Positions 1 through 64,000 of a DNA stretch of 64,000 bases are shown piece by piece (positions within the stretch are counted from its first letter, which is position 1; the number at the start of each line of letters is the position of its first letter). The translations under genes were made by a program, and so were the position numbers. The notes under the pieces were generated by a model that did no database searches, was not told the origin of the DNA, and was given only the letters and a program-made list of their open reading frames with translations. The stretch covers positions 9,512 to 73,511 of the forward strand of contig JAHJDO010000042.1 of NCBI GenBank assembly GCA_018812485.1. Direction: 5' to 3'. This DNA comes from a bacterium. GTDB taxonomy: Bacteria > JAHJDO01.

Positions 1-2120
1 TTCTGAGAAGTAATTTTTTCAGGAAAAGGTGATTGTCTGAAGTAATATTCACGACCCCAGCATTTAACAATGTTTTCTTCTACTTTAAGCGCTGTCCAGG
101 GCTTTGGTACTTCATTAATAATACCTATTTTTTCCGTGAGCCATTTAGGGGTTCCGATATAATCAAAAGGTTCTTTATGTGTAATAATAGATTCCCCGAG
201 TTTATTCCTAACAATTATCTCTAAATAATAATTCCCCGGTGTAATCCCGGAAATAGGTAGCTGACATCTGCCGCTCATTGTATTTAAATCAAGAGGCATA
301 ATCCCAGAATGCAAGGTTCTATTTTCTTTATCTTTAATAGCTGCAATAGCATTTCCTGTATTTTCATCAAGAAGTCCTGTGCAATCCACGTCAACCAAAA
401 GAAGCTTTTCTTTGTTGTTGAAATTGTACGTCATGATTAGTTTCTCAGGATATTTAACTGGTAAGAAGTGATCAAAAAATATTTGACCGCTTTCCCCTGC
501 CAGTTTTATACGGATAATTCCTGCGGACAGACCTGCAAGGCTCTTTTCGATATCTATTTTTTTCGATTCTCCTGGTGAAAGGCTTACCTTCTTTTCTTCA
601 GAGAAAAACGCTTTGCCGTCTACTGTCTGCGCAGTAATGGAAAGGATGGCTTTTTGGATGCTTTTTTTGTCCGGATTCAGAATTGTAGTAGAGCAGTTGA
701 ACTTTTTTGTAAGAAGACTGTCGTAATCTATGTCAAGACGCAGATACGGTTTTTTTTTAGTAAAAACCATTGTGCCAAACCTTTCAGCAAAAAGACCCTG
801 CGCACAAAAAGAAAAGGATGAAAATTCTGTTGCATCTAACTGCCAATCCCTGCAGAAATTAAAAAGCCACTGGGAGCTGTCTAAAGGCATCTTATTTGTG
901 AGTTCTGAAAATGCGATACTACACTCTGCTATCCATACTCCTTCGTAAATATCAGTTGCATATTCCCACTTACCATTCCATGATTTGTCTCCGCCGTATG
1001 CGTCATAATGGGCGCCTATAGAATTGCCAATGAACTGATAGTACTTTTCCTTTAATTCCTTCGCTGGAATTAAAAAAAGTTCAATCGCATCATCATTATA
1101 TACCGGTCCGTCACGTTGCTTGGCCAATGTTAGCAATTCTTTTTTGACAGGGGAAAGATATAAAAAATAAAGTTTTTCATTGTCATAGCATGCATATACT
1201 GTAGTATGTTTCTTCATTAAAAGCTCAGGTATCTCAACCTTGCAGAAGCCTGTAACTTTTGCAGCTGCTTTCCATTCGTCATAGGACACTTTCCCATCAA
1301 TAACCGGAGCATTTGTTACAAATGGGATTGAAAATACAGAAGCTTCAATACTTTTTTTATCTACCGATTGAGATTTAACCGAGGTGGAACCTAAATAAAG
1401 CTCTTTTATTTCATCAGCGCTGAGAGCTCTTTTAAAAATGCACAGTTCATCATAGGCCGTTATCTCCTTGGAGTCCTTCGGACCGTAGAGCGTATTATTG
1501 ATCGAAAATTGTTCTGGAATGACATTTGGAAATTTTTCAGCATCGAGTTTAATACCCTTTACAAGTTCTCCATTTATGTATAGCTCTATGATCTCTGTTT
1601 TTTTATTCCACGTTGAAGCAATATGCATCCATTCATTTTTTACCCAGTCTTCAGGCGTATTGGCATATTCATGCATTCTTTTCCCATCTTTTAAACCCGT
1701 CCTCTGTCCGCATAGGAACAAAAGACCGAGTTTTGGATTGAAGTGTTTGTAAATAATCAGGATGGTTTCATCCGGAGCTATGGCATAAAACAGAAAATGA
1801 AACATCTCCTTCTTTCCATCCCAGTTGACGGGTTTAACCCACATGCTGATAGTGCCTGCATCCAGATTAAGATTTTCTGCTGCTTTATAAATCAGTTTTG
1901 CATCGCCAAGTACAATGGCTTTGCCTTTTTTACCTTCTATGTAATCTACCTCACCTTTAACTTCTGCGGCAGGACTACCTATAGCAATTTCTGCTTCGGC
2001 CTTACCATCATATGGAGCATAGAAAAGAATATCTTCTGGATCAATACCTATAGCTAGCGCAGATCTAAAACATAAAACACTAAAAAACAGCCCCAGAACT
2101 AAATTAAAAGTTTTTTTCAT
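1..2120 (-). CDS. Partial CDS for a secreted protein with a concanavalin/LamG-like jelly-roll domain and a CBM9/DOMON-like carbohydrate-binding region. The start codon is at 2120 and the gene continues past the window start.
   Basis: I translated the minus strand by hand from the ATG at 2118-2120. It reads MKKTFNLVLGLFFSVLCFRSALAIGIDPEDILFYAPYDGKAEAEIAIGSPAAEVKGEVDYIEGKKGKAIVLGDAKLIYKAAENLNLDAGTISMWVKPVNW...DDAIELFLIPAKELKEKYYQFIGN... and I found no stops in the stretches I checked. The ORF track does not list it because there is no in-window stop. The N-terminus looks like a signal peptide. Only short scattered + ORFs occur in 1-2100, which fits a minus-strand gene occupying the region. Confidence 0.55.
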   Translation of the reverse strand, partial: MKKTFNLVLGLFFSVLCFRSALAIGIDPEDILFYAPYDGKAEAEIAIGSPAAEVKGEVDYIEGKKGKAIVLGDAKLIYKAAENLNLDAGTISMWVKPVNWDGKKEMFHFLFYAIAPDETILIIYKHFNPKLGLLFLCGQRTGLKDGKRMHEYANTPEDWVKNEWMHIASTWNKKTEIIELYINGELVKGIKLDAEKFPNVIPEQFSINNTLYGPKDSKEITAYDELCIFKRALSADEIKELYLGSTSVKSQSVDKKSIEASVFSIPFVTNAPVIDGKVSYDEWKAAAKVTGFCKVEIPELLMKKHTTVYACYDNEKLYFLYLSPVKKELLTLAKQRDGPVYNDDAIELFLIPAKELKEKYYQFIGNSIGAHYDAYGGDKSWNGKWEYATDIYEGVWIAECSIAFSELTNKMPLDSSQWLFNFCRDWQLDATEFSSFSFCAQGLFAERFGTMVFTKKKPYLRLDIDYDSLLTKKFNCSTTILNPDKKSIQKAILSITAQTVDGKAFFSEEKKVSLSPGESKKIDIEKSLAGLSAGIIRIKLAGESGQIFFDHFLPVKYPEKLIMTYNFNNKEKLLLVDVDCTGLLDENTGNAIAAIKDKENRTLHSGIMPLDLNTMSGRCQLPISGITPGNYYLEIIVRNKLGESIITHKEPFDYIGTPKWLTEKIGIINEVPKPWTALKVEENIVKCWGREYYFRQSPFPEKITSQ

Positions 2121-2212
2121 TGTATCTTCTCCTTTCCTTTTTTTGTCTTTTGTTTGTTAAGATTTGTGGTTTTAACATAACTTTTCTTTTCTGATAGCTC
2201 ATTAAACTTATT

Positions 2213-2917
2213 CTATGGAGTATATGTAACGATTTCTCCTGTAAAAACTGAATCATCAAGAGCATTTATTTTATCTATCCCTTCTTTAGAAAGAGATTCT
2301 ACGTGCCCATCGGCAAAGAGCATATTACCCATTCCATTGTGGCAGAGATTAAATAAGTGGTGTAGAGTATCCGTCGTAAAATAGGCAGTGGTGTCTATTC
2401 TATAGTATTGACAATAATCACCTGCATCATTCTTGAAAGAATCACCAATCACAGGGTACTGAGAAGGAGACTTTAGTTTTCTAAAGATTGTTCCGATACC
2501 AGTTCCTTGAATCCATCGATAGTCACTCGCATCCGTTGGTATTACCATTCCATAGCCACCCCTATAGGCATCATCAGGATAGGTGTATCCTTCATTCTTT
2601 TTCCCAGTAGGACAATAACATATCTTGTAATCCTTTAGATAACCTGTGTATTCAAGTGTCATTGCCCAAGTACGGCCTGGAGTGGTATTATAAAAAAGTG
2701 GTCCATATCCATCATTATCATCTACATACATTATTAAGACCAACCCTAACTGCTTTAGATTACTCATACATTTTGCTTTTCTTGCCATCTCTCTTGCTTT
2801 TGACAGCGCAGGCAAGAGCATTGATGCAAGTAGGGCAATGATCGCTATTACAATCAAAAGTTCGATTAAAGTAAAACAATTTTTGCTTCCCCAAATTTTC
2901 CTTATTCTATTTAACAT
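2213..2917 (-). CDS. DUF1559 protein with a prepilin-type N-terminal cleavage/methylation domain (type IV pilin-like)
   Basis: The N-terminus [24 protein letters not shown] is the classic prepilin methylation motif with a hydrophobic helix. The C-terminal FADGHVESL is the conserved motif of the DUF1559 family, which is expanded in Planctomycetota, Verrucomicrobiota and Omnitrophota. Confidence 0.8.
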
Positions 2918-2972
2918 TTTTTAACCACCTTCTCTTTCGCGTTGTAACAGCTATGCTTTAGTTCAAACTCAT

Positions 2973-3542
2973 TTAATTCAACAAATAAATTACCAGAATT
3001 TTTGCTTCACCTTGTCCAATATTTCTAGGCACATGGGGAATTCTGCCATCAAAAAATATTGAATCCCCTTTTCCTAAAAGTATTTTCTTTTTTCCATATT
3101 CAAATTCTATTTTCCCTTTTAATATAAAAAGGAACTCGTTTCCATCAGTTGAAACAAGTTTTCTTTTTGAACCCTTCTTTAAGGTTAAAATAAAGGATTC
3201 AAATAATGAAGTTTTTTTATTTTCCGTTATTATTAATGATTCATATATAAATCCTCTGGCATTTTCTCTTTCAATTATTTTCCTCTCATTTTTTCTTACA
3301 ATAATATAAGATTGCTTGTGTTTTTTATTTATTCCCTTAACAAGTTCAGCCATATCGACATTCAAAGCATTTGATATCCTTAACAAAACCGGCAGTGATG
3401 GAATGGTTCTAAAATTTTCTACTTTAGATAAAAGGCTTTTTGAAAGGCCGGTTCTATTTGCTATCTCCTGCAGACTCAAATTTTTATCTTTCCTAATGCG
3501 ACGAATCTGCAGACCTATTGTTATTAAATTAATTTCTTTCAT
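2973..3542 (-). CDS. XRE-family HTH transcriptional regulator with a C-terminal cupin domain
   Basis: The N-terminal helix-turn-helix is LSLQEIANRTGLSKSLLSKVENFRTIPSLPVLLRISNALNV. The C-terminal cupin-like motifs are GNEFLFILKGKIEFEY...GDSIFFDGRIPHVPRNIG. The gene is divergent from the downstream + operon. Confidence 0.8.
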   Translation of the reverse strand: MKEINLITIGLQIRRIRKDKNLSLQEIANRTGLSKSLLSKVENFRTIPSLPVLLRISNALNVDMAELVKGINKKHKQSYIIVRKNERKIIERENARGFIYESLIITENKKTSLFESFILTLKKGSKRKLVSTDGNEFLFILKGKIEFEYGKKKILLGKGDSIFFDGRIPHVPRNIGQGEAKILVIYLLN

Positions 3543-3655
3543 GATTTTGCATGTTACAACATAGTTTCTTATTTGTCAACAAAATTGTTATTAAACACCG
3601 TTTAGAAATACTCTATCCCGATGAATATCGTGATTTATCTGCCTTGCTTTTAAAA

Positions 3656-3684
3656 TTGCTATTTCATGCTTAATATAATATAAT
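3656..3684 (+). promoter_or_regulatory. Candidate sigma70-type promoter in the divergent intergenic region, with -35 TTGCTA, a 17-nt spacer and -10 TATAAT
   Basis: TTGCTA lies at 3656-3661 and a perfect TATAAT at 3679-3684, about 35 nt upstream of the GGGAGAAAG ribosome-binding site and ATG at 3721. It sits between the minus-strand regulator and the + operon. Confidence 0.3.
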
Positions 3685-3720
3685 TCGCAGCGCTGTTAAA
3701 AACATATTATGGGAGAAAGT

Positions 3721-4707
3721 ATGAGTAAAGAAACAGATAGGAAATTCTGGAAGAATAAAAGAGTATTTGTTACAGGTGCAAACGGGTTTTTAGGCTCGTG
3801 GCTCACAAAAGCATTGGTTACATCCGGCGCAAGAGTAGTGGTTTTGATTAGAGATTGGATCCCTGGCTCAGTCCTGACAAATATGAAGAATGTTTATAAC
3901 AGTTTGGAAGCTGTTGTAAAAGGCGATCTTATAGATTACCAGCTTATAACTCGTATCTTTAATGAGCATAATATAGACTCATGCTTCCACATTGGAGCGC
4001 AGACAATAGTAGGAATTGCAAATAGGTCTCCTATTTCTACATTTGAATCCAATATAAGGGGCACATGGAATATTCTTGAGGCAGCAAGGAACATAGGGCT
4101 AGAGCGAATAGTTATAGCATCCAGTGATAAGGCTTATGGAGAGCAGCAGGATTTACCATACAAAGAGTCCTATTCGCTAAATGCACTCCATCCATATGAC
4201 GCATCAAAGGCATGTACTGACATACTCGCAAGAACTTATGCCTGCACATATGATATGCCGATTGTTGTAACAAGATGTGCTAATATTTACGGAGGCGGAG
4301 ATCTGAATTTCTCAAGAATTATCCCGGATACGATTAGATCTATTCTCCAGAATAAAAATCCCATTATCAGGAGTGATGGAACTCCGCTGAGAGATTATAT
4401 CTATATTGACGATGCAGTTAATGCGTATCTTATTGCTGCAGAAAAGGCTGATAAAAAGGGCATAAAAGGTGAAGCATTCAACTTTGGATCAAATAATCCG
4501 ATAAAAGTATTGGATTTAGTAAAGAAAATTATTGCAGTTTCCGGAAGCAAGTCTTTGAATCCTATTATAAAAGGCAAAGGTAAAAGCAAGGGAGAAATAA
4601 ACAACCAATACCTATCAAGCACCAAAGCAGAAAGGCTTCTAGGATGGAAACCAGTTTACAGTCTGGAAAAGGGAATTAGGGAAACTATTGAGTGGTACAA
4701 AAATTGA
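3721..4707 (+). CDS. NAD-dependent NDP-sugar 4,6-dehydratase of the extended SDR family, CDP-glucose 4,6-dehydratase-like
   Basis: FWKNKRVFVTGANGFLGSWL resembles the RfbG N-terminus, and the catalytic YDASKA (YxxxK) is present. The ORF track starts at 3709, but the ATG at 3721 is preceded by a GGGAGAAAG Shine-Dalgarno sequence, so I place the start there. Confidence 0.6.
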   Translation: MSKETDRKFWKNKRVFVTGANGFLGSWLTKALVTSGARVVVLIRDWIPGSVLTNMKNVYNSLEAVVKGDLIDYQLITRIFNEHNIDSCFHIGAQTIVGIANRSPISTFESNIRGTWNILEAARNIGLERIVIASSDKAYGEQQDLPYKESYSLNALHPYDASKACTDILARTYACTYDMPIVVTRCANIYGGGDLNFSRIIPDTIRSILQNKNPIIRSDGTPLRDYIYIDDAVNAYLIAAEKADKKGIKGEAFNFGSNNPIKVLDLVKKIIAVSGSKSLNPIIKGKGKSKGEINNQYLSSTKAERLLGWKPVYSLEKGIRETIEWYKN

Positions 4708-5723
4708 AAATACTAATAACTGGCGGCGCTGGATTTATTGGCTGTAATGCAGCAAAACGGTTTATGGATAAAGGGTATGAGGTAGTGGTTCTGGACAACC
4801 TGTCAAGAAAGGGTTCTAAGGAAAATTTTGAATGGCTTAAACAGCAGGGAAAATTTGAGTTCATAGATTGCGATATCAGGGATTATGCAAAGGTCAAGAA
4901 GATTTTCGCAGATAGAAATAGTATTGATGTGGTATTGCATCTTGCTGCGCAGGTAGCAGTTGCAACTTCTGTTCTAGAGCCAAGAGAAGATTTCCAGATA
5001 AATGTGCTTGGAACATTTAATCTTCTGGAAGCAGTAAGAGAAAATAAGCTTAATCCAATATTTATTTATGCTTCCACAAACAAGGTTTATGGAGGAATGA
5101 CTGACATAAAAGTGATTGAAAGAAATGGCAGATATGAATACGAATCTCTGCCAGAAGGAATCTCTGAGAATAGAATCTTAGACTTTCATTCTCCTTACGG
5201 CTGCTCAAAGGGCGCAGCTGATCAATATGTTAGAGATTATTCCAGAATATACAGACTAAGGACTGTTGTTATGCGACAGAGTTGTATTTATGGATACAGA
5301 CAATTTGGAGTAGAAGATCAAGGTTGGGTTGCATGGTTTACTATAGCTGCATCTCTGGATAAGCCAATTACGATTTATGGAGACGGGAAACAGGTTAGAG
5401 ATGTACTGTTTATTGATGATTTAGTTGATGCATATGAAAAAGCTATAGAGAATATAGAAGCTGCTTCCGGGAAAATCTATAACATAGGCGGTGGCCCTAA
5501 TAATAAGATGTCTTTGCTTGAACTTATTTCCTTTCTTGAGAGATTCTTGAATAAGAAAATAGAATACAGTTTCAGTGATTGGCGGCCCGGTGATCAACCT
5601 GTGTTTGTATCTAACATTGAGAAAGCAGGAAAAGAGCTTGCATGGCAGCCTAAAATAGATGTAGAAACTGGAGTAAAGAAACTGTCTGATTGGGTCAACG
5701 AGAATATGTCATTGTTCAGATAA
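4692..5723 (+). CDS. NAD-dependent NDP-sugar epimerase, CDP-paratose/tyvelose 2-epimerase-like
   Basis: The Rossmann motif ILITGGAGFIGCNAAKRF and the catalytic YGCSKGAAD (YxxxK) are present. At 343 aa its length and motifs resemble the Tyv/RfbE-type epimerases that pair with CDP-glucose dehydratases. Confidence 0.55.
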   Translation: MVQKLKILITGGAGFIGCNAAKRFMDKGYEVVVLDNLSRKGSKENFEWLKQQGKFEFIDCDIRDYAKVKKIFADRNSIDVVLHLAAQVAVATSVLEPREDFQINVLGTFNLLEAVRENKLNPIFIYASTNKVYGGMTDIKVIERNGRYEYESLPEGISENRILDFHSPYGCSKGAADQYVRDYSRIYRLRTVVMRQSCIYGYRQFGVEDQGWVAWFTIAASLDKPITIYGDGKQVRDVLFIDDLVDAYEKAIENIEAASGKIYNIGGGPNNKMSLLELISFLERFLNKKIEYSFSDWRPGDQPVFVSNIEKAGKELAWQPKIDVETGVKKLSDWVNENMSLFR

Positions 5724-5769
5724 TGGGAGAATAAGTGAACAAGGTGTTTCAACCCCTTGTTGTGGTGTT

Positions 5770-7014
5770 ATGTTAGCACTCATTAAAAAGGACTCTCTGT
5801 ATAAAAACAGCGCATTACTTTTTATTGCATCAATTGCAGGCAACTTCTTTCAATATCTTTTTCAATTCTTTATGGGAAGAAATCTCTCCGTCGCTGATTT
5901 TGGCGCTATGAATGCATTGCTTTCATTTACAGTAATAACTTCAATAGGAACAGGAACTGTTGCCTTGGTTATCACAAAGTATATTGCAGGGTTCAAAGGC
6001 AAAAGCGAAATAGGGAAAATAAAAGGGATTATTTTAAAGTCTTCCAAGTATATTATTCCGGCAGGAATTATCGTCTCTATTTTAATTTTTGCAGCCAGAT
6101 TCCAGATTATGGATTATTATAAGCTAGAACATACTTCTCCTGTAATAATAGTTAGTTTCTCACTTTTTGTCTCCGGTATTTTAAGTTTATTTTTTGCTGC
6201 AGCAACAGGGCTTCAAAAATTTAATTATATCGCTTTAGGTCAAATTTTAGGTCCTTTATCAAGGATTGGAAGCGGAGCTCTGCTTGTATGGCTGGGATTT
6301 GGATTGAATGGAGCAATTCTTGCTTCTGTAGTGGCTAGCATAACAGGGATTTTGATATTTAGTAAAGTAATAAGAGATATTGTAAAGGTAAAGATTGAAT
6401 CAGTAAAGAAATACAAGAAAGAAATGCTGTTTTTTTGTATCCCAGTGGCTATGTCGATTTCTTTTTACGCAGTATTGACAATGATTGACATGACACTTGT
6501 GAAGCACTATTTCTCTGCGAATATCGCAGGCCAATATGCAGCAATATCCGTGCTTGGAAAAAGCGTCCTGTATCTGCCCGGAGCGATAGTGTTAGTCATG
6601 TTCCCAATGGTGGCTGAAGCACATACAATCAATAAGGATACTCTATCAATCCTGAAAAAAGCACTTATATCTACGGCATTTCTCTGTCTGGCGGGCATAC
6701 TAATCTTTTTTTTATTCCCTGATTTTCTATTGAGATTGATTTCACGCGGCAGATATATTGGCAATGTAAATCTCCTATGGATTTTTGGACTTGCTATGCT
6801 TCCATATGCGCTGATAGGAGTGATTAACAGCTTTCATATAGCGAGACATAAGATTAGTTTTATTATTGCGCTTGTAATTATGACAATAGTTCAGGTTGGC
6901 TTAATTTGCATGTTTCACAAGTCATTAGAACAGGTTATATACATACTTTTAATATGCGGAGTACTGCTTATATTGATAAACTTCGGATTGATTTTTTATG
7001 AAAGAAAGAGCTGA
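5770..7014 (+). CDS. Polysaccharide biosynthesis protein / Wzx-like flippase of the MOP superfamily
   Basis: The 414-aa translation is very hydrophobic with at least 12 predicted transmembrane segments. Its topology and position next to glycosyltransferases are typical of O-unit flippases. Confidence 0.55.
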   Translation: MLALIKKDSLYKNSALLFIASIAGNFFQYLFQFFMGRNLSVADFGAMNALLSFTVITSIGTGTVALVITKYIAGFKGKSEIGKIKGIILKSSKYIIPAGIIVSILIFAARFQIMDYYKLEHTSPVIIVSFSLFVSGILSLFFAAATGLQKFNYIALGQILGPLSRIGSGALLVWLGFGLNGAILASVVASITGILIFSKVIRDIVKVKIESVKKYKKEMLFFCIPVAMSISFYAVLTMIDMTLVKHYFSANIAGQYAAISVLGKSVLYLPGAIVLVMFPMVAEAHTINKDTLSILKKALISTAFLCLAGILIFFLFPDFLLRLISRGRYIGNVNLLWIFGLAMLPYALIGVINSFHIARHKISFIIALVIMTIVQVGLICMFHKSLEQVIYILLICGVLLILINFGLIFYERKS

Positions 7015-7966
7015 TTCAAAATACCCTTTTGTCTCAATAATAGTAGCTGCAAAAGAGGTCTCTGAATATCTGTCAGAGTGTATAGAAAACTGTCTCAATC
7101 TTGACTATCCGGAATTCGAGATTATATTCCTGCCGGATAAAGAAGAGCGCCTAAGTTACAAAAATGTCTCCGTTATTCCTACAGGCGAGACGGGACCTGC
7201 AATGAAGAGAAATATGGGAGTTAAAGAAGCTAAAGGAGAAATTGTTGCATTCATAGATGATGATGTTTATCCTGAAAAGAGTTGGTTAAAAAATGCAGTT
7301 CGGAATTTCATTGACCCGGAAGTAGCGGCCGTTGGTGGGCCTGCTGTAACTCCTGATAAGGACGATGCCATGCAAAAAGCCAGCGGATTGGTATATTCAT
7401 CTAAACTTGTTAGCGGAGAATATAGTTATAGATATATCAAAGGAACAAGAAAAGAAGTAGAAGACTTTCCGTCATGTAATTTGATTGTAAGAAAAAGTGT
7501 TTTCGAAAAATTGGAAGGATTCAATACTAATTTCTGGCCTGGAGAGGATACCGTTTTATGTCTGGAGATAACAAAAAAATTAGGAAAGAAAATAATCTAT
7601 GAACCTGAAGCCCTAGTATATCACCATAGAAGACGTTTGTTTAAAGAACATCTTAAACAGATTGCGAACTATGCTAAACACAGAGGCTATTTTGTTAAAA
7701 GATTCCCGGAGACGTCTAAAAGGTTTTCCTATTTTGTTCCTTCATTGCTTGTTGCTGGAATAGTAACAGGTGCATTCTTTACAGGACTTTGTGTTTTCTT
7801 TAAAGCTATGTATTTTATTATACTTGGCATATATCTGATTTCAGTAGCATTTGAAACAGTAAAGTCCGGAAATCTTTTAGTATTTCCGGGAATTATCTCT
7901 ACGCATTTTGCCTACGGGATCTTTTTTATAAAAGGACTAGTTTCCAGAAGGCTGGAAGAAGAATGA
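6998..7966 (+). CDS. Family 2 glycosyltransferase with C-terminal transmembrane helices
   Basis: VSIIVAAKE...YPEFEIIFLPD and the DDD/DxD region FIDDDVYPE are GT-A hallmarks. The tail SLLVAGIVTGAFFTGLCVFF is membrane-spanning. Confidence 0.7.
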   Translation: MKERADSKYPFVSIIVAAKEVSEYLSECIENCLNLDYPEFEIIFLPDKEERLSYKNVSVIPTGETGPAMKRNMGVKEAKGEIVAFIDDDVYPEKSWLKNAVRNFIDPEVAAVGGPAVTPDKDDAMQKASGLVYSSKLVSGEYSYRYIKGTRKEVEDFPSCNLIVRKSVFEKLEGFNTNFWPGEDTVLCLEITKKLGKKIIYEPEALVYHHRRRLFKEHLKQIANYAKHRGYFVKRFPETSKRFSYFVPSLLVAGIVTGAFFTGLCVFFKAMYFIILGIYLISVAFETVKSGNLLVFPGIISTHFAYGIFFIKGLVSRRLEEE

Positions 7967-9420
7967 AAATAGTTATTGCATATCCGCCGCTTAGCCGCAA
8001 AGGAGATAAAAAATTGGTTCCACTTCTTTCCCAGAACAGACAGTTTCAATGGTTTCACAGTCCTACCTACATCTATCCCATTGTTCCTGCCTATGCGGCA
8101 ACCATGCTCAAGAATGCTGGATATGAGGTGATCTGGTATGACGGAATAGCCGAGAAAAAGACGTATAAAGAATTTCTAAATTTTGTTGCTGAAGAAAATC
8201 CGGATTTAATAATGATGGAGACGAAAACGCCAGTAGTCAAACAGCACTGGAAAATCATCAACGAACTCAAAACTCAAAATTCAAAACCCAAAACTGTCCT
8301 TGTCGGCGACCATGTGACTGCATTGCCTGAAGAAAGCATGGAGAAATGTAAAGTTGATTTTATTCTAACTGGTGGAGATTACGATTTCCTTCTCCTCAAT
8401 CTTTGCAAGGTTCTGGAAAAACTCACCACTGAACTGGAACCAGGCATCTGGTACAGGCATAACGATAAAATAAAAAATACGGGCAAGTTCAGGCTTGATC
8501 ATGATCTAAATACTCTTCCCTTTATTGACAGAGATCTAACAAAGTGGCAGTTATATGCATATAAGAACGGAAATTATAAACGAACACCCGGCACTTATAT
8601 AATGGCAGGAAGAGACTGCTGGTGGGGGAAGTGCAAGTTTTGTTCATGGACCACACTCTATCCGAATTTTAGAACAAGAAAGCCGGAGCATGTTCTGGAT
8701 GAGATAGGAATATTGATTGAGAAATATCACATAAAAGAGATTATGGATGATACAGGAACATTCCCTGCAGGAGAATGGCTAAAAGAGTTTTGCGAGGGAA
8801 TGATAGCGAGGGGATACAATAAAAAAATAAGATTTAACTGCAATATGAGATTTGGAACACTAAAGCAAAAAGATTATGATTTAATGGCGAAAGCCGGTTT
8901 CAGATTTATACTCTACGGCTTGGAATCTGCAAGACAGGAAACACTTGATAGGATACATAAAAACCTCAAGGTTCCAGAAATAACAGAAGGCGTAAGAATG
9001 GCTAAGCAAGCAGGACTGCATCCGCATCTTACAACAATGATAGGATATCCATGGGAAACCAAGGAAAATGCATTAAGGACAATTCAACTCGCAAAGGAGC
9101 TTTTTCGCAAGGGCTATGTAAATACACTGCAAGCAACAATAGTAATACCATATCCAGGAACGCCTCTTTTTGACGAATGCAAAAAAGGCAATCAGCTGAG
9201 AACTCTGGATTGGAACAGATATGACATGCAGGAACCTGTAATGGAGACACCCCTCACAGATGCTGATGTAAAACAATTTACGCAGGGACTTTACAAGTCT
9301 TTTATAACCCCAGGTTTTATATTCAGAACTATAACTTCTATAAGGGACTTTGATGATATAATTTTTATTTTACGTGCAGCAAAATCAGTTCTTGGGCATT
9401 TAACGGATTTTAGAAAATAA
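7963..9420 (+). CDS. B12-binding-domain radical SAM protein (class B-like) with a variant Cx4Cx2C cluster motif
   Basis: The N-terminus is a Rossmann-like cobalamin-binding region (IVIAYPP...DLIMMETKTP). The radical SAM core reads GRDCWWGKCKFCSW, which is C-x4-C-x2-C rather than the canonical C-x3-C-x2-C. Confidence 0.65.
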   Translation: MKIVIAYPPLSRKGDKKLVPLLSQNRQFQWFHSPTYIYPIVPAYAATMLKNAGYEVIWYDGIAEKKTYKEFLNFVAEENPDLIMMETKTPVVKQHWKIINELKTQNSKPKTVLVGDHVTALPEESMEKCKVDFILTGGDYDFLLLNLCKVLEKLTTELEPGIWYRHNDKIKNTGKFRLDHDLNTLPFIDRDLTKWQLYAYKNGNYKRTPGTYIMAGRDCWWGKCKFCSWTTLYPNFRTRKPEHVLDEIGILIEKYHIKEIMDDTGTFPAGEWLKEFCEGMIARGYNKKIRFNCNMRFGTLKQKDYDLMAKAGFRFILYGLESARQETLDRIHKNLKVPEITEGVRMAKQAGLHPHLTTMIGYPWETKENALRTIQLAKELFRKGYVNTLQATIVIPYPGTPLFDECKKGNQLRTLDWNRYDMQEPVMETPLTDADVKQFTQGLYKSFITPGFIFRTITSIRDFDDIIFILRAAKSVLGHLTDFRK

Positions 9421-9450
9421 AAAAGAAAAAAATAAGGACAGACATATTTA

Positions 9451-10284
9451 ATGGATGTTTCAGTAGTTATCACAACTAAAAATGAGGAGAAAAATATAGA
9501 GAGTTGTTTAAGGTCAATTAGAAATGTGACTTATCCTCAGGACAAAATTGAAATAATCGTAGTGGACAATAACTCAACAGACAAAACGAAAGAAATAGTT
9601 GAAGAGTTTAAAAAATGGTTTACCCCGTTGAATGTGCAACTATTCAACGGGGGCCCAGAACGCTCCGCTCAGAGAAACTTTGGCATAGAACGGGCAAACG
9701 GTAAATATGTTTTATATCTGGATGTCGATATGATATTGTCTGAAAGTGTTGTATCTGAATGTGTAGAAAAATGCGAAAAAGAAGGGTGTATTGCTTTATA
9801 TATTCCGGAGAGGATTATTGGCAAAGGATTCTGGATAAAAGTAAGGGATTTTGAAAGAAGTTTTTACAATGCAACAGTAATAGATTGCGTTCGATTTGTC
9901 CGCAGGGATAAATTTCTGGAAATAGACGGATTTGATAAGACTCTAACTGGTCCTGAAGATTGGGATTTTGATAGAAGGATTAAAGAAATAGGTAAAGTCA
10001 GTATTGTAGATTCACCTATTTATCATAACGAAGGAGAATTTAATCTCAAAAGATATATAAATAAAAAATCTTATTATGCTAAGACATTTGATGAATATAT
10101 TAATAAATGGGGAAAGAATGATAGGACAATAAGAAAACAACTGGGATTTTGCTACAGATATTTTGGGGTATTTATGGAAAGAGGGAAATGGATGAGGTTC
10201 TTTTCTCATCCCGTTTTATTCTTAAGCGTGTATTTCCTGAGATTTATGTTAGGATTAAGATATATTTTAAAAGAAAGAGGCTGA
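9451..10284 (+). CDS. Family 2 glycosyltransferase
   Basis: VSVVITTKNEEKNIESCLRSI, VVDNNSTD and YLDVDM (DxD) are GT-A fold signatures. Confidence 0.7.
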   Translation: MDVSVVITTKNEEKNIESCLRSIRNVTYPQDKIEIIVVDNNSTDKTKEIVEEFKKWFTPLNVQLFNGGPERSAQRNFGIERANGKYVLYLDVDMILSESVVSECVEKCEKEGCIALYIPERIIGKGFWIKVRDFERSFYNATVIDCVRFVRRDKFLEIDGFDKTLTGPEDWDFDRRIKEIGKVSIVDSPIYHNEGEFNLKRYINKKSYYAKTFDEYINKWGKNDRTIRKQLGFCYRYFGVFMERGKWMRFFSHPVLFLSVYFLRFMLGLRYILKERG

Positions 10285-10291
10285 AAAACTA

Positions 10292-11437
10292 ATGAAGAGG
10301 AAAAGCATATTAATAATCTCACCTTTTTTTAGACCAAATGTCGGAGGAGTGGAAGCCTATCTAAGTGATCTGTGTGAGTATCTGAGAAAGCGTAATTACA
10401 TGGTATATGTGCTCACTTATCAGCCTCTTACGACTAGAATAAAGGGTAAAAAATATGAAAAAAAAGAAAATTTGGAAGTTCGTAGAATTCTTTGGTTTGG
10501 TCATAACTGGTTTCATAAACTGGAATCATACCCTGTGTTAGAATTTCTTTATTTAACTCCCTGTCTTTTTTCCCATGTTCTTTCCTTCCTGATTAGAAAC
10601 CACAGAAAGATTGATGTGTTGCATGCCCATGGTTTAGTTGCTGCCTTTATTACCAAATTTATGGGAAAGATTTTTAAAAAAAGATTGATAATGAGCACTT
10701 GTGCGGTTTATAACTTACGGAGAGGCACTTTGTTTGCGGATGGGGTGAGATGGTTACTCTCTGGTTTTGATAAAATTCTACCCTTGGCTGATTTCTCAAA
10801 GCAGGAATTAGTTTGTATCGGTTTACCAGAGAACAAAATGGATGTCTACTATCTTTGGACTGATCTAGAATTATATAAACCCATGGATAAAAAAGAAAGT
10901 AAAGAGATAATACATTTAGCGGGAAAGTTCATCGTTCTTTTTATAGGTCGTTTAATCAGGATAAAAGGGGTGGAGATATTAATTGAGGTTGCAAAACAGA
11001 TGGATAAAAAAATAAATTTTGTTTTTATTGGTGATCATGGCCCTTTACTTGAAGTTATAGAGGAAGCAGCATCGCAGCATGAAAATATTATTTTAGTAAA
11101 GGGTGTTTACGGATCTCAACTAATTCCTTATTATCAATCAGCCGATATTCTAATAGTACCTTCACAATATGAGGAGGCTTTTGGCAAGGTAATTATTGAG
11201 TCTTTATCGTGTGGTACTCCTGTAATCGCTGCAAATAAGGGGGCTATCCCGTATATTCTTGATTTATCCGTCGGCAGGCTCATTGAACCTACGGGAGAAA
11301 ATATAAAGAGAGAAGTTGAATATTTTTATAATCAGCCGGATATTTTGTCACAATTAACAGCTAATTGTCGTCCTTATGCTGAAAAATATTTCAGCAACAA
11401 AAATGCTGCGGTTATTGCAGCAAGTTATTATTCCTGA
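10292..11437 (+). CDS. Family 4 glycosyltransferase (GT-B fold)
   Basis: The C-terminal motif EAFGKVIIESLSCGTPVIAANKGAIPYIL is the conserved E-x7-E region of GT4 enzymes. Confidence 0.7.
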   Translation: MKRKSILIISPFFRPNVGGVEAYLSDLCEYLRKRNYMVYVLTYQPLTTRIKGKKYEKKENLEVRRILWFGHNWFHKLESYPVLEFLYLTPCLFSHVLSFLIRNHRKIDVLHAHGLVAAFITKFMGKIFKKRLIMSTCAVYNLRRGTLFADGVRWLLSGFDKILPLADFSKQELVCIGLPENKMDVYYLWTDLELYKPMDKKESKEIIHLAGKFIVLFIGRLIRIKGVEILIEVAKQMDKKINFVFIGDHGPLLEVIEEAASQHENIILVKGVYGSQLIPYYQSADILIVPSQYEEAFGKVIIESLSCGTPVIAANKGAIPYILDLSVGRLIEPTGENIKREVEYFYNQPDILSQLTANCRPYAEKYFSNKNAAVIAASYYS

Positions 11438-11456
11438 TAGAAAGAAGCTGTGAGTA

Positions 11457-12212
11457 ATGTGTACCAGTAGCGAAAAAGAGCATTTTGAAGTTCAATATAA
11501 AAAGAACGCATTTTTTTCTCCCAAAGAGGTACAATTTGTAATATACGATAAAAAAATATGGAGTTTTGCCAAGGAACTTTTGCGAGATAGTAAAACAGTA
11601 GCAGATATAGGTGCAGGGGGAGGTACACTCTTATATAATATTTCAAAGATTACCACGGCAAAACTAATAGCTGTTGACTTTTCGGATATTGCTGTAACCT
11701 ATTTAAAAAGAATGGTTCCTGAAGCAACTATTCTTAAGGAAGATGTAACAGAAACATCTTTAGGTAACGAAAGTTTGGATTTTGTTGCTAGTACTATGAC
11801 TATTGAACATGTAGATGATGATAAGCTTTTAAAAGAAGTTAGAAGAATTCTGAAAGACAAAGGATATTTTTTAATTACTACTGTCTTAAAAACTCGGAAT
11901 GCATGGTATTTTTATAAGGATAAAAATGGCAAATCTGTTTTAGAGCCGTCCCATTTGCAGGAATACGGTTCATTAAGTAGTTTTTTAAAATTATTAAATA
12001 AGTATGGGTTTATTATATTAAAGGCTGAAACGCCAAGACTGAAATTTCCTTTGATAGATCCCTTACTAAAAAGGGTCTTTGGGCTTTTTAGAAACGATTT
12101 TTGGAATGCAATACCTGCTACTAAACCAGTAGAGTTTTTGAGAAAAATAAGTATGTTTCCCATACCTGGTTATTATGCAATAGAAGTAATAGCTCAGAAG
12201 AAAACTAAATAG
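11457..12212 (+). CDS. Class I SAM-dependent methyltransferase
   Basis: It has the SAM-binding motif I VADIGAGGGTLL and the MTase_11/12-like post-I motif DFVAST. Confidence 0.65.
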   Translation: MCTSSEKEHFEVQYKKNAFFSPKEVQFVIYDKKIWSFAKELLRDSKTVADIGAGGGTLLYNISKITTAKLIAVDFSDIAVTYLKRMVPEATILKEDVTETSLGNESLDFVASTMTIEHVDDDKLLKEVRRILKDKGYFLITTVLKTRNAWYFYKDKNGKSVLEPSHLQEYGSLSSFLKLLNKYGFIILKAETPRLKFPLIDPLLKRVFGLFRNDFWNAIPATKPVEFLRKISMFPIPGYYAIEVIAQKKTK

Positions 12213-12220
12213 GACAAATT

Positions 12221-12859
12221 ATGGATTATTATGAAAGATATTGGAAAAGAAGTTTTGGACAAAATGGGGTGGCTGCTTCACCTCCTTCGTGGAACGAAAA
12301 AGATCTTATAAAAATCACGGATATAGCAAAACCATATTGTTATGGGAATGTATTGGACATAGGATGCGGAGATGGAACTTTTACTTCTTATTTGAGTAAA
12401 TTCAGTAAAGTTAAAAAAATAACAGGGGTTGATATATCTCAAAATGCTATTTCTCAGGCAAAAAGGAAATATCCTGAAATTGAGTTTAAAGTTGTTTCTC
12501 AGGCAACACTGCCTTTTTCTAAAGAGAGCTTTGATTTCATAACAATGGTGGAGGTAGTTGAGCATATAATGGATACAGAGCAGATATTTAAAGAAGCCAA
12601 TAAAATTTTAAAACCAGGTGGTTGTATTTTAATTACAACAACGGATTTTAATCTGGCGAAAAAAATAATTGTAGCAGCTTTCTTTTGGGGAAAATATTTT
12701 TATCCAACTAATCCTCATATAAGATTTTTTACAAAAGCGACACTAAAAGACATTTTGGACAAAACAGGGTTTAAGGCGATCAAGCATAAGTGGAATGGAA
12801 GCTATCTGGGTTTAATGCCAAAAGGACAAATAATGATTGCGAAAAAACCATGTTTTTGA
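12221..12859 (+). CDS. Class I SAM-dependent methyltransferase
   Basis: Motif I is VLDIGCGDGTFTSYL, the acidic-loop region is VDIS, and there is an ILKPGG motif. Confidence 0.7.
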   Translation: MDYYERYWKRSFGQNGVAASPPSWNEKDLIKITDIAKPYCYGNVLDIGCGDGTFTSYLSKFSKVKKITGVDISQNAISQAKRKYPEIEFKVVSQATLPFSKESFDFITMVEVVEHIMDTEQIFKEANKILKPGGCILITTTDFNLAKKIIVAAFFWGKYFYPTNPHIRFFTKATLKDILDKTGFKAIKHKWNGSYLGLMPKGQIMIAKKPCF

Positions 12860-13893
12860 AACTGTCTCAATACGCATCGTTTGTATATATTAAGGCGTCC
12901 ATTGAAAAACCATGGATAATAGATGGAATAATGCACCTTGTCAATTTGCCTCTGTTGGTACAAGCATACCAACGCCTATATTCTCCAGTGATTTCTAAAA
13001 AACTTTCTTTGCCGTCTAAACAAATCGCAATTGAGACCTACAATATTTGTAACTTGAAATGTATAATGTGTCCATATCCAAAAATGACCCGTCCCAAAAC
13101 CAAGATGTCAATGAGCCTTTTTCAGAGAATTGTAGACGATGTCTCTAAAAATGGTTTCACTGAACTAAATTTAAGCCTGTATAGTGAGCCGCTATTGGAT
13201 GATTTACTCTTCCAAAGAATCAGCTATGCAAAAGAAAAAGGGCTAAAAGTAGGTTTTACATCAAACGGGACTCTGCTGACACCTGATAAAATTCAGGGAA
13301 TTTTGGAAAGCGAACTTGATTGGATAGTCTTTAGTGTTGATAGTGACAAAAAGAAGTCTTATGAGCATATAAGAGTTGGCGCTGATTTTGAGGAGACCTG
13401 TGCCAATATTAAAGAACTAATAGATTGCCGTCGGGAAAAAAACAGTGCTAAACCACAGATCATCATTCACTCCACAATAGTGACAAAGGATAATTTACAC
13501 GCGTCCAAATTACTGGCGCAAATTTTAACGGGTGCAGACCACTTCACTATGGCATTAGCCGACTCTCGGCGAGAGGATGATTTCTGCTTCACAAAAAAGT
13601 CCTTCTCAAAGGTTCATAAGGGGCGTCTCTATCCATGCCCCATACTATGGGGTGCGCCTACGGTTATGAGCAATGGGAAAGTAGTCCTTTGTTGTAAGGA
13701 TTATGATGGTTCCATTGAACTCGGAGACCTGAACAAACAGACAATCAGGGAAATCTGGAATTCTGACAAGCTGAGCAGAATAAAAGAACTTCATTTAAGA
13801 GGGGAGGGATGCAAAATAGAACTTTGCAAAAATTGCGACTCTCTATACCGAGCAAGCTTAAGCTGGTGGGTTAAGCAGGAAATCAAAGTATGA
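12850..13893 (+). CDS. Radical SAM protein with a C-terminal SPASM/twitch Cys-rich domain
   Basis: The radical SAM motif is NICNLKCIMCPY (Cx3Cx2C). The C-terminal auxiliary-cluster cysteines are CPILWGAP...VVLCCKDYDGS...GCKIELCKNC. The ORF track begins at 12790, but I place the start at the ATG at 12850 (MFLKLSQY), which overlaps the upstream methyltransferase by only a few bases. Confidence 0.7.
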   Translation: MFLKLSQYASFVYIKASIEKPWIIDGIMHLVNLPLLVQAYQRLYSPVISKKLSLPSKQIAIETYNICNLKCIMCPYPKMTRPKTKMSMSLFQRIVDDVSKNGFTELNLSLYSEPLLDDLLFQRISYAKEKGLKVGFTSNGTLLTPDKIQGILESELDWIVFSVDSDKKKSYEHIRVGADFEETCANIKELIDCRREKNSAKPQIIIHSTIVTKDNLHASKLLAQILTGADHFTMALADSRREDDFCFTKKSFSKVHKGRLYPCPILWGAPTVMSNGKVVLCCKDYDGSIELGDLNKQTIREIWNSDKLSRIKELHLRGEGCKIELCKNCDSLYRASLSWWVKQEIKV

Positions 13894-15092
13894 GTAAGAC
13901 TTCAGCGATTAATATTATTGCTAATGCTGCCTTAGGACCTCTTTTAAGCGGAGGGGATAATATATTTATTGAGTGCGCAAGACGATGGGCACAAATGGGG
14001 CATAAAATAAACATTTTTGTCTGGGAAGAAGGGCTTGAAATGTGCAGGAAAAATCATTTAACAGGAGTTAATTATATCATTTGGAAAGCTGCAAGGTTTA
14101 AGCGAGCAGGATTCCCTATACTTTATTTTTCACGTGTTATTATTGGATGCATGAAATCTTTGAGATGCAATTTAAAATTACCGGCTATTATATATTCTTC
14201 TTCTGATTTCTGGCCGGATTCAATCCCTGCGTTTATAATGAAGATAAAAAATAAGCAGGCAAGGTGGATTGCAGGATTTTACCTCTTTGCCCCCAAACCA
14301 TGGCAGGAAGATTCTCCTTACAAAGGTAAAAGATGGATAATTGGGCTGTTTTATTGGTTAATGCAGCTGCCTGTTTATTGGATTGTCAAAAAATTTGCGG
14401 ATATGGTTTTTGTGACGAGTGAACCAGATGTCGAAAAATTTGTAACAGAAAAAAGAGACAGAAACAAAATCATAGTAATTCGAGGTGGAGTGGATATATA
14501 TCCTTCCGAAAAATATTTAAATTCTAATAAGATTATACCTGTTGAAGAAAGAAAGTATGATGCTGTTTTTATAGGAAGATTCCATCCACAGAAGGGAGTT
14601 TTGGAACTTATAGATATTTGGAATTTGGTTTGCGAAAGGAAGCCAGCAGCAAAACTTGCGATGATAGGAAGCGGTCCTCTGGAGAATGAGATCAGACAAA
14701 GAATTGAACGCAGCGACCTGGAGCGCAATATTGATTTATTGGGGTTTAAGGATGGAGAAGAAAAATACAAAATCTTTAAACAAGGTAAAATAGTAATTCA
14801 TCCAGCAATCTATGATAGTGGTGGCATGGCAGCTGCAGAAGCTATGGCATGGGGGATTCCAGGAGTAGGCTTTGACCTGGAGGCATTAAAGACTTATTAT
14901 CCTAGAGGGATGGTTAAAGTGGCACAGGGTGATTACAAAAAATTCGCTAAGGAGATTATTGAACTTCTGGAGAATAAAGGTTATTATTTAAAGGTTTCCG
15001 ACGAGGCAAGAGATTTGATAATTAAGGAATGGGATTGGGATAAAAGGGCAAAATTTATCTCTAATAAGATTTTATCAAAGACTATAAATTAA
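13890..15092 (+). CDS. Family 4 glycosyltransferase (GT-B)
   Basis: The GT4 C-terminal motif is GGMAAAEAMAWGIPGVGFD. The overall length is 400 aa. Confidence 0.65.
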   Translation: MSKTSAINIIANAALGPLLSGGDNIFIECARRWAQMGHKINIFVWEEGLEMCRKNHLTGVNYIIWKAARFKRAGFPILYFSRVIIGCMKSLRCNLKLPAIIYSSSDFWPDSIPAFIMKIKNKQARWIAGFYLFAPKPWQEDSPYKGKRWIIGLFYWLMQLPVYWIVKKFADMVFVTSEPDVEKFVTEKRDRNKIIVIRGGVDIYPSEKYLNSNKIIPVEERKYDAVFIGRFHPQKGVLELIDIWNLVCERKPAAKLAMIGSGPLENEIRQRIERSDLERNIDLLGFKDGEEKYKIFKQGKIVIHPAIYDSGGMAAAEAMAWGIPGVGFDLEALKTYYPRGMVKVAQGDYKKFAKEIIELLENKGYYLKVSDEARDLIIKEWDWDKRAKFISNKILSKTIN

Positions 15093-15126
15093 TATGAACA
15101 AAAATTAGTTTTTAAAATATAAAAGC

Positions 15127-16620
15127 ATGTCAAATAAAAGCCCAAGTTCAAAAAAACTCAATTCGTTGGATTTGTTAAAATTACGGAAAAAATTTATAAC
15201 TGAAAGTTATGATAATGTAGCTTCTCAAAGAGATAGTTGGATAGAAAAAAATAAGTACTACTATGATTATTTTAAAAAGATTCTAAGATTTATTGTTGAG
15301 CCACAGAGTTCAGTCTTACAAATTAAATGTGAAACAGGGTATTATCTTGATGCTGTAAATCCCAGATATGGTCTCGGTCTTGATTATAGTATCAATATGG
15401 TTCAAGTTGCAAAGGATAGATACAAACATCTTGATTTTGAGGTACAGGATTTAGAAAACATTAATATAAAACAGAAATTTGAGTATGTTCTTTTAGTGAA
15501 TGCACTTGGAGATGTTGTAGATGTCCAAAAGTTATTGAGTGGATTTAAAGACGCAGTAGACCATAAGACAAGAATAATAATTATAAATTATAATGCTTTA
15601 TGGCAGCCTTTAATAAATTTGGCCAATCTGTTGAGACTTAAGATAAAACAGCCTACTCAGAATTGGTTATCTGCTTGCGATATGGAAAACTTGTTGTATT
15701 TAACGGGATATGAAATTGTAAAAAGTTTTAATATTATTCTTTGTCCGATCTATATTCCTGTTATTGCAAATTTTTTAAATAATATAGTTGCAAGACTTCC
15801 TTTATTGCAAAGATTATGCCTGGACCATGTATTCGTCGTAAGAAAGGTTGTAAGCCGAAAAAATTATAGGGATTATTCCGTTTCTGTTGTTATTCCATGT
15901 AAAGATGAAAAGGATAATATTGAAAATATCGTGCAGAGAATACCTCAAATTGGTAAACACACAGAAATGATTTTTTGTGACGATAAGTCGCAAGACGGAA
16001 CTGTTGAAGAAATTCTGCGGGTTAAGGGAAAATATTCTAATAAAAACATAAAATTGATTTATGGGCCCGGTATCTGCAAGTCAAAAAATGTCTGGGCGGG
16101 TTTTGAAGCGGCTAAAGGTGATATATTGATGATACTTGATGCAGACTTAACTGTTATTCCCGAGGAATTGACTTATTTTTTTGAGGCAATTGTTGAGGGA
16201 AAAGGAGAATTTATAAATGGGTCTCGTCTAATCTATCCTATGGAAGAAGGTGCTATGAATTTTTCTAAGATATTAGGGAACAAGTTCTTTAGCTTGCTGT
16301 TTTCTTACATTTTGGACCAAAGGATAAAAGATACGCTTTGTGGGACTAAAGTTTTTTGGCGAGATGATTATTTTCGAATGAAAAAATACATCGGTCATTG
16401 GGGAGCTGATGATTTATGGGGAGATTACGATCTTTTATTTAGCGCAACAAAATTAAATCTAAAAATCATTGACCTTCCAGTCCATTACTTTGATAGAACA
16501 TATGGATATACTAAAATGAAAAATGTACTATTCAATGGCACTAGAATGTTGCGGATATCTTTGGCGGCATTGACTAAAGTAAAATTTCTTAAGGGTGCCA
16601 AATCTCTAATGGGGGAATAG
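15127..16620 (+). CDS. Fusion of an N-terminal methyltransferase-like domain with a C-terminal GT2 glycosyltransferase
   Basis: The C-terminal half has YSVSVVIPCKDEKDNIENIVQRI...FCDDKSQDGT...ILDADL, which is DPM/DPG-synthase-like GT2. The N-terminal 240 aa resemble a class I MTase fold (LGLDYSINMV...LLVNALGDVVDV). Confidence 0.55.
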   Translation: MSNKSPSSKKLNSLDLLKLRKKFITESYDNVASQRDSWIEKNKYYYDYFKKILRFIVEPQSSVLQIKCETGYYLDAVNPRYGLGLDYSINMVQVAKDRYKHLDFEVQDLENINIKQKFEYVLLVNALGDVVDVQKLLSGFKDAVDHKTRIIIINYNALWQPLINLANLLRLKIKQPTQNWLSACDMENLLYLTGYEIVKSFNIILCPIYIPVIANFLNNIVARLPLLQRLCLDHVFVVRKVVSRKNYRDYSVSVVIPCKDEKDNIENIVQRIPQIGKHTEMIFCDDKSQDGTVEEILRVKGKYSNKNIKLIYGPGICKSKNVWAGFEAAKGDILMILDADLTVIPEELTYFFEAIVEGKGEFINGSRLIYPMEEGAMNFSKILGNKFFSLLFSYILDQRIKDTLCGTKVFWRDDYFRMKKYIGHWGADDLWGDYDLLFSATKLNLKIIDLPVHYFDRTYGYTKMKNVLFNGTRMLRISLAALTKVKFLKGAKSLMGE

Positions 16621-16622
16621 AT

Positions 16623-17699
16623 ATGTTACCAAAATCAGTATCCAGAGCTAGAATCGGGCTTGCAATGTGGATGTATAATCTTCTTGGTATTAGAAGACCA
16701 TTGACATCTCAAATTCTGGTCACTAAGTACTGCAATTTAAATTGTAAAATGTGCTTTGTCTATCCATTAGACAAAAAAGAAAAAATCGCGAATACCAAAG
16801 AACCAACTTTTGAACAATTGGAATACTTGATTGATGAATCTTGTAAACTAGGAGCTCAGGTTATTGTTCCATTTGGAGGAGAGCCTTTATTAAGAAAAGA
16901 TATTGGCGAAATAATAAAGGCTATCAAACAAAGAAACAGGTATTGCCTATTGTACACCAATGGGACCTATGTAGAGGAAAAAATCAATGATTTACTACCT
17001 GTTGATCAGCTTGTAATAAGTATAGATGGAGATGAACATACTAATGATAGCATTAGAGGTAAGGGTGTTTACAAAAAAGCAATTGCAGCGCTGGAACTTG
17101 CTTTAGAACATGGTATTGTGTGTAGGTTGCACTCTTGTTTGATTCCAGAAACAATATGCACTTTAGAACATATGTCAGCTTTATCTAAGAAGTACGATGT
17201 AATGATCAATTATGGATATTGCGATATAACAGCTTTCACAAAACCAGCTGAGAAGGACATTTCGTTGGGTCGAGAAGATGTTATAGCATTTTTGAAGAGA
17301 TATTACGAAATGAAAAAATCGGGAGTGCGAATATCTACCCCAGCAAGAGTGATAAAGGAATGTATTAGGATTATGGAAGATTGGCCAGTAGATAACACTA
17401 TCCTTTCAAAAAGTGAGGCAAAGGAATTTTCTAAACTGAGAATACCTAGATGCGCTTTGGCATCATCCAATATTTATATTGATAGTGATGGTAGTGCCTA
17501 TCCCTGTTTGCCGCTATGGGGTAAAGAGGTTAATCCTCCCAATGTTTACGAACTAGGCCTGAGGAAGGCATGGAATTATTATAAAAAATTGGACTGTCAC
17601 CAATGCGCCTCGATTTTTACTATTGAGAAGAGTCTTTTTTACAGTTTTGATGTAATGACATTGCTTCAATATATTTCAGGATATCAGTTTCTCAGATGA
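16623..17699 (+). CDS. Radical SAM/SPASM-domain protein
   Basis: The cluster motif is VTKYCNLNCKMCFVY followed by GGEPLL. The C-terminal Cys-rich region is CALASS...YPCLPLWG...CHQC. It is paralogous to the 35933 gene. Confidence 0.7.
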   Translation: MLPKSVSRARIGLAMWMYNLLGIRRPLTSQILVTKYCNLNCKMCFVYPLDKKEKIANTKEPTFEQLEYLIDESCKLGAQVIVPFGGEPLLRKDIGEIIKAIKQRNRYCLLYTNGTYVEEKINDLLPVDQLVISIDGDEHTNDSIRGKGVYKKAIAALELALEHGIVCRLHSCLIPETICTLEHMSALSKKYDVMINYGYCDITAFTKPAEKDISLGREDVIAFLKRYYEMKKSGVRISTPARVIKECIRIMEDWPVDNTILSKSEAKEFSKLRIPRCALASSNIYIDSDGSAYPCLPLWGKEVNPPNVYELGLRKAWNYYKKLDCHQCASIFTIEKSLFYSFDVMTLLQYISGYQFLR

Positions 17700-17759
17700 G
17701 GAACAAATATAAAGTTTAATAGTGGATTAATGTTAAAAAATCAATAGAATATTGTTTAT

Positions 17760-18479
17760 ATGGATCAGCGTATTCTAAACGAAATTGAACATGGGAGAAA
17801 AATAGTTAACTTTGCTGGTAAAGTTTGGGGTTGGGAAACTCCTGCTGGTAGAGAACGATGGAAGCGTAGAGTTGAGATGCTCGTTTCTAATGTTACGCCC
17901 GAGATGAAGGTGCTGGAAGTGGGTTGTGGAATAGGCTACCTGACAAAGTCGCTTCAGAATAAAAAGGCAACGATAGTATCAATTGATATTTCTTATGATT
18001 TGATTGAAGTTGCGAAAAGCAATGTTGGTATTGGCAACATTACCTTTTTGTTACAGAATGCATCCAGTTTAGGCTTAGCAGATAATTTATTTGATATAGT
18101 TATAGGAAGTTCAGTATTACATCATCTTGAAGTAGATAAAGCTTTAGCTGAATTTTACCGAGTTTTAAAGAAAGAGGGCTTGTTGGTTTTCACTGAACCT
18201 AATATGATGAATCCCCAAATTGCTGTTCAGAAGAATATTTCACTTTTTAAAAAATTAGCCGGGGATTCTCCTGATGAGGCAGCTTTTTTTCGCTGGCTAT
18301 TGAAGAAAAAATTAATAAAACACGGATTTCGTGATATCAAACTTAAAACTTTTGATTTTTTGCATCCAGAGACTCCAAAGGGTTTGGTCCCCTTTATGAA
18401 AGACATAGGTGACTTTGCAGAATCAATTCCGCTTATTTCTGAAATAGCCGGGTCAATATATATTGAAGCAAGAAAATAA
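17760..18479 (+). CDS. Class I SAM-dependent methyltransferase
   Basis: Motif I is VLEVGCGIGYLTKSL. LVFTEPN is a post-II motif. Confidence 0.7.
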   Translation: MDQRILNEIEHGRKIVNFAGKVWGWETPAGRERWKRRVEMLVSNVTPEMKVLEVGCGIGYLTKSLQNKKATIVSIDISYDLIEVAKSNVGIGNITFLLQNASSLGLADNLFDIVIGSSVLHHLEVDKALAEFYRVLKKEGLLVFTEPNMMNPQIAVQKNISLFKKLAGDSPDEAAFFRWLLKKKLIKHGFRDIKLKTFDFLHPETPKGLVPFMKDIGDFAESIPLISEIAGSIYIEARK

Positions 18480-18491
18480 AGAAAAAGGATT

Positions 18492-20252
18492 ATGAAGCAA
18501 AAGACAAATTTAATAGAAAGACGGTATATCTGCTTTATGCTCGCTCTTGTAGTTGCTGCTGGAGTCAGCTTTGTTAGATATAGAGCTTTGAATCTAAATG
18601 CTGCCGGCGCCTCATTTACAGCTTTTTTTGTTGATTATGAAGAAAAAACTCGTCATGAACATTGGAGCGAAATGGTTGAAAAAGAACAAGATCCTTTTAT
18701 TGAAAAAATATTCAATAACCAAAAAGAGTACTCTGTTAATTGGGGATTATATAATTTTTTTAATCTTCCAACACATTTCTTCTATAAAACATTTCATCTT
18801 AGAGGCATTAATTTATGGCTTGCAAATAAGTTATTGGCCACATGTATGGGTATAGGCGTAGCTTTGCTTGTTTTTCTAATTGCTGATTTATTCTATGGTC
18901 CTTTGGTCGGATTGATTTCAAGTATATTGATGGCATTTTCTCCGCATATATGGGTTCTTTATAATTTTAGCGCTGACCCAGCTCAACCATATAACTTGTT
19001 CTTCAGTTTGCTGACCATCTATTTTTTTCTGCTGTTTATGGAACGAAATAGGTGGTATTTCATGCTTATCTCAGGCTTTGTTATGGGAATTAATTTCTTA
19101 TTTTTTCATGTTGGTTCTTTCTTAATTCCCATAATAATATTTGTTTTTTGTATATATAACGTTGTTACAAAAAGAAGGATTTGTTACATTGGGCACTTTT
19201 TTATAATCGCATTAATCGCTATCTTTTCTGGAGCTGCCTTAAATTATTTTCACTCCTCTTATTTGAATTTATCCTTTAATCCACTTATTACATATATTAA
19301 AAATTACATTTCCTGGGGACCAACGGCATCTCACACAATACATGGAATTATGTTGTTTGACTGGAGTAAGCTGGTTCTGAACACTAGGCACCATATTCAA
19401 GGTGTGTTTATTAATGGGAAAACCCAGGACTGGCATCATGGCGCTTCTCTCCCATCAATTCCGATGGTCTATAACTACCTAATCTCTCTTTTCTTTGCAA
19501 TTGCTTGCTTTATTCATATTCGCAGCAGGAAACGGAAAGATGTGTTTTTCTTCATTTGGTTTCTGACTTATTTCGCCATTTATAGTTTTATTATTTTTGT
19601 AAGGCAGAAGAACATTTTTGGAGAACTCCCCCCTGTTTTTATTCTGGCAGCAAGTTCAGTGCCTGTAGTGGGTGCGTTTTTGTATAGAAAAAGAGAAAGC
19701 AAGTGGATGCATTTTCTTCTGCGTCAGAAAATAAAAATAACATCAAAAAGTAAGTCAATTTATTTCTTAGCAATTTTATTAACCGTTTCTTCTATGGGAA
19801 TAGGATCTTTTATAATTTTTAGATATCTTCCAAGCAAGAATTTTTATAGTTCTTATAGAGCCCACTATAAGATTTATCAACATTTTTCTAAAAAAGGCTA
19901 TACTGACAAGACAAAAATAATCATTACAAGTGCTGTCGGTTTGCCCGATGCAAATATGATGATGCGTCTTTTTACAGAGAATATTCCTCAAATTATCAAT
20001 TTAACGGATTTTGGAATACATCAGAGTACAGACAATAAAGATAAGAATAAGTGGGTGCAAATGGAATCCACTCTCAAAGAAAATAGCGATAAAATGTTTT
20101 ACTGCTTCGCTTACCTCGATGACCATATGTGGGCTAAGTATTCTGACGAAGCCTGGAGAAATATCTTTATGAAGATTCATCCTGAATCTATTCCTTTTGA
20201 TATAAAAGGTCTTGATGGTAAAATAATTTGGCGAATTTATGAAATAGAATAA
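18492..20252 (+). CDS. Polytopic membrane protein, possibly a GT-C-fold glycosyltransferase of the ArnT/PMT type
   Basis: The 586-aa translation has about 11-13 transmembrane helices. An acidic DYEE motif sits in the first extracytoplasmic loop after TM1, reminiscent of the GT-C DE motif, and the soluble C-terminal domain is about 150 aa. Confidence 0.35.
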   Translation: MKQKTNLIERRYICFMLALVVAAGVSFVRYRALNLNAAGASFTAFFVDYEEKTRHEHWSEMVEKEQDPFIEKIFNNQKEYSVNWGLYNFFNLPTHFFYKTFHLRGINLWLANKLLATCMGIGVALLVFLIADLFYGPLVGLISSILMAFSPHIWVLYNFSADPAQPYNLFFSLLTIYFFLLFMERNRWYFMLISGFVMGINFLFFHVGSFLIPIIIFVFCIYNVVTKRRICYIGHFFIIALIAIFSGAALNYFHSSYLNLSFNPLITYIKNYISWGPTASHTIHGIMLFDWSKLVLNTRHHIQGVFINGKTQDWHHGASLPSIPMVYNYLISLFFAIACFIHIRSRKRKDVFFFIWFLTYFAIYSFIIFVRQKNIFGELPPVFILAASSVPVVGAFLYRKRESKWMHFLLRQKIKITSKSKSIYFLAILLTVSSMGIGSFIIFRYLPSKNFYSSYRAHYKIYQHFSKKGYTDKTKIIITSAVGLPDANMMMRLFTENIPQIINLTDFGIHQSTDNKDKNKWVQMESTLKENSDKMFYCFAYLDDHMWAKYSDEAWRNIFMKIHPESIPFDIKGLDGKIIWRIYEIE

Positions 20253-23200
20253 TGATAGGACTTATGCAAAATCGATTAACACAGTGTGTATGTGGTATTA
20301 ATATTATCCGTTCAAAGTGGCAGGCTATATACTCAAGGCTGGCAAAGAGGCCGTTGCTCAGTTCTTTCATTATAATTCTTGTTTCATCTACAATATTCGG
20401 ACTGTGGTTCAAGATTAAACAGTTATCAGTAGCTTCCAGCAAATTAATATATTGTTATCCTCTGAGCTGGTATGGTATCTCCATCATGCAATTCTTATTG
20501 ATTTTTTGTGTTTTGTGGCTGGGGCTGAGTTTAATTAGTTTAATTATTGATCAAAAAAGAGAGGGAATAGCAAATAATCTATTGGTTTGTTCATTACCTT
20601 TCACTGCGTTCTGGCTATCGGCCTGTAATGTTAAACTTCTGTATCCTGTATGTTTGTTTTGGATATTTTCAACAGTTATTATATTTTTAAAGATTCGCCG
20701 GAATAAAAAGTTCTACGATAAGATAAAAGAGCCGCTTATTGTTTTAATAATTTTAGCAAGTGTATTTCTAGTAACATTCAAAAGTCTTTCACCTCTTTAT
20801 CATACAAGTTTTTTTGATGCATGGGGCAGGATTGATTTTTTTCTAAATTTCGAGCATCAATGGGAGAATGCAAAGGCATATGATTTCATAGGTAATTTTA
20901 CACAGCAGGGCAAGCTTGGCGGCTATTCACAGGGTATCTACATGATCAGCGAATTATCCTCATTAATTGTTTTATTGTTTGATATTCCTTTAGTAGATAC
21001 GCTGGGTAAATATGCTTCAATCAAGTTTATGTTTTTTTGGTTATATGTATTTGGTTCCTATGGATGTTATCTCTTGCTTCGTTACGGACTAAGATTATCC
21101 TTTTCACCTTCATTTATAGGCGGACTGGGATTTATTCTTGGTAATGCAGCATTTTTGTCTTTTAACAGCACAGAGTATTCTATTCATCAGGTTCCATTTC
21201 TCTTTCTTCCATGGGTTTTATTTTTACTTAATCGTGCTTACTCGCTAAATAAGTCTGCTATAGGTATATTGAGTGGTATAGGGCTGGCAGGGCTGGTGGC
21301 AAGTCTTTCTGAATACACACTGAGCTCTCATCCTGAGATAAATTTTCTCTATTTCTCTTTCTGCAATTCATATAATATTTACTTAGCGTTTCTTCTATTT
21401 AAGAGAAATCCTTTCAAGCTAAAGTCAATCCCCCAATTTTTTATAAATATAGCAATTTTCCCAATCATTCATATGGTAAGTTTGTCCTATAAATTGATAC
21501 CTCTGTTTAACTCATTGATAGGAAGAGAATATGCTTTGTATGATTCTAACCCTTACGCAGGGCTGCCTTGGGACTCATCATTAGTACATTGGTCAACCTT
21601 CTTTTTCAGAATCAGGGAGAATGTAATAACAACCCGGCTTGTTAGTCCGATTGCTAATCCGCCAATATTCTTTTTTACAAGCCAGTTTGTGATGTTAATG
21701 ATTTATAGCGCAGTTATTATTTTTTGTTTACATATTTTAAGTAAATTATTCAAGAACAGAGCAGGTTGCAGTCAGAATGCATCAATAGGGAATTCTTTCT
21801 TTTTTCTGGCGACACTGCTTTTTTTAGGTATAAACATGGCTATTGGAACACATTCATGGTTATCAGAATTAATGAGATTTACAGGTCGTCTTAGAGTTCA
21901 TGATTTTATCAGAATGAATATATTTTATTTCTTTTTTGCTTTAGTGGGAGCTATGATTGGGCTTGATTATATGCTTAAATTAAAAAGGCTAAAGATTGTT
22001 AACATAGTTTTCATTGTATATATATTGAATCTGATATTTGTGTACTTCTTACCATCATCTCCGAAGCACCCTGAGAAAATATATTTGGATATATGCATTT
22101 TAACTGGGATATATTTACTGATTTATTCATCAATAAGGTTTAAAGATATTAACCTGCAATGTTTGATTAAATTAATGCTTATTTCTGTTGCGCTCTTATC
22201 ATTTTTTACCATTGATGCTCGTGTTACTAAATTAGTAATAGAAAAAAATAATAAACAACTAAAATCAAAGGATAATATATATACCTCCTTTCGCACTGCT
22301 GTTACGTATTTAAAAAACAATCAGCATGACAAAGCGAGTTTCAAATATTTAGAGCGAAAGCTAAATAAATTTAACCAAAAAGTTGAAGCAACAAAAAAAG
22401 ACAAGACGGAATTGTATCTTAAAAAAATCATTTCGAAAGAAACTTATAAAGAAACTATGGATTATTATAAAAAGATCAAAAATATTCTTGATAAAAATTA
22501 TACTAATCAGCTCCAACTTTTTGAAGCAATTGCCCCTGAGATAGATAATTTCTATATGAATTATGGTCCGATACAGATAGTAATTGGGGCATCTCCCGCA
22601 GCTTGGGCGCCTTTAATAGTTGACACCTATAATGCAGTTCAGTTTTATCTCCCTGACAAATACAATCTTATAGTCAACACTTCGGGAAGTACTCAGTCTA
22701 CATTATTGCCGGTCGGCAAAAATTCTGAATTGTCAGCAGGGCTTTTCTACGGTCTTGGTCCGGCTTTTCCCTCAATAGATGTTAGCTTCCATTTAAAGAG
22801 CCTTTACCCTGATCTTTTAGCTAACAGGCATCCAGGAGAAACAGCCTATCATTGCTGGCCAATAGAATTAAAACACCTTATTTCAAAGAATTTTTCCGAT
22901 ACTCTGGGCAGACCAAAAATGAAGGATGTGAAAAAATTAACGCCGATGGCGTTAAAAAATATGCCGGATATTAAAAAACTTTTAAACATTTATGGCGTGG
23001 ATTACGTTATGTACCTTAAATATTATCTTAGGATGAGTGAGAAGGAGCATATAGGGCCCGGAGCTCTTTTCGATGTAGATAATCTTAAGAAGATGGGCTT
23101 TATACCTTTGAGATTGCCAGAATCTTACAGATTTACACCCAGATTTAATGAGCATTATGAGATGGGAGTTTTAGAGAACACTCAATCCTATGGCAAGGCA

Positions 23201-23740
23201 TATATTGCCAGGTGGGTAAAAGTGATCAAGCCGAGTGAAAATTTAGTAAATCTAAAAAAATACAGTTATTTTAATAAGTGGCCTCTTTCAGAAGATTTGA
23301 TATATAATTTTTCACATCATATGTCCAGCATACCGGATAATATGTGGAGGTCAGTTTTAATAGAGTCATCAGAATCTGAGGATTATTCAGATGTGCCATA
23401 TATTAACGCTACAGATAATAAGGTAAAGATAGTAAAAATTATTGGTTCAAAGGCGGTATTTGAGGTAGAATGCGGAAAAGATAATAGTTGGTTTGTTTAT
23501 AATACAGCTGCTTTAAAGGGGTGGAGAGCTTTTTTAGGCGCAAAAGAGATTCAGATACATAAAGCAAATCTAGGATTTATAGGAGTAAAGTTAAATAAAG
23601 GCAAGCATTTTTTGTGGATGGAGTACAAGCCGCTTTCAAGCAATATAGGTTTTGTCGTAACTTTTCTTGGTTGGATTCTTGTGTTTTTGTGTTTGATTTT
23701 TAAGTTGCCTTATGTGTTCATACAGACTAAAACGGAATAA
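20252..23740 (+). CDS. Very large polytopic membrane protein with YfhO-like architecture
   Basis: The 1162-aa translation has an N-terminal block of at least 14 transmembrane helices, a long coiled-coil/K-rich linker, a large extracytoplasmic domain and a final C-terminal helix (IGFVVTFLGWILVFLCLIF). This layout is typical of YfhO-family glycosyl-transfer membrane proteins. Confidence 0.35.
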   Translation: MIGLMQNRLTQCVCGINIIRSKWQAIYSRLAKRPLLSSFIIILVSSTIFGLWFKIKQLSVASSKLIYCYPLSWYGISIMQFLLIFCVLWLGLSLISLIIDQKREGIANNLLVCSLPFTAFWLSACNVKLLYPVCLFWIFSTVIIFLKIRRNKKFYDKIKEPLIVLIILASVFLVTFKSLSPLYHTSFFDAWGRIDFFLNFEHQWENAKAYDFIGNFTQQGKLGGYSQGIYMISELSSLIVLLFDIPLVDTLGKYASIKFMFFWLYVFGSYGCYLLLRYGLRLSFSPSFIGGLGFILGNAAFLSFNSTEYSIHQVPFLFLPWVLFLLNRAYSLNKSAIGILSGIGLAGLVASLSEYTLSSHPEINFLYFSFCNSYNIYLAFLLFKRNPFKLKSIPQFFINIAIFPIIHMVSLSYKLIPLFNSLIGREYALYDSNPYAGLPWDSSLVHWSTFFFRIRENVITTRLVSPIANPPIFFFTSQFVMLMIYSAVIIFCLHILSKLFKNRAGCSQNASIGNSFFFLATLLFLGINMAIGTHSWLSELMRFTGRLRVHDFIRMNIFYFFFALVGAMIGLDYMLKLKRLKIVNIVFIVYILNLIFVYFLPSSPKHPEKIYLDICILTGIYLLIYSSIRFKDINLQCLIKLMLISVALLSFFTIDARVTKLVIEKNNKQLKSKDNIYTSFRTAVTYLKNNQHDKASFKYLERKLNKFNQKVEATKKDKTELYLKKIISKETYKETMDYYKKIKNILDKNYTNQLQLFEAIAPEIDNFYMNYGPIQIVIGASPAAWAPLIVDTYNAVQFYLPDKYNLIVNTSGSTQSTLLPVGKNSELSAGLFYGLGPAFPSIDVSFHLKSLYPDLLANRHPGETAYHCWPIELKHLISKNFSDTLGRPKMKDVKKLTPMALKNMPDIKKLLNIYGVDYVMYLKYYLRMSEKEHIGPGALFDVDNLKKMGFIPLRLPESYRFTPRFNEHYEMGVLENTQSYGKAYIARWVKVIKPSENLVNLKKYSYFNKWPLSEDLIYNFSHHMSSIPDNMWRSVLIESSESEDYSDVPYINATDNKVKIVKIIGSKAVFEVECGKDNSWFVYNTAALKGWRAFLGAKEIQIHKANLGFIGVKLNKGKHFLWMEYKPLSSNIGFVVTFLGWILVFLCLIFKLPYVFIQTKTE

Positions 23741-23750
23741 TACGAGGAAA

Positions 23751-24902
23751 ATGAATTTCAGACTGGCTGCACTTCTGGATAAATTCGTGGGGAGGGTATT
23801 AGTTCAGTTAATCACTCTTTTACCCCCTTTTCCAAAACAAATTCCCCAAAATGCGAATTTTGAAAATATTCTAATAATAAAATTCTGGGGGTTTGGTTCC
23901 ATTTTGGAGGCAACACCTTTTTTCCACTCTTTAAAGCAGTCATATTCTGACGTAGCGCTGGATATCCTCACATTCTCAGATAATAAGCAGATAGTTGAGA
24001 GTCTTGGATTATTTCGAAATGTACATGTAATGGATTCACGAAAGGGAATTTTAAATTTTTTCAAACAAACAATTCGATTCATCCTGTCCTACAGACAAAA
24101 ATATTCACTGGTAATAGATATGGACTTCTTCGCGTATTTTTCAGCCTTAATAACTAAAATATCGGGTAGTATATACTCTTTGGGATTTAAGAGTTTTTTC
24201 CCCAGAAGAAACCGTTGCTATTCCTGCACGGTTGTCTTTGACCATTCCAGTCATATTCGGATGATCTTTCTTAAATTTTTGGATGCTCTTCACATAAAAA
24301 ACCCCGAAGATATTAGTTTGCTAGCGCCTAATGTTCCTGAAGAGAAGAAACTTTCGGTTATGGAAAAATTTCCGGAACTAAAGGATAATCGCCCAAAAAT
24401 TGCGGTAAATATTAATGCAGGTAATCTTTTCATGGGAAGACGATGGCCTGAGGAAAACTTTCGAAAGCTGATTGGTTTAATCCAGCAGGATTGTAATAAT
24501 CTGCAGATATATCTTGTCGGCGGAAAAGAGGACTTGCCTGTAGTAATATCTTTTTATGAATCGCTCCCGGACAAAAGAGGGGTTCATGTTACAGCCGGCA
24601 AGCTCGATATCATGGAATTTTCATACGTCCTATCTAAGATGGACTGTCTAATTACAAGCGATAGCGGACCGTTGCATATCGCTGAGGCAATAGGAATTCC
24701 TATAGTTGGTTTCTTTGGTCCGGAAACACCAAATCTTTACGGTCCGATGTCAGATAGAAGTTTAGTTTTCTATAAGAATCTATTTTGCAGTCCCTGCCTT
24801 AACACATACAACCACAAGATGAGTGATTGTACAAACAATCAGTGTCTTAAACTTATTTCGGCAGAAGATGTCTATGAGAAAATAAAAGACAGATATTTTT
24901 AG
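23751..24902 (+). CDS. Family 9 glycosyltransferase (heptosyltransferase-like)
   Basis: The N-terminus ILIIKFWGFGSILEATPFFHSLKQSY and the C-terminus ITSDSGPLHIAEAIGIPIVGFFGPETP are classic GT9 (WaaC/WaaF-type) motifs. I place the start at the ATG at 23751, which has a GAGGAAA ribosome-binding site, rather than at the track's overlapping 23712. Confidence 0.75.
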   Translation: MNFRLAALLDKFVGRVLVQLITLLPPFPKQIPQNANFENILIIKFWGFGSILEATPFFHSLKQSYSDVALDILTFSDNKQIVESLGLFRNVHVMDSRKGILNFFKQTIRFILSYRQKYSLVIDMDFFAYFSALITKISGSIYSLGFKSFFPRRNRCYSCTVVFDHSSHIRMIFLKFLDALHIKNPEDISLLAPNVPEEKKLSVMEKFPELKDNRPKIAVNINAGNLFMGRRWPEENFRKLIGLIQQDCNNLQIYLVGGKEDLPVVISFYESLPDKRGVHVTAGKLDIMEFSYVLSKMDCLITSDSGPLHIAEAIGIPIVGFFGPETPNLYGPMSDRSLVFYKNLFCSPCLNTYNHKMSDCTNNQCLKLISAEDVYEKIKDRYF

Positions 24903-24945
24903 AATAAGTTTTACCTGATTTCATGAAAGCATGTAAGGAAATTCA

Positions 24946-26988
24946 ATGAAGACAAACCTAATGCTATCAGTAGTTGTACCAGTTTATAATGACCAGAAAT
25001 ACCTAGAAGGGTGTTTAAGGTCTATATTTGGCTCAGATTACCCTGATTTTGAGGTAATAGTGGTAAATGATGCTAGTACTGATGATTCTTTAGAGATAGC
25101 GAGAAAATTCCCCTGTCAAATTGTAGATCTAAAAACAAATGCTGGTGTAGCCAATGCTAGAAATAAAGGGGCTAATAATGCCAAAGGCGATATACTGGTC
25201 TTTTTTGATTCAGATGTGGAAGTTGAGCGGGATACCTTGTCAAGATTTGCCAAAGCCCACCAAAGGACAGATATTAAAGTATGCCAATGCCAAATATCTC
25301 CTTGCTCTTTGACTCCAGGATATATTCCAGAACTGATGGCAGTAATCTGGAATTATGTAGCTTGCTTAATGGCGCCATATAGTACAGCTGTTCGTTCAAT
25401 GTCCTTTTCAATTGATAAATCAGTATTTTTTGAGATTGGAGGATTTAATACCGTTTTTAAGTCAGCTGGCGGGGAAGAATATGAGATTGGAAGAGTCATC
25501 CAACAGCACGATTACAGGATATTTCTAGACTCCTCATTTCGTATACACCATAATTTTGAGAATTTTTTATCAAGATTTAAGAAGTTATTTAGAAGAAGTT
25601 ACGTCTATGGAAGGTTTGTCCTTCAAAGAAACTTCAAACTCGATAGAGGCCATGGGACTTTAAAAGAGGGCATTAATTCCCTGCTTTCGGTAATTGGAAT
25701 CTTAGAACTTCTTATTTCGTCGTTTATAGGTTGGACTTTCCTTTTGTTTTTAGCTACCATTATAATCCAACTTCTTTCTGACCTTGATCAGGGTATTTAC
25801 GTCACTAGAAAGAAAGGATTATTCTTTTTCATTCGTTCAATCCCCATAACTTATCTTTGGTATTTTGCAATGGGTCTAGGGGTTATTAAAGCAGGATTAA
25901 TGCATTATTTTACAAAGGTGTGTTCGACCTTAAGGAAGATAACTTTTTTGTTATCAAAAACTCCGGCATATGTCATATTCTTCGTAACTGCTAAATGTAA
26001 CGCTGGCTGTAAACATTGTTTTAATTGGAAGAAGGTACAAGAACAGGGTGTATCAGACGATCTTAGTTTAGAAGAGATTGAAAAGATGTCTAAATCTTGG
26101 GGTAACATAAAATACATGACCTATAGTGGTGGAGAACCCAGTTTAAGAGAAGACATTGTGGAGATAACTCAAAGCTTCTTTAAGAATAACCACTTAGAAA
26201 TGCTAAATTTTATTACCAATGGCTTTGCAGTTACCTCAGTTGTTAGCAAGATAAAAAAAATACTGAGAACTTGTCCTGGTTTAGACCTTACAGTGAGTTT
26301 TTCTATCGATGGTCTTGGGGATCAACATGATTCAATAAGAAACGCACCGGGAATCTTTGGGAGAGTGTTAGAGTCTATAGATAAAATAAGAAACCTAGAA
26401 AAGTATTACCCTAACCTGAAAATACTTGCTATAACCACTTATTCTAGCTTTAACAGAGATAATATATTTGATATTGTTGATTATATAACTAAAGGATTAA
26501 AATTAGAAATGATCCTGAATTATGTTCGCGGGGATACATTGGAAAAAAGCGCAGACCAAGTTGATTTGGATACCTATATGAAAGCGACCGAGACAATCGC
26601 AAAGCAAAACGCAATCAATTCCAGAAGATCCAGCATAGTTAGGGCACTGGATAATGTCTGCTTTAAGTTAATCGCCAAAACAAAAGAAGAAAAGAAGAGC
26701 TTAATACCTTGTTTGGTAGGAAAAAAGCTTATAGAAATAGGTAATGACGGTAGAATTTTCCCCTGTGAGATGTTGGATGTTGACTTTGGTAATGTATGCG
26801 ATTTCAATTACGATATAAATAAAGTTTTAAAAACAAAAAAAGCTTATGATTTTTTTAAGTTTCTAAATAAAAGGGATTGCTTTTGTACCTGGGAATGTGC
26901 AATGAAAAATAATATCGTTTACTCTATACCGAAATACCCTAGTCTGTTTTTAGAATGGTTTAGACAAGGTTTAAGCTTAAAGAATTAA
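24946..26988 (+). CDS. Tri-partite fusion: N-terminal GT2 glycosyltransferase, central transmembrane helices, C-terminal radical SAM/SPASM domain
   Basis: The N-terminus is LSVVVPVYNDQKYLEGCLRSI...VVNDASTDDS...FFDSDV (GT-A). Hydrophobic segments follow (LLSVIGILELLISSFIGWTFLLFLATIII). Then comes FVTAKCNAGCKHCFNW (Cx3Cx2C) with SGGEPSL and a C-terminal SPASM-like CLVGKK...FPCEM...CDF...CFCTWECAM. Confidence 0.7.
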   Translation: MKTNLMLSVVVPVYNDQKYLEGCLRSIFGSDYPDFEVIVVNDASTDDSLEIARKFPCQIVDLKTNAGVANARNKGANNAKGDILVFFDSDVEVERDTLSRFAKAHQRTDIKVCQCQISPCSLTPGYIPELMAVIWNYVACLMAPYSTAVRSMSFSIDKSVFFEIGGFNTVFKSAGGEEYEIGRVIQQHDYRIFLDSSFRIHHNFENFLSRFKKLFRRSYVYGRFVLQRNFKLDRGHGTLKEGINSLLSVIGILELLISSFIGWTFLLFLATIIIQLLSDLDQGIYVTRKKGLFFFIRSIPITYLWYFAMGLGVIKAGLMHYFTKVCSTLRKITFLLSKTPAYVIFFVTAKCNAGCKHCFNWKKVQEQGVSDDLSLEEIEKMSKSWGNIKYMTYSGGEPSLREDIVEITQSFFKNNHLEMLNFITNGFAVTSVVSKIKKILRTCPGLDLTVSFSIDGLGDQHDSIRNAPGIFGRVLESIDKIRNLEKYYPNLKILAITTYSSFNRDNIFDIVDYITKGLKLEMILNYVRGDTLEKSADQVDLDTYMKATETIAKQNAINSRRSSIVRALDNVCFKLIAKTKEEKKSLIPCLVGKKLIEIGNDGRIFPCEMLDVDFGNVCDFNYDINKVLKTKKAYDFFKFLNKRDCFCTWECAMKNNIVYSIPKYPSLFLEWFRQGLSLKN

Positions 26989-27124
26989 CTATTTGAACTA
27001 ATCGCCAGACTTTTTTATTTCTTTGATTCGCAAACGTTCTATAGTGGTTGTTCCCCAGGATTTTCCTACATGAATTTTTAAGACAATGCTTCCTTCGGTT
27101 TCTTTATTTTTACAACACTAGACG

Positions 27125-27151
27125 TTGACAGCCTCATCTGTTTGATATAAA
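27125..27151 (+). promoter_or_regulatory. Candidate internal sigma70-like promoter, TTGACA then 15-16 nt then TATAAA(AT)
   Basis: A perfect -35 TTGACA lies at 27125-27130 and TATAAAAT at 27146-27153. This is in the only intergenic gap larger than 150 bp inside the locus, about 60 nt upstream of the start I prefer at 27213. Confidence 0.25.
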
Positions 27152-27212
27152 ATCTAAATTGAGGGTAAAGTGGTGGGGTTTACCTGATTTCGTAAAAAAT
27201 AAGGGATTAATC

Positions 27213-28256
27213 ATGTTAAGGTTTGGAGTTGTGGGATTTGGTAAAATGGGGATGCTGCATACCAGTATTTTGAATTCACTTAAGAACGTTGAACTTGCTG
27301 CGATTGTAGATAACTCTAAACTTATCCTGAGTTCTATCCAGACTTTAATGCCTCATGTTAAAACATATAAAGACCACAAAAACATGTTAATGAATGAAAA
27401 TCTGGATTTTGTCGTAATATCTACGCCGGTTCACACACATACAAAGATAGCAATAGATTGTATAGAGAATGGATGCCACGTATTTCTTGAAAAACCAGCG
27501 GCGCAGAATTTAGAAGATTTTTACACCTTAAGGGAAGCAAGTTTGAGAAATAGTGATTTGATGATAATTACAGGCTACTGTTACAGGTACAGAAGCACTT
27601 TTAAGAAGGTAAAGGAAATACTTGATAGCGGTCTGCTCGGTAAAATTATTCTTTTTAACGGTGTAATGTACTCTTCAGACATTCGTAAGCCTGAGAGAGG
27701 ATGGCGTTTCAAGAAAAGCGAATCAGGCGGGGGAGTCATCATAGATTCCACTTCTCATGTTATTGATATGTTAGCCTGGTATCTGGGAAAACCTCATGAA
27801 ATTATGGCAAGAACATCTAATTGGTATTCAAAAGAGGTAGAGGACTATGTGCACGCGGTATATAGCTTCAATGATGGGCTGACGGGATGGATTGAATCTT
27901 CATGGGCAGTGCCAAACTACCGCGTTCCCAGCATGAAAATACATCTGATAGGAACAAAAGGTGAGGTGATAGTAACAACAGACGAAGTTAGATTGTTTTT
28001 AAATGAAGGCGGTGGGGCATACAAAAAAGGATGGACAGTTCAGTACGCTGTAGACCTGAGGCCCCCCGTAAATTTTGAAATATTCGAAGAGTTTTACACT
28101 CTGCAGTTAGAAGAATTCATCGCATGTATAACTCACAAGTCAGATCATTTAAACAGTCTGCCTCATACGGGTGTTACACAGCAAATAATTGAAACAATCT
28201 ATAAGTCTTCAGCCGTGAATGGTCAGGGAATAACGATGGATTTGGAGGAATTATAA
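27213..28256 (+). CDS. Gfo/Idh/MocA-family NAD(P)-dependent oxidoreductase (a likely sugar or NDP-sugar dehydrogenase)
   Basis: MLRFGVVGFGKMGMLH is the Rossmann N-terminus typical of the family, and there is an EKP motif (VFLEKPAA). The ORF track begins at a TTG at 27159, but the ATG at 27213 has an AAGGGA ribosome-binding site and gives the canonical N-terminus. Confidence 0.75.
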   Translation: MLRFGVVGFGKMGMLHTSILNSLKNVELAAIVDNSKLILSSIQTLMPHVKTYKDHKNMLMNENLDFVVISTPVHTHTKIAIDCIENGCHVFLEKPAAQNLEDFYTLREASLRNSDLMIITGYCYRYRSTFKKVKEILDSGLLGKIILFNGVMYSSDIRKPERGWRFKKSESGGGVIIDSTSHVIDMLAWYLGKPHEIMARTSNWYSKEVEDYVHAVYSFNDGLTGWIESSWAVPNYRVPSMKIHLIGTKGEVIVTTDEVRLFLNEGGGAYKKGWTVQYAVDLRPPVNFEIFEEFYTLQLEEFIACITHKSDHLNSLPHTGVTQQIIETIYKSSAVNGQGITMDLEEL

Positions 28257-28258
28257 GT

Positions 28259-29155
28259 ATGTCTGCAAGGATTGACAATATAATTTTAGGAGATAACCAA
28301 TTTTCAGGCGTTAATCATTTATCTCAAGCTCTCGGACAACTCAAGGCAATCAAGTTTCAGGATGATAACGAAATTAAAAAAATAATCGAATATGCGATCT
28401 CTCAAGGGGCGCAAGGCATGATGTTATCAACCCATGCAGAAGTGGAAAGGATTCTTAATATTATTAGAAACGACGATCTTCTTCAGAATAATCTTAATAT
28501 TTACCCCAATATTCCTGATATTGCTAAATATGTAAGACGAGCAACAACGCAGGGTGGAATAACAGGGCTAATGAAATCTATCCTGAGTCAGCTCAGCTTC
28601 GGTATGAAAGCCAGTCTTATAATTGAGGGCGGAAAAGGTCTGATGAAAAAAGATATTCTCAAGATGTTAGAAGTATTAATAGATTTAGAGATGGCTTTTT
28701 TTAGAGGTTTGAAAATAAAAGCCATATTTCTACATACCATAGTTGTTGATTTAGCGCTTGGCCTTGGCCTTGACCAAATACTTTCACACTACTATTCTTA
28801 TATAAAGGATAAATATAATGTTATTCCCGGTTTTGGGACTCTAAATCTGCCAAAACTTCTTAATAAACTCCAGATGTTAGGGATTGATTACCCGTTGATA
28901 ATGACATCGGTTAACAAAAAAGGATTTTATATGAATCCAAGCAAGGCAGCATGTGAAGAAGTTATAAACGATGGTAAGTGCGAGATTTTAGCAATAGGAA
29001 CGCTTGCATCCGGAGCCATTTCTCTGCGTGAAGCGTATGAATATCTTTTTTCATTTCATAACATAAAATCATTAGTCATCGGCGCATCAACTAAAGATCA
29101 TATTAAACAGTCTTTCGATTTGGTGAAGTCTTACCATGCTCATAGGCAACAATAG
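28259..29155 (+). CDS. Hypothetical protein
   Basis: The 298-aa ORF is co-directional and tightly packed with its neighbours. I recognise no motif in it. Confidence 0.3.
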   Translation: MSARIDNIILGDNQFSGVNHLSQALGQLKAIKFQDDNEIKKIIEYAISQGAQGMMLSTHAEVERILNIIRNDDLLQNNLNIYPNIPDIAKYVRRATTQGGITGLMKSILSQLSFGMKASLIIEGGKGLMKKDILKMLEVLIDLEMAFFRGLKIKAIFLHTIVVDLALGLGLDQILSHYYSYIKDKYNVIPGFGTLNLPKLLNKLQMLGIDYPLIMTSVNKKGFYMNPSKAACEEVINDGKCEILAIGTLASGAISLREAYEYLFSFHNIKSLVIGASTKDHIKQSFDLVKSYHAHRQQ

Positions 29156-31475
29156 GCATAGGATTAGTTCTGCTTTGAAAATAATATCTAAATTTTACAA
29201 TGAAGAGCTTGAAAGCATCTTTGCTAGAATCTTATACTTCTTTAACACGATTGATACATATTTTATTCTTGTAGGAATCAGCTCTTTTGTCATCGTTTTT
29301 CCGGGAAAAGTCAATGTTATAGTGCTGGTGCTATCTCTGTTGTTTGCGTTGATTACGGCAAAAATCGCTGATTTTTATCCCAGTTTTGTGATACTTGCTA
29401 TTCCTGTACTTATTATACTTGGAATTGTATTAGATCTTTCAGGGTCATTAATAATGGCTCTTTTTATTGTAAATACAGCCCTGTTTTTTATAATACAGTT
29501 TGTTTTTATGGGCATACCTGATTCAATAGTTGCCCGTGATATACGAGTTGCTTTTATAAAAATATACAATTCATTATTTACGGTTGCTCCAACAACAGTT
29601 TCTTTTTCTATGAGTGTCTTCTTTTCATTCTATGTATCCTTTTGTATAGCTGCAGCCGTTTCATGCCGAGCAATAAAGGATTATACCTTGCTTGGGGCAG
29701 CGGGAGTAATTCTCTTTTTTTGTGCTTTGCTTGCCCGTTCAATGCGACCCAAAAACCTTTTCAGCAAGTTCCATAAGCCGGATGTCAGGGCTAACCCGAT
29801 ATTTAAACGGGTAGTGATTCTGAATATAGATGGTGTAAGAAAAGATGTTTTTGACTCATTAAATTTACCTGCAATAGCCAGATTAACCAAGGAGGGTACA
29901 AGCCATGCATTTGGACTGGAGACTGTATATCGGGCGTTAACCAATCCTGCATTTGCAAGTATATTTACGGGTACTATTCCCAGTGTTCACGGCGTCCGCA
30001 GCAACAACTTCGGACAATCAATTGTAACAGAGGGTTTGCCTGATATTGTCCCGTCTATTGCATACGGTTCAATGCATGTTAAACATTTTTGCAAGAAGTA
30101 CTGGCAGACACGTATAGTCTCATTGCCCCGCCATTCCGTATATCTTTCCGACGATATAATGGTAGACTGGCTTAAAGATGATATGCTTAATAGACCAGAG
30201 ATACGTCTTTTTGTCGCAGATTTCAGCGAAGCGGATTTTCTTGCTCACGCCTACGGCAGTAAGTCTAGGCAATACAAGGAAGCTCTTCAGAGGATTGATA
30301 AGCGTATAGGAGATTTTATAGATTGGATGAAATCAAATAACATGTCAGATGATACAGCGGTTATTGTATGTTCTGATCATGGAATAGCGGCAATTGACCA
30401 CAGCTATCTTATAGCTGATTCAGAAAGATATGTGCCCTTTTTGATTTATGGGAAGGGTATCAAAAAAGGATTCCATATACAGCGGCCGGGAACAATTATG
30501 GATATTTGCTGTACAGTCGCATACTTTCTTGGAATCCGATATCCCTATAATTCAAGAGGACAGGTCTTTACTGAAGCGCTTGAGGATTCTGATCTTGAGT
30601 CAGAGAAAGAAACATTTGTCAGTAGATTCAACCAGTTGAAGTATGATGCTGAAGCTGAGCAGTACCATTGTGACCATGTTGAGATTTATGCCGGAGACGC
30701 ACAGTGGTGGGATCAGTGTATTTCGAAGTTTATAATGGACAAAAAATGCGATCTGAGAGTGCTTGATATCGGATGCGGCAATGGCTTTGTGGGTGAAAGA
30801 TTTGTCGCAATGGGGGTCAATTTTAGTGATTTTGTATGTATGGATATTTCTAAAAACATACTTGAGGAAGCTAAGAAAACGCTTGGGAAATATCCCGGAT
30901 TTTCCTTTACAACCAGTTTAGATGATGTTAATGGAACATTTGACATAATTACTGCCAGCTCGGTTTTTCATCATGTTGTTCATCCGGATAAGCTTGCAGA
31001 TATCATTGACAGGTTTCTCGCAGAAGATGGAATTGTGATTGGAAGCCATGAGCCAAATAAGGAAGCATTTAAAAAGAAGTTGTTTTATGCAGGAGCAGCT
31101 TTATATAAAGGAATAGGCGGAAGTATAAGTATTAGCAATGAAGTCGTGCGTGAGTTCAATGATCTGCTCCGTAACAGATATCCAAATGCTCCCGGCGTCT
31201 GCCGTGAAGAGATACTTCAGATGGTAGAGTATCACTCTCCTTTGGAGCAGTATGATAAGTCTATTGATTTACAAAGCGGGTTCATACCGGATGAGTTCTG
31301 CAAACTATGCTTTCCAGGATATAAAGTACTCCTGCTTGAGACCTACTCAACATTTTCTCATAGGCTATGGCTGTCAAAACATAAAAGAATACAATCTTTG
31401 CTTGTTGCTATGTTTAATCTTTTATTTAAACGGGGCAATCTCTTCAGATTCGTCTTGAGGAAAAAGGAGATATGA
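29136..31475 (+). CDS. Fusion of membrane-anchored alkaline-phosphatase-superfamily (type I phosphodiesterase/NPP-like) domain with a C-terminal class I SAM methyltransferase domain
   Basis: About six N-terminal transmembrane helices come first. VVILNIDGVRKDVFDS and VIVCSDHGIAAIDHS then match the metal-ligand motifs of the Phosphodiest/AP superfamily. The C-terminus VLDIGCGNGFVGERF...IITASSVFHHV is a methyltransferase motif I plus post-II. Confidence 0.55.
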   Translation: MLIGNNRHRISSALKIISKFYNEELESIFARILYFFNTIDTYFILVGISSFVIVFPGKVNVIVLVLSLLFALITAKIADFYPSFVILAIPVLIILGIVLDLSGSLIMALFIVNTALFFIIQFVFMGIPDSIVARDIRVAFIKIYNSLFTVAPTTVSFSMSVFFSFYVSFCIAAAVSCRAIKDYTLLGAAGVILFFCALLARSMRPKNLFSKFHKPDVRANPIFKRVVILNIDGVRKDVFDSLNLPAIARLTKEGTSHAFGLETVYRALTNPAFASIFTGTIPSVHGVRSNNFGQSIVTEGLPDIVPSIAYGSMHVKHFCKKYWQTRIVSLPRHSVYLSDDIMVDWLKDDMLNRPEIRLFVADFSEADFLAHAYGSKSRQYKEALQRIDKRIGDFIDWMKSNNMSDDTAVIVCSDHGIAAIDHSYLIADSERYVPFLIYGKGIKKGFHIQRPGTIMDICCTVAYFLGIRYPYNSRGQVFTEALEDSDLESEKETFVSRFNQLKYDAEAEQYHCDHVEIYAGDAQWWDQCISKFIMDKKCDLRVLDIGCGNGFVGERFVAMGVNFSDFVCMDISKNILEEAKKTLGKYPGFSFTTSLDDVNGTFDIITASSVFHHVVHPDKLADIIDRFLAEDGIVIGSHEPNKEAFKKKLFYAGAALYKGIGGSISISNEVVREFNDLLRNRYPNAPGVCREEILQMVEYHSPLEQYDKSIDLQSGFIPDEFCKLCFPGYKVLLLETYSTFSHRLWLSKHKRIQSLLVAMFNLLFKRGNLFRFVLRKKEI

Positions 31476-32989
31476 AGATAATTTTTCCTGTTATGGGTGC
31501 TGAGAATATATCAGTCAGCTATCTTTCGACAGTTCTTAAAGAGGCTGGGCATATAGTTAAGGTGGCTTTTGATCGTTCACTATTTGATGATAAGCAATAT
31601 TTTTCCGTTCCTTTTCTCAGCCGTATGTTCACTGAAAAAAAGAGAATGATAAAAGAAATAATCAGGGAGAAGCCTGATATTCTTGCTATGTCTGTATTCG
31701 CCGATAATTACCAATGGGGTCTTGAAGTGGTACGTGAAGTACGTAAATGCCACATGTGCATTACTGTATGGGGTGGAATGCATCCTACTTCCTGCTCGGA
31801 GGAAGTTATCAGTAGAGACGAGGTGGATTACATGATTGTAGGGGAGGGGGAAACCCCTTTCATGGAATTGCTTGAAGCGCTTGAAAAGAAGGAATCGCCA
31901 GAAAGTATTTCCAATTTGTGGATGAAGAAAAACGGCAAGGTAATTCGTAACAAGCCTAGATTATTAATGGACCCCAAAGCTTTTCCAGCTGTAGACAAAA
32001 CCATATATGAAAAGTTTATCCCAATGAAGGACTATTACCTTACTGTTACATCTAAGGGGTGTATTGCCCACTGCAGTTATTGTACGCAGAATTTTCTCTG
32101 GAAATGGGAAAAAGAAGAAGGATTAGGACATTTTCTCAGAGAAAAATCTGTTGATGCTGTATTAGACGAATTAAAGGCAATGAAAAAACGTTATAGTATC
32201 CGTTATGTTGATATAAAAAATAATGTACTTTCAGGTAACAGCAAATGGTTTGATGAGTTTCTTGCGCGTTATCCTGAAGAGATTCAGTTGCCTTTCAGAA
32301 TAATGGGACATCCTCTGTTGTTTCAAAAAGACCTGGCAGTCAAATTAAAAAAGGCAGGCTGTCATCATATTCAAATAGGAATTGAATCATTAAATCCCGA
32401 AGTAAGAAAAAAAGTGCTGTTTCGCAACGAGACTAACGAGCAGATTATCAGAGCGCTTGATAATATTGAAAAAGCAGGTATTAATTTTTCCGCAGATCTG
32501 ATGTTGGGTCTTCCGGGAGAGTCGGAGGACGACCTGATTTTAGCTCTTAAAACTCTTGCAAAATATCGCAGACTCATACGTTCGTCCGTATTCTGGCTTC
32601 AGTATTTGCCAAGCGTTGATATTACCAGAATGGCCATATTGAAAGGCTATATAAACAAAGGAAACGAAATAAAAATTGTTCAGGGGCTTCAGAATAACTA
32701 CTTATCAACAGGCTCATCAATGGAGCCGCAGAGAATGAGAATACTCAAGACATACCATATCATGTTCCGTTTACTTCCTATTGTTTCTCAGAGAATCATG
32801 AATTTTCTGATAAACTCTGGGATATATCGCATATTCAGGTATATCCCATTCCAGATATTTGCTATCATCGTCATTGATGTGTTTGTTTCTTTTGTGCGCA
32901 AGGACTACTATGCAAAATGGATTATGGGATGGTATTTCAAACAGCTGTTTAAGCATCTTACCGGAAAGGTAGAGACAATTTCAGATTAA
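31472..32989 (+). CDS. B12-binding-domain radical SAM protein (class B-like)
   Basis: The N-terminal cobalamin-binding-like domain (MKIIFPVMGAENISVSYLSTVLKEAGH...DILAMSV) precedes TSKGCIAHCSYCTQ (Cx3Cx2C). This is the first of three tandem paralogs. Confidence 0.75.
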   Translation: MKIIFPVMGAENISVSYLSTVLKEAGHIVKVAFDRSLFDDKQYFSVPFLSRMFTEKKRMIKEIIREKPDILAMSVFADNYQWGLEVVREVRKCHMCITVWGGMHPTSCSEEVISRDEVDYMIVGEGETPFMELLEALEKKESPESISNLWMKKNGKVIRNKPRLLMDPKAFPAVDKTIYEKFIPMKDYYLTVTSKGCIAHCSYCTQNFLWKWEKEEGLGHFLREKSVDAVLDELKAMKKRYSIRYVDIKNNVLSGNSKWFDEFLARYPEEIQLPFRIMGHPLLFQKDLAVKLKKAGCHHIQIGIESLNPEVRKKVLFRNETNEQIIRALDNIEKAGINFSADLMLGLPGESEDDLILALKTLAKYRRLIRSSVFWLQYLPSVDITRMAILKGYINKGNEIKIVQGLQNNYLSTGSSMEPQRMRILKTYHIMFRLLPIVSQRIMNFLINSGIYRIFRYIPFQIFAIIVIDVFVSFVRKDYYAKWIMGWYFKQLFKHLTGKVETISD

Positions 32990-32993
32990 AACT

Positions 32994-34466
32994 ATGAAAA
33001 TATTATTTATTGATAATTTTTCGTTTAATTTTGGCATCGCATCTATTTCATCTGTATTGAAACAGAGTGGTCATGATGTGGAGTTGTTATATTACACATT
33101 TTCTAAAATGAAAGGCATCGATATTTATCGTAATCCCAGTAAATATTATTCGTTTAATAAGATAGCTGATGAGATAATTGGAAGGAAACCTGATATTATA
33201 GGGTTTTCTGTTTTAAGCTCAAATTACATGTTCTATAAAAACACAGCTGAAGCCATTCGCAGAAGAACAGATATTCCTATTTTAACAGGAGGTGTGTTCC
33301 CGACTATGAGTCCAGATTTTTTTATAGAGAATACCTGCTGCGACTTTGTATTCAGGGGAGAAGCAGAACCTGTAATTGTGGAACTTATTGAAAAAATAGC
33401 TTTAGGAAAGTATTATGATGTGCCAAATATCGTTTACAGAGAAAAAGGAGGGACTGTTGTTCACAACGAAATGTCCAGCTTTGTCGATGACCTAGATGCT
33501 CTTCCGTTTTATGATAAGGAAGTATATCCAGGTGTTCCATTTCAGTTGAATATGTCAACCAGCCGTGGATGTGTCAATTCCTGCAGCTATTGTTCTTCCG
33601 GGAAATATACCAGACTAACGGTCAGAGGAGGAGCTGGAAAAGTCAGGAAAAGAAGCGTGGACTCTATTATTAAAGAGATAAAACAAGCTTTGCGAAAATG
33701 GCCATATAAAGAGATCTCTTTCTGGGACGATTTTTTTATTACAACACCTAAATGGTTATCGGAATTTGTGGAGAAATATAGCAAAGAAATAAATCTTCCT
33801 TATAATTGCATAGCTTTTCCTGCGGTGATAAATAATGAGGTAGCGTCATTATTAGCCGGGTCTGGATGCAATGTTGTATGTATGGGATTTCAGACTGCAA
33901 ATGAAGAATATAAAAAGAATGTACTAAGAAGAAGAGAAACTAAAAAACAAGTTGCTAAAGCCATAAACCATCTGGAAGAGCATGGAGTTAAATACAGCTT
34001 AGACCATATTTTTAATTTACCAGGTGAGACAAAAGAGCATATTGAAGAATCTTTGGATTTTTTTATCAATAACAAAGTAAAATGGGTATCAATATATTTC
34101 CTTAATTATTATCCTGATTCCGATATTACAAAGTATTCCTATGATAATGGTTTTATTGGCTCTGAGCAGTTCTCTAAAATCATGAAAAATGAACTGATTG
34201 GCGATCAGGCATTTAAAGGAACCATCGTTGATAAAAAGAAATCTAAAGAGCAGGTTCAGTACGCTTTACTTTTTAGATTGATTAATTTACTGCCTGCCAA
34301 ATGGTTGAAACGGATGCTAAAGAATGATATTCAAAAAAGGTTTCCGACTAATAAATATTTATACTATAGTCTTTCTTTGTTAACCTTGTTTAAAGCGCAG
34401 GGTTTTAGAAGAGTTTTGACATTTGTCAATCCTTATTTCAAATTCAGGAAAAACGTATGCGAATAG
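32994..34466 (+). CDS. B12-binding-domain radical SAM protein (class B-like)
   Basis: The N-terminal B12-like domain precedes TSRGCVNSCSYCSS. Confidence 0.75.
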   Translation: MKILFIDNFSFNFGIASISSVLKQSGHDVELLYYTFSKMKGIDIYRNPSKYYSFNKIADEIIGRKPDIIGFSVLSSNYMFYKNTAEAIRRRTDIPILTGGVFPTMSPDFFIENTCCDFVFRGEAEPVIVELIEKIALGKYYDVPNIVYREKGGTVVHNEMSSFVDDLDALPFYDKEVYPGVPFQLNMSTSRGCVNSCSYCSSGKYTRLTVRGGAGKVRKRSVDSIIKEIKQALRKWPYKEISFWDDFFITTPKWLSEFVEKYSKEINLPYNCIAFPAVINNEVASLLAGSGCNVVCMGFQTANEEYKKNVLRRRETKKQVAKAINHLEEHGVKYSLDHIFNLPGETKEHIEESLDFFINNKVKWVSIYFLNYYPDSDITKYSYDNGFIGSEQFSKIMKNELIGDQAFKGTIVDKKKSKEQVQYALLFRLINLLPAKWLKRMLKNDIQKRFPTNKYLYYSLSLLTLFKAQGFRRVLTFVNPYFKFRKNVCE

Positions 34467-34479
34467 GAAAAGAGTAAAA

Positions 34480-35898
34480 ATGAAAATAACTTTAATAAAT
34501 CCGCCGCTTACTCTGGATGAAGCATATGGAAACTACAGCGACTTAGCTTCTTTTCTGCCTCAACTGGGTTTATGCGCTTTGGCCAGCTATTTAATAAAAT
34601 ATGGATACAAAGAAGTAAGGATAATTGATGCTAATGTATTAGGGAGCAGTCTCAGCAATATCGTCAAAGACGTTATGAGCGATTCTCCAGATTTAATAGG
34701 AATATATAACAGTACATCTAACTACTTTTCTGTATCTAGTTTGGTTTCTGAAATAAAAAAAACGAAAAGATCACAAAAAATAGTCTTAGGCGGACCACAT
34801 CCCAGTTTTCTTCCTGAAGAGATATTAACCGAAACCGCAGTTGACTATTGCGTAATAGGGGAAGGAGAAGAGACTTTATTAGAATTAGTTCAACATATTG
34901 AAGGTAATTCTGATGAGCTAAACAAAATAGATGGATTGGCTTATAAGACCAGTGATGACAAAATAATAATAAACAAACCGAGAAAACGGATTGATGATTT
35001 AGACAGCCTGCCATTTCCAGCCGTTCATCTGTTACCTCCGCTTTCAAAATATAAATTTTATCCTTTGCAATCCAAGAGATCGCCGTATATGACATTGATA
35101 ACATCAAGAGGGTGCCCATATAATTGCGTTTTTTGTGAGACTCCTTTTGGCAAGACAGTGCGATATCATAGTCCGGAGTACGTGGTTAATTATATAGATT
35201 ATTTGGTTAAGCAATTCGGTGTTAAAGAATTATGTTTCGTTGATGATACCTTTACTCTTAAAGAAAAGAGAGTTTTTGAAATATGCGGTCTGATACAAAA
35301 GATAAATCTTGATGTTAGCTGGTACTCTGCTACGCGTGCAAACATAAAAGACAAAACCATTTTTAATGAAATGAGAAAAGCAGGTTGCTGGATCTGCGCC
35401 ATAGGCGCAGAGTCCGGAGATCCTGAGGTACTTCGTTTGATAGGGAAGGGGGTCTCTCTGGATGAGATTAAATCATCCTGCGAGGCGGTTCTAAAAGCAG
35501 GGATAGTGTTAAAAACATTTTTTATTCTCGGGAATCCAGGTGAAACGCTTGAAACAATAGAGAAAACAATAAAATTTGCAAAGTCCCTGAAAGCACATTA
35601 TCCAGTTTTCAGCCTGATGACTCCGTTTCCAGGAACTGAATTATGGAATACAGCTGAAAAATATGGCACTTTTGATCGCTCAAATTTTCAGAAACTTATA
35701 ATTTCTACTGCGGATCCTGTATTTGTCCCCTATGGTTTGACAAAAGAAATTTTGTTGAAGAAGCAAAAGGAAGCCTTCAGAAGAACCTATTTTAGCTTAG
35801 GTATGGTCAAAAAGCAGTTATGCGCTATTAAATCTATAGATGATGTCAAGAAACTGGGCAAAGCAGCTATTGCTTTCTTAAAGTTACAGTTTAACTGA
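34480..35898 (+). CDS. B12-binding-domain radical SAM protein (class B-like)
   Basis: MKITLINPP...DLIGIYNS precedes TSRGCPYNCVFCETPF. I place the start at the ATG at 34480, which has a GGAAAAGAG ribosome-binding site, rather than at the overlapping 34423. Confidence 0.75.
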   Translation: MKITLINPPLTLDEAYGNYSDLASFLPQLGLCALASYLIKYGYKEVRIIDANVLGSSLSNIVKDVMSDSPDLIGIYNSTSNYFSVSSLVSEIKKTKRSQKIVLGGPHPSFLPEEILTETAVDYCVIGEGEETLLELVQHIEGNSDELNKIDGLAYKTSDDKIIINKPRKRIDDLDSLPFPAVHLLPPLSKYKFYPLQSKRSPYMTLITSRGCPYNCVFCETPFGKTVRYHSPEYVVNYIDYLVKQFGVKELCFVDDTFTLKEKRVFEICGLIQKINLDVSWYSATRANIKDKTIFNEMRKAGCWICAIGAESGDPEVLRLIGKGVSLDEIKSSCEAVLKAGIVLKTFFILGNPGETLETIEKTIKFAKSLKAHYPVFSLMTPFPGTELWNTAEKYGTFDRSNFQKLIISTADPVFVPYGLTKEILLKKQKEAFRRTYFSLGMVKKQLCAIKSIDDVKKLGKAAIAFLKLQFN

Positions 35899-35932
35899 TT
35901 GTGATGATACCTGTAAAAAAGGAGTAAAGGAT

Positions 35933-36988
35933 ATGAGTTCGAAGCTTACGACACTTATTAGAGGGCGTAAGGCAATGTTTAGCCTGTTGAAGTGTAAATT
36001 TAGCAAGAAGCGTATTCCGGTCAGAGCAAGCTTTTTGGTAACGAAATATTGCAATCTGAGATGCTTTTATTGTTACACTAAGGATATTCTAAATGATAAA
36101 AACGTACACGAGCCAACCATTGATGAGTTAAAAAACACTATTGATCAAATTTATGAGGCTGGATGCCGCTGGATAAACATTTTAGGTGGCGAGCCTCTTA
36201 TGAGAGATGATATCGAAGAATTCATTAATTATGTCAGTAATAAAGGAATGTTTATGGAGATAACCACAAATGGTTTTTTCGTAAAGAAGAGGATAAAAGC
36301 ATTAAAGAAAGTAGATCATCTTTGTATAAGTTTGGATGGAAATAAAGAGTCTAATGATAAAAGTCGCGGTAAAGGATCTTTTGAGAAAATCGTTGAAGGG
36401 ATTGAATACGCTGTAACAAACGGTCTAAGCGTAAGAGTACATGCGACACTATGCAAAAGGACAATGCAGGGTAAATCATTGGAGTTTTTGTCAGATTTTT
36501 GCAACAGACTGAAAATAAAACTGAACTATTCAGAGAACGGTCTGCCAGGAATAGAGAAGATGGATCCTGATTTTCTTCTTTCCAGAGAGGAAACCATGAA
36601 TTTCTACAGAAGTTATAAAAGTTTAAGGAATAAAGGATTTCCTATAATTAGTTCAGACGTGGCGGTAGAATATGCATCAAAATGGCCTCTTCAAGGACAG
36701 ACAATCATTTATAAGAAAGACCTTCACAAAATTCCAAAAGGCAGTTTTTATCCCTGTGAGCTTGGGAGAAGCCAATGTTTTATTACCAGTGACGGTTATG
36801 TATACCCTTGTTCAAAAAAATGGGGTTATGGGAAAAATCTATATGAGGTAGGATTTAAAGAAGCTTGGAATTATTTGGAAAATCTAGACTGCGTAGCTTG
36901 TAAAGAGCTTGGGACTATAGAGCAAAGTCTTATTACAGGTCTTAATCCCAGCGCTTTGTTCAACGCCATAACAAATTTTGCGCTATAA
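35933..36988 (+). CDS. Radical SAM/SPASM-domain protein
   Basis: The cluster motif is VTKYCNLRCFYCY with GGEPLM. The C-terminal region is CFITSDGYVYPCSKKWGYG...CVACKELG. It is a paralog of the 16623 gene. Confidence 0.7.
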   Translation: MSSKLTTLIRGRKAMFSLLKCKFSKKRIPVRASFLVTKYCNLRCFYCYTKDILNDKNVHEPTIDELKNTIDQIYEAGCRWINILGGEPLMRDDIEEFINYVSNKGMFMEITTNGFFVKKRIKALKKVDHLCISLDGNKESNDKSRGKGSFEKIVEGIEYAVTNGLSVRVHATLCKRTMQGKSLEFLSDFCNRLKIKLNYSENGLPGIEKMDPDFLLSREETMNFYRSYKSLRNKGFPIISSDVAVEYASKWPLQGQTIIYKKDLHKIPKGSFYPCELGRSQCFITSDGYVYPCSKKWGYGKNLYEVGFKEAWNYLENLDCVACKELGTIEQSLITGLNPSALFNAITNFAL

Positions 36989-37007
36989 ATTTAAAGGAAT
37001 TAAAGTC

Positions 37008-37625
37008 ATGAACTGTAAATATTGTATAGATGATATAAAGTACACAGTGGAAGTTGTTGATATAGAGACAAAGTGCAAATATCATAAGAAAATAGGAGAG
37101 GTATATTCGTCATCAGCGGTTGCTCCTGCTGGTTTATGCCGCGAACTTTTTTACACAGCTTATCCAAGATGCCTGGCTGTGCTTTACAGCGGAAAGCCTA
37201 CGCGCGGATGGTTAAGGGGAAAAGGAGTGCGGAGTATGACTGTTCGGTGTCCTGCAGCAAACGGCATAAAAGTATTGATTAGAGTAGAAGATATTTTTAT
37301 CCCGCCGATACGCATGGTTAAGGAGCTTGTTGAAGAATTATGTAAAGTTATATATAGGCCATTGGATGGTCCTTTTAGAAAAGTTGCTATTGAGATTATT
37401 GAAACAGGTTCCGATTGTCCAAAAGGATATCACATGGGAGATACCTTTTACTTTAATGTAGATAAGCAAGATGAATTGTGTCCTGCTGGGTTTGCAACTA
37501 TATATCCATATTTAAGGCGTATGAGAAATACCAAGAAAAATAATGGTTTGCTACACTCAATTAAAGTGCACTGTCCTGATTGTGTCGGCGTAACATATAA
37601 TGTAACTATTAAAGAAGATAAATGA
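37008..37625 (+). CDS. Cys-rich protein with two internal repeats, resembling the uncharacterised TIGR04076 family
   Basis: Two copies of the module C-P-x3-5-G-x2-F ... P-x-G-(F/L)-C-x3-(I/F)-Y-(P/T)-Y are present: CRELFYTAYPRC...VRCPAANGIKV and DCPKGYHMGDTFYF...ELCPAGFATIYPYL...HCPDCVG. I place the start at the ATG at 37008, which has an AAAGGA ribosome-binding site. Confidence 0.4.
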   Translation: MNCKYCIDDIKYTVEVVDIETKCKYHKKIGEVYSSSAVAPAGLCRELFYTAYPRCLAVLYSGKPTRGWLRGKGVRSMTVRCPAANGIKVLIRVEDIFIPPIRMVKELVEELCKVIYRPLDGPFRKVAIEIIETGSDCPKGYHMGDTFYFNVDKQDELCPAGFATIYPYLRRMRNTKKNNGLLHSIKVHCPDCVGVTYNVTIKEDK

Positions 37626-37647
37626 TGTTGTTGTAATCGGAGGTTTT

Positions 37648-38142
37648 ATGCAAGATTTTAAAAATATTTGTAAATTCTGTAATGAGATAAAGTTGAATTT
37701 GGTTTGCGGTGGTAAAGAATTCGTATTGGGCGATATATTACCCGATAATATTTGTCCTCTTGCTTTTCATAGTATCTATCCTTATATAATTACCCTTTCG
37801 AAAGGCGGCTGGCTTAATTGGGTGGGGCATGATGAACATGTTATTGTAAATTGTCCATTTGGGCGTGGTGTCGCTATGTACGTTAAGGCTCCTTCTTTAA
37901 AATCACAACAGTATCTAGAAGTTGAGGTGATGAAAATCAGAGAGAATAACGAATGTTATAAAGGATATGTGTTAAAAAAAGTTTTTCAATTTAATATAAG
38001 CGATGAGAATATGTTTAAGTTGGGGTTATTATATAGATCTATTCCTTTTATTCTAAGCAGAGATGATGATAACAATAGTGATCCGATGGAAATTTGTTAC
38101 AATTTTGAAGGGGAAAAAGTTCAATGTCAGGTGGAGTTTTGA
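37648..38142 (+). CDS. Cys-rich TIGR04076-like protein, paralog of the upstream gene
   Basis: ICPLAFHSIYPYIITLSKGGWLNW...VNCPFGRGVAMYVKA parallels CRELFYTAYPRCLAVLYSGKPTRGWL...VRCPAANGIKVLIRV in the upstream protein. A GGAGG ribosome-binding site precedes the start. Confidence 0.4.
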   Translation: MQDFKNICKFCNEIKLNLVCGGKEFVLGDILPDNICPLAFHSIYPYIITLSKGGWLNWVGHDEHVIVNCPFGRGVAMYVKAPSLKSQQYLEVEVMKIRENNECYKGYVLKKVFQFNISDENMFKLGLLYRSIPFILSRDDDNNSDPMEICYNFEGEKVQCQVEF

Positions 38143-38948
38143 TAGATAAACTACGAAATAAGACTGTGCTGATTACTGGCGCATCGAAGGGAATTGGTAG
38201 GGCTATAGCCCTACTATTCAGCGGTTACAATATGAAAATTGGTTTGATAGCTCGTTCTGAAGATAAACTTAAAGAGGTATCCAATTGTGTGAATTCAGCT
38301 GGTGGCGAAGCTTTGATATTAAATACAGATTTGAGGGATCGAAAAGCCATAGAAGATGCAGTGCTTGAATTTAAAAATAAATTTGGTGAACCTGATTTTT
38401 TAATTAATAATGCAGGAATAGCTGCTCGTGGTTTTTGGCAGGATATTTCGCTTGATTCAGAGCTTGATGTAATGAACGTTAATTACACAGCAGCTGTTAT
38501 TCTTATGCGCCTTCTGTTGCCTGGTATGATGCAAGCCGACAGTGGGCATATAATAAATATTAGTGCGATTGCAGGAATATATACTGCTCCATATCAGGGA
38601 GCATATTGTGCAAGCAAGGCAGCTCTCCTGGCTTATTCAGTAAGTCTTGGTTATGAGTTAGAGAAGACAAATGTAAAGATTTCCTCAATATTATTTCCAG
38701 GTCCAGTCGATACTGATTTTTTGAAAAGCCCAAATTTTGAAAGTTTTAGAAAATTTAAAGATATAATATCTCCAGACCTTATAGCTCAGAGCGTTCTGTC
38801 AGTAATTGAGAATCCAAAAGAAATGGTTTTCGTAGGGCCACTATGGAAATTAATTGCAGCAAAGATTGCAAGTTTAAAGCCCGAATTCTTCAGGAAAATA
38901 ATTGAAAAAAAGAATACGCCTCCAGAATCTCTTGATGTTTTTAAGTAA
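38124..38948 (+). CDS. Short-chain dehydrogenase/reductase (classical SDR)
   Basis: VLITGASKGIGRAIA is the TGxxxGxG motif. NNAG is present, and the catalytic tetrad has Y at YCASKAA (YxxxK). Confidence 0.75.
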   Translation: MSGGVLIDKLRNKTVLITGASKGIGRAIALLFSGYNMKIGLIARSEDKLKEVSNCVNSAGGEALILNTDLRDRKAIEDAVLEFKNKFGEPDFLINNAGIAARGFWQDISLDSELDVMNVNYTAAVILMRLLLPGMMQADSGHIINISAIAGIYTAPYQGAYCASKAALLAYSVSLGYELEKTNVKISSILFPGPVDTDFLKSPNFESFRKFKDIISPDLIAQSVLSVIENPKEMVFVGPLWKLIAAKIASLKPEFFRKIIEKKNTPPESLDVFK

Positions 38949-38953
38949 ATATT

Positions 38954-40015
38954 ATGTTTGAAATTATTCTAGGATATATAGATTTTTTGTCTCTAAGAAA
39001 ACTTGGAGTGCTACCCAGAGCTGTGCGGGGCGTGTTCGATAGAGCTGTTCTTAAAAAGCCCCATTTAAGAGTAGCAGAGATTGCTACAACATTCATGTGT
39101 AATTCCAATTGTATAATGTGCTCTTGCGCAAAATTCTACAATTGCGAAAAAGAGAAAAACCGAATGAGTGTTTCTGAATATAAATCTCTTGGCAGGGAGC
39201 TTGACAAACTCGGATGTATTTCTGTAAATGTCACTGGAGGAGAACCGCTCATTCGTAAAGATATTGACGATGTAATTATCGCATTAAAGCCAAAAAATAA
39301 AATTGTTAATTTAATAACCAATGGAATTAATTTAACTCGTGAGAAAATAAAATATTATTCATCCATTGGTATTGACAGTATTGTTGTTAGTCTGGAAAGC
39401 ATTTCTGCAGAGGAGAATGATAAAATTCGTGGGCATGAGGGTCATTTTCAGGTAGTTATGAATGCAATTCAGTGGGCTAAGGAAGAAAAAGTCAAGTTTG
39501 GTATTAGTCTTACACTTGGAGATTTTAATTTTAAAAAAGTCTATGAACTGATTCAGTTTGCGCAAAGCAAATCGATTTTTCTTTGTATTGCCCATTGCGG
39601 TAGTATCGGAAAATGGGCAGGCAATGATTCAATGTTTCTATCTGGAAAAAACGCAATAAAAGTAATCAGCTTAATCAAAAAACATGGTAAGATTAAAATA
39701 GACTTCAGCGCAAATCTCAGCTTAAAGCCGGGCTGTCCGGCTTTTATTGAGAAGATATATATTACGCCGTATGGTGATGTACTGCCATGTACCTTTAATC
39801 CTATCTCGTTTGGTAATCTTCGCGAAGAATCTCTATCAATCATCTGGAACCGCATGTTAAAATTTTATAACGAAAATGTGCATAGTAAAACATTATGCTT
39901 GCGAAGTTATGATAAGGAATTTATTGGGAAATTCCTTAATCCTATAAAAAACATGAAACAGCCTGTACGGATAGATGAACATCCATATTTCAAAACACAT
40001 GGAAGTTTAAAATAG
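38954..40015 (+). CDS. Radical SAM/SPASM-domain protein
   Basis: The cluster motif is ATTFMCNSNCIMCSC followed by TGGEPLI. The C-terminal Cys pairs are CPAFIEKIYITPYGDVLPC and CLRSY. Confidence 0.7.
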   Translation: MFEIILGYIDFLSLRKLGVLPRAVRGVFDRAVLKKPHLRVAEIATTFMCNSNCIMCSCAKFYNCEKEKNRMSVSEYKSLGRELDKLGCISVNVTGGEPLIRKDIDDVIIALKPKNKIVNLITNGINLTREKIKYYSSIGIDSIVVSLESISAEENDKIRGHEGHFQVVMNAIQWAKEEKVKFGISLTLGDFNFKKVYELIQFAQSKSIFLCIAHCGSIGKWAGNDSMFLSGKNAIKVISLIKKHGKIKIDFSANLSLKPGCPAFIEKIYITPYGDVLPCTFNPISFGNLREESLSIIWNRMLKFYNENVHSKTLCLRSYDKEFIGKFLNPIKNMKQPVRIDEHPYFKTHGSLK

Positions 40016-40016
40016 G

Positions 40017-40832
40017 ATGAGTATGACGAAAACCCTGAATTTTCTTAGAGATAGAATAAAGACTGTGCCGGAAATCCTTATAATATTGGGATCCGGTTTT
40101 GCGAAAGTAGCAGATAAGATGAAAATAAGAGTCGAAATACCTTATCAGGATATACCTCATTTCAAGAAGACAAGTGCACCTACTCATAGCGGTAATCTTA
40201 TAGCCGGGAAAATAAACGGCAGGGATGTATTAGTGATGCAGGGCAGGTATCATGTTTACGAAGGTTATGAAATTAGTTTTACTACTTATCCCGTGCGCGT
40301 GGCAGCCGAATTAGGAGTAAAAAAATTAATAACCACTAACTTATCCGGCGGTATTAACGAGAATTTTAACATAGGTGATTTTATGCTTGTCAAAGATCAC
40401 CTAAATGTATCCGGTGTCAACCCTTTGATTTGGGATTCAGGGAGAACATCCGGTCAATTTACAGATATGTATGAAGCATATTCTTCGCATTTAATCAGGC
40501 TGTTAGAAAGGTCCGCTTCTGAATTGGGTATTACCTTGCATAAGGGAGTATTGGCCTATCTAACTGGTCCTAATTTTGAAACCCGATCTGAATTAAAAAT
40601 GTTAAAACTTCTGGGTGCAGATGCTGTTGGTTGGTCTCTGGTGCCGGAAGTTCTGGAAGCTCGCAGATATGGCATGGACGTTTTAGGTATCGTTTGCATC
40701 AGTGACCTTTCCAATCCGGATAGCTTCAACCCTGTTAATTTAGAAGAGATATATCAAATCGGAAAAGAAAAAGCTGACACACTATTTCTCTTACTGGCGA
40801 GTTTTATGTCTAAATTGCAGAATGGAGCTTAA
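40017..40832 (+). CDS. Phosphorylase of the purine nucleoside phosphorylase / 5'-methylthioadenosine phosphorylase family (PNP/MTAP family 2)
   Basis: ILGSGFAKVADKM, HSGNLIAGKINGRDVLVMQGRYHVYEGY and GPNFETRSELKMLKLLGADAVGWSLVPEV match conserved blocks of trimeric PNP/MTAP. Confidence 0.7.
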   Translation: MSMTKTLNFLRDRIKTVPEILIILGSGFAKVADKMKIRVEIPYQDIPHFKKTSAPTHSGNLIAGKINGRDVLVMQGRYHVYEGYEISFTTYPVRVAAELGVKKLITTNLSGGINENFNIGDFMLVKDHLNVSGVNPLIWDSGRTSGQFTDMYEAYSSHLIRLLERSASELGITLHKGVLAYLTGPNFETRSELKMLKLLGADAVGWSLVPEVLEARRYGMDVLGIVCISDLSNPDSFNPVNLEEIYQIGKEKADTLFLLLASFMSKLQNGA

Positions 40833-40840
40833 TTGGCTGG

Positions 40841-41521
40841 ATGAAAAAACTAATTAAAATAAGACGATATAAAAATGAAAAGCATTACGAAGTAAATATA
40901 GATGGATTAAAGCGATTATGTCCATTATATAAAGTTGCTCCTGAGACCTGGATTGTTGGAAATGAGCATATCTCTTTCGGCACAGATATAGAGTTTACTC
41001 AAAAAATTGGGAGAAAGCTGGCAGAAAAAATATCTAAGTTTAAAGCAGATTGTATTTTAACAGCAGAAGCTAAATCTCTGGGCGCAGCTTATGAAGTTGC
41101 TAGAAATTTGGGTCACAAAAATTTTGCCATCGCCAGGAAAAGCATCAAGCCGTATGACAAGAATTACATTTCCACGGAAATAAAATCAATAACATCCGCA
41201 AAAAAAGAGCTTCTGTACTTAGATGATTTCAACATTGCCCGCATTAGAGGTAAAAAGATAGTGCTATTTGATGACGTTATCTCCACATGCAGTACCATGC
41301 TCGGACTTATAGAACTGGCAAAAAAGGCAGGGGCAGAAGTTTGCGCTATGGCAGCAATCTGGCTGGAAGGCTCTTTGGTCTTTGAACAGTTCATAGAGGA
41401 ATTTAAAGCGGGGCGGTTAATACATATAGATATTCTTCCTATTTTTACCATTGGTAAAACCTATGACAAATTACGCAATAAAAATATTTCTATTGAAAGG
41501 CTTTTAGAGCGTCGGAGATAA
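40841..41521 (+). CDS. Type I phosphoribosyltransferase-domain protein, possibly an adenine/purine PRTase
   Basis: The PRPP-binding motif is KIVLFDDVISTCSTMLGLIELAKKAGAEV (hydrophobic-DD-hydrophobic...T). The gene sits immediately after the PNP/MTAP-like gene. Confidence 0.45.
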   Translation: MKKLIKIRRYKNEKHYEVNIDGLKRLCPLYKVAPETWIVGNEHISFGTDIEFTQKIGRKLAEKISKFKADCILTAEAKSLGAAYEVARNLGHKNFAIARKSIKPYDKNYISTEIKSITSAKKELLYLDDFNIARIRGKKIVLFDDVISTCSTMLGLIELAKKAGAEVCAMAAIWLEGSLVFEQFIEEFKAGRLIHIDILPIFTIGKTYDKLRNKNISIERLLERRR

Positions 41522-41523
41522 CA

Positions 41524-42468
41524 ATGAAAGGAAAATACCCTGGAGCTTATAATTTTCTGAAAACTATTGGAGTAAGAAAAGAAGAAAGCGTTCTTATACT
41601 GACGGACGAGCTTGCGGAGAGTGATGCAATCCAGGTAATAAGAAGGGTATTTTATGATAAATGTTCAAAAGTCAATGTAGAAACTCTACCCCTGGAACTT
41701 CAACATGATTTTCCCGAGAACGTTTGTCAGCTAATCGAAGATTTTGATGTAATAATTCTGGCAGCCAGCCAGTCCTGGTACCAGGTTCCAGCGAGAAGAA
41801 AGGCCAAGTACCGGAGCAAAAAACGGGTAGTGGAATGTTATAATTTGACATTGGAAATGATGAAGGAAGGTGCGTTATGTGCTAATTATGAAGACATCAG
41901 GCTTTTTACAGCGGATTATAAGAAAAGCTTTAAGCTCGGAGCTTCTTTGACCATAAAAACAGACCAAGGTACGAATCTTTCAGCAGTAATTAGAGATGTA
42001 TTTGATGAGACTGGGTGTTATGATAAGCCCGGGTCTGGCGGGAATTTACCGGCAGGCGAAATTTCTTTAGGAGTAACAGAAGGCGAGACCTATGGAGAAA
42101 TAGTTTTCGATATTAGCTTTGATGTACTTGGCAGATTAGAGAAAAAACCGCTAAAAGTTTTCGTAGATAAAGGCCGGGTAGTGAAAGTTGAGGGCAAGTC
42201 TAGAGAAAATTTCGAGAAATTATTTGAAAATGATGAGTACTTGCGTAATGTTGCAGAAGTAGGAATTGGTACTAATAGTTATGCTATTATAGGGCGGTCA
42301 GTGCTGGAAGATGAGAAAAAAACAGGGACAGCTCATATCGGTTTTGGAAATGACACATATTTTGGCGGTAATGTAGAAGGCTGTCATTTAGATGGAGTTT
42401 TCTTATCGCCAAAAATTACTGTAGATGGCAAAGATGTAATCGGAGATTTAGTGAGCAATAAAAGATGA
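41524..42468 (+). CDS. M29 (AmpS/PepS)-like aminopeptidase-fold protein, or hypothetical protein
   Basis: GNLPAGEISLGV and TAHIGFGND resemble the conserved GN(I/L)PSGE and HiAxG blocks of family M29. At 314 aa it is shorter than typical members. Confidence 0.35.
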   Translation: MKGKYPGAYNFLKTIGVRKEESVLILTDELAESDAIQVIRRVFYDKCSKVNVETLPLELQHDFPENVCQLIEDFDVIILAASQSWYQVPARRKAKYRSKKRVVECYNLTLEMMKEGALCANYEDIRLFTADYKKSFKLGASLTIKTDQGTNLSAVIRDVFDETGCYDKPGSGGNLPAGEISLGVTEGETYGEIVFDISFDVLGRLEKKPLKVFVDKGRVVKVEGKSRENFEKLFENDEYLRNVAEVGIGTNSYAIIGRSVLEDEKKTGTAHIGFGNDTYFGGNVEGCHLDGVFLSPKITVDGKDVIGDLVSNKR

Positions 42469-43517
42469 TAGGGAAAATACGCAGGTTTTTATCTCCTGCT
42501 GCAAAAGAGAAGATTTTAAATTCTCTGCCATATAAATTTTTAACTCGTATTCGATTGCATAGGCACGAGATACGATTTAGCTGCGAGTTGACAACCAGAT
42601 GTAATGCTAAGTGTGATATCTGTACTCGGGACTCTCTTATTAAAAAGGGGCAGCTATATGTTGGCGATATGGGAAAAGATCTTATCAAACGTGTTATGGA
42701 GGAGATTAAGAAATTTCATAATGATGGAAGACGTATTTATTTTGTGCCTATGGGTTTAGGTGAACCGCTTTTATATAAGGGCTTATTTGACTTGTTTCAG
42801 GACATTAAATATATTTCAAAAAAAATTGGCATCGTACTTGTGACTAATGGACTTTCACTTGATGACCGTTGTTGTAAAGAACTTATTTCCTTGGGAATTG
42901 ATGAAGTTACTGTCAGTTTAAATGCTATCAACGCTTCAAGTTATCAACAACATATGGGTGTGGATGGGTATGATAAAGTTTGTCATAATATTGAAAATTT
43001 AATAAATTTGCGTAACAAAAGTGGCAAAAAACTGCCGAATGTCTTCGTTCAATATATTGACTATGACAATAATCAAAAATTATTTCAAAAAGCTGTCAAG
43101 AGATGGTCGAACATAATGCGATACAACGACAAGTGTTATGTTCACCCTATTATGAATCAGGCTAATTTCTTTTTAGGCGAATGTACGTCCAAATATTCAG
43201 ATGTGAGATATCCCTGCACTCAACCTCTATGGAGAATCGCAATAAAAGTTAATGGAGATATTTATCCATGTGATCCTAGTTTTTATTCCGGGAACCAAAA
43301 AATAACTTTTCTTTATCTGGGCAATATCATAAATAAAAGCCCCTTTGATATATTGATGAACAAAAAGAGCAAGCCATTTAAGATATTGGAAAGTATGCGA
43401 AAAGATGATTACTCACAAATTCCCGAATGTGCGAAGTGCAACACTTATAAATTAGAATGCAATTCTTATTTTGAACTTCCCAGGCCATTGAGGACTAAGG
43501 AATGTAAATGGCTATGA
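42465..43517 (+). CDS. Radical SAM/SPASM-domain protein
   Basis: The cluster motif is LTTRCNAKCDICTRD followed by GLGEPLL. The C-terminal region is CTQPLWRIAIKVNGDIYPCDP...CAKCNTYKLEC. Confidence 0.7.
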   Translation: MIGKIRRFLSPAAKEKILNSLPYKFLTRIRLHRHEIRFSCELTTRCNAKCDICTRDSLIKKGQLYVGDMGKDLIKRVMEEIKKFHNDGRRIYFVPMGLGEPLLYKGLFDLFQDIKYISKKIGIVLVTNGLSLDDRCCKELISLGIDEVTVSLNAINASSYQQHMGVDGYDKVCHNIENLINLRNKSGKKLPNVFVQYIDYDNNQKLFQKAVKRWSNIMRYNDKCYVHPIMNQANFFLGECTSKYSDVRYPCTQPLWRIAIKVNGDIYPCDPSFYSGNQKITFLYLGNIINKSPFDILMNKKSKPFKILESMRKDDYSQIPECAKCNTYKLECNSYFELPRPLRTKECKWL

Positions 43518-44473
43518 ATAAAAAAACTGTTTTTGTTACTGGTGGAACAGGAAAGATCGGGCACTCTTTAGTTGCTCGCTTAGCATCACTTGGTTTTTGT
43601 GTAAAAGTATTATCAAGAAGGCAAGATTATCCTTGGGATGGGATTGATAACATCCAAATTATTAAGGGAGATATTCTTGATGAAGAGACTGTTCGAAAAG
43701 GGCTTGAAGGATGTGATTATTTGTTCCATCTGGCTGTTTACCAGAATATTAACGATAAAAGAAAAGACATGTTTCGACGAATTAATGTTGAAGGAACAAA
43801 AACAATTTTAAATTCTTCAATAAATTCAGGTATTGAGAGGGTTGTATATGTTTCCACGGCGATGGCCTTTCAGGCAACAGGAAAGCTTGAAAGAGATGAG
43901 AAATGGATTCAAAAAATCTCCTGTACATGTGACAATTATCTTCAGACAAAGATAGAAGCATTAGCGCTCGTCCGTCAGATGAAGAAAGTTTTACCCGTTG
44001 TTATTGTTTATCCAACGGCAGTTATAGATTTAAAGGATTTTTCTTCCTCAGCGCCGGTTCAATCTACAGGATGGCAAAATTTTTTGTGGAGAAGGGTAGG
44101 CGGAGGAATTCCAGGAGGTTTGATTAGTCTCATTGGTTCTAAAGACAGAATTTTTAATTATGTCGTTGTTGATGATTTGGTTGAGGGCATAATTCAGGCG
44201 GCGATAGTTGGTCAAGCCGGGGAAGAATATATTTTAGGAGGAGAGAATATCACGGCAGAGAATTATTTGCGCGCTGCTTCTCAACGAGTGAGTAAAAAAG
44301 TGTTTGCTTTTCGAATTCCGATTTATCCTTTTAAAGTCATTTCTCGATTTCGGCGATTCGTATCAGTAACGCCGATTATTAACTTAATATCGCAGAATTC
44401 CCAAGGCGATATGTGCTTTTCTTCTGAGAAAGCCATGAAAATTTTGGGATATAATCCAAAGCTAAAACTTTAA
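43508..44473 (+). CDS. NAD-dependent epimerase/dehydratase of the extended SDR family
   Basis: The N-terminal Rossmann motif is VFVTGGTGKIGHSLVARL, and the YxxxK-like region is YLQTKIEA. Confidence 0.65.
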   Translation: MAMNKKTVFVTGGTGKIGHSLVARLASLGFCVKVLSRRQDYPWDGIDNIQIIKGDILDEETVRKGLEGCDYLFHLAVYQNINDKRKDMFRRINVEGTKTILNSSINSGIERVVYVSTAMAFQATGKLERDEKWIQKISCTCDNYLQTKIEALALVRQMKKVLPVVIVYPTAVIDLKDFSSSAPVQSTGWQNFLWRRVGGGIPGGLISLIGSKDRIFNYVVVDDLVEGIIQAAIVGQAGEEYILGGENITAENYLRAASQRVSKKVFAFRIPIYPFKVISRFRRFVSVTPIINLISQNSQGDMCFSSEKAMKILGYNPKLKL

Positions 44474-44477
44474 AACA

Positions 44478-46031
44478 ATGGCGGAAGTATTACTTTTTAA
44501 TCAGTATTTTACTTCAGATGCAAAATCTCCAGATAGGATATTGGCGACGCTGCCAATAAATCTATTATGTCTTGGCTCATATTTAAAAGACAAAGACATA
44601 AGTTGTAAAATATACGAATTAGGAATCTTTGATTTCGATAAAATTATTGTAAAAAATGACAGGATAAGATGCGGAATTAGCGATGAAGAAATAATATCTA
44701 TAATAAAAAATGAGGCTCCAAAGATAATAGGTCTGGGATGTGTGTATTCAAGGCATTATATTGATATCATATCAATAACCAGATTAATAAAAAAAATAGA
44801 TCCTTTTATAAAAGTTGTACTGGGCGGTAATCATGCTACTGCTTTTTACGATATGGTGTTAAAAGAACCAACCGTTGATTTTGTAGTAAGGGGCGAGGGA
44901 GAAATAACATTCCATGAATTATGCGATGAAATTCTTTCCAATAACAATGGGTTTAAAAATATAAGCGGACTTGCCTATAATTCCGATGGAAGTATTCTAA
45001 AGACCAAAGATAGAGAATTAATTAAAGATCTGGATGAGCTGCCTAATGATTATTCGCTTTTAGATGTCGAACAATACGCTAATGTTGCTTATACAACGCC
45101 ATTTTTGATGAGATATCCTGCTATTGGAATCATCTCCAGCCGTGGATGTCCTGGCAATTGTATATATTGTACAGTTAAAGCAGTTTGGGGGAGAACATGG
45201 AGAGCTAAAAGCGCAAAAAAGACAGTTGATGAGATGGAATTACTTTATAAGAATTACGGGGTCAAGGAAATTTTATTTTTAGACGATAGCGCCTCTATTG
45301 ATAAAAAAAGATGGAGCAGTATATGTGACGAAATTATAAATAGAAAATTGAATATAAGATGGACAACGCCTAACGGGATTGCGCATTGGACACTAGACAA
45401 ACCAATTTTAAAAAAAATGTATAAATCAGGTTGTTATCGAATTACCTTTGGTATTGAATCAGGTAATCCTGAAACAAGGAAATTTTTAGGTAAATCCTTT
45501 CCGCTTTCTCAAGCAAAGGAGATAATTGAGTACGCAAATAAAATAGGTATGTGGACGATCTGTACAAACATATTGGGGTTTCCATATGAAACGGGGAAAG
45601 CAATGGAGGATACTATAAAATTTGCGCAAAAGTCAGGAACAGATTTTGCAACATTTTATCTACTTGCTCCTTTAGTTACTTCTGATGTTTACAACTGTTT
45701 CAAAAAAGAAGGCTTACTTAATTTCGATCATATCTTTAAGGATAACGTCTTTGATGAAAAAAAATACGAGGAAATGAACAAGATAGTCAACGACGGAGGT
45801 ACGCCTACGAAGAATTTCAGCCCCGAAGAACTAAAACGGATCCAAGAAAAAGCTTATAGAAGATTTCTTATTTATCGCTTAATAACCTATATCGTTAAAC
45901 CAGCGCATTTATTGAGAAAAATACGGTCTGTAGAAAGTCTGATGTATACGATAAGACTTATATCATCGGGGTTAAAAATTTTCATAAAGACTTTTTATAA
46001 AAAAACAACCAAGGCGTTGTTATATGAATAA
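44478..46031 (+). CDS. B12-binding-domain radical SAM protein (class B-like)
   Basis: The N-terminal B12-like domain precedes SSRGCPGNCIYCTVK. At 517 aa it is the longest of the six. Confidence 0.75.
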   Translation: MAEVLLFNQYFTSDAKSPDRILATLPINLLCLGSYLKDKDISCKIYELGIFDFDKIIVKNDRIRCGISDEEIISIIKNEAPKIIGLGCVYSRHYIDIISITRLIKKIDPFIKVVLGGNHATAFYDMVLKEPTVDFVVRGEGEITFHELCDEILSNNNGFKNISGLAYNSDGSILKTKDRELIKDLDELPNDYSLLDVEQYANVAYTTPFLMRYPAIGIISSRGCPGNCIYCTVKAVWGRTWRAKSAKKTVDEMELLYKNYGVKEILFLDDSASIDKKRWSSICDEIINRKLNIRWTTPNGIAHWTLDKPILKKMYKSGCYRITFGIESGNPETRKFLGKSFPLSQAKEIIEYANKIGMWTICTNILGFPYETGKAMEDTIKFAQKSGTDFATFYLLAPLVTSDVYNCFKKEGLLNFDHIFKDNVFDEKKYEEMNKIVNDGGTPTKNFSPEELKRIQEKAYRRFLIYRLITYIVKPAHLLRKIRSVESLMYTIRLISSGLKIFIKTFYKKTTKALLYE

Positions 46032-46059
46032 GAATGTTAGCTTATAAGAAAGGGCTGAG

Positions 46060-46869
46060 ATGAATACAGGAGAAAGACCTATTTCAGATTCATTTGAATC
46101 ATTACCCTCGCTTATGAAAGAAACGTATAAACTTTGTATAGAATATGTCAAAAATAAAGACGTATTAGATATTGGCTGCGGTGAAGGTTATGTAGATCTG
46201 TATCTCAGTGATGTGGCTAAACATGTGGCTGGCATAGATGTTGATCAAGGAGTTGTAGACAAAGCAAATAAACTATTTTCCGAAAAAAATATGACTTTTT
46301 ATAGAATGTCAGGTGATGATTTAAAATTCCAATCTAATTCATTTGATGTTATTATATCGTCGCAGTCTATTGAGCATATGAAAAATGATGAAAAATTCTT
46401 AAGCGAGGTACATAGGCTATTGAAAAACAATGGGATTTTTATTTGTACAACACCTAATAAACTTGCAATGGTTCCTCCGGGTGAAAAGATATATAATGAT
46501 CCGTTTTATCCATTTCACGTTAGAGAATACATGCCCCATCAATTCTATGGTTTATTGAGCAAGTATTTCAGAGAAGTCAAAAAGGTCTGTTTTTATAATC
46601 CTGATCGAAGCCTAAAATTGATTAAAAATCCAAGAGCAAAATTTATTTATCGAATAAGCCGTTTTAGAATCGTTAGGTGGCTTGGCAGAAATTCACCGTT
46701 AAGCCTAAAAGAATTTATTTTGTTTTTTAGGCAGAAGGAGTTAAAACCAAAAGATATGGGAACAGCTGTTTGTGATTATAACGATAAGTTAGACCTAGTT
46801 CCAGAAGTTTTATGCGGTATATGTATAAAAATAGCCGAGAGGAATAAAAAGGGGAAAGATTCTGAATGA
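46060..46869 (+). CDS. Class I SAM-dependent methyltransferase
   Basis: Motif I is VLDIGCGEGYVDLYL, and DVIISSQSIEHM is a post-II motif. Confidence 0.65.
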   Translation: MNTGERPISDSFESLPSLMKETYKLCIEYVKNKDVLDIGCGEGYVDLYLSDVAKHVAGIDVDQGVVDKANKLFSEKNMTFYRMSGDDLKFQSNSFDVIISSQSIEHMKNDEKFLSEVHRLLKNNGIFICTTPNKLAMVPPGEKIYNDPFYPFHVREYMPHQFYGLLSKYFREVKKVCFYNPDRSLKLIKNPRAKFIYRISRFRIVRWLGRNSPLSLKEFILFFRQKELKPKDMGTAVCDYNDKLDLVPEVLCGICIKIAERNKKGKDSE

Positions 46870-48611
46870 ATATAAAACCTAATCAATATATTTTCTTTTT
46901 AATATTATACATAGTTTTACTAGCACTCGCGTTAGCCCCTTATTATATAAACAATACAATTATATTAGGTATGGAAGGCGACTATGTTTTGGATTTTTCC
47001 GCTCATTTAAGCAAATTTACTTTTATGTGGTTTCCCGTCTATGGCGTTGGTTTACAAAATATGTCTCCGAGCGGGACAGGTCTTAATATTCTTTTGCTTT
47101 GCTTAATTGAAAAGTTGACAGGAAGTATACCTATCACGAATTTTGTTTTAATATTTTCAATTTATTTCTTTCCCTTTTTAGCCATGTATTTAGTATGTAA
47201 GGCAATAAAAGCAACTCCTTTTACCTCGTTTGCTATAGCGCTCTTTTATGTTTTTAATCCTTTTGTACTTTATTATCTGACTTGCATAAATCAATGGAAT
47301 GTTTTTGGTGTGACTGTAATGCCCATGTTTTTATGGGTTATCTTGAAGTACTATCATAGCAATTTTAAATTATTCTTTTTCTTTGGACTTATATCAGCGT
47401 GTTTTTCCTTTACTTATAGCAATCCCCCAATACTGGTAATAATACACATTTCAGTTGTGTTTTCCATGGTTATGGTGTCTTATTATCGTAATAAAAAATT
47501 TATCCTTTTAGAAATACTCAAAAAATATAGCATTGTAATTGTATCATTTATTGCATTCAATCTTTGGTGGATTTTGAACCTTTTTGTTGGGGCAGTAGCA
47601 ACCGCGAAAGAAATATATTCAGCCTCGTGGGCGCACTCTTGGTTAAACACAACAGTAAGCGGGCATAGGCCTATCCTTGCCAGGATGTTTTCTATTACAA
47701 CAATGATTGGAATTAACCCTTCATGGGACTTCTTTACGTGGTGGTATAGTACCATGCTTGCGAGATTAATTACTCTTGTCCCTATTTTTATGATAATTTA
47801 TTTCGTGCTGATGGTTAAAAGTAAAAAAACGAGAAATTCATTAAATCTAGCAATTTTTAGCACATTATTACTTGTATTATTTTTTGTAAAAGGGAATGCA
47901 AGTCCGTTTGGTTTTATTTACGATTTAATGTTCAAACATCTCCCATTTTTTTATATCTTTAAATCTCCTGTGGAAAAATTTGGACTCCTCTATATATTTA
48001 TTTTATCTGTGTTGCTGTTATTGATTATGAACGGTATTAAGGCTCATAAGTACTATAAACCAATCCTGTGTATATTTACAGTTTACTTAATCGTTTGCAG
48101 TGTACCTGTTCTTACAGGGAATATTATCCCCGATTATAATCTTGGCTCTTTGGGATATGGTTCGAGAAAGTATAAAGATAAAAATGGATACAGGCAGTTT
48201 AGAGAATCAGTTAATAAGGATAATTTCCAGTATAGAATTTTTAGTTTACCTGGTGTTGGAAACTATCAGGTATGTCTGCCTAACTATAACGGCAAGAAAT
48301 ACACCGGATTAGATCCTGTTCTCATGAATACTAATAAGCCTTTTATTGCGCCTTATAACGGAATAGGTGTACTATACAATAATATCTCTTCAGCTAAGTA
48401 TGCAAAACTTTTGGGAATATATAATATCGGGAAAATAATGATTAATGAAGATCTTATACCATGGTTTGGAATCATGGAAAAGGAAAGCATTCCGGAATTA
48501 AAAACAATATTTGATAAATCCATGGCATCAAAAAAATGGGAAAACATAACTCTTTACAATAATGAAGATTATTTTTTGCCGCGTATTTACACTTCAGGTA
48601 ATTCTAATTGA
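46866..48611 (+). CDS. Polytopic integral membrane protein (GT-C/YfhO-like or polymerase-like; function unknown)
   Basis: The 581-aa translation has at least 12 transmembrane segments in the first ~430 aa and a ~150-aa C-terminal soluble domain. Its N-terminus resembles that of the final ORF in the window. Confidence 0.4.
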   Translation: MNIKPNQYIFFLILYIVLLALALAPYYINNTIILGMEGDYVLDFSAHLSKFTFMWFPVYGVGLQNMSPSGTGLNILLLCLIEKLTGSIPITNFVLIFSIYFFPFLAMYLVCKAIKATPFTSFAIALFYVFNPFVLYYLTCINQWNVFGVTVMPMFLWVILKYYHSNFKLFFFFGLISACFSFTYSNPPILVIIHISVVFSMVMVSYYRNKKFILLEILKKYSIVIVSFIAFNLWWILNLFVGAVATAKEIYSASWAHSWLNTTVSGHRPILARMFSITTMIGINPSWDFFTWWYSTMLARLITLVPIFMIIYFVLMVKSKKTRNSLNLAIFSTLLLVLFFVKGNASPFGFIYDLMFKHLPFFYIFKSPVEKFGLLYIFILSVLLLLIMNGIKAHKYYKPILCIFTVYLIVCSVPVLTGNIIPDYNLGSLGYGSRKYKDKNGYRQFRESVNKDNFQYRIFSLPGVGNYQVCLPNYNGKKYTGLDPVLMNTNKPFIAPYNGIGVLYNNISSAKYAKLLGIYNIGKIMINEDLIPWFGIMEKESIPELKTIFDKSMASKKWENITLYNNEDYFLPRIYTSGNSN

Positions 48612-48630
48612 ATTATAAAAGATTTTACAT

Positions 48631-49770
48631 ATGAGCAGGATAGACATTTTAGCATATAAAACGCAATCCTATGATACCGATTCCTTTATTGAAGATATTC
48701 TTCGTTATAGTAAAAACTCTGTTTTGTTAATATTCGACTTTGATGAAATAACGGTTCATCACAAACCTTCAAACATTAGTCTTAAAAATAAAACCATAAG
48801 ATTTTTTAAAACTAAGAACCATAAGTTAAACTATTACCTTTCGCCATTATTGTTAGTAGTGCACATATTCATAATCTTCAAACTTTTTTTTGTGTTGTGC
48901 TATAAATATAGACCAAAAGTATGCTGGATAGAGAATTCTTATGTTGCATTAATCGTAGGATTTCTGCGTAGATTAGGTTTATGCAGCAAATCTATATATG
49001 GTGCAGGAGATTGGGTTGCGGTTGGAAGTAACAGGCAAAAAGTTTTGAGTTATGTGGGCAATAATTTTATTTTCCCGATTGTTGATTATTTAGCATGTAA
49101 ATTCAATGATGTAGTTTTAAATCATACAGAAGAAATAGCCAAAGCGAGACATGAATTTTGGGGTAGGGAAATAGCAAAAAAAGAAAAATTATATGTCTAT
49201 AAAATGCAGATTAAAACAAGAGATTCTTATAATAATAAACAGAGAAAAACCTTTTGTTTTATTGGAGACGTGAGAGAAGATTCTGGTCTGGATATAGCGA
49301 TTAAATCTTTGGCTGATATAAGAAGGAAACAGAAATTTATTTTAAAAATTATTGGACCTCAACGGCAGTATTATAATTATATCAAAAAAACATCCATTAA
49401 GTATAATGTTAATAAATATCTCCAATTTCTCGGTTTTGTTGATACGGATAAATTAGTAGAAACATTATCTGATTGCTTTTGTGGGATCAGTTTGATAACG
49501 AGCAATAATAGTTATTCTGCTTATACCATTTCCGGGAAATTGATTCACTATCTTCAGTATTTATTACCCGTGATAGTTACAGAAGGGGCAGGAGCTTTTG
49601 TCCCAGTTATTAGGAATAACGAATTAGGGATTGTTATAGAACCAACAAAAGAGGCATTTATTAATGCGGTATTCACAATTTATGATGAGCAAGAGCAGTA
49701 CAGACGGAATATTGTTAAGTATATTAATTCTTTGCCTGAAATTGATATTAAAGGATTGATTGAGAATTGA
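48631..49770 (+). CDS. Putative GT-B-fold glycosyltransferase (GT4-like)
   Basis: The C-terminal half (FCFIGDVREDSGLDIAIKSL...KIIGP...LQFLGFVDTDKL) follows the GT-B C-domain pattern. The canonical E-x7-E motif is degenerate. Confidence 0.4.
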   Translation: MSRIDILAYKTQSYDTDSFIEDILRYSKNSVLLIFDFDEITVHHKPSNISLKNKTIRFFKTKNHKLNYYLSPLLLVVHIFIIFKLFFVLCYKYRPKVCWIENSYVALIVGFLRRLGLCSKSIYGAGDWVAVGSNRQKVLSYVGNNFIFPIVDYLACKFNDVVLNHTEEIAKARHEFWGREIAKKEKLYVYKMQIKTRDSYNNKQRKTFCFIGDVREDSGLDIAIKSLADIRRKQKFILKIIGPQRQYYNYIKKTSIKYNVNKYLQFLGFVDTDKLVETLSDCFCGISLITSNNSYSAYTISGKLIHYLQYLLPVIVTEGAGAFVPVIRNNELGIVIEPTKEAFINAVFTIYDEQEQYRRNIVKYINSLPEIDIKGLIEN

Positions 49771-49784
49771 AAGTTTAAAGCTGT

Positions 49785-50711
49785 ATGGATAAAGATACAA
49801 AAATTTATATTGCAGGTCATACCGGCTTGGTAGGATCAGCAGTTGTAACGGCATTTAAGAAAGAAAGATATAGAAATATAGTAACAAAGACTCATCAAGA
49901 ACTTGATTTGTTACAGCAATCAGATGTTGAGAATTTTTTCAAAGCAGAAAGACCAGAATGCGTTATTTTAGCTGCAGCGAAGGTTGGGGGGATTAAGGCT
50001 AACATAGACTATCCAGCTCAATTCATCTATGACAATCTTACAATTCAGACCAATGTAATTCATTTATCATATAAGTATGGAGTTAAAAAACTTTTGTTTT
50101 TTGGAAGTGCGTGTGCCTATCCACGTGAGTGTTCCCAACCGATGAAGGAGGAATACTTGCTTTCAGGATATTTAGAGCCAACGAATGAGCCATATGCTGT
50201 TGCAAAAATTGCAGGAATAAAGCTATGCGAGGCTTATAATAAACAGTATAGCACAAATTTTATATGTGGAATTCCTGCCACTATTTACGGTCCCAATGAT
50301 AATTTTGACCCTGATAATTCTCATGTAATTCCTGCTTTAATAGCTAAGTTTCATGAAGCCAAAGTAAAAAATTTACCTTCAGTTACAATCTGGGGCTCGG
50401 GAAAACCGCGTAGAGAATTCGTATACGTGGAAGAGGTTGCTGAGGCTTGTCTTTTTTTGATGCATAACTGCGATGAAGATGTTATCAATGTTGGATGTGG
50501 AGAGGATATATCTGTTAAAGATTTAACTCTGCTTATAAAAGATATTGTCAGATTTGAAGGAGAGATAACTTTTGACAGATCAAAACCTGATGGTATGTTG
50601 AAAAAACTTTTAGATAATAGTAAAATCAAAAGCTTAGGTTGGAAGGCGAATGTTAACCTTGAGGAAGGACTCAAGAGAACCTATGAGTGGTATAAAAAGG
50701 GCATAAAATGA
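49785..50711 (+). CDS. fcl: GDP-L-fucose synthase family enzyme: 4-keto-6-deoxy sugar 3,5-epimerase/4-reductase (Fcl, or the homologous GDP-L-colitose synthase ColC)
   Basis: KIYIAGHTGLVGSAV, AAAKVGGI, LEPTNEPYAVAKIAGIKLCEAYNKQY, SHVIPALI and GSGKPRREF align block-for-block with E. coli Fcl. Confidence 0.8.
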   Translation: MDKDTKIYIAGHTGLVGSAVVTAFKKERYRNIVTKTHQELDLLQQSDVENFFKAERPECVILAAAKVGGIKANIDYPAQFIYDNLTIQTNVIHLSYKYGVKKLLFFGSACAYPRECSQPMKEEYLLSGYLEPTNEPYAVAKIAGIKLCEAYNKQYSTNFICGIPATIYGPNDNFDPDNSHVIPALIAKFHEAKVKNLPSVTIWGSGKPRREFVYVEEVAEACLFLMHNCDEDVINVGCGEDISVKDLTLLIKDIVRFEGEITFDRSKPDGMLKKLLDNSKIKSLGWKANVNLEEGLKRTYEWYKKGIK

Positions 50712-51640
50712 AAATATTAGTTACTGGAGCTGCAGGATATATAGGCTCTGTATTAGTTCCTGAGTTGTTAAAGAACGAGCACAGCGTAATTGCCGTAGAT
50801 AACTTTATGTACAATCAAGCATCTTTACTGAATTGTTGTTGTGATGAAAAGTTTACTTTGATTCGTGGAGATGCACGTGACAAAAGTTTAATTGCTAAAT
50901 GTTTGAAAAAAGCGGATGTAATTATTCCATTAGCCTGTTTTACAGGGGCGCCTCTTTGTAAAAAGTATCCGTCTGAGGCTAGACTGGTAATTGTAGATGC
51001 TGTAAAGATGATATTGAAATTGCGCAGTAAAGAGCAAATAATTGTTTATCCTACTACTAACAGTGGTTATGGAATAGGACAAAAAGATGTTTATTGTACT
51101 GAAAAAACTCCTTTAAGCCCTGTCTCTTTATATGGAAAACTAAAAGTGGAAACAGAGAAAAACTTATTAGACTCAGGCAATACTATTACCTTAAGACTTG
51201 CAACAGCTTTCGGAATTAGCCCTCGTATGCGACTTGACCTTTTAGTTAATGATTTTACTTACCGTGCAGTAACAGATCATTTTATTGTTCTTTTTGAGGC
51301 GCATTTTAAGCGAAACTATATTCATGTTCGCGACGTGTCCAAGGCGTTTATTTACTCTTTGAGTAATTTTGAGCGAATGAAAAATGAACCCTATAATGTT
51401 GGCTTAAGTAATGCTAACTTAGATAAGTGGGAGTTATGTGAAGAGATTAAAAAACAAATTCCGGAATTTGTTTTTATTGAAGCAGAAATTGGAGAGGATC
51501 CGGATAAGAGGGATTATATCGTAAGCAATGAAAAAATTGAGAAGACAGGATTCAGGCCTGATGTATCTCTGCAAGATGGGATAACAGAATTAATAAAAGG
51601 ATACCAGATTATCCAAAAAAATCAGTTTTCCAATATTTAG
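50708..51640 (+). CDS. NAD-dependent epimerase/dehydratase of the extended SDR family
   Basis: The Rossmann motif is ILVTGAAGYIGSVLV, and YGKLK is the YxxxK motif. Confidence 0.65.
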   Translation: MKILVTGAAGYIGSVLVPELLKNEHSVIAVDNFMYNQASLLNCCCDEKFTLIRGDARDKSLIAKCLKKADVIIPLACFTGAPLCKKYPSEARLVIVDAVKMILKLRSKEQIIVYPTTNSGYGIGQKDVYCTEKTPLSPVSLYGKLKVETEKNLLDSGNTITLRLATAFGISPRMRLDLLVNDFTYRAVTDHFIVLFEAHFKRNYIHVRDVSKAFIYSLSNFERMKNEPYNVGLSNANLDKWELCEEIKKQIPEFVFIEAEIGEDPDKRDYIVSNEKIEKTGFRPDVSLQDGITELIKGYQIIQKNQFSNI

Positions 51641-51690
51641 GTAGATTTACTGGCACTTATGTTCAGTAGAATTAAAGATGTGAGAGTGAT

Positions 51691-53199
51691 ATGAAAAGTT
51701 CAACAGATGTTTTATTTATAAATCCCGGTAATCATAAAAAAACATATCAAGGTTTATCAAAAGAATTCACAGCAATTGCTCCACCTGTCTGGACATCTTT
51801 ATTAGCTAATTATATCCGCAAGGAGGGGTACAGCGCTGCAATTTATGATGTAAATGTTGAAGGCTGGGATAATGGCAAAGTGAAAGAGATAATAGCCGGA
51901 TATAATCCTAATTTAGTTGTTATGATGGTTTATGGTCATCATCCGTCTGCTTCTACGCAAACAATACCGTCTGCAGGCCAAATAGCAAGAGACATAAAAA
52001 TATATAACAGGGATATTCCGGTTGCAATGGGAGGAACGCACCCTTCTGCTTTACCTGAAAGGACGCTTGGAGAAGAAGATATTGATTTTGTGATACAGGG
52101 AGAAGGAGTATATACAATAAAAGGATTAGCAGACTGGACAAAAGGGAAGAGAGATATTAAGAAGATAAAGGGATTATGGTGCAAAAATGGGAACCTAACA
52201 TCTTTCACAACACCGCCACCTGTTGTTGAAAACTTGGATGATGAGCTGGATAATTATGCATGGGATTTGTTACCTGAAATAAATAATTACAGAGCCCATA
52301 ATTGGCACTGTTTTCAAGAATTTGAAAAAAGCAGGCAGGATGATTTTTTAGATGTCAGAACGCCTTATATCGCAATGAACACATCTTTGGGATGTCCCTA
52401 CTCATGTAACTATTGCTGCATAAATGCGATATTTGGGAAACCTCGCATAAGATACTGGTCGTTAGATAGGGTTTTTTTATGGATTGATACACTTGTCAAC
52501 AGATATAAAGTAAAGAGCATAAGATTTGATGATGAACTTCTTATATTATCTTCTAAAAGAATGGAGAGATTTTGTGATATGCTCATTGAAAGAAGTTACG
52601 ACTTGAATCTTTTTGCGTATGGGAGAGTTGATACTATTCAGGAGAAACTTCTCGGGAAATTGAAAAAGGCAGGAGTGAATTGGATATGCCTTGGAATAGA
52701 ATCTGCAAATGAAAAGGTGAGAGCAGGGGTAAACAAAAAGATAAAAAAAGATATAAAAGAAGTGGTTAGAATGATACAGAGTAATAATATAAATGTTCTC
52801 GGCAATTATATGTTTGGTTTGCCTGATGACAATCTGGAAACAATGGAAGAAACACTTCAACTGGCGATGGAATTAAATTGCGAATTTGCCAATTTCTATA
52901 GCGTAATGGCTTATCCAGGTTCAGCATTGTATGAATGGGCATCTAATAAGAACGGTTATTTACCAAAATCATGGGGAGCATTTTCTCAGCACAGTTATGA
53001 AACTCAACCTTTGCCTACCAAATATCTCCCAGCGAAAGACGTATTAAAGTTCAGAGATGAAGCATATTTAAGATACTTTGAAAATCCAAGGTATTTGAAA
53101 CATGCAAAAGATAAGTTTGGACAAAAAGTAGAATCTCATATACAAAAGATGACGCAAATAAAATTAAAAAGAAAATTATTGGAGGAGAATTTATGTTAA
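51691..53199 (+). CDS. B12-binding-domain radical SAM protein (class B-like)
   Basis: The N-terminal B12-like domain (VLFINPGNH...LVVMMVYGHH) precedes TSLGCPYSCNYCCINA. Confidence 0.75.
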   Translation: MKSSTDVLFINPGNHKKTYQGLSKEFTAIAPPVWTSLLANYIRKEGYSAAIYDVNVEGWDNGKVKEIIAGYNPNLVVMMVYGHHPSASTQTIPSAGQIARDIKIYNRDIPVAMGGTHPSALPERTLGEEDIDFVIQGEGVYTIKGLADWTKGKRDIKKIKGLWCKNGNLTSFTTPPPVVENLDDELDNYAWDLLPEINNYRAHNWHCFQEFEKSRQDDFLDVRTPYIAMNTSLGCPYSCNYCCINAIFGKPRIRYWSLDRVFLWIDTLVNRYKVKSIRFDDELLILSSKRMERFCDMLIERSYDLNLFAYGRVDTIQEKLLGKLKKAGVNWICLGIESANEKVRAGVNKKIKKDIKEVVRMIQSNNINVLGNYMFGLPDDNLETMEETLQLAMELNCEFANFYSVMAYPGSALYEWASNKNGYLPKSWGAFSQHSYETQPLPTKYLPAKDVLKFRDEAYLRYFENPRYLKHAKDKFGQKVESHIQKMTQIKLKRKLLEENLC

Positions 53200-54023
53200 A
53201 AGATTTTAGAAAATTGGAAGATAAAGCCCATTACATCTGCAATCAAGTTTTGGATATGTGTATTAAGGCGGGTACTGGACATGTTACATCTTCACTTTCG
53301 TGCGCAGAAATTCTTGTAGCGCTTTATTATGGAGGAATACTTAATTATGATGCTTCTAATCCTGAGTGGTGTGATCGGGATAGATTTGTCCTGAGCAAGG
53401 GACAAGCAAGTCCTATTTTGTATACAATATTGGCTGATGTCGGGTTTTTCCCAAAAACTAAACTGGCTAAGTTTGGCCAGGCAAATGGTGCTGTTGGAGT
53501 TCATATGCAGTGCGATGTTGCCGGAGTAGAAATTACTGCTGGTTCCCTGGGTCATGGTTTAGGGATTGGGGCAGGTATGGCACTTGCGGCAAGAATGGAT
53601 AGAAAGCATTATCTGACTTTTGTTCTTTTGGGAGATGGAGAATGCCATGAAGGCTCAATATGGGAGTCTGCCATGTTTGCAGGTCATCACCAACTAAATA
53701 ATTTAATTACCATAGTTGACAGAAATTGGCTTTGCGCTACGGACTTTACAGAAAATTGCGTTCGTCTCGATCCTATGGATGAAAAATGGAAAGCATTTGG
53801 TTTTGAGGTAGTTAGTATTAATGGGCATAGTTTTCAGGAAATCTTTAGTGCTCTTGATGGATTTCGTTCAAGGAGACTCCATAAGCCATTAATGATTATT
53901 GCAAACACGGTGAAAGGTAAGGGAATAAGTTTTATGGAAGATCAACCGTTATGGCATTCTGTAGCTCCCAAAGGCAAAGACGCTAAAAGAGCAAAAATTG
54001 AGTTAAGTAAAAGAGGAGAGTAA
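53193..54023 (+). CDS. Transketolase N-terminal (TPP-binding) subunit of a split transketolase
   Basis: GHVTSSLSCAEILVALYY is the histidine TPP-binding block, and LLGDGECHEGSIWES is the GDG-x-x-EG diphosphate-binding motif. Confidence 0.8.
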   Translation: MLKDFRKLEDKAHYICNQVLDMCIKAGTGHVTSSLSCAEILVALYYGGILNYDASNPEWCDRDRFVLSKGQASPILYTILADVGFFPKTKLAKFGQANGAVGVHMQCDVAGVEITAGSLGHGLGIGAGMALAARMDRKHYLTFVLLGDGECHEGSIWESAMFAGHHQLNNLITIVDRNWLCATDFTENCVRLDPMDEKWKAFGFEVVSINGHSFQEIFSALDGFRSRRLHKPLMIIANTVKGKGISFMEDQPLWHSVAPKGKDAKRAKIELSKRGE

Positions 54024-54027
54024 AAAA

Positions 54028-54963
54028 ATGGCAAGTATTACGATGAGGGATGCATTTTTTAATAAATTATATGAAATTGCTAAGAATGATAGAAATGTTA
54101 TTGTTGTTAGTGCTGATATGGGAGCTCCAAGTCTTGATAAGTTTAGAAGGGACTTACCTTCTCAATTTATCAATGTTGGTATAGCTGAACAAAATATGGT
54201 GACTGTTGCGACAGGTTTAGCTCTAACTGGCAAAAATGTTTATACTTACGCCATCATGCCGTTTGCTTCATTGCGATGTTATGAATTTATAAAAGTTGAT
54301 TTTTCTCTTATGAATATTGGTGTGACCACTATAGGTGTTGGTTCAGGCTTTGGTTATCCTGATTCAGGACCTACCCATCATTCTACAGAGGATATCTCTG
54401 CTTTGCGTGCGCTTCCAAATATGACGATACTAAATTCGTCTAGTAACCGGATGGTAGAAAAGTTTACGGAGATATCATATAACATGTCAACTCCATGCTA
54501 CATCAGGTTAGATAGAGGATTAGTGCCTGAAGTTTATGATAAAAGCGAAAATTTCTCCAATGGATTAGCAATGCTTAAAACAGGCAAAGACCTGTATATA
54601 ATTGCAACCGGGAATATGGTTGATCAAGCATTTAAAGTTGTTAAAAAGCTATCAGAACATTCTATAGATGCAGGGATTATCGATTTATATAGAATAAAGC
54701 CTATTAATACAAAATTACTCATAAAATACATAAAAAACGCGCATCGAATAGTAACATTGGAAGAACATTTTCTTGCTGGGGGAATGGGGTCTGCTGTTGT
54801 GGAAAATTTAACTGACAATGGGATAAGTATTCCAATTAAACGTATTGGGGTTCCGGATAAATATTATTATGCTTATGGCAATAGAGATGACATAAATCTT
54901 GAGTGTGGATTGGATACAGAGACTGTTGCTAAAATAATTTTAAAATGGGTAAAAAAGATCTAA
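54028..54963 (+). CDS. Transketolase C-terminal (pyrimidine-binding) subunit of a split transketolase
   Basis: INVGIAEQNMVTVATGLAL and GSGFGYPDSGPTHH are present. At 311 aa it is typical of the split TK-C subunit. Confidence 0.8.
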   Translation: MASITMRDAFFNKLYEIAKNDRNVIVVSADMGAPSLDKFRRDLPSQFINVGIAEQNMVTVATGLALTGKNVYTYAIMPFASLRCYEFIKVDFSLMNIGVTTIGVGSGFGYPDSGPTHHSTEDISALRALPNMTILNSSSNRMVEKFTEISYNMSTPCYIRLDRGLVPEVYDKSENFSNGLAMLKTGKDLYIIATGNMVDQAFKVVKKLSEHSIDAGIIDLYRIKPINTKLLIKYIKNAHRIVTLEEHFLAGGMGSAVVENLTDNGISIPIKRIGVPDKYYYAYGNRDDINLECGLDTETVAKIILKWVKKI

Positions 54964-54987
54964 CTAGGTAAACAAACTGACAAAATA

Positions 54988-55980
54988 ATGATTATTAGCA
55001 GAACTCCATTTCGAATCTCTTTTTTTGGAGGTGGAACTGATTATCCTGTCTGGTATAGAGAGAATAGCGGAGCAGTTCTTTCAACAACTATAGATAAATA
55101 TTGTTATATAACTTGTCGGCGACTCCCTCCTTTCTTTGAATACAAGCACAGAATTGTCTATTCAAAGTACGAACATGTTAACGAAATAGATGAAATTGTG
55201 CACCCTGCCGTTAGAGAGGCATTTAGATTTATGGATATTAAGGATGGATTAGAGATACATCATGACGGGGACCTCCCCGCGCGATCCGGTCTAGGATCGA
55301 GTTCGTCTTTTACTGTAGGGTTATTGCATGCTCTATATGCTTTAAAAGGGGAAATGGTTACAAAAAAACGCTTGTCTCTTGAAGCTATTCATATTGAGCA
55401 GGAGATGATAAAAGAAAATGTAGGTTCACAAGACCAGGTGAGTGTAGCGTTTGGAGGCCTAAATAAGATTGAATTTTCCGGTAATCATGATATTGAAGTC
55501 AGACCCATAACTATAAGAGAGCCGAGGTTGCAGGAATTGCAGGATTGTTTAATGCTATTTTTTACTGGTTTTACAAGGATAGCTTCAGATGTAGCAGGAG
55601 ATAAAATATCTCAAATCCCAAATAAAAAGAAGGAACTTAATATATTGCATGATATGGTTAATAACGCTATAGATATCTTAAATGGAAACTATGACCTTGT
55701 TGAATTTGGCAAATTGCTTGATGAAAGCTGGAAAATTAAGAAAAGTTTGTCTAGTAAAGTATCAAACAGGAACATAGACAATATTTATGAGAGCGCAATT
55801 AAGGCTGGTGCAACTGGTGGGAAGATTTTAGGCGCTGGTAGTGGGGGCTTTATTTTGTTTTTTGTGAGGCCTGAGAAAAGAGATAGAGTAAAGAAAGCAT
55901 TAAGTCCTTTATTGCACGTGCCTTTTCGTTTTGATAAAACAGGAAGCCAGATTATTTATTATAGTGAAAGCGGAGTGTAA
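54988..55980 (+). CDS. GHMP-family sugar kinase, HddA-like (D-glycero-D-manno-heptose 7-phosphate kinase / fucokinase type)
   Basis: SRTPFRISFFGGGTDYP is the N-terminal signature of HddA-type kinases, and GLGSSSSFTVGLLHAL is the GHMP ATP-binding motif. Confidence 0.7.
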   Translation: MIISRTPFRISFFGGGTDYPVWYRENSGAVLSTTIDKYCYITCRRLPPFFEYKHRIVYSKYEHVNEIDEIVHPAVREAFRFMDIKDGLEIHHDGDLPARSGLGSSSSFTVGLLHALYALKGEMVTKKRLSLEAIHIEQEMIKENVGSQDQVSVAFGGLNKIEFSGNHDIEVRPITIREPRLQELQDCLMLFFTGFTRIASDVAGDKISQIPNKKKELNILHDMVNNAIDILNGNYDLVEFGKLLDESWKIKKSLSSKVSNRNIDNIYESAIKAGATGGKILGAGSGGFILFFVRPEKRDRVKKALSPLLHVPFRFDKTGSQIIYYSESGV

Positions 55981-55983
55981 TAA

Positions 55984-57183
55984 GTGAAAATTCCTTTTGG
56001 AACAATTTCTATAACGAAAAAATCCAGAGAATTAATAAAAGAAATTCTCAAATCAAATAGATTATCCAGTGGGAAGCACGTAAGAGAATTCGAAAAAAAA
56101 TTCGCAAAACTTATAGGCACAAAAGAAGCGATTGCGGTTAGCAGTGGAACTGATGCTCTTGTGTTAGCATTGGCAGTGTTATATGAATTTGGCGCAAGAC
56201 GGGGAGACGAGATCATAGTTCCAGCCCTATCGTTTGTAGCAACAGGCAATGCTGTGTTGCATGCTGGGTTTACTCCTGTTTTTGTGGATATTAATAAAAA
56301 AACTTTAAATATTGACTGTTCTAAGATTGAAGGCGTTATTACAAAAAAGACCAAAGCGATTTTGCCTGTTCATTTAATGGGGAAGCCTGCAGATATGGAT
56401 ACCATAAATAGTATTGCAAAAAAACACAATCTCTATGTAATTGAAGATGCAGCAGAGGCGCACGGAGCAGTCTATAAGAACAAAAATATAGGCACTATAG
56501 GGGATATGGCTGCATATAGTCTTTATGTTGCGCACATAATCAGTACTGTAGAAGGAGGCATTATTACTACAGATAATCAGAACTTTGCTGAAACAATAAG
56601 GTCATTAAGAAGTCATGGGAGAGCATGTAAGTGTGAAAGCTGTGTGCTTAATACTGCATCTGCTTATTGTCCAAAGAGGTTTAAGTATAAAGATAATGCA
56701 GATATTAGATTTATATTTGAACGAGTCGGTTTTTCATCTAAGATGAATGAGATGGAGGCAGCAATAGGGATCGGGAACCTGGATATATATAATGATATTC
56801 TTAGCAGAAGAAGAGAAAATCTTTATTATCTTATAAAAAAATTCAAAAATTTTGAACCCTATATGGCAACAATAGAAAAGGAATCTTATGAGGAGATAGG
56901 GCCACACGCTTTTCCCATGATTATTCAAGAGGGTGTAAAATTTACCCGTAATCAGCTTGTAACTTTTCTAGAAAAAAATGAGATTGATACAAGAAGCTTG
57001 TTCTCTTCTATGCCCACGCAATGTCTTGGCTTTAAATTCTTGGGTTATAAAGAAGGAGATTTTCCAAATGCTGAGTACATAGGAGAACATGGGATTCATA
57101 TAGGAGTCCATCAGGATTTAGATAAAGAGAAATGCGATTACATTATTAATACAATAGGAAAATTTTTATCAAAAAATGGCTAG
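55984..57183 (+). CDS. DegT/DnrJ/EryC1 fold PMP/PLP-dependent sugar 3-dehydratase (ColD/E1-like), with His in place of the usual internal-aldimine Lys
   Basis: GDEIIVPALSFVATGNAV and especially SLYVAHIISTVEGGIITTD align with ColD SFYSHHIATMEGGCIVTDD. Aminotransferases of this fold carry Lys where this protein has His. The start is a GTG at 55984. Confidence 0.55.
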   Translation: MKIPFGTISITKKSRELIKEILKSNRLSSGKHVREFEKKFAKLIGTKEAIAVSSGTDALVLALAVLYEFGARRGDEIIVPALSFVATGNAVLHAGFTPVFVDINKKTLNIDCSKIEGVITKKTKAILPVHLMGKPADMDTINSIAKKHNLYVIEDAAEAHGAVYKNKNIGTIGDMAAYSLYVAHIISTVEGGIITTDNQNFAETIRSLRSHGRACKCESCVLNTASAYCPKRFKYKDNADIRFIFERVGFSSKMNEMEAAIGIGNLDIYNDILSRRRENLYYLIKKFKNFEPYMATIEKESYEEIGPHAFPMIIQEGVKFTRNQLVTFLEKNEIDTRSLFSSMPTQCLGFKFLGYKEGDFPNAEYIGEHGIHIGVHQDLDKEKCDYIINTIGKFLSKNG

Positions 57184-57748
57184 GACGTCTAAAAAAGTAC
57201 AACCATGGCAACTATTGTCTACTAAAGAGTTGTTTGCAGTTTCTCCCTGGATTAAAGTTTATGAAGATACGATAAAACTTCCCAGTGGGAGAATCGTTGA
57301 GGATTATTATCGGATTGCACTTCCTGAATATGCAATGATTTATGCTCAGAGAAAGGATGGAAAGGTTCTCTTTGAACGACAATATAAACATGGTCTTGGG
57401 AAAATAACACTTGTTTTGCCAGCAGGAGCTCTGGAAAAAGGGGAAAGGGCTATTGAAACTGCAAAAAGAGAACTGCTTGAAGAAACAGGTTACCAGGCAG
57501 GTAGATGGAAATATGTTGGGTCATTTTTAGTGAATGGAAATAAAGGATGCGGAAGAGCTCACTTTTTTATTGCAAAAGAACTAGAAAAGATTTCTGAGCC
57601 GGTAATTGATGATATGGAGGAACCTGAAATTGTGTTTATTTCTGAGCATTCTATCATGAAGGCAATATTTAACGGTGAAATTTCTACTCTTGCTACTGCG
57701 TCTTTAGTAGCAATTGCAACAAACCCCGCTATATCCCAAATCTATTAG
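57176..57748 (+). CDS. NUDIX hydrolase (likely an NDP-sugar pyrophosphatase)
   Basis: The Nudix box is GALEKGERAIETAKRELLEETGY (GX5EX7REUXEEXGU). Confidence 0.7.
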   Translation: MARTSKKVQPWQLLSTKELFAVSPWIKVYEDTIKLPSGRIVEDYYRIALPEYAMIYAQRKDGKVLFERQYKHGLGKITLVLPAGALEKGERAIETAKRELLEETGYQAGRWKYVGSFLVNGNKGCGRAHFFIAKELEKISEPVIDDMEEPEIVFISEHSIMKAIFNGEISTLATASLVAIATNPAISQIY

Positions 57749-57766
57749 ATAAATAAAGATAGAATA

Positions 57767-58468
57767 ATGAAAGCTATTATTTTGGCAGGCGGATTTGGTT
57801 TGCGTTTACGTGGAACCGTTAAGAATTTACCAAAACCAATGGCTCCGATAACCGGAAGACCTTTCCTTGAATACTTAGTATTACAGCTTAAAAAATGGGG
57901 AATTAACGAAATAATACTTGGGGTAGGATATCTAAAAGGAAAAATTAAATCTTATTTCGGTAATGGCAAACAGTGGGATGTGCATATTATATATTCTGAG
58001 GAAAATAAGCCCTTAGGAACAGGGGGAGCTATCAAGAAGGCGGTTGAATTAATAGATGATGATGAGTTTTTGGTAATGAATGGAGATTCTTTTCTTGATT
58101 TGGATTTCAATCGGATTATTAGTTTTCATCGGAAACAAAAAGCAGTAGCTACTATAGGTATAACCTGTGTTGATGATTTAAGCCGTTATGGTAAGGTAGA
58201 AATTAATAGTAAAAACGAGGTAATTAAGTTTGTTGAAAAAGATTCTGATGTGGGCAGATTTATTAATGGAGGAGTGTACGTCTTCACTCGTAAGATTATT
58301 AATTGCATTCCTATGGGTAAAGTTTCTTTGGAACATGATGTTTTACCTGCCCTTATCAATCAAGGATTATATGGTATGATAACAAAAGGGTTCTTCGTAG
58401 ATATAGGCGTGCCTCAGGATTTCTTTGACCTATGCAAAAATCCCGAAAAGTTATTGAATGCTGTATGA
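57767..58468 (+). CDS. Sugar-1-phosphate nucleotidyltransferase, HddC-like (heptose/mannose-1-phosphate guanylyltransferase type)
   Basis: MKAIILAGGFGLRLRGTVKNLPKPMAPITGRPFLEYLVLQLKKWGINEIILGVGY closely parallels the HddC/GmhD N-terminus. It is a short (233 aa) single-domain nucleotidyltransferase. Confidence 0.7.
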   Translation: MKAIILAGGFGLRLRGTVKNLPKPMAPITGRPFLEYLVLQLKKWGINEIILGVGYLKGKIKSYFGNGKQWDVHIIYSEENKPLGTGGAIKKAVELIDDDEFLVMNGDSFLDLDFNRIISFHRKQKAVATIGITCVDDLSRYGKVEINSKNEVIKFVEKDSDVGRFINGGVYVFTRKIINCIPMGKVSLEHDVLPALINQGLYGMITKGFFVDIGVPQDFFDLCKNPEKLLNAV

Positions 58469-58492
58469 AAAATTAAGGTAACGTAATTAAAA

Positions 58493-60616
58493 ATGTGCGA
58501 TTTCTTTATGAGAGATAAACAAGGATTATTGGCTTTAATAATAGGTGTTTGTCTTTTATTTTGCCTTACTACAAGTTCTTTTTCTGAGTCGACATTAGTT
58601 GAAGGCAATAGTGACTTGATTGTTTTTACTTATACTAAGTATTTAGATGGTAAGCCAGTTTTAATTTTTAGTGAACAAGTATCAGAAAAGTTATCCAATC
58701 TACTCAATAAAGTCGATAATATAGTATTTTGTGATAGTACCCGGCAGGATTTGGCGCTGAAGTTAATTAAGGGAAAGTCAGAGGCAGAAGTTTGGCAGAG
58801 AATGAAGAGCTCTGAACCTGAGATAGCGTACATATTTACAAAAGATGGGGAATTCTATGTGCCAGAAACCATTAAAAATTATGAGTTAAAGGTAAAACTA
58901 AAGCCAAAGGCAGTAGAATCCCGCGTTTACATAAGACCAAAGATACTATCTGACACTTCCCTTCTTGATTCTGGAGCACAACATATGCCTCACGAAGATT
59001 TTCCAGATATTATACTTCAAGGAACTCCCGTATTATTCACCAAAGATATAGAGGCGGATTTAGAAGAATTTCCTGCTTTTAAGCTGGAAGCAGAATTTGA
59101 GAACAAGGGATCAAGTAAGTTACTTATATACCTCGGAATTGATTATACAGGAGATAATATTATTGATAGTTGTCTGAAATTCGAAGATGTGAGTGTGTGT
59201 GAATATAATATTTTTGAATTGGCAAAAACTAAATGGAAAAAGTTCAATAAATTTGTATTAAAAGAAATCTGCTTTCAGATTTTGCCTGAGGATAAAAAAA
59301 AGAATGAGAAAGAAAAAGCAGAAGCAGGGATTTTTAGGATAAAAGATATAAGTTTATTTAACGAGAATTCATTGGCCGTAGTGGAAAAAAAGTATCAGAG
59401 AGCTCAATTGAAATTTCAAGAAGTGAATGCTAAATCCAGCATTATAGAAAAGGATGATACAATTAATATCTCTGTTTGCGTTGAGGATGAACCTGTAGAG
59501 AAGGATCACAAAAAAAAGAGAACCGGGAAGATAAAGATTCAAGTTCCGCTAGAGATAAGAAATTTCCATTATTTTTCATTTAATTATGAATTAGAGGATC
59601 CGGAATTTCAGGATATTAAACTTGCAATTTCAATAAATAAGGAGAATAAAAGAAGGACAATTGGTATTCCTGCAAGCCGGTATACAAAACTTAGAGAAAC
59701 CCAAAAGATAGAAGTCAATCTTAAAAGGATAATCCCTAAAGGATATGAAGTTGAAGATTTAATTATTATACTTGAGCAGAAAGAACTTGATGAAAATGTT
59801 TCTCGAAAAAATAAGTGGCGTCGATTTCAGTTGGCTAATCTCCAGTTATACGAGAAATTTCCTTATTCTTTAAAAACAGAGCAGGGAAAAGAAAATTTTT
59901 TATCTTTGTTATCAATAGTAAATCCACCTCTTGTAAAAATAGATAATCAAATTTTCCACTTAAATGATTTTGTAAGTTGGAAAAATTTCAAAGATTTAGA
60001 AAACAATATTTTGCTAAAGAAATTCGCATTTTCAGTGGGAGAGCATAAGTATGAAAAATTTGAAAATGAAACTTTAGATGTTGAATGGGTGATAATAGAA
60101 CCAGAGGGCGGAGGACAGAGGACAGAGGGCAGAAATGGACCAGAGATTACGTTTAAAAAGATAAATCCTGTAAAATATTTGGTAAAGGTTAAAGGAGCAA
60201 AATCTGCTTTTTGGATGGTGTTTAGTGAGAGTTTTCATAAGCAGTGGAAACTTTATAAAATCAAAAATCAAAAATCAAAAATCAAAAATTTATTTGATGA
60301 AATTGTGGCGGATTATCCGGAATTAGGAGTAAAAGAAGCAAAGAAACTTGTAAAGTTTATTCCTCAGGATATAAACTTTTTATTTGAAAAACCATTAGAA
60401 GCGTCACATCAACTGGTTAATACTTATGCCAATGGTTGGTATATAGAGCCAAGAAAACTGGGATTAGGAGAGGATTTTGTTTTGACAATATATTTCTGGC
60501 CTCAAAGTTTATTTTATCTTGGACTTGGAATATCTGGGCTAACGTTACTTTGTTGTTTAATTTATTTGACATATAGATGTTTTCCCTTCTCTGTCAAGAG
60601 AAGGGGTAGGAGGTGA
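58493..60616 (+). CDS. Secreted/cell-surface protein with an N-terminal signal-anchor and a C-terminal transmembrane helix; it contains an in-frame heptanucleotide simple repeat
   Basis: The N-terminus LLALIIGVCLLFCLTTSSFS is hydrophobic. The body is K/E-rich and soluble. The C-terminus FYLGLGISGLTLLCCLIYLTY is a transmembrane helix followed by a basic tail RRGRR. I recognise no catalytic motif. Confidence 0.4.
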   Translation: MCDFFMRDKQGLLALIIGVCLLFCLTTSSFSESTLVEGNSDLIVFTYTKYLDGKPVLIFSEQVSEKLSNLLNKVDNIVFCDSTRQDLALKLIKGKSEAEVWQRMKSSEPEIAYIFTKDGEFYVPETIKNYELKVKLKPKAVESRVYIRPKILSDTSLLDSGAQHMPHEDFPDIILQGTPVLFTKDIEADLEEFPAFKLEAEFENKGSSKLLIYLGIDYTGDNIIDSCLKFEDVSVCEYNIFELAKTKWKKFNKFVLKEICFQILPEDKKKNEKEKAEAGIFRIKDISLFNENSLAVVEKKYQRAQLKFQEVNAKSSIIEKDDTINISVCVEDEPVEKDHKKKRTGKIKIQVPLEIRNFHYFSFNYELEDPEFQDIKLAISINKENKRRTIGIPASRYTKLRETQKIEVNLKRIIPKGYEVEDLIIILEQKELDENVSRKNKWRRFQLANLQLYEKFPYSLKTEQGKENFLSLLSIVNPPLVKIDNQIFHLNDFVSWKNFKDLENNILLKKFAFSVGEHKYEKFENETLDVEWVIIEPEGGGQRTEGRNGPEITFKKINPVKYLVKVKGAKSAFWMVFSESFHKQWKLYKIKNQKSKIKNLFDEIVADYPELGVKEAKKLVKFIPQDINFLFEKPLEASHQLVNTYANGWYIEPRKLGLGEDFVLTIYFWPQSLFYLGLGISGLTLLCCLIYLTYRCFPFSVKRRGRR
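60261..60288 (+). repeat. Perfect tandem heptanucleotide simple repeat, (TCAAAAA) x 4, inside the coding sequence
   Basis: It is read directly at 60261-60288, with flanking A-runs extending it to about 60257-60290. It encodes ...KIKNQKSKIKN... Confidence 0.85.
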
Positions 60617-60626
60617 GTTAAAAACA

Positions 60627-61577
60627 GTGAAACAAAAAATTAGATATATAATTTTCATTGTTTTATTAGGTTTTGTTATAGGTTTTTTATATAACCACAT
60701 CGTAATTCAAGACTCTTATAGGAAAGATCTGTTCTGCTATAAGAATAGTATTAAATTACATAATTCAGAATACATTAACCTAACCTACATAATTCGTTAT
60801 AAAGAAACCCTGCTTCTGAAAATAGTTTCTTCATCTGCAAAAAAAACAATTGTTTTTAATAATAAAGTTTTAACCCCGTATAAAACACAAAAACACTTTA
60901 GAAAATTAAATAATCTTTTCGTGAAAGAATATTATACGAAACCTATTGATTATGTTCTTATCCCAGCAGATATAGTAAATGTCGGAAAGAATTTACTCAA
61001 AATATCATTCCTGCAAGATGTTCGTGATTGCGTAACAATAAAAATGGGGAATTACCATCGCAATACTAATGATCAGATATTTATCTTATTTAAAGATTCT
61101 CATGTTTTGCCCTTAAAGAAAAGCTCTATTACATATCTATATTCAGCCTTGATTGTCTTATCTCTATCTTTGTTATTAGCGTGGATATCGAAAATTTTAT
61201 TTATTAGAAGACTAGGAACGAAAAAGGATGATATTTATTTAAAGATTCTCATTTTCTTTCTACCTGCGAATATTTTATTTTTTCCAGCATATATAATCCC
61301 AAGAATAGTTGAGCTGAGATTATTTACTACAGCAAGGTTTTTTTATATGCTACAAGCAGTTTCGTTAGGTATTATGTATTCTATATTTTTATATAATTGT
61401 AATAAGGGAATAATAATTGAAAATATTGAGAAATCGTATGCAGACTTAAGAAAGGGGTTTTTGCCAGTACATGCTTTTATGATTGCTATAACCATTATAA
61501 TTATACGCTGTCTAAGATATTTGCGCTCACGAATGATATCACTTTGGCAGTCTATTTCGCGTGTCTTGGATACTTAG
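60627..61577 (+). CDS. Membrane protein, copy 1 of a tandem paralog pair (function unknown)
   Basis: An N-terminal transmembrane helix, a ~150-aa extracytoplasmic region, then 4-5 transmembrane helices. The GTG start at 60627 has an upstream GGAGGTGA. It is at least 70% identical to the next gene. Confidence 0.5.
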   Translation: MKQKIRYIIFIVLLGFVIGFLYNHIVIQDSYRKDLFCYKNSIKLHNSEYINLTYIIRYKETLLLKIVSSSAKKTIVFNNKVLTPYKTQKHFRKLNNLFVKEYYTKPIDYVLIPADIVNVGKNLLKISFLQDVRDCVTIKMGNYHRNTNDQIFILFKDSHVLPLKKSSITYLYSALIVLSLSLLLAWISKILFIRRLGTKKDDIYLKILIFFLPANILFFPAYIIPRIVELRLFTTARFFYMLQAVSLGIMYSIFLYNCNKGIIIENIEKSYADLRKGFLPVHAFMIAITIIIIRCLRYLRSRMISLWQSISRVLDT

Positions 61578-62660
61578 AATTTAGGTTTGTGAAGAGCAAG
61601 AAAAAAGCGGGAAAAAGAATAAGGGATATATAAACAATGAAACGGAAAGTTAGATATATAATTTTTTCTGGTTTATTAAGTCTAATTATAAGTTTTTTCT
61701 ATAACTGCAGCGTAATTCCAGATTCTTATGAGAAAGAGCTGTTCTTCTATGAGGATAGTATTAAGTTACGTGATTCAAAATACATTAATATGACCAACCT
61801 AATTCCTTATAAAGAAACCTTGCTTCTGAAAATAGCCTCTTTATATAAAAGGAAGACAATTATTTTTAATAATAAAATTTTAATTCCGTATAAAACAAAA
61901 AAATATTCCAGGAAATTAAAGAATCTTTTCGTGAAAGAATATTATATAAAACCTGTTGATTATGTTCTCATTACAGCAGATATAGTAAATGTCGGAAAAA
62001 ATTCACTCAAAGTATCTTTCCCTCGAGATGTTCGTGATTGCGTAACAATAAAAATAGGGAATTACCATCGCAATACTAATGATCAGATATTTATCTTATT
62101 TAAAGATTCTCATGTTTTGTCCTTAAAGAAAAGCTCTATTACATATCTATATTCAGCCTTGATTGTCTTATCTCTATCTTTGTTATTAGCGTGGATATCG
62201 AAAATTTTATTTATTAGAAGACTAGGAACGAAAAAGGATGATATTTATTCAAAGATTCTCATTTCCTTTCTACCTGCGAATATTTTATTCTTCTCGACAT
62301 ATATGATCTCAATGACAGCTGATTTAAAACTATTTGTAACATCGGGTTATTTTTATATGCTGCAGATGATTTCATTGGGTATTACGTATTCTATATTTTT
62401 ATATAATTGTAATAAGGAAATAATAATTGAAAATATTGAGAAATCGTATGCAGATTTAAGAAAGGGTTTTTTGCCAGTACATGCTTTTATGATTGCTGTA
62501 ATCGTTATAATTACACGCTGCTTAAGATATCTGCATTCACGGACGATACTATTCTGGCGGTGGTTAAAGTCAAGGTCATTCAGTGATAAATGTGTAATTC
62601 TATTTATGTTCCTTCTCATTGTCTGTACTTTACTATTAATTGCACATTTAGAAATAGCGG
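60640..62660 (+). repeat. Tandem direct duplication, roughly 1010 bp per unit, each unit carrying one paralog gene and containing near-identical DNA blocks
   Basis: 61021-61260 and 62031-62270 are nearly base-for-base identical (ttcgtgattgcgtaacaataaaaat[g/a]gggaattaccatcgcaatactaatgatcagatatttatc...). 61375-61490 and 62385-62500 are likewise. The offset is about 1010 bp. Confidence 0.7.
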
Positions 62661-62746
62661 CAGAGCAGCTGGCAAGTATTGCGTATCTTGCATTGTGTTT
62701 TGGTGTCATTATTAAGTTGGTAAAATCAGTAAGAGAAAAAGATTGA
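61637..62746 (+). CDS. Membrane protein, copy 2 of a tandem paralog pair with an extended C-terminus
   Basis: MKRKVRYIIFSGLL... is collinear with copy 1 and has extra C-terminal transmembrane helices. Confidence 0.5.
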   Translation: MKRKVRYIIFSGLLSLIISFFYNCSVIPDSYEKELFFYEDSIKLRDSKYINMTNLIPYKETLLLKIASLYKRKTIIFNNKILIPYKTKKYSRKLKNLFVKEYYIKPVDYVLITADIVNVGKNSLKVSFPRDVRDCVTIKIGNYHRNTNDQIFILFKDSHVLSLKKSSITYLYSALIVLSLSLLLAWISKILFIRRLGTKKDDIYSKILISFLPANILFFSTYMISMTADLKLFVTSGYFYMLQMISLGITYSIFLYNCNKEIIIENIEKSYADLRKGFLPVHAFMIAVIVIITRCLRYLHSRTILFWRWLKSRSFSDKCVILFMFLLIVCTLLLIAHLEIAAEQLASIAYLALCFGVIIKLVKSVREKD

Positions 62747-64000
62747 ATGAATAATAAATTATATAATTTGATAGCGATAATTCTCTTCACAATTCTTGCT
62801 CTTATAGTTACCTTTCCTGTTATATTTAATATGAGTAAACTAATCTATGGTTATCCTGATGATACAATTGGAACTTTATCTTGTATTTGGTATTATAAGT
62901 TTGCAGTTCTTCATCATTTTAATCCATGTATAAATTTTCACGTTGGTTTTCCTTTTGAAGAATCCTCTCTTGGCTCTGGTGCGATTATTGAGAAGATAAT
63001 AACAGGTCCTATAGCGATTTTAACTAGTGAAATATTTACATGGAACTTGTTTAGTATTTTGAATTTTGCTTTATCTGCAATTCTAATGTATAGCCTGGTA
63101 AGGTATTTGACAGACAACAAAATATCAGCCTTTATCTCAGGAATTATATACGGTTTTTGCCCTCATATTTGTATGCAGTCATTTAATCATATACAGATTG
63201 CTGCAATTCAGTGGATGCCTCTCTACATTTTATTTCTTATGAAATTATTATTTGAGAAAAATTATAAAAATGCACTCTTTTGCGGAATTTTCTATGCATT
63301 AGTCCTGTTGTCAAACGCATACTATGGCTATTACATGCTTTTGTTTACAGTGATATTTATTGTCTTCTTAGTATTAAAACATATCAAAAATCCAGGAGCA
63401 GTGATAAAGAAAAATAGATTCAAAATATTGAAATTAGCTGGTGTAGGCTTTTTAACTTCATTAATTATTATTATTCCATATGAATACAAAATAATTAAGC
63501 CAATTTTTTCAAAAGACAAGAATAATCCAGCTGTGTTCAATCGGCCACTACAGGGATTGATATTTTCCGCAGCCCGACCCAAGGATTTTCTGCTTCCTCC
63601 GCGTACAAATCCTGTGCTCAAGAATATATCCAAGCCATTTATGTCTCCTGATTTCGGCAGTATGATAGACCATACCTTGTATCTTGGATATACACCGCTA
63701 ATTCTATCCATTATAGCAGCAGGCTTTTGGTGGAAAAGAAGGGAAAAGGAAAAAGGGAAAATGGGGAAGTTTAATTTTGTTGTACCATTTTTCGTGGCAG
63801 TCTTCTTCGTCTTTGGAATTATGTCTTCTCCGCCGTGGATTCCTATTGGCGCAGCGAAGCTGAACAGCGCGCCATTCAAGCTTCCAATGCCGTCATATTT
63901 TCTTCATAAAATATTCCCAATGTTCAGGTATTACTCAAGAATGGTTGTTGTAATGATGATATCATTGAGCGTCCTTTCGGGAATTGGGATAAAATTCTTA
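62747..64000 (+). CDS. Partial CDS for a polytopic membrane protein (GT-C/YfhO-like N-terminal architecture); the start is at 62747 and it continues past the window end
   Basis: I translated it by hand from the ATG at 62747: MNNKLYNLIAIILFTILALIVTFPVIFNMSKLIYGYPDDTIGTLSCIWYYKFA... with no stop through position 64000. The ORF track omits it because there is no in-window stop. It has multiple transmembrane helices. Confidence 0.5.
   Translation, partial: MNNKLYNLIAIILFTILALIVTFPVIFNMSKLIYGYPDDTIGTLSCIWYYKFAVLHHFNPCINFHVGFPFEESSLGSGAIIEKIITGPIAILTSEIFTWNLFSILNFALSAILMYSLVRYLTDNKISAFISGIIYGFCPHICMQSFNHIQIAAIQWMPLYILFLMKLLFEKNYKNALFCGIFYALVLLSNAYYGYYMLLFTVIFIVFLVLKHIKNPGAVIKKNRFKILKLAGVGFLTSLIIIIPYEYKIIKPIFSKDKNNPAVFNRPLQGLIFSAARPKDFLLPPRTNPVLKNISKPFMSPDFGSMIDHTLYLGYTPLILSIIAAGFWWKRREKEKGKMGKFNFVVPFFVAVFFVFGIMSSPPWIPIGAAKLNSAPFKLPMPSYFLHKIFPMFRYYSRMVVVMMISLSVLSGIGIKFL

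Follow-up and report, generated by a model that had tools for sequence, protein, structure and literature searches.

A predicted membrane-anchored NPP-type enzyme fused to a methyltransferase in a radical-SAM-rich glycan locus

Gene and domain structure

The analyzed bacterial DNA stretch of 64,000 nucleotides (hereafter, the window) represents a glycan locus that includes Wzx and an HddA/HddC-like pair. All features given below with their coordinates are on the forward strand. Positions 29136..31475 carry a complete, uninterrupted ORF of 779 aa starting with ATG, which, given its length at ∼36% GC, is not a chance ORF; a sequence search yielded more than 80 full-length homologs of this 779-aa protein at E=0. 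In the public annotation, the identical protein (P0001) has 766 aa and starts from TTG at 29175, 13 codons downstream. As residues 1–10 have pLDDT below 50 in the AlphaFold2 model (pLDDT 90.4 and pTM 0.88 for the protein as a whole), the gene starts at either 29136 or 29175. Through the sequence ATGA, the end of the gene overlaps with the start codon of the next one downstream, which encodes a B12-binding radical SAM (rSAM) enzyme.

The gene encodes a three-module enzyme comprised of a six-helix membrane domain (TM), an NPP-type two-metal phosphoryl-transfer domain of the alkaline phosphatase superfamily (AP), and a class I SAM-dependent methyltransferase (MT), with the activities predicted from the sequence. 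Literature searches retrieved no biochemical data on any member of the TM-AP family. Its proteins are presently annotated as "alkaline phosphatase family protein."

Membrane module and orientation

The membrane module (aa 1–222, 29136..29801) contains six hydrophobic helices found alike by hydropathy and in the AlphaFold2 model (residues 39–54, 61–78, 82–98, 103–133, 157–175, and 180–202), in agreement with the anchor of about six helices proposed in the initial annotation. The module has 19 invariant positions. The invariant residues Y21, E26, R31, Y34, F35, N37, T38, D79, F80, P82, M125, P128, I131, R134, T149, A151, T153, and S156 all belong to the face predicted to be cytoplasmic. This conserved face, together with the AP domain, very probably forms a lipid-binding site. 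No Pfam family matches aa 1–222, and a profile of the module yields zero PDB sequence matches at E≤10. Among 1.84 billion proteins, the module has been seen solely joined to this AP domain (52 representatives).

In all 26 homologs, there are 10–15 lysines and arginines on the N-terminus, the loops 2–3 and 4–5, and the segment following the sixth helix, and 0–3 on the other loops. According to the positive-inside rule, this bias predicts an N-in/C-in module with the post-TM6 segment in the cytoplasm. Hydropathy shows no hydrophobic segment beyond aa 204; the AP and MT domains are not separated by a helix, and a methyltransferase needs SAM, which is cytoplasmic. Taken together, the positive-inside rule and this logic strongly suggest that both catalytic domains face the cytoplasm. 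The initial annotation had left the sidedness of the two domains to be checked; they are predicted to lie on the same side, not on opposite ones.

Phosphodiesterase domain

The membrane module is followed by an NPP-type catalytic domain (aa 223–485, 29802..30590), identified by Pfam and by PDB sequence and fold matches. The Pfam model PF01663 (Phosphodiest) scores 104.1 bits against the cut-off of 23 (1.6e-29), while the sulfatase-type model PF00884 reaches merely 38.6 bits with a partial match at aa 375–465. The motifs NIDGVRKD (aa 230–237, nt 29823–29846) and CSDHGIA (aa 412–418, nt 30369–30389) had led the initial annotation to a type I phosphodiesterase/NPP-like metal-dependent domain; the PF01663 match, the fold, and the invariant residues all agree with this assignment. 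In particular, N230, I231, D232, G233, R235, D237, S413, D414, H415, and G416 do not vary among 26 homologs.

The same homologs invariably have D232, T269, N290/N291, D367, H371, D414, H415, and H422, and this set, except H422, aligns with the catalytic motifs of the Xanthomonas NPP (Xac NPP, 2gsn). D232 (29829..29831), within NIDG, is a metal ligand. The predicted catalytic nucleophile is T269 (29940..29942) of the ALTNPA motif, which corresponds in the alignment to the nucleophilic Thr of Xac NPP. D367-F-L-A-H371 (30234..30248) is an Asp-x3-His metal-site motif aligned with D..GH of Xac NPP. The metal ligands D414 and H415 of SDHG and the residue H422 of IDHS are at 30375..30401, H422 being a candidate further ligand.

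Xac NPP and ENPPs are the top Foldseek matches of the AlphaFold2 model (prob 1.00), and Xac NPP is its best PDB fold match (TMt 0.59, E=1.7e-11, identity ∼17%). PbgA and LtaP are also among the fold matches. The top 60 PDB sequence matches do not include EptA, MCR-1, or LtaS. Most NPPs are hydrolases. In Xac NPP, the nucleophile is followed by Phe, a residue of the nucleotide-binding slot; the TM-AP family has an invariant Asn270 at this position (LTFPNH vs. ALTNPAF). Therefore, the leaving-group or nucleotide pocket should differ from that of Xac NPP. The homolog sequences have no conserved cysteine pairs in the AP domain, C412, C458, and C459 being variable.

Methyltransferase domain

The C-terminal module (aa 486–779, 30591..31472) is a class I SAM-dependent methyltransferase according to Pfam, profile, and fold matches, and the Pfam models bear out the initial annotation in this respect as well. 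The models Methyltransf_12, 11, 25, 23, and 31 match at aa 537–646 (1.7e-12 to 8e-10), and, together with the conserved motif I VLDIGCGNG (aa 542–550, 30759..30785), D570, and D603, they support a SAM-binding Rossmann core. The residues L543, G546, G548, D603, H612, H613, and E639, as well as S701, P702, E704, Y737, and R743, are invariant in the fused and stand-alone MTs (see below). The 140-residue C-terminal half is family-specific, with invariant HEPN, HSPxEQ, Y737, and R743; in the profile search, this presumably substrate-binding half matched nothing.

The top profile matches of the domain include PmtA (8ys9, E=2.6e-14) and plant PEAMTs (5wp4/5wp5, ∼3–5e-14). However, the matches to 8ys9, 5wp4, 5wp5, 3uj6, and 4krh span only the SAM-binding core of ∼105 residues (profile positions ∼41–153 or ∼47–154), and the PmtA and PEAMT scores are equal to or below those of LahSB, YcgJ, UbiG, BamL, and other unrelated MTs. 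PmtA superposes on the core (TMt 0.73), the fold matches of the domain being generic. PEAMT and PmtA are absent from the single-sequence search with the MT domain at E≤1, which yields WbdD among weak matches (E=0.02–0.03). No specific affinity of the MT to PEAMT, PmtA, or WbdD was seen. Pfam and NCBIfam scans found no kinase domain in the fusion protein. As the MT bears no specific likeness to methyltransferases with known substrates, it is the fusion and synteny that suggest methylation of the AP product.

Fused and unfused forms

The fusion is conserved among Omnitrophota, Patescibacteria, Nitrospinota, Desulfobacter, and Planctomycetota at identities of 40–78%. The fused MT domain is missing from about two thirds of the complete representatives of the family. 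These unfused relatives are ∼470 aa long and often have a stand-alone MT ortholog of ∼292 aa nearby. In one unfused cluster, the ortholog is 37% identical over 282 aa (E=1e-61); others were found in the loci L025, L026, L027, and L035, making at least five loci of different lineages in all. The gene studied here combines in one ORF what elsewhere is a gene pair, TM-AP and the ∼292-aa MT. Since the MT ortholog is often retained nearby, the two activities appear to be functionally linked, as the initial annotation had assumed, and its persistence in the cluster when unfused, together with fusions persisting to 40% identity across phyla, points to consecutive or coupled steps. The fused and unfused pairs also provide a natural experiment for detection of the methyl group.

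Genomic context

The genes of the window bear out the glycan context suggested earlier. The downstream gene (31472..32989), translationally coupled to the fusion gene, encodes the B12-binding rSAM enzyme, B12a, with a C-terminal membrane helix (aa 457–475). Upstream are genes encoding a GT9 (heptosyltransferase-family) glycosyltransferase (23712..24902), a fusion of GT2, a membrane helix, and rSAM (24946..26988), and a PMT_2 (ArnT/PMT-like GT-C) membrane glycosyltransferase (18492..20252). The rSAM half of the GT2 fusion matches an rSAM of ∼360 aa which in most related loci sits between the GT9 and AP genes. In addition, the locus contains five other class I MTs.

Among 37 related loci, GT9 is present in ∼26, the ∼357-aa rSAM family in 29, and B12a matches in 28 (median identity 44%). 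Mostly, they share the strand of the AP gene and lie no more than 1–2 kb from it, and the order GT9, rSAM, AP is tightly conserved. In several loci, e.g., L006 and L028, the AP gene is directly followed by one encoding a ∼596-aa PMT_2 protein. Hence, GT9, the ∼360-aa rSAM, TM-AP with or without MT, the membrane-anchored B12-rSAM, and often the PMT_2 GT-C form a conserved module, which sits within rSAM-rich surface-glycan loci. No donor-synthesis gene (cytidylyltransferase or kinase) conserved with the family was found in the related loci. The window ORFs of at least 150 aa include neither a Bac_transf nor a Glycos_transf_4 protein, the canonical initiating phosphoglycosyl transferases.

Comparison with known systems

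The closest sequence and fold match of the AP domain is to NPP/ENPP proteins (PF01663), represented by the Xanthomonas axonopodis NPP (2gsn/7n1s), which has the same motifs (Asp, Thr nucleophile, Asn, Asp-x3-His, and Asp-His), all of them invariant in the TM-AP family. However, NPPs, either secreted or ecto-enzymes, have no more than one anchor helix, whereas in the fusion protein a dedicated six-helix module and a fused MT are present and the location is predicted to be cytoplasmic.

EptA/MCR-1, EptB/C, CptA, OpgE, BcsG, LtaS, and OpgB likewise combine an N-terminal multi-helix domain with a downstream AP-superfamily domain that contains a Thr nucleophile and a metal site. EptA, with its polytopic membrane domain and Thr/Ser nucleophile, is a phospholipid-head-group transferase; EptA-type transferases have membrane-associated glycoconjugates as their targets, with the membrane domain assisting in lipid substrate binding (PMC10525099). 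Unlike the fusion protein, whose AP domain is of the PF01663 type (104 vs. 38.6 bits), EptA/LtaS-type enzymes have a sulfatase-type catalytic domain (PF00884), which is periplasmic or outside rather than, as predicted here, cytoplasmic. Their five membrane helices (EptA_B_N/LtaS type) are unrelated in sequence to the six-helix module, and all of them lack an MT domain.

The GPI transferases PigN/Mcd4, PigO/Gpi13, and PigG/Gpi7 combine a PF01663-type domain with many membrane helices and demonstrate that NPP-type domains can act as lipid-donor phospho-alcohol transferases on lipid-linked glycans. In contrast to the fusion protein, these eukaryotic enzymes have a lumenal catalytic domain, a large membrane bundle that is C-terminal rather than N-terminal, and no MT. 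To our knowledge, all characterized membrane-embedded AP-superfamily transferases, which include the lipid A, LPS core, and cellulose PEtN transferases (MCR-1 among them), lipoteichoic acid synthase, and GPI EtNP transferases, use phospholipid donors and work at the outer side of the membrane, where they decorate glycoconjugates. The predicted cytoplasmic orientation thus appears to set our enzyme apart from every characterized membrane-anchored phospho-alcohol transferase, which the initial annotation had not anticipated.

The E. coli O9a O-antigen chain terminator WbdD is a cytoplasmic, membrane-associated, bifunctional enzyme adding phosphate and then methyl to a lipid-linked glycan prior to export. 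It shares with our proposal (see below) the logic of a phospho-group followed by a methyl group, but has a kinase domain and neither an AP-type domain nor a membrane bundle, and the likeness of its MT is generic. PEAMT/PMT and PmtA are class I Rossmann MTs from the same broad Methyltransf_11/12/25 group as the fused MT, the likeness again being limited to the SAM-binding core, with the 140-residue C-terminal half specific to the fused family.

Proposed function

As the best explanation, we tentatively propose that a lipid-linked sugar intermediate at the inner leaflet is subjected by the enzyme to phosphodiester chemistry and methylation. With moderate confidence, we take the substrate to be such a lipid-linked intermediate, probably polyprenyl-phosphate-linked, the modified residue most likely being the one installed by the neighboring GT9, possibly a heptose. 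Thr269 might attack a phosphodiester donor, either the head group of an inner-leaflet phospholipid or a nucleotide-activated alcohol, forming a covalent phospho-Thr; a sugar hydroxyl could then resolve this intermediate, so that a phosphodiester-linked substituent would be installed. The MT domain might subsequently methylate the substituent or an adjacent position, and Wzx and the GT-C enzymes would later flip the modified unit and use it on the outside of the membrane. The methylation step would be optional, as about two thirds of the complete representatives have no fused MT, although some of these have a stand-alone ortholog nearby.

The transferase chemistry is suggested by the architecture since, as far as we know, all characterized enzymes with an N-terminal polytopic membrane domain and an active AP domain are phospholipid-head-group transferases with a Thr/Ser nucleophile (e.g., LtaS, OpgB, BcsG, and PigN). 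Against this chemistry, the catalytic domain is of the NPP type (PF01663) and not of the sulfatase type (PF00884) seen in EptA and LtaS, and no donor-synthesis gene is conserved with the family.

The full form of our proposal is more speculative. The enzyme could be the first inward-facing counterpart of EptA, LtaS, and PigN, equipped with a six-helix lipid-binding module of its own and placing a phosphodiester substituent on a polyprenyl-linked sugar at the cytoplasmic leaflet before flipping, with the fused form methylating it, within a GT9/rSAM/B12-rSAM pathway for a heavily methylated surface glycoconjugate common to Omnitrophota, CPR bacteria, and DPANN archaea. If so, cytoplasmic AP-type phosphoryl transfer coupled to an MT would be a new route of glycan phospho-decoration prior to export. 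It would also open a way into a widespread, uncharacterized rSAM-rich glycan pathway of Omnitrophota, Patescibacteria, and DPANN archaea, whose chemically uncharacterized cell surfaces mediate episymbiotic or predatory lifestyles.

A rather unlikely but serious competitor is hydrolytic trimming, with the AP domain, as a phosphodiesterase, pyrophosphatase, or phosphatase bound to the membrane, removing a phosphate, nucleotide, or phospho-group from a lipid- or nucleotide-linked intermediate, and the MT O-methylating the unmasked hydroxyl or another position. Example substrates would be the product of the neighboring rSAM enzyme or a phosphorylated sugar. The nearest relatives both in sequence and in structure, Xac NPP, ENPP1–7, and PafA, are hydrolases; the bimetal site is complete; and hydrolysis needs no donor-synthesis gene, consistent with none being conserved. 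Moreover, rSAM sugar pathways often have a dedicated phosphatase step, such as PolJ after PolH, a comparable step being that of Rv3807c in decaprenyl-phospho-arabinose synthesis. On the other hand, a dedicated conserved polytopic module is typical of lipid-binding transferases and unusual for simple hydrolases, but this argument discriminates weakly, as a hydrolase of lipid-linked substrates would need such a module too. For a mere hydrolase, the result would be a modest gain in the annotation of the "alkaline phosphatase family protein" entries.

The initial annotation had been more specific, and this sub-case of the proposed transferase chemistry seems improbable: PEtN would be transferred from phosphatidylethanolamine to the glycan and N-methylated to N-methyl-PEtN or phosphocholine, or else a phosphate would be installed and O-methylated, as by WbdD. 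It would account for PmtA and plant PEAMTs being among the top profile matches, with a superposable PmtA core, and for the weak WbdD match, and EtNP transfer by PF01663 domains is known from PigN-type enzymes. However, the former matches are confined to the SAM-binding core and score no better than unrelated MTs, the C-terminal half of the MT matches nothing, and nothing points to ethanolamine, whereas the WbdD match has just E=0.02 and the protein lacks the kinase domain of WbdD. Overall, none of the tested features favors the chemistries put forward in the initial annotation, and no donor-synthesis gene accompanies the family.

It is similarly doubtful that the AP and MT domains act on separate substrates or positions, the fusion merely tethering a glycan or lipid MT to the membrane near the pathway. 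The five other class I MTs in the locus would fit, and the many representatives without a fused MT indicate that the AP function is independent of it, but the unfused ortholog keeps to the same cluster in at least five loci of different lineages, and fusions persist down to 40% identity across phyla.

Still less credible is a priming role, with TM-AP moving a sugar-1-phosphate or another phospho-group onto a polyprenyl (phosphate) carrier to form the primer for GT9. This would explain the lack of a canonical phosphoglycosyl transferase among the window ORFs of at least 150 aa, the tightly kept order of GT9, rSAM, and AP, and the conservation on the membrane module's cytoplasmic face. However, we know of no AP-superfamily enzyme in such a role, the priming enzyme may lie beyond the window, and the GT2 with a membrane helix (starting at 24946) could load polyprenyl phosphate instead.

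Finally, a conventional outward-facing EptA/LtaS-like transferase with a periplasmic AP domain and a non-functional or misassigned MT, as the domain order and the fold matches to PbgA and LtaP might suggest, is highly implausible, as the membrane module has no Pfam or PDB match and is unrelated to that of EptA, conserved cysteine pairs are absent from the AP domain, no helix separates AP from MT, the SAM motifs are intact and invariant, and the lysine/arginine bias is strongly opposite.

Domain architecture and the catalytic site

The ORF at 29136-31475 (+ strand) is uninterrupted and encodes a protein of 779 aa. The identical public protein (P0001, "alkaline phosphatase family protein [bacterium]") is 766 aa long and starts with TTG at 29175. 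As residues 1-10 have low confidence in the AlphaFold2 model, both 29136 and 29175 are possible starts. Pfam matched the Phosphodiest family (PF01663, 1.6e-29, 104 bits) and, at aa 537-646, overlapping class I methyltransferase (MT) models; the NCBIfam matches (PafA, phosphopentomutase, sulfatases, UbiG, BioC) were all sub-threshold. The ORF, the AP-superfamily phosphodiesterase domain and the methyltransferase domain of the initial annotation are thus borne out. Both motifs it had quoted are present, NIDGVRKD at aa 230-237 and CSDHGIA at aa 412-418, with key residues that do not vary in an alignment of 26 homologs.

Using this alignment and the AlphaFold2 model (pLDDT 90.4, pTM 0.88), we divided the protein into three modules. 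The membrane module (aa 1-222) comprises two N-terminal helices and six hydrophobic helices (H39-54, 61-78, 82-98, 103-133, 157-175, and 180-202). It is followed by an NPP-type AP-superfamily domain (aa 223-485), assigned by PDB profile search, HMM alignment, and Foldseek, and by a class I methyltransferase (aa 486-779) with intact motif I (VLDIGCGNG), D570, and D603.

Sequence and fold place the AP domain in the AP superfamily, within its NPP branch (PF01663). In the PDB profile search, Xanthomonas NPP ranked first (2.2e-18), and in the HMM alignment with this enzyme D232, T269, N290/291, D367-x3-H371, and D414-H415 paired with the metal-ligand, nucleophile, and Asn motifs. All these residues and H422 are invariant in the 26 homologs. 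The best Foldseek match of the model was the same enzyme (E=1.7e-11, TMt 0.59), with ENPPs, PbgA, LtaP, and sulfatases next. One position differs: directly behind the nucleophile, the family has an invariant Asn and Xanthomonas NPP a Phe. Judged from these residues, the protein carries a catalytically complete NPP-type phosphoryl-transfer site with Thr as the predicted nucleophile. It is joined to a membrane module that is conserved and lipid-facing and, at the genetic level, to a SAM methyltransferase.

The membrane module and its orientation

In an alignment of 14 sequences, 19 positions of the membrane module are invariant (Y21, E26, R31, Y34, F35, N37, T38, D79, F80, P82, M125, P128, I131, R134, T149, A151, T153, S156, and P215). 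As estimated from this alignment, conservation is far above that expected of a passive anchor. No Pfam family matched aa 1-222, and no solved structure was matched by sequence when the module profile was compared with PDB. The profile of the membrane module only, searched against 1.84 billion representative proteins, yielded 52 proteins, all of them fragments or of the ~470-aa or ~770-aa architecture; the complete representatives were about 7 fused proteins and about 15 unfused ones. The family is therefore rare, and its membrane module is specific to this AP domain.

Each of the 26 homologs has 10-15 lysines and arginines in the N-terminal segment, loops 2-3 and 4-5, and the stretch following the sixth helix taken together, against 0-3 in the remaining three loops. 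With six helices, both ends of the membrane module lie on one side of the membrane, and since there are no further hydrophobic segments after residue 204, the AP and MT domains share that side. SAM is a cytoplasmic metabolite. Given the charge bias, the lack of a later helix, and a functional-looking SAM site, we strongly infer that both domains face the cytoplasm. Opposite placement of the catalytic domains would have been incompatible with the initial proposal that one protein installs and then methylates a phospho-substituent on a glycan; the charge bias and hydropathy predict the same side. The invariant residues of the module all lie on its predicted cytoplasmic side, beside the AP domain, a position that would be expected of a substrate-binding interface.

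In architecture, the protein is similar to the EptA/LtaS class, but it fails three tested defining features, namely a catalytic domain of PF00884, homology of the TM domain, and, by prediction, an extracytoplasmic orientation; therefore, it should not be filed in this class. What is new is the dedicated membrane module, the predicted inverted orientation, and the methyltransferase fusion in an AP-superfamily membrane enzyme. Our literature search found no publication describing the TM-AP(-MT) family or its module.

Fusion and fission of the methyltransferase

Full-length fused homologs (TM-AP-MT, 40-78% identity) were found in Omnitrophota, Candidatus Uhrbacteria, Nitrospina/Nitromaritima, Desulfobacter vibrioformis (P0080 in the cultivated strain DSM 8776), Planctomycetota, and others. 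The second group of homologs, ~460-500 aa long, has only the TM and AP modules and includes members from Acidobacteriota, Gemmataceae, Magnetococcales, Patescibacteria, and DPANN archaea. In one locus with an unfused protein (L002, protein P0091), a stand-alone MT of 292 aa is encoded three genes downstream of the AP gene and aligns with the fused MT domain along its whole length (37% identity, E=1e-61); another MT of the window has no more than 25% identity to this domain over the core. Further stand-alone MT orthologues occur near the unfused AP gene in four other loci (L025, L026, L027, and L035). This fused-versus-split pattern is good evidence that AP and MT act in a single pathway step or in successive ones. 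The core AP function can do without the MT. Several longer "fusions" (991, 851, 785, and 692 aa; L027, L031, L042) proved to be over-extended ORFs produced by the simple ORF caller in high-GC DNA and are not new architectures.

The family-specific invariant set of the MT domain comprises H612, H613, E639, S701, P702, E704, Y737, and R743; at least 90% of sequences also have H638 and H700. A separate model of this domain (pLDDT 92.5) had generic fold matches only. The PEAMT/PmtA-like methylation of phosphoethanolamine, as initially suggested, gained no support: PmtA and PEAMT structures rank among the top profile matches of the MT, but they align over the ~105-residue SAM core only, their scores are equalled by many unrelated MTs, and they were absent from the single-sequence MT search.

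Unfused TM-AP homologs with 35-41% identity were also found in archaeal MAGs of Woesearchaeota and Nanobdellati (L033, L037, L045), where they adjoin an MT-GT2 fusion and epimerases. In three Acidobacteriota loci (L036, L038, L040), the unfused gene directly adjoins GT9, without the radical SAM gene. TM-AP is thus spread across domains, and TM-AP together with a glycosyltransferase/epimerase context seems to be the minimal conserved pair.

Conserved neighbours

Co-occurrence was estimated in 37 related loci of at least 9 kb, using a simple ORF caller and BLAST thresholds. Single-linkage clustering of ORFs merged the AP and B12 families via over-extended ORFs and was used only for the counts of GT9 glycosyltransferases (about 26/37 loci) and of the ~357-aa radical SAM protein (29/37); the other figures come from per-gene BLAST. 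The B12-binding radical SAM gene directly downstream of the fusion gene (31472-32989, + strand; B12a) has matches in 28 of the 37 loci, with median identity of 44%, clearly above the paralogue level of 24-30%. The typical order, on the same strand, is GT9, radical SAM, AP(±MT), B12a. In the window, the equivalent of the ~357-aa protein is the C-terminal half of a GT2-radical SAM fusion (24946-26988). In several loci, a ~596-aa PMT_2 GT-C gene directly follows the AP gene.

B12a has a C-terminal hydrophobic helix (aa 457-475), kept in 10 of 15 orthologues across phyla, and in the GT2-radical SAM fusion the two domains are separated by a helix (aa 256-274). These neighbouring enzymes are therefore predicted to be membrane-bound themselves, with cytoplasmic catalytic domains. 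Membrane-anchored radical SAM enzymes of this type are uncommon and imply lipid-linked substrates. The donors of GT-C enzymes are polyprenyl-phosphate-linked. Together, the membrane-bound neighbours and the GT-C donor type suggest that the chemistry takes place at the inner leaflet, on a lipid-linked sugar.

B12a and the corresponding protein of another metagenomic bacterium (L002:5312-6826) share 94% identity (477/505), while the AP proteins of the same two loci, one of them unfused, are only 49% identical, and other neighbours 29-59%. This suggests mosaicism, with single genes recently exchanged between clusters. A megablast check for mobile-element origin yielded no plasmid match for 29136-32989.

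The proposed reaction

We tentatively propose that the protein is a transferase. Thr269 would attack a phosphodiester donor, either an inner-leaflet phospholipid head group or a nucleotide-activated alcohol; from there the phospho-substituent would pass to a hydroxyl group of the lipid-linked sugar that GT9 makes, with the MT finally methylating either this substituent or a position next to it. This reading is based on the precedent of polytopic AP enzymes and on the lack of a conserved donor-synthesis gene. To our knowledge, every characterised active AP-superfamily enzyme with an N-terminal polytopic membrane domain is such a transferase. LtaS, OpgB, BcsG, and PigN are of this type. EptA, whose membrane domain is likewise N-terminal and polytopic, is a transferase too (PMC10525099). 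No donor-synthesis gene was conserved with the AP family in the 37 related loci, which fits a phospholipid donor. WbdD, which acts by cytoplasmic phosphorylation and then methylation of a lipid-linked glycan, is a functional analogue, not a relative.

The main rival is hydrolytic trimming of a lipid-linked or nucleotide-linked intermediate. The closest relatives of the AP domain are hydrolases, which favours this reading, and the protein may prove to be an ordinary phosphodiesterase of the pathway; we consider trimming somewhat less likely than transfer. Under the transferase reading, the specific chemistries initially suggested (N-methyl-phosphoethanolamine, phosphocholine, or methylphosphate) are possible sub-cases, and nothing tested singles them out. 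A role of the AP domain as a missing GmhB-like heptose-bisphosphate phosphatase is unlikely, as a soluble substrate needs no conserved six-helix module. A hopanoid-type pathway was rejected, as the HpnJ, HpnH, and HpnA models match the neighbours only far below the cut-offs. So was phosphonate or P-methylation chemistry: the PhpK and Sden_1168-like scores of the B12 enzymes are sub-threshold, and neither PEP mutase nor any further C-P gene occurs in the window. For specialists, the predicted inverted topology and the occurrence in CPR, DPANN, and Omnitrophota, within a glycan pathway rich in radical SAM enzymes, should be of interest.

The glycan locus

The region 3709-62746 of the window is one co-directional locus of ~59 kb. 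It encodes a Wzx-like flippase, GT2, GT4, and GT9 glycosyltransferases, sugar dehydratases and epimerases, a DegT aminotransferase, a PMT_2 GT-C, a 1162-aa YfhO-like protein with ~15 TM helices, and six class I MTs. The locus is unusually rich in radical SAM genes, with 12 in total, six of them of the B12-binding type (at 7963, 31472, 32994, 34423, 44478, and 51691) and six others (at 12790, 16623, 24946, 35933, 38954, and 42465). Among window ORFs of at least 150 aa, no canonical initiating phosphoglycosyl transferase was detected, whether of the Bac_transf/PglC-WbaP or Glycos_transf_4/WecA type, despite the Wzx-type organisation.

The segment 53193-58468 carries a split transketolase, an HddA-like GHMP kinase, a DegT aminotransferase, a NUDIX hydrolase, and an HddC-like nucleotidyltransferase. 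The kinase and the nucleotidyltransferase score best with HddA (165 bits, below the cut-off of 600) and HddC (181 bits, below the cut-off of 300) of the GDP-heptose pathway; no GmhA or GmhB was seen. The segment could encode a route to an NDP-heptose or a related higher sugar feeding the GT9 enzyme.

A PNP gene (at 40017), which passes the NCBIfam cut-off, and an APRT-like gene (at 40841) span 40017-41521 inside the locus. The HpnH/HpnG and futalosine analogies raised the possibility that they are biosynthetic partners, which was rejected, as both are absent from all 37 related loci. Probably, they provide local salvage of 5'-deoxyadenosine/adenine made by the many radical SAM enzymes.

The sub-module at 35933-40015 encodes a radical SAM protein (351 aa), two TIGR04076-family proteins (215 and 164 aa), an SDR (274 aa), and a PqqE-like radical SAM-SPASM protein (353 aa). 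It recurs in five related loci (L005, L007, L019, L021, and L026), and outside the window it is accompanied by a ~508-aa protein whose only domain is AICARFT_IMPCHas (PurH-like). The YfhO-like match of the 1162-aa protein (20252-23740) is limited to its C-terminal part, and its L002 counterpart of 1062 aa matches AftD GT-C faintly. Another protein (46866-48611, 581 aa, ~11 TM) matches no family. Both window proteins are candidate novel GT-C glycosyltransferases, polymerases, or ligases. Finally, 27159-29155 encodes a Gfo/Idh/MocA oxidoreductase, with a best, sub-threshold match to the sugar 3-dehydrogenase type, and then an unannotated 298-aa protein, whose stop overlaps the ATG start of the fusion gene by 20 nt. 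The same pair adjoins the AP gene in one of the Acidobacteriota loci (L036).

What the first reader, a model, noticed from the sequence alone, without database searches (positions are those of the whole stretch)
31472..35898. Tandem array of three paralogous B12-binding radical SAM genes
Three back-to-back ~490-505-aa class-B radical SAM paralogs are separated by only 4-14 bp, and three more sit elsewhere in the locus (7963, 44478, 51691). Tandem class-B paralogs suggest iterative or regio-specific methylation or rearrangement of the same scaffold. Known sugar-acting precedents include GenK and GenD1 in gentamicin and Fom3 in fosfomycin. This points to a poly-C-methylated or branched-chain sugar product.
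Basis: partly seen in the sequence, partly recalled or inferred. Interest (0 to 1): 0.6.

Follow-up and report, generated by a model that had tools for sequence, protein, structure and literature searches.

The report
Three distinct B12 radical-SAM glycan-tailoring genes
The three adjacent genes are real cobalamin-type radical SAM enzymes inside a 59-kb cell-surface sugar-polymer operon, but they are three old, separately inherited enzyme families rather than recent copies, and sequence cannot show whether they methylate sugars.

Summary
Observation confirmed. 31472-32989 (A), 32994-34466 (B) and 34480-35898 (C; start corrected) each encode a B12-binding domain plus a radical SAM core with CX3CX2C. 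Three more such genes lie at 7963, 44478 and 51691. All sit in one tightly packed, roughly 50-gene plus-strand glycan operon (3709-62746) that holds 12 radical SAM enzymes.

Interpretation only partly supported. A, B and C share 21-26% identity and fall in three separate clades, each with its own orthologues at 45-80% identity across phyla. They are not tandem duplicates.

A's constant partner is the upstream membrane-anchored NPP-like phosphodiesterase/methyltransferase gene (29136), usually with a GT9 glycosyltransferase. Some relatives fuse that methyltransferase domain to A. C often accompanies A. B is accessory: present in one close relative (L109), absent in another (L081), and solitary elsewhere.

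None of the six reaches any curated family cutoff. Predicted folds of A and B match TsrM, MgmA, OxsB, CysS and TokK about equally. C-methylation of a glycan intermediate is the most likely chemistry, but ring contraction or dehydration cannot be excluded.

Verdict: uncharacterised class-B radical SAM subfamilies in an unusually radical-SAM-rich envelope-glycan pathway. Moderately interesting.

The parts
3709..62746 (+). Single-strand envelope-glycan operon of about 50 genes that contains the finding
   Evidence: 8 GT2/GT4/GT9 glycosyltransferases, Wzx-like flippase (5770), PMT_2 and YfhO-like GT-C proteins (18492, 20252), NDP-sugar epimerases/dehydratases, 6 class I methyltransferase domains and 12 radical SAM enzymes. 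Median intergenic gap 4 nt, 17 overlaps.
23712..24902 (+). GT9 (heptosyltransferase-like) glycosyltransferase; recurrent member of the A module
   Evidence: Pfam Glyco_transf_9 85.9 bits. Best NCBIfam model is heptosyltransferase II at 96 bits, below the 134.6 cutoff. An orthologue lies upstream of A in most A loci.
24946..26988 (+). GT2-radical SAM fusion protein; relatives have a stand-alone radical SAM gene of about 365 aa at this position
   Evidence: Pfam Glycos_transf_2 and Radical_SAM. A small rSAM lies between GT9 and the AP/MT gene in L078, L079 and L081.
29136..31475 (+). Membrane-anchored NPP-like phosphodiesterase/phosphotransferase domain plus C-terminal class I methyltransferase domain; A's constant partner
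   Evidence: Pfam Phosphodiest 104 bits plus Methyltransf_11/12. Hydrophobic segments within residues 36-204. Closest solved structure is Xanthomonas NPP 2gsn, with the Thr-nucleophile motif LTNPA aligned to LTFPN. Adjacent or near A in 22 of 25 distinct A loci. Its MT domain is 35% identical (E 2e-55) to the C-terminal domain of A-MT fusion proteins. Its stop overlaps A's start.
31472..32989 (+). A: class-B radical SAM enzyme of a highly conserved uncharacterised subfamily
   Evidence: Pfam. CX3CX2C at residue 197. Model pLDDT 85.9, with Foldseek top hits TsrM, MgmA, OxsB, CysS and TokK. Orthologues at 60-81% identity in Omnitrophota and Nitrospinaceae. No NCBIfam cutoff met.
32994..34466 (+). 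B: class-B radical SAM enzyme, accessory subfamily, sister group to A
   Evidence: Pfam. CX3CX2C at residue 193. Model pLDDT 89.7, with Foldseek hits TsrM 3e-20 and MgmA 5e-19. Orthologues at 44-74% identity, including Magnetococcus marinus MC-1. Present in L109 and L005, absent in L081.
34480..35898 (+). C: class-B radical SAM enzyme from the clade that also holds D, E and F; frequent companion of A
   Evidence: Pfam B12-binding 71 bits and Radical_SAM 88 bits. Best sub-threshold models are HpnJ at 233 bits (cutoff 577.6) and BchE at 192 bits. Best PDB sequence hit is AprD4, 90 bits over the rSAM core. Follows A directly in L081 and L099.
35933..36988 (+). Radical SAM enzyme with a partial SPASM/twitch domain
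   Evidence: Pfam. Orthologue follows the B12-rSAM genes in L005, L079, L039 and L042.
36978..37625 (+). Cys-rich TIGR04076-family protein (two repeats)
   Evidence: NCBIfam TIGR04076 60.6 bits against a cutoff of 33. Conserved after rSAM351 in L005, L079 and L080.
37648..38142 (+). Second TIGR04076-like small protein (borderline)
   Evidence: 32.4 bits against a cutoff of 33. Syntenic in L005, L079 and L080.
38124..38948 (+). Short-chain dehydrogenase/reductase
   Evidence: Pfam adh_short 158.9 bits. Syntenic in L005, L039, L042 and L080.
38954..40015 (+). Radical SAM/SPASM enzyme
   Evidence: Pfam. No NCBIfam cutoff met.
40017..41521 (+). Purine nucleoside phosphorylase (40017-40832) and adenine-PRTase-like gene (40841-41521)
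   Evidence: NCBIfam PRK08202 287 bits, above the 218 cutoff. APRT subfamily 132.8 bits, below the 143 cutoff. Syntenic in L005.
7963..9420 (+). D: class-B radical SAM enzyme with a CX4CX2C cluster motif
44478..46031 (+). E: class-B radical SAM enzyme, closest in-window relative of C (32.5% identity)
51691..53199 (+). F: class-B radical SAM enzyme

Best explanation
A, B and C are three non-orthologous class-B (cobalamin + [4Fe-4S]) radical SAM tailoring enzymes. They are co-transcribed in a 59-kb envelope-glycan operon of an uncultivated bacterium whose closest named relatives are Omnitrophota. Each probably performs its own single radical step on a glycan intermediate at the cytoplasmic face of the membrane. 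A works as a unit with the upstream membrane-anchored NPP-like phosphodiesterase/transferase-methyltransferase (29136) and a GT9 glycosyltransferase. C is a frequent additional step. B is a strain-variable accessory step. The most likely chemistry for each is methyl transfer from methylcobalamin to an unactivated carbon after H-abstraction by the 5'-deoxyadenosyl radical. Shown: domain architecture, fold, operon context, independent phylogeny, and gene linkage including the fusion. Inferred: substrate (sugar, or a phospho-linked substituent of a lipid- or nucleotide-linked glycan), cytoplasmic-face location, and methylation.
For: Architecture and cluster motif. Class-B fold with a Rossmann N-domain for A and B. 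Glycan context in the window and around orthologues in other phyla. Distinct ancient clades. The A-29136 linkage holds in 22 of 25 distinct loci, and the three exceptions are cut by contig ends. ATGA overlap between 29136 and A. Rosetta-stone fusion of the 29136-type MT domain to A. The AP and MT domains are contiguous after the TM segments, so both should face the cytoplasm where SAM is available (inference). B is accessory: present in L109, absent in L081, solitary in M. marinus and L007. Methylation prior: per PMC12931638, C-methyltransferases are by far the most represented group, and every group that has a characterised member includes them.
Against: No biochemical data exist for any of the three subfamilies, and none reaches a curated family cutoff. 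The best sub-threshold models for C are the non-methylating HpnJ and BchE, and its best PDB sequence hit is the cobalamin-free diol dehydratase AprD4. Fold matches to methylases, OxsB and AprD4 are nearly equivalent. Cobalamin binding is inferred from domain and fold, not shown. The substrate is unknown; it could be a nucleotide sugar, a lipid-linked glycan or a non-sugar substituent.
Confidence: 0.6

Rival explanations
1. One reading: the three genes are tandem paralogs that iteratively or regio-specifically C-methylate one sugar scaffold, giving a poly-C-methylated or branched-chain sugar.
For: Adjacent and co-oriented with 4- and 13-nt gaps. Class-B fold. Sugar-pathway context. The A-B-C order recurs in L109. 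Methylation is the commonest class-B chemistry.
Against: Identity is 21-26% and the clades are separate. B is absent between A and C in L081, and A, B and C occur independently elsewhere. A's fixed partner is a phosphodiesterase-like/MT protein rather than another B12-rSAM. Nothing shows that they share a substrate.
Confidence: 0.2
2. At least one of the three, most plausibly C, is a non-methylating class-B-type enzyme acting on a sugar. Candidate reactions are ring contraction or carbocycle formation (HpnJ- or OxsB-like), or 1,2-diol dehydration followed by reduction by the nearby SDR (AprD4/AprD3-like).
For: C's best models are HpnJ at 233 bits and BchE at 192 bits, and its best PDB sequence hit is AprD4 at 90 bits. 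An SDR (38124) is syntenic with C-type genes in L005, L039, L042 and L080. Non-methylating enzymes cannot be told from methylases by structure.
Against: All these scores are far below family cutoffs (577.6, 481 and 500). C has the strongest B12-binding Pfam hit of the six (71 bits), unlike cobalamin-free AprD4. Non-methylating members are a minority of the characterised enzymes.
Confidence: 0.3
3. A acts on phosphorus chemistry together with the NPP-like domain of 29136, for example P- or C-methylation of a phosphonate/phosphinate head group attached to the glycan (PhpK-, Sden_1168- or Fom3-like).
For: Strict A-29136 linkage. Class-B P-methyltransferases exist. E (44478) scores 170 bits on the Sden_1168 P-methyltransferase model.
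Against: No Pfam PEP-mutase or phosphonopyruvate-decarboxylase hit on any of the 50 operon ORFs of at least 150 aa scanned. A scores only 61 and 43 bits on the PhpK and Sden_1168 models, against cutoffs of 600 and 575.
Confidence: 0.07
4. The radical SAM genes mature a ribosomal peptide (RiPP), or modify a membrane lipid (hopanoid-, ladderane- or GDGT-type), rather than a glycan.
For: Sub-threshold hits to RiPP C-methyltransferase, ApyD, ladderane and HpnJ models. Several SPASM-type rSAM genes are present.
Against: There is no room for a precursor gene. The median gap is 4 nt, and the only gaps over 100 nt are 166 and 170 nt; the 170-nt gap was scanned and holds only 26-aa ORFs, the 166-nt gap is the leader upstream of the first operon gene and was not scanned for short ORFs. 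No lipid-biosynthesis genes are present. Glycosyltransferases, a flippase and NDP-sugar enzymes dominate here and in homologous loci.
Confidence: 0.05

Closest known systems
GenK / GenD1 (gentamicin) class-B radical SAM sugar C-methyltransferases
   Same: Same superfamily and architecture (B12-binding + radical SAM). They act on unactivated sugar carbons in a multi-step sugar-tailoring pathway. This is the mechanistic model adopted here as most likely (named in PMC12931638).
   Different: Those are secondary-metabolite (aminoglycoside) enzymes of actinomycetes. Here the context is an envelope-glycan operon with a flippase and GT-C enzymes. Sequence relationship could not be tested because no sequences or models are available in these tools.
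TsrM, MgmA/QCMT, TokK, CysS (structurally solved class-B methylases) and OxsB
   Same: Best Foldseek matches for the A and B models over nearly full length (E 1e-12 to 3e-20, TM about 0.55-0.74).
   Different: Only 12-18% identity, and the substrates are unrelated (tryptophan, MCR glutamine, carbapenem, cystobactamid, a nucleotide). The matches span methylation and ring contraction alike, so they do not assign chemistry.
HpnJ (hopanoid-associated class-B rSAM, TIGR03471) and BchE
   Same: Best-scoring curated models for C, D and F, and among the top three for E. HpnJ is listed among class-B enzymes with 'other or unknown transformations'.
   Different: Scores of 132-233 bits against a cutoff of 577.6. 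No hopanoid or bacteriochlorophyll genes are nearby. Not members.
AprD4/AprD3 (radical SAM 1,2-diol dehydratase + reductase acting on an aminoglycoside sugar)
   Same: Best PDB sequence hit for C (90 bits over the rSAM core). A nearby conserved SDR could play the AprD3 role.
   Different: AprD4 does not bind cobalamin, whereas C has a strong B12-binding domain hit. The NF033070 score is 99.5 bits against a cutoff of 500.
LPS inner-core machinery (GT9 heptosyltransferases plus AP-superfamily phospho-substituent transferases such as EptB/EptC)
   Same: The A module pairs a GT9 enzyme with a membrane-anchored alkaline-phosphatase-superfamily enzyme. HddA- and HddC-like genes lie at the 3' end of the operon. 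The analogy to Ept enzymes rests on my own knowledge.
   Different: All matches are below equivalog cutoffs. The AP domain is NPP-type with a Thr nucleophile and appears cytoplasmic, fused to a methyltransferase. No radical SAM enzymes are known in canonical core biosynthesis. The module also occurs in an archaeal MAG (L048).

Membership tests
Class B (cobalamin-dependent) radical SAM enzymes | Radical SAM core with a CX3CX2C [4Fe-4S] motif | tested here: met
   Pfam Radical_SAM 71-88 bits for A, B and C. Motifs at A197, B193 and C213. Conserved in all 145 A/B/C-class ORFs in the fetched loci.
Class B (cobalamin-dependent) radical SAM enzymes | N-terminal Rossmann-type B12-binding domain | tested here: met
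   Pfam PF02310 53, 62 and 71 bits against a cutoff of 32.1. The A and B models align over full length to the cobalamin-bound TsrM, MgmA, OxsB, TokK and CysS. No structure was predicted for C.
Class B (cobalamin-dependent) radical SAM enzymes | Actual cobalamin binding and use | not testable with these tools
   No sequence motif defines the base-off, His-off binding mode (PMC12931638). AprD4-like proteins keep the fold without binding cobalamin.
Recent tandem paralogs (gene duplicates) | The members are each other's closest relatives and share high identity | tested here: not met
   Identity is 21-26%. Three clades with bootstrap 100, 100 and 88 of 100, and C is closer to E than to A or B. Orthologues of each at 45-80% identity exist in other phyla.
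GenK/GenD1/Fom3-type C-methyltransferases | Phylogenetic grouping with the characterised enzymes; methyl transfer to an sp3 carbon | not testable with these tools
   No sequences or curated models for these enzymes were reachable. They did not appear among the NCBIfam or PDB hits.
HpnJ (TIGR03471) | Score at or above the curated cutoff of 577.6 bits; hopanoid gene context | tested here: not met
   A 59.6, B 109.4, C 233.3 bits. No hopanoid genes in the window.
BchE (TIGR02026) | Score at or above 481 bits; bacteriochlorophyll context | tested here: not met
   A 67, B 69, C 192 bits.
AprD4 diol dehydratase (NF033070) | Score at or above 500 bits | tested here: not met
   C 99.5 bits, B 35 bits, A not listed.
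RiPP radical SAM C-methyltransferases (TIGR03975, ApyD NF050148) | Score above cutoff and an adjacent precursor peptide gene | tested here: not met
   A 80 bits against 282; B 117 bits against 750. No precursor-sized ORF beyond 26 aa in the 170-nt gap that was scanned; the other gap over 100 nt (166 nt) is the operon leader and was not scanned for short ORFs.
P-methyltransferases (PhpK TIGR04479, Sden_1168 NF038361) | Score above cutoff; phosphonate (PepM) pathway nearby | tested here: not met
   A 61 and 43, B 78 and 79, C 141 and 147 bits against cutoffs of 600 and 575. No PEP mutase hit in any of the 50 operon ORFs of at least 150 aa scanned.

The most novel reading that the evidence does not exclude
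The conserved GT9 / small rSAM / NPP-like-methyltransferase / A module, with its variable B, C, SPASM-rSAM, TIGR04076 and SDR add-ons, may be an undescribed and widely distributed radical-SAM pathway. It would build or decorate an envelope sugar with no characterised counterpart, for example a C-methylated, carbocyclic or phospho-substituted heptose-like residue. It is found in Omnitrophota, Nitrospinota, CPR bacteria and DPANN/methanogen archaea. Up to 12 radical steps would be spent on one glycan.
Probability: 0.3. Interest if true: 0.7.

Novelty: new variant of a known kind. Interest (0 to 1): 0.45.

Why it matters
Class-B radical SAM enzymes number more than 220,000, in over 100 sequence groups, and most groups are unexplored (PMC12931638). 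Characterised sugar-acting members come from antibiotic pathways. Here, three uncharacterised subfamilies are tied by conserved synteny, and for A by a gene fusion, to cell-envelope glycan assembly in lineages that are mostly uncultivated. If the products were identified, this would extend radical C-H functionalisation to primary surface-glycan biosynthesis. It would also give function to large protein families now annotated only as 'B12-binding radical SAM' or mislabelled 'BchE/YgiQ'. The A-29136 pair is a defined two-protein target for biochemistry. The B orthologue in the cultured Magnetococcus marinus MC-1 offers an experimental entry point.

Tried and rejected
1. Curated family assignment: NCBIfam on all six B12-rSAM proteins gave no hit above any cutoff. 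Names such as BchE or YgiQ in source annotations are therefore rejected.
2. PDB sequence search gave only weak or partial hits.
4. Fold comparison cannot separate methylase from non-methylase.
5. Literature searches for cobalamin radical SAM enzymes in polysaccharide, LPS or rfb contexts, and for TIGR04076, found nothing relevant.
6. The RiPP hypothesis was rejected for lack of any precursor ORF.
7. No riboswitch or other Rfam element lies in the window. Promoter-like and terminator-like matches are at chance level.
8. No tRNA genes.
9. A first bootstrap script timed out and was re-run with a faster distance method.
10. A canonical GDP-heptose pathway was rejected as a firm assignment. The HddA- and HddC-like genes score below cutoff, and no GmhA or GmhB was found.


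Full report
OBSERVATION. The window carries one long plus-strand gene cluster from 3709 to 62746, about 50 genes at roughly 35% GC. The median intergenic gap is 4 nt and there are 17 overlaps. Within it, 31472-32989 (A, 505 aa), 32994-34466 (B, 490 aa) and a third ORF ending at 35898 (C) lie head to tail. The mechanical ORF for C starts at a TTG (34423). The ATG at 34480 (472 aa) is the start called on the source contig, and it leaves a 13-nt gap after B. The A-B gap is 4 nt, and the upstream gene's stop overlaps A's ATG. All three, plus 7963 (D), 44478 (E) and 51691 (F), have Pfam B12-binding and Radical_SAM domains above the gathering scores. Five have CX3CX2C; D has CX4CX2C. The cluster is in fact richer in radical SAM genes than reported. 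It also holds five SPASM/twitch-type radical SAM genes and a GT2-radical SAM fusion, which makes 12 in total.

CONTEXT. The remaining genes are typical of envelope-glycan synthesis:
- Eight GT2/GT4/GT9 glycosyltransferases.
- A Wzx-type flippase.
- PMT_2-like and YfhO-like GT-C membrane proteins.
- Five NDP-sugar epimerase/dehydratase genes.
- A DegT aminotransferase.
- Six class I methyltransferase domains.
- A split transketolase.
- A GHMP kinase and a nucleotidyltransferase whose best, sub-threshold matches are HddA and HddC of the GDP-heptose pathway.

No Rfam element, tRNA or peptide-precursor ORF is present. The source is an NCBI MAG labelled only '[bacterium]'. The closest named orthologue of A (77% identity) is from an Omnitrophota MAG.

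ARE THEY TANDEM PARALOGS? Pairwise identities are A-B 25.8%, A-C 26.5% and B-C 20.9%. C's closest in-window relative is E at 32.5%. Each protein has its own orthologue series in public data:
- A: dozens of clusters at 60-81% identity (Omnitrophota, Nitrospinaceae/Nitromaritima), then about 45-50% identity (Binatia and others).
- B: about 34 clusters at 44-74% identity, including Magnetococcus marinus MC-1.
- C: a large family at 40-77% identity, including Patescibacteria, Methanoregulaceae and Altiarchaeota.

A neighbour-joining tree of 74 sequences gives monophyletic A (100/100), B (100/100) and C (88/100) clades. A and B fall in one superclade (88/100), and C groups with D, E and F. Within-family identity is at least 33-46%, and between-family identity is at most 30%. 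The three genes are therefore anciently diverged subfamilies, not recent duplicates.

GENE LINKAGE. 26 fetched loci (25 distinct contigs) carry an A orthologue (at least 500 bits). In 22 of the 25, a homologue of the upstream gene 29136 lies next to or near A. The three exceptions are truncated by contig ends. A GT9 gene and a small radical SAM gene usually lie just upstream. B is absent from all of these loci.

Gene 29136 encodes hydrophobic N-terminal segments (residues 36-204) followed by an alkaline-phosphatase-superfamily domain. That domain is closest to bacterial nucleotide pyrophosphatase/phosphodiesterase, with the Thr-nucleophile and metal-ligand motifs aligned. A class I methyltransferase domain follows. 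In some relatives that methyltransferase domain is fused to the C-terminus of the A-type enzyme instead: 35% identity, E 2e-55. This is Rosetta-stone evidence that A and this methyltransferase act together. No transmembrane segment separates the phosphodiesterase-like and SAM-dependent domains, so both should face the cytoplasm. I infer that A's step takes place at the cytoplasmic face of the membrane.

C follows A directly in L081 (A 80% identical; 24-nt gap) and in L099, and it shares contigs with A in many further cases (matching contig lengths). The full 29136-A-B-C order recurs in one close relative, L109 (67, 77, 73 and 74% identity). L005 keeps the run from B and C through rSAM351, two TIGR04076 genes, the SDR, an rSAM/SPASM gene, PNP, PRTase and NicX. 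B orthologues also occur without A or C, in M. marinus next to GT4 and TPR-GT41 genes, and in L007 among SIS, transaldolase, GHMP-kinase, nucleotidyltransferase and Wzy genes. B thus behaves as an accessory cassette. The cluster as a whole is mosaic between relatives, as surface-glycan loci usually are.

Loci with several B12-rSAM genes are common in this (biased) sample: 34 of 76 have two or more, 17 have three or more, 16 have adjacent pairs, and one other has an adjacent triple. They span Bacteria, CPR and archaea.

WHAT CHEMISTRY? None of the six proteins reaches any curated NCBIfam cutoff. The best sub-threshold models are:
- A: the MJ_1487 family, RiPP C-methyltransferase and ladderane models, at about 80-90 bits.
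- B: ApyD at 117 bits and HpnJ at 109 bits.
- C: HpnJ at 233 bits (cutoff 577.6) and BchE at 192 bits.

PDB sequence hits are weak for A and B. For C the best is AprD4, at 90 bits over the radical SAM core only. AlphaFold models of B (pLDDT 89.7) and A (pLDDT 85.9) show a Rossmann-type N-domain, a partial TIM barrel and a helical C-terminal domain. They match TsrM, MgmA/QCMT, OxsB, CysS and TokK at E 1e-12 to 3e-20, followed by AprD4. These matches cover radical and polar methylation, ring contraction and dehydration. A 2026 review states that non-methylating members lie in the largest sequence group and show no structural features that distinguish them from alkylating enzymes. It also states that C-methyltransferases are by far the most represented group (PMC12931638).

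Methylation is therefore the best prior but is not demonstrated. I put it at about 0.45-0.5 per enzyme, and lower for all three together. It is touched by C's best hits, but the scores are too far below cutoff to count as placement.

MOST LIKELY MECHANISM. Shown: three co-transcribed class-B radical SAM enzymes of distinct lineages in an envelope-glycan operon, with A genetically coupled to an NPP-like/methyltransferase protein and a GT9. Inferred: a GT9-installed sugar, possibly heptose-like, or a phospho-linked substituent handled by 29136, is modified on a membrane-bound or nucleotide-linked intermediate. A, and C where present, each add one radical modification, most probably a C-methyl group. 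B adds a further strain-variable modification. The downstream rSAM351, TIGR04076 pair, SDR and rSAM/SPASM block supplies additional redox tailoring.

RIVALS. Four alternatives are scored in the rival list:
- Iterative methylation by duplicates.
- Non-methylating chemistry, especially for C together with the SDR.
- Phosphorus chemistry.
- RiPP or lipid targets.

NOVELTY AND SCORE. The enzymes belong to a known superfamily. The subfamilies, the A-29136-GT9 module with its fusion variants, and the density of radical SAM genes in a primary glycan operon have no characterised counterpart that I could find. I rate this a new variant of a known kind, with interest 0.45. It offers a clear and testable lead into unexplored class-B families, but there is no evidence of chemistry outside the known repertoire.

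Noticed in passing
window 7963-9420; L055 11470-12981; L076 19547-21004; L053 3807-4838; L106 4487-5944: The fourth B12-rSAM (D) has CX4CX2C (CWWGKCKFC) instead of CX3CX2C. The unusual spacing is conserved in all four orthologues found (CPR, Woesearchaeota, Gammaproteobacteria and one metagenome contig). All 151 A/B/C/E-class ORFs have the canonical spacing.
   Followed up: partly
window 40017-42468; L079 15819-17345; L080 16921-18402: Purine-metabolism genes sit inside the radical SAM module. The window has a purine nucleoside phosphorylase (above cutoff), an APRT-like gene and a NicX-family gene. L079 and L080 have a PurH-like AICARFT/IMPCHase gene, and L079 also has a dCMP deaminase. This could be salvage of the 5'-deoxyadenosine made by 12 radical SAM enzymes, or nucleoside-derived building blocks. 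It remains unexplained.
   Followed up: partly
window 53193-58468: A split transketolase (N and C subunits), an HddA-like GHMP kinase, a DegT aminotransferase, a NUDIX hydrolase and an HddC-like nucleotidyltransferase form a putative heptose-like nucleotide-sugar pathway. All score below equivalog cutoffs, and no GmhA or GmhB is present. From memory, transketolase converts 5-deoxyribose (from 5'-deoxyadenosine) to 7-deoxysedoheptulose in a cyanobacterium. A link to the PNP gene is pure speculation.
   Followed up: partly
window 36978-38142; L005 4092-5238; L079 12595-13701; L080 2829-4001: Two small Cys-rich proteins always follow the 351-aa radical SAM gene. One is a TIGR04076 family member at 60.6 bits (cutoff 33) and the other is borderline at 32.4 bits. 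The family has no known function, and only two papers mention it incidentally.
   Followed up: partly
window 24946-26988: A GT2 glycosyltransferase is fused to a radical SAM domain (680 aa) with a hydrophobic linker at about residues 242-280. Relatives have a separate radical SAM gene of about 365 aa at the same position between GT9 and the AP/MT gene.
   Followed up: partly
P0203, P0210, P0221 (A family); P0098 (B-like): Natural fusions of a B12-radical SAM enzyme with a C-terminal class I methyltransferase domain (771-840 aa). In the A family, the fused domain is homologous to the MT domain of gene 29136.
   Followed up: yes
window 2213-3542 (- strand): Two genes are divergent from the operon. 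One is a prepilin-type N-terminal ([13 protein letters not shown]) protein with a C-terminal H-X9-DG-like motif typical of PVC-group bacteria. The other is a probable XRE-HTH plus cupin regulator at 2973-3542, which could control the operon. Both calls were read from sequence only.
   Followed up: no
window 26989-27158: The largest intergenic gap inside the operon (170 nt) contains the best sigma-70-like match of the scanned region (TTGACA-17-TAAAAT, 27125-27153). This could be an internal promoter for the sub-operon from 27159 through A-B-C. Such matches occur at chance frequency overall.
   Followed up: no
window 46866-48611, 58493-60616, 60627-61577, 61637-62746, 28259-29155: Five proteins have no Pfam or NCBIfam match. 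Three are polytopic membrane proteins (46866, 60627, 61637; 7-12 hydrophobic segments) and are possible polymerase-, ligase- or acyltransferase-like components. 58493 has only a terminal hydrophobic segment at each end, and 28259 has one internal hydrophobic stretch. 46866 has an orthologue in L081 (712 bits).
   Followed up: no
L081, L005, L109 compared with window 12790-48631: Close relatives share many operon genes at high scores but in different combinations. L081, for example, lacks B and the whole 35933-43517 block. This modular, strain-variable content is typical of surface-glycan loci.
   Followed up: partly

Follow-up and report, generated by a model that had tools for sequence, protein, structure and literature searches.

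The TIGR04076 family, carried in IMG under the name 'uncharacterized repeat protein, TIGR04076 family', is an annotated protein family with no assigned function and no solved structure. The searchable literature on TIGR04076 and its synonyms contains two incidental mentions only and no function, and the description of the family as uncharacterised in a first-pass annotation of the present locus holds for that literature. Among described enzyme pairs, AprD4 and AprD3 combine a radical SAM diol dehydratase with an NADPH-dependent reductase in aminoglycoside deoxygenation. Here we consider two adjacent TIGR04076-like genes, A and B, in a 64,000-nucleotide stretch of bacterial DNA (the window, which denotes the whole stretch analysed). 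What is new in this locus, within a known uncharacterised family, is a split four-module organisation, a partnership with an SDR and a cassette of the order rSAM1-A-B-SDR-rSAM2. The searchable literature holds no account of four modules split in this way with the second half degenerate, nor of the SDR partnership or the cassette.

The first-pass annotation described A and B as adjacent proteins of about 205 and 164 aa, and both coordinates and sizes are correct (Table 1). The two are tightly packed same-strand ORFs, annotated at NCBI as KKC91_03295 and KKC91_03300, both 'hypothetical protein [bacterium]', and their translations contain 11 cysteines in 205 residues and 8 in 164, respectively. 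An upstream extension of A to a TTG start at 36978 was rejected, because the homologues of A all begin M-x-C-K-Y-C.

Table 1. Coordinates of genes A and B, of their modules and of the adjoining SDR and radical SAM genes (positions in the window).
Feature	Coordinates	Strand	Description
rSAM1, radical SAM/SPASM	35933..36988	+	351 aa; Radical_SAM 88.4 bits, Fer4_12, SPASM 24.2 bits
Protein A	37008..37625	+	205 aa, ATG start, two-module TIGR04076 protein
A N-module	37032..37295	+	residues 9-96: strand, Cys1 C23 (TKCKYH), strand, Cys2 C44, helix, strand, Cys3 C81-P, strand
A linker helix between modules	37302..37352	+	residues 99-115 (AF2)
A C-module	37371..37616	+	residues 122-203: Cys1 C137-P, Cys2 C158-P-A, Cys3 H188-C189-P-D191
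Ribosome-binding site GGAGG of B	37639-37643	+	
Protein B	37648..38142	+	164 aa, degenerate two-module TIGR04076 protein
B N-module	37681..37902	+	residues 12-85: Cys1 lost; Cys2 C36-P and Cys3 C69-P kept
B C-module	37903..38139	+	residues 86-164: only Cys1 C103 kept; second half of module degenerate
SDR, classical NADP(H)-type	38124..38948	+	274 aa; adh_short 158.9 bits; TGxxxGIG and YxxxK motifs
rSAM2, radical SAM/SPASM	38954..40015	+	353 aa; Radical_SAM 79.6 bits, SPASM 36.6 bits

Judged by sequence, A is a member of TIGR04076 and B is a divergent relative lying narrowly below the curated cutoff of this NCBIfam model, a whole-protein HMM score of 33 bits. A reaches 60.8 bits (E 1.4e-16) over two stretches, the best of which is the C-module (residues 125-193), and B reaches 32.4 bits (E 9.9e-8), missing the cutoff by 0.6 bit, with its match in the N-half. 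Despite this score the homology of B to the TIGR04076 lineage is secure, since hhalign aligns the C-module of A with both halves of B, namely with the N-half over the module's second half (E 2.6e-10) and with the C-half over its first half (E 7.3e-11), and since the natural fusion P0023 has its best TIGR04076 stretch in its B-type part, at residues 219-270. The N-module of A is likewise recognisable in the N-half of B (E 8.4e-8). The resemblance to TIGR04076 that had been noticed from the sequence alone is thereby upheld for both proteins, although two module copies had been noted in A only, and B too contains two modules, each partly degenerate. Close homologues of A number 23, at 47-69% identity, and those of B six, and B-like genes adjoin A in every related locus. 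No Pfam family matched A or B at E <= 1, searches of PDB sequences with A, B, the module profile and the single-module protein P0030 gave nothing meaningful, and tblastn of A and P0030 against plasmids gave no match.

The two module copies previously noted in A are borne out both by an hhalign comparison of its N-module with its C-module (E 2.9e-5 over 78 columns) and by the two TIGR04076 stretches. The repeated module is thus real, but the motif by which it had been described is only approximate, as it merges the slightly different variants 'P-A-G-L-C' (A module 1), 'C-P-A-G-F-x3-Y-P-Y' (A module 2) and 'C-P-L-A-F-x3-Y-P-Y' (B). The module spans about 85 residues, and its three-cysteine pattern is complete in both modules of A and partial in both modules of B. 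In the alignment of the 23 A-type proteins the invariant residues are C3, C23 (within T-K-C-K-Y-H), H26, C44, C81, C137, C158-P-A, H188-C189 and D191, and in B-type proteins they are C8, C36-P-L, C69-P and C103. The cysteine pattern is conserved in the orthologues and furthermore in about 150 distant relatives. Among 146 A-like regions, taken from representatives clustered at 50% identity, the N-module retains C23 in 140, C44 in 142, C81 in 140 and H26 in 119, while the C-module retains C137 in 134, C158 in all 146 and N150 in 130, as well as C189 in 127 of 127 and D191 in 123 of 127 aligned sequences; Y25, Y52 and Y60 are also highly conserved in this set. The corresponding values in 106 B-like halves are 102/102 for C36, 87/90 for C69 and 77/78 for C103. 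Near-universal conservation accordingly holds for six cysteines of A and three of B. A proline directly follows five of the six and two of the three, these cysteines come from separate loops or helix N-termini, and the cysteines are spaced 20-45 residues apart.

How these cysteines may combine into sites was assessed from per-module local alignments of 204 two-module units; a global fit of B-type halves to the A-family HMM is out of register. All six cysteines are found in 112 of the 204 units, with a further 22 in which the last position is unaligned, and about 32 units show the state of B, that is, an N-module without Cys1 and a C-module with Cys1 only. In at least 16 units Cys1 of the C-module is kept with the module's own Cys2/3 substituted, and this is nearly always alongside Cys2 and Cys3 of the N-module. 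From these patterns we infer that each site is formed by Cys2 and Cys3 of one module together with Cys1 of the partner module, because intra-module sites would leave both B modules crippled, and yet the leftover cysteines are almost always kept. On the simpler reading one of the two sites of B would be gone altogether and the other intact. The sites of A would then be C44/C81/C137 and C158/C189/C23, the latter perhaps with H26, and that of B would be C36/C69/C103, perhaps with C8. We regard metal binding through such cysteine triads as likely.

That A and B form a single unit seems very probable. Natural fusions of an A-type with a B-type protein exist (P0019 of 354 aa and P0023 of 331 aa), and an exhaustive profile search of 1.84 billion representatives, which returned 287 clusters at E <= 1e-3 and 195 at E <= 1e-10, was followed by module-HMM parsing of the best 150 matches together with the proteins found earlier. 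Among the 178 relatives so parsed there are 83 two-module proteins of about 200 aa, five longer proteins and four-module fusions in both orders, about 45 of them A-then-B and about 35 B-then-A, as is expected for the halves of a heterodimer. A search with the 85-column module profile, with E scaled to 5.8 billion sequences, gave a single match, P0030.

Structure prediction is in agreement with a single A-B unit. AF2 run on the A alignment gave a model (pLDDT 82.4, pTM 0.80) in which each module has the order strand, strand, long helix, strand, strand, with Cys1 in the loop that follows strand 1, Cys2 at the helix N-terminus (C44 in the N-module is at the helix start in the AF2 secondary structure) and Cys3 just past strand 3. 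The model of the fusion P0023, made from an alignment of 59 sequences all of which match TIGR04076, is of higher confidence still (pLDDT 94.9, pTM 0.93) and is a single compact body without a low-confidence linker, the linker helix being found at residues 97-113. The best explanation is a split four-module TIGR04076 protein of which A and B are one half each and which would assemble as a compact pseudo-symmetric heterodimer. Foldseek searches of the PDB with both models gave nothing at E < 0.001 (best E 0.057 and 0.085, TM <= 0.23), the matches to Anbu/proteasome, Arp2/3 and the beta-clamp being weak and not significant, and profile searches of PDB sequences gave no match. As modelled, the fold is unrepresented among solved PDB structures.

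The genes were described by the first-pass annotation as lying between SPASM radical SAM genes, and this is correct as regards the flanks, except that the SDR intervenes after B, its start overlapping the end of B (stop codon included) by 19 nt. rSAM1 lies directly upstream of A and its orthologues (58-82% identity) take the same place in most related loci, while orthologues of rSAM2 (63-74% identity) are found at the equivalent position. An SDR gene comes directly after B in 10 of 13 distinct loci, a count that includes divergent SDRs recovered by a lenient search in loci seemingly without one. The core cassette is hence of the order rSAM1 (about 350 aa)-A-B-SDR-rSAM2 (SPASM)-further radical SAM gene. 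It occurs in one MAG each of Candidatus Uhrbacteria, of an uncultured Thalassospiraceae and of a marine lineage labelled Spirochaetales, in an Omnitrophica genome and in several unclassified contigs. The close A family is rare, with 6 loci among 185,579 species genomes and 8 loci from a scan of metagenome contigs, the two sets being partly duplicates of each other or of known loci; one hit of these scans (L027, in a UppS/BamA region) was a false positive. Tight linkage to radical SAM genes is seen in the gene contexts of the relatives, and distant four-module relatives also adjoin radical SAM and SDR or epimerase genes.

The suggestion that A and B are partners of the radical SAM enzymes is therefore sound as far as genetic linkage goes, but the best-supported physical partner, by fusions and gene order, is the SDR and not the SPASM enzymes. 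Pfam scans of long relatives revealed SDR(adh_short)-B-A fusions in P0124 and P0106, a B-A-SDR fusion in P0148 and a fusion of A to an extended SDR/epimerase in P0129, so that four independent fusions support the SDR as physical partner. One more relative, P0067, joins three modules to DUF362 and a 2x[4Fe-4S] ferredoxin domain. Among the relatives the unit is never fused to a radical SAM domain, and it is fused to SDRs and never to flavoproteins; in one locus (L016) an SDR-B-A fusion gene is overlapped by a radical SAM gene of 355 aa. A and B probably act in physical contact with the SDR.

The cassette is embedded in a same-strand array of about 50 genes (positions 3709-62746) which, by its gene content, is an envelope glycan locus. 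It encodes GT1, GT2 and GT9 glycosyltransferases, PMT_2-, YfhO- and Wzx-like membrane proteins, and epimerases, DegT, an NTP transferase, a GHMP kinase and a split transketolase, and it holds 12 radical SAM genes, of which six are B12-binding and four SPASM, the other two being a plain one and a GT2-radical SAM fusion. Neither a ferredoxin nor a flavodoxin gene was found in the array within the window. None of the radical SAM genes tested reaches the cutoff of any NCBIfam model, those for peptide maturases included; peptide maturases are among the distant NCBIfam matches of the SPASM radical SAM genes. Recurrent companions of the cassette are a 770-aa membrane protein with alkaline-phosphatase-type and methyltransferase domains, a GT9 glycosyltransferase and B12-radical SAM genes, and a further companion is either a PNP + APRT-like + NicX-like trio (in the window at 40017-42468) or a PurH-like gene. 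A hopanoid-like logic, with adenosylation by HpnH, cleavage by HpnG and HpnJ, was not adopted, since the phosphorylase passes PRK08202 as an inosine/guanosine-type PNP, and since HpnG and HpnH are not leading matches.

As for function, a metal- or Fe-S-carrying partner or a scaffold, as proposed at the outset, is still the best class of explanation. We tentatively suggest, at somewhat less than even confidence for the explanation as a whole, that A and B form a heterodimer with three cysteine-based metal sites, that these are Fe-S centres and that they serve the SDR and the radical SAM enzymes as an electron relay or sink. The heterodimer would be an accessory subunit dedicated to the NADP(H)-dependent SDR whose gene lies immediately downstream, and together with this SDR and the flanking SPASM radical SAM enzymes it would work on one intermediate of a cell-envelope glycoconjugate pathway. 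Its Fe-S clusters would act as relay or sink for a radical SAM dehydrogenation or dehydration, and the SDR would finish the step by hydride transfer, reducing or oxidising a keto or enol product.

The individual parts of this proposal are not equally strong. Whether the metal is Fe-S appears evenly balanced. In favour are the Cys-Pro ligands predicted to come from separate loops and helix N-termini, the fusion of P0067 to ferredoxin domains, and the presence of 12 radical SAM genes in an array without a ferredoxin or flavodoxin gene, all of which may speak for clusters. Against it stands the N-terminus of A, whose C3, C6, C23 and H26 have the spacing C-x2-C ... C-x2-H and so resemble a zinc knuckle, as well as the fact that some hosts (Thalassospiraceae) are aerobes, and searches of Pfam and PDB sequences, Foldseek and hhalign uncovered no likeness in sequence or fold to any known Fe-S protein. 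The role as electron relay is a possibility that we hold with rather more reserve. SDRs work by hydride transfer and without flavin, and we know of no way in which the NAD(P)H of an SDR could reduce a fused Fe-S unit. The flavin-less hydride transfer of the SDR therefore weakens the idea of an electron relay and favours a substrate-linked or structural role. It is doubtful whether the unit represents a new Fe-S fold, with clusters at the pseudo-symmetric module interfaces, that is an obligate third component of a radical SAM and SDR system modifying envelope sugars.

A purely structural role could be filled by zinc. The Cys/His sites would in that case bind Zn for the sake of the fold only, and the heterodimer would be a non-redox scaffold that holds the SDR and the radical SAM enzymes together and thereby channels an unstable keto or radical-derived intermediate between these enzymes. 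Such an adaptor would agree with fusions to SDRs and never to flavoproteins, with the N-terminal spacing just described, with the sub-threshold matches to the zinc-binding families YnfU (12 bits) and Anti-TRAP (13.2 bits), with the aerobic lineages among the hosts and with a compact, confidently predicted fold without obvious enzyme homology. However, the conserved ligands are mostly single Cys-Pro from distant loops rather than paired CxxC knuckles, and neither C6 nor C192, the second cysteine of the C189-x2-C192 pair, is universally conserved in A. Furthermore, one relative is fused to two ferredoxin domains, and the conserved residues Y25, Y52, Y60, N150 and D191 exceed the needs of a pure scaffold. 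All in all, we consider the zinc adaptor rather unlikely.

The same surplus of conserved polar residues could point to catalysis. Three-cysteine [4Fe-4S] sites are typical of aconitase-type dehydratases, IspH and NadA, and A/B could in principle be a metallo-enzyme in which either such a cluster with an open iron or a catalytic Zn with a water serves as Lewis acid. It would act as dehydratase, isomerase or lyase on a sugar or polyol, the product being reduced or oxidised by the fused or adjacent SDR. The notion is in keeping with exactly three conserved cysteines per inferred site, with the polar residues H26, Y25, N150 and D191 near the sites, and with fusions to enzymes acting on C-OH/C=O groups (SDR, extended SDR and DUF362), where it should be mentioned that DUF362 shares a Pfam clan with the LarA family DUF2088 (PMC11770544). 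On the other hand the loss from B of one of two sites and of much of a module would be surprising in an active enzyme unless A alone is catalytic, there is no likeness to a known enzyme fold, and the N-terminal C3/C6 of A and C8 of B may supply a fourth ligand and thereby close the site. A catalytic function is consequently improbable.

Finally, it is very improbable that A and/or B are substrates of the SPASM radical SAM enzymes, as RiPP precursors or as carriers of a protein-derived cofactor, a reading that was included among the first suggestions and to which the cysteine-rich sequences and their position between SPASM-type radical SAM genes, many characterised relatives of which act on peptides, lend some appeal, since A and B are conserved over their full length at 47-69% identity without a hypervariable core or leader, have a confidently predicted globular fold (AF2), show neither a leader-core organisation nor a PqqD/RRE Pfam match at E <= 1, are fused to SDR enzymes in their relatives, and lie in a glycan locus of glycosyltransferases, epimerases and nucleotidyl transferases without a peptidase or RiPP recognition element, whose radical SAM genes fall below the cutoff of every peptide-maturase model.

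For TIGR04076 the locus offers a testable A+B heterodimer, an SDR partner, rSAM1 and rSAM2 as neighbours and predicted positions of the sites. The unit also marks a rare and horizontally scattered, radical SAM-rich cassette in envelope glycan loci of uncultured bacteria (CPR, Omnitrophica and marine MAGs), and the role of A/B, once worked out, would help to decode the chemistry of this cassette and could reveal a new metalloprotein fold. Should the unit indeed be a new Fe-S third component, this would give a widespread family its first function and explain the electron balance of the radical SAM enzymes.

Compared with known systems, A and B resemble the small ferredoxins and Fe-S carriers of radical SAM systems in being small, cytoplasmic and cysteine-rich, in their Cys-Pro motifs and in residing in a radical SAM-rich block, and the relative P0067 is itself fused to a ferredoxin domain. 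They differ from ferredoxins in their predicted strand-strand-helix-strand-strand repeats, which have no match in the PDB, and in the ligands, which would come from separate modules; A and B contain no CxxCxxCxxxCP motif and have no Fer4 Pfam match at E <= 1. With IscU they share three cysteines, a histidine directly before the third (K-x-H-C) and the placement of Cys2 at a helix N-terminus, but homology to the IscU/NifU scaffolds was rejected, since hhalign gives a probability of 0.4% and an E of 0.15 over 7 aligned residues and the topology differs.

The side by side occurrence of genes for a radical SAM enzyme and an SDR-type reductase in a sugar-modifying cluster is reminiscent of AprD4/AprD3, and a B12-type radical SAM protein at 34423 is a distant match to the AprD4 model (99.3 bits against a cutoff of 500). 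The known pair however works without a third cysteine-rich subunit, and rSAM1 and rSAM2 are SPASM-type and not AprD4-like. With the single-module P0030 of 90 aa, the canonical TIGR04076 example among the proteins retrieved, the present proteins have in common the module of about 85 residues and the three cysteine positions, whereas here four modules are distributed over two genes, of which the second is degenerate and appears to have lost one of its sites.

The same-strand array that carries A and B, the two adjacent Cys-rich genes of TIGR04076 type, is an envelope glycan locus with an unusually high radical SAM content, holding 12 radical SAM genes, half of them (6) with a B12-binding domain, and none of the 12 reaching the curated NCBIfam cutoffs. 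GC skew is steadily positive along the whole array. The genes found together with the split transketolase, the N-terminal part of which comes first and is followed by the pyrimidine-binding and C-terminal parts, look like a module supplying the nucleotide-linked form of an unusual sugar. The GT2-radical SAM fusion has the glycosyltransferase at its N-terminus and the radical SAM domain at its C-terminus, and is immediately preceded by a GT9 heptosyltransferase-like gene. The 779-aa protein pairs a domain of the alkaline phosphatase superfamily (Phosphodiest) with a methyltransferase domain of class I; its N-terminal region is hydrophobic as judged from the translation and presumably spans the membrane. 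Almost every related cassette, that is, locus with the radical SAM-A-B-SDR-radical SAM core and its recurrent companions, encodes an orthologue of this protein, at 47-60% identity. Five sizeable ORFs have no match in Pfam, nor did an NCBIfam scan of the 581-aa and 298-aa ORFs return any; related loci encode a DUF6798 membrane protein at the position of the former.

Features of the window and of related loci
Feature	Location	Strand, extent or setting
Same-strand gene array, no interruption	window 3709-62746	~59 kb
DUF1559 (SBP_bac_10) protein	window 2213-2917	-
GT2-radical SAM fusion, single ORF, 680 aa	window 24946-26988	
Phosphodiest + methyltransferase protein, 779 aa	window 29136-31475	
PNP, APRT-like and NicX-like trio	window 40017-42468	within radical SAM block
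Split transketolase, GHMP kinase, DegT aminotransferase, NUDIX hydrolase, nucleotidyl transferase	window 53193-58468	
Five ORFs, 707, 316, 369, 581 and 298 aa	window 58493-62746, 46866-48611, 28259-29155	
B12-binding radical SAM gene between A and B genes	L008 10678-12114	
P0067, 654 aa	L019 18-1982	

The purine genes of the cassette could function in salvage of the 5'-deoxyadenosine by-product or in providing a purine-derived building block. In the window, the purine nucleoside phosphorylase (PNP) scores above the PRK08202 cutoff (287 against 218 bits), the APRT-like phosphoribosyltransferase reaches 132.8 bits against a cutoff of 143, and the NicX-like protein comprises 314 residues, while cassettes of other lineages (L001, L003, L007 and L015) have a PurH-like AICARFT_IMPCHas gene instead of this trio. 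DUF1559 proteins of the type encoded in the window are associated with the PVC superphylum; the GC content is 35%, and relatives of the cassette occur in Omnitrophica. Taken as a whole, these features hint at an Omnitrophota-like origin of the MAG, which carries KKC91 locus tags.

Among the related loci, the adjacency of A and B is broken only in L008, by an inserted gene. P0067, a metagenomic relative of A and B, is made up of three TIGR04076 modules, a DUF362 domain and a 2x[4Fe-4S] ferredoxin domain, and next downstream of its gene come those for a B12-radical SAM protein and a GT2 glycosyltransferase. DUF362 belongs to the same Pfam clan as DUF2088 of the LarA family.
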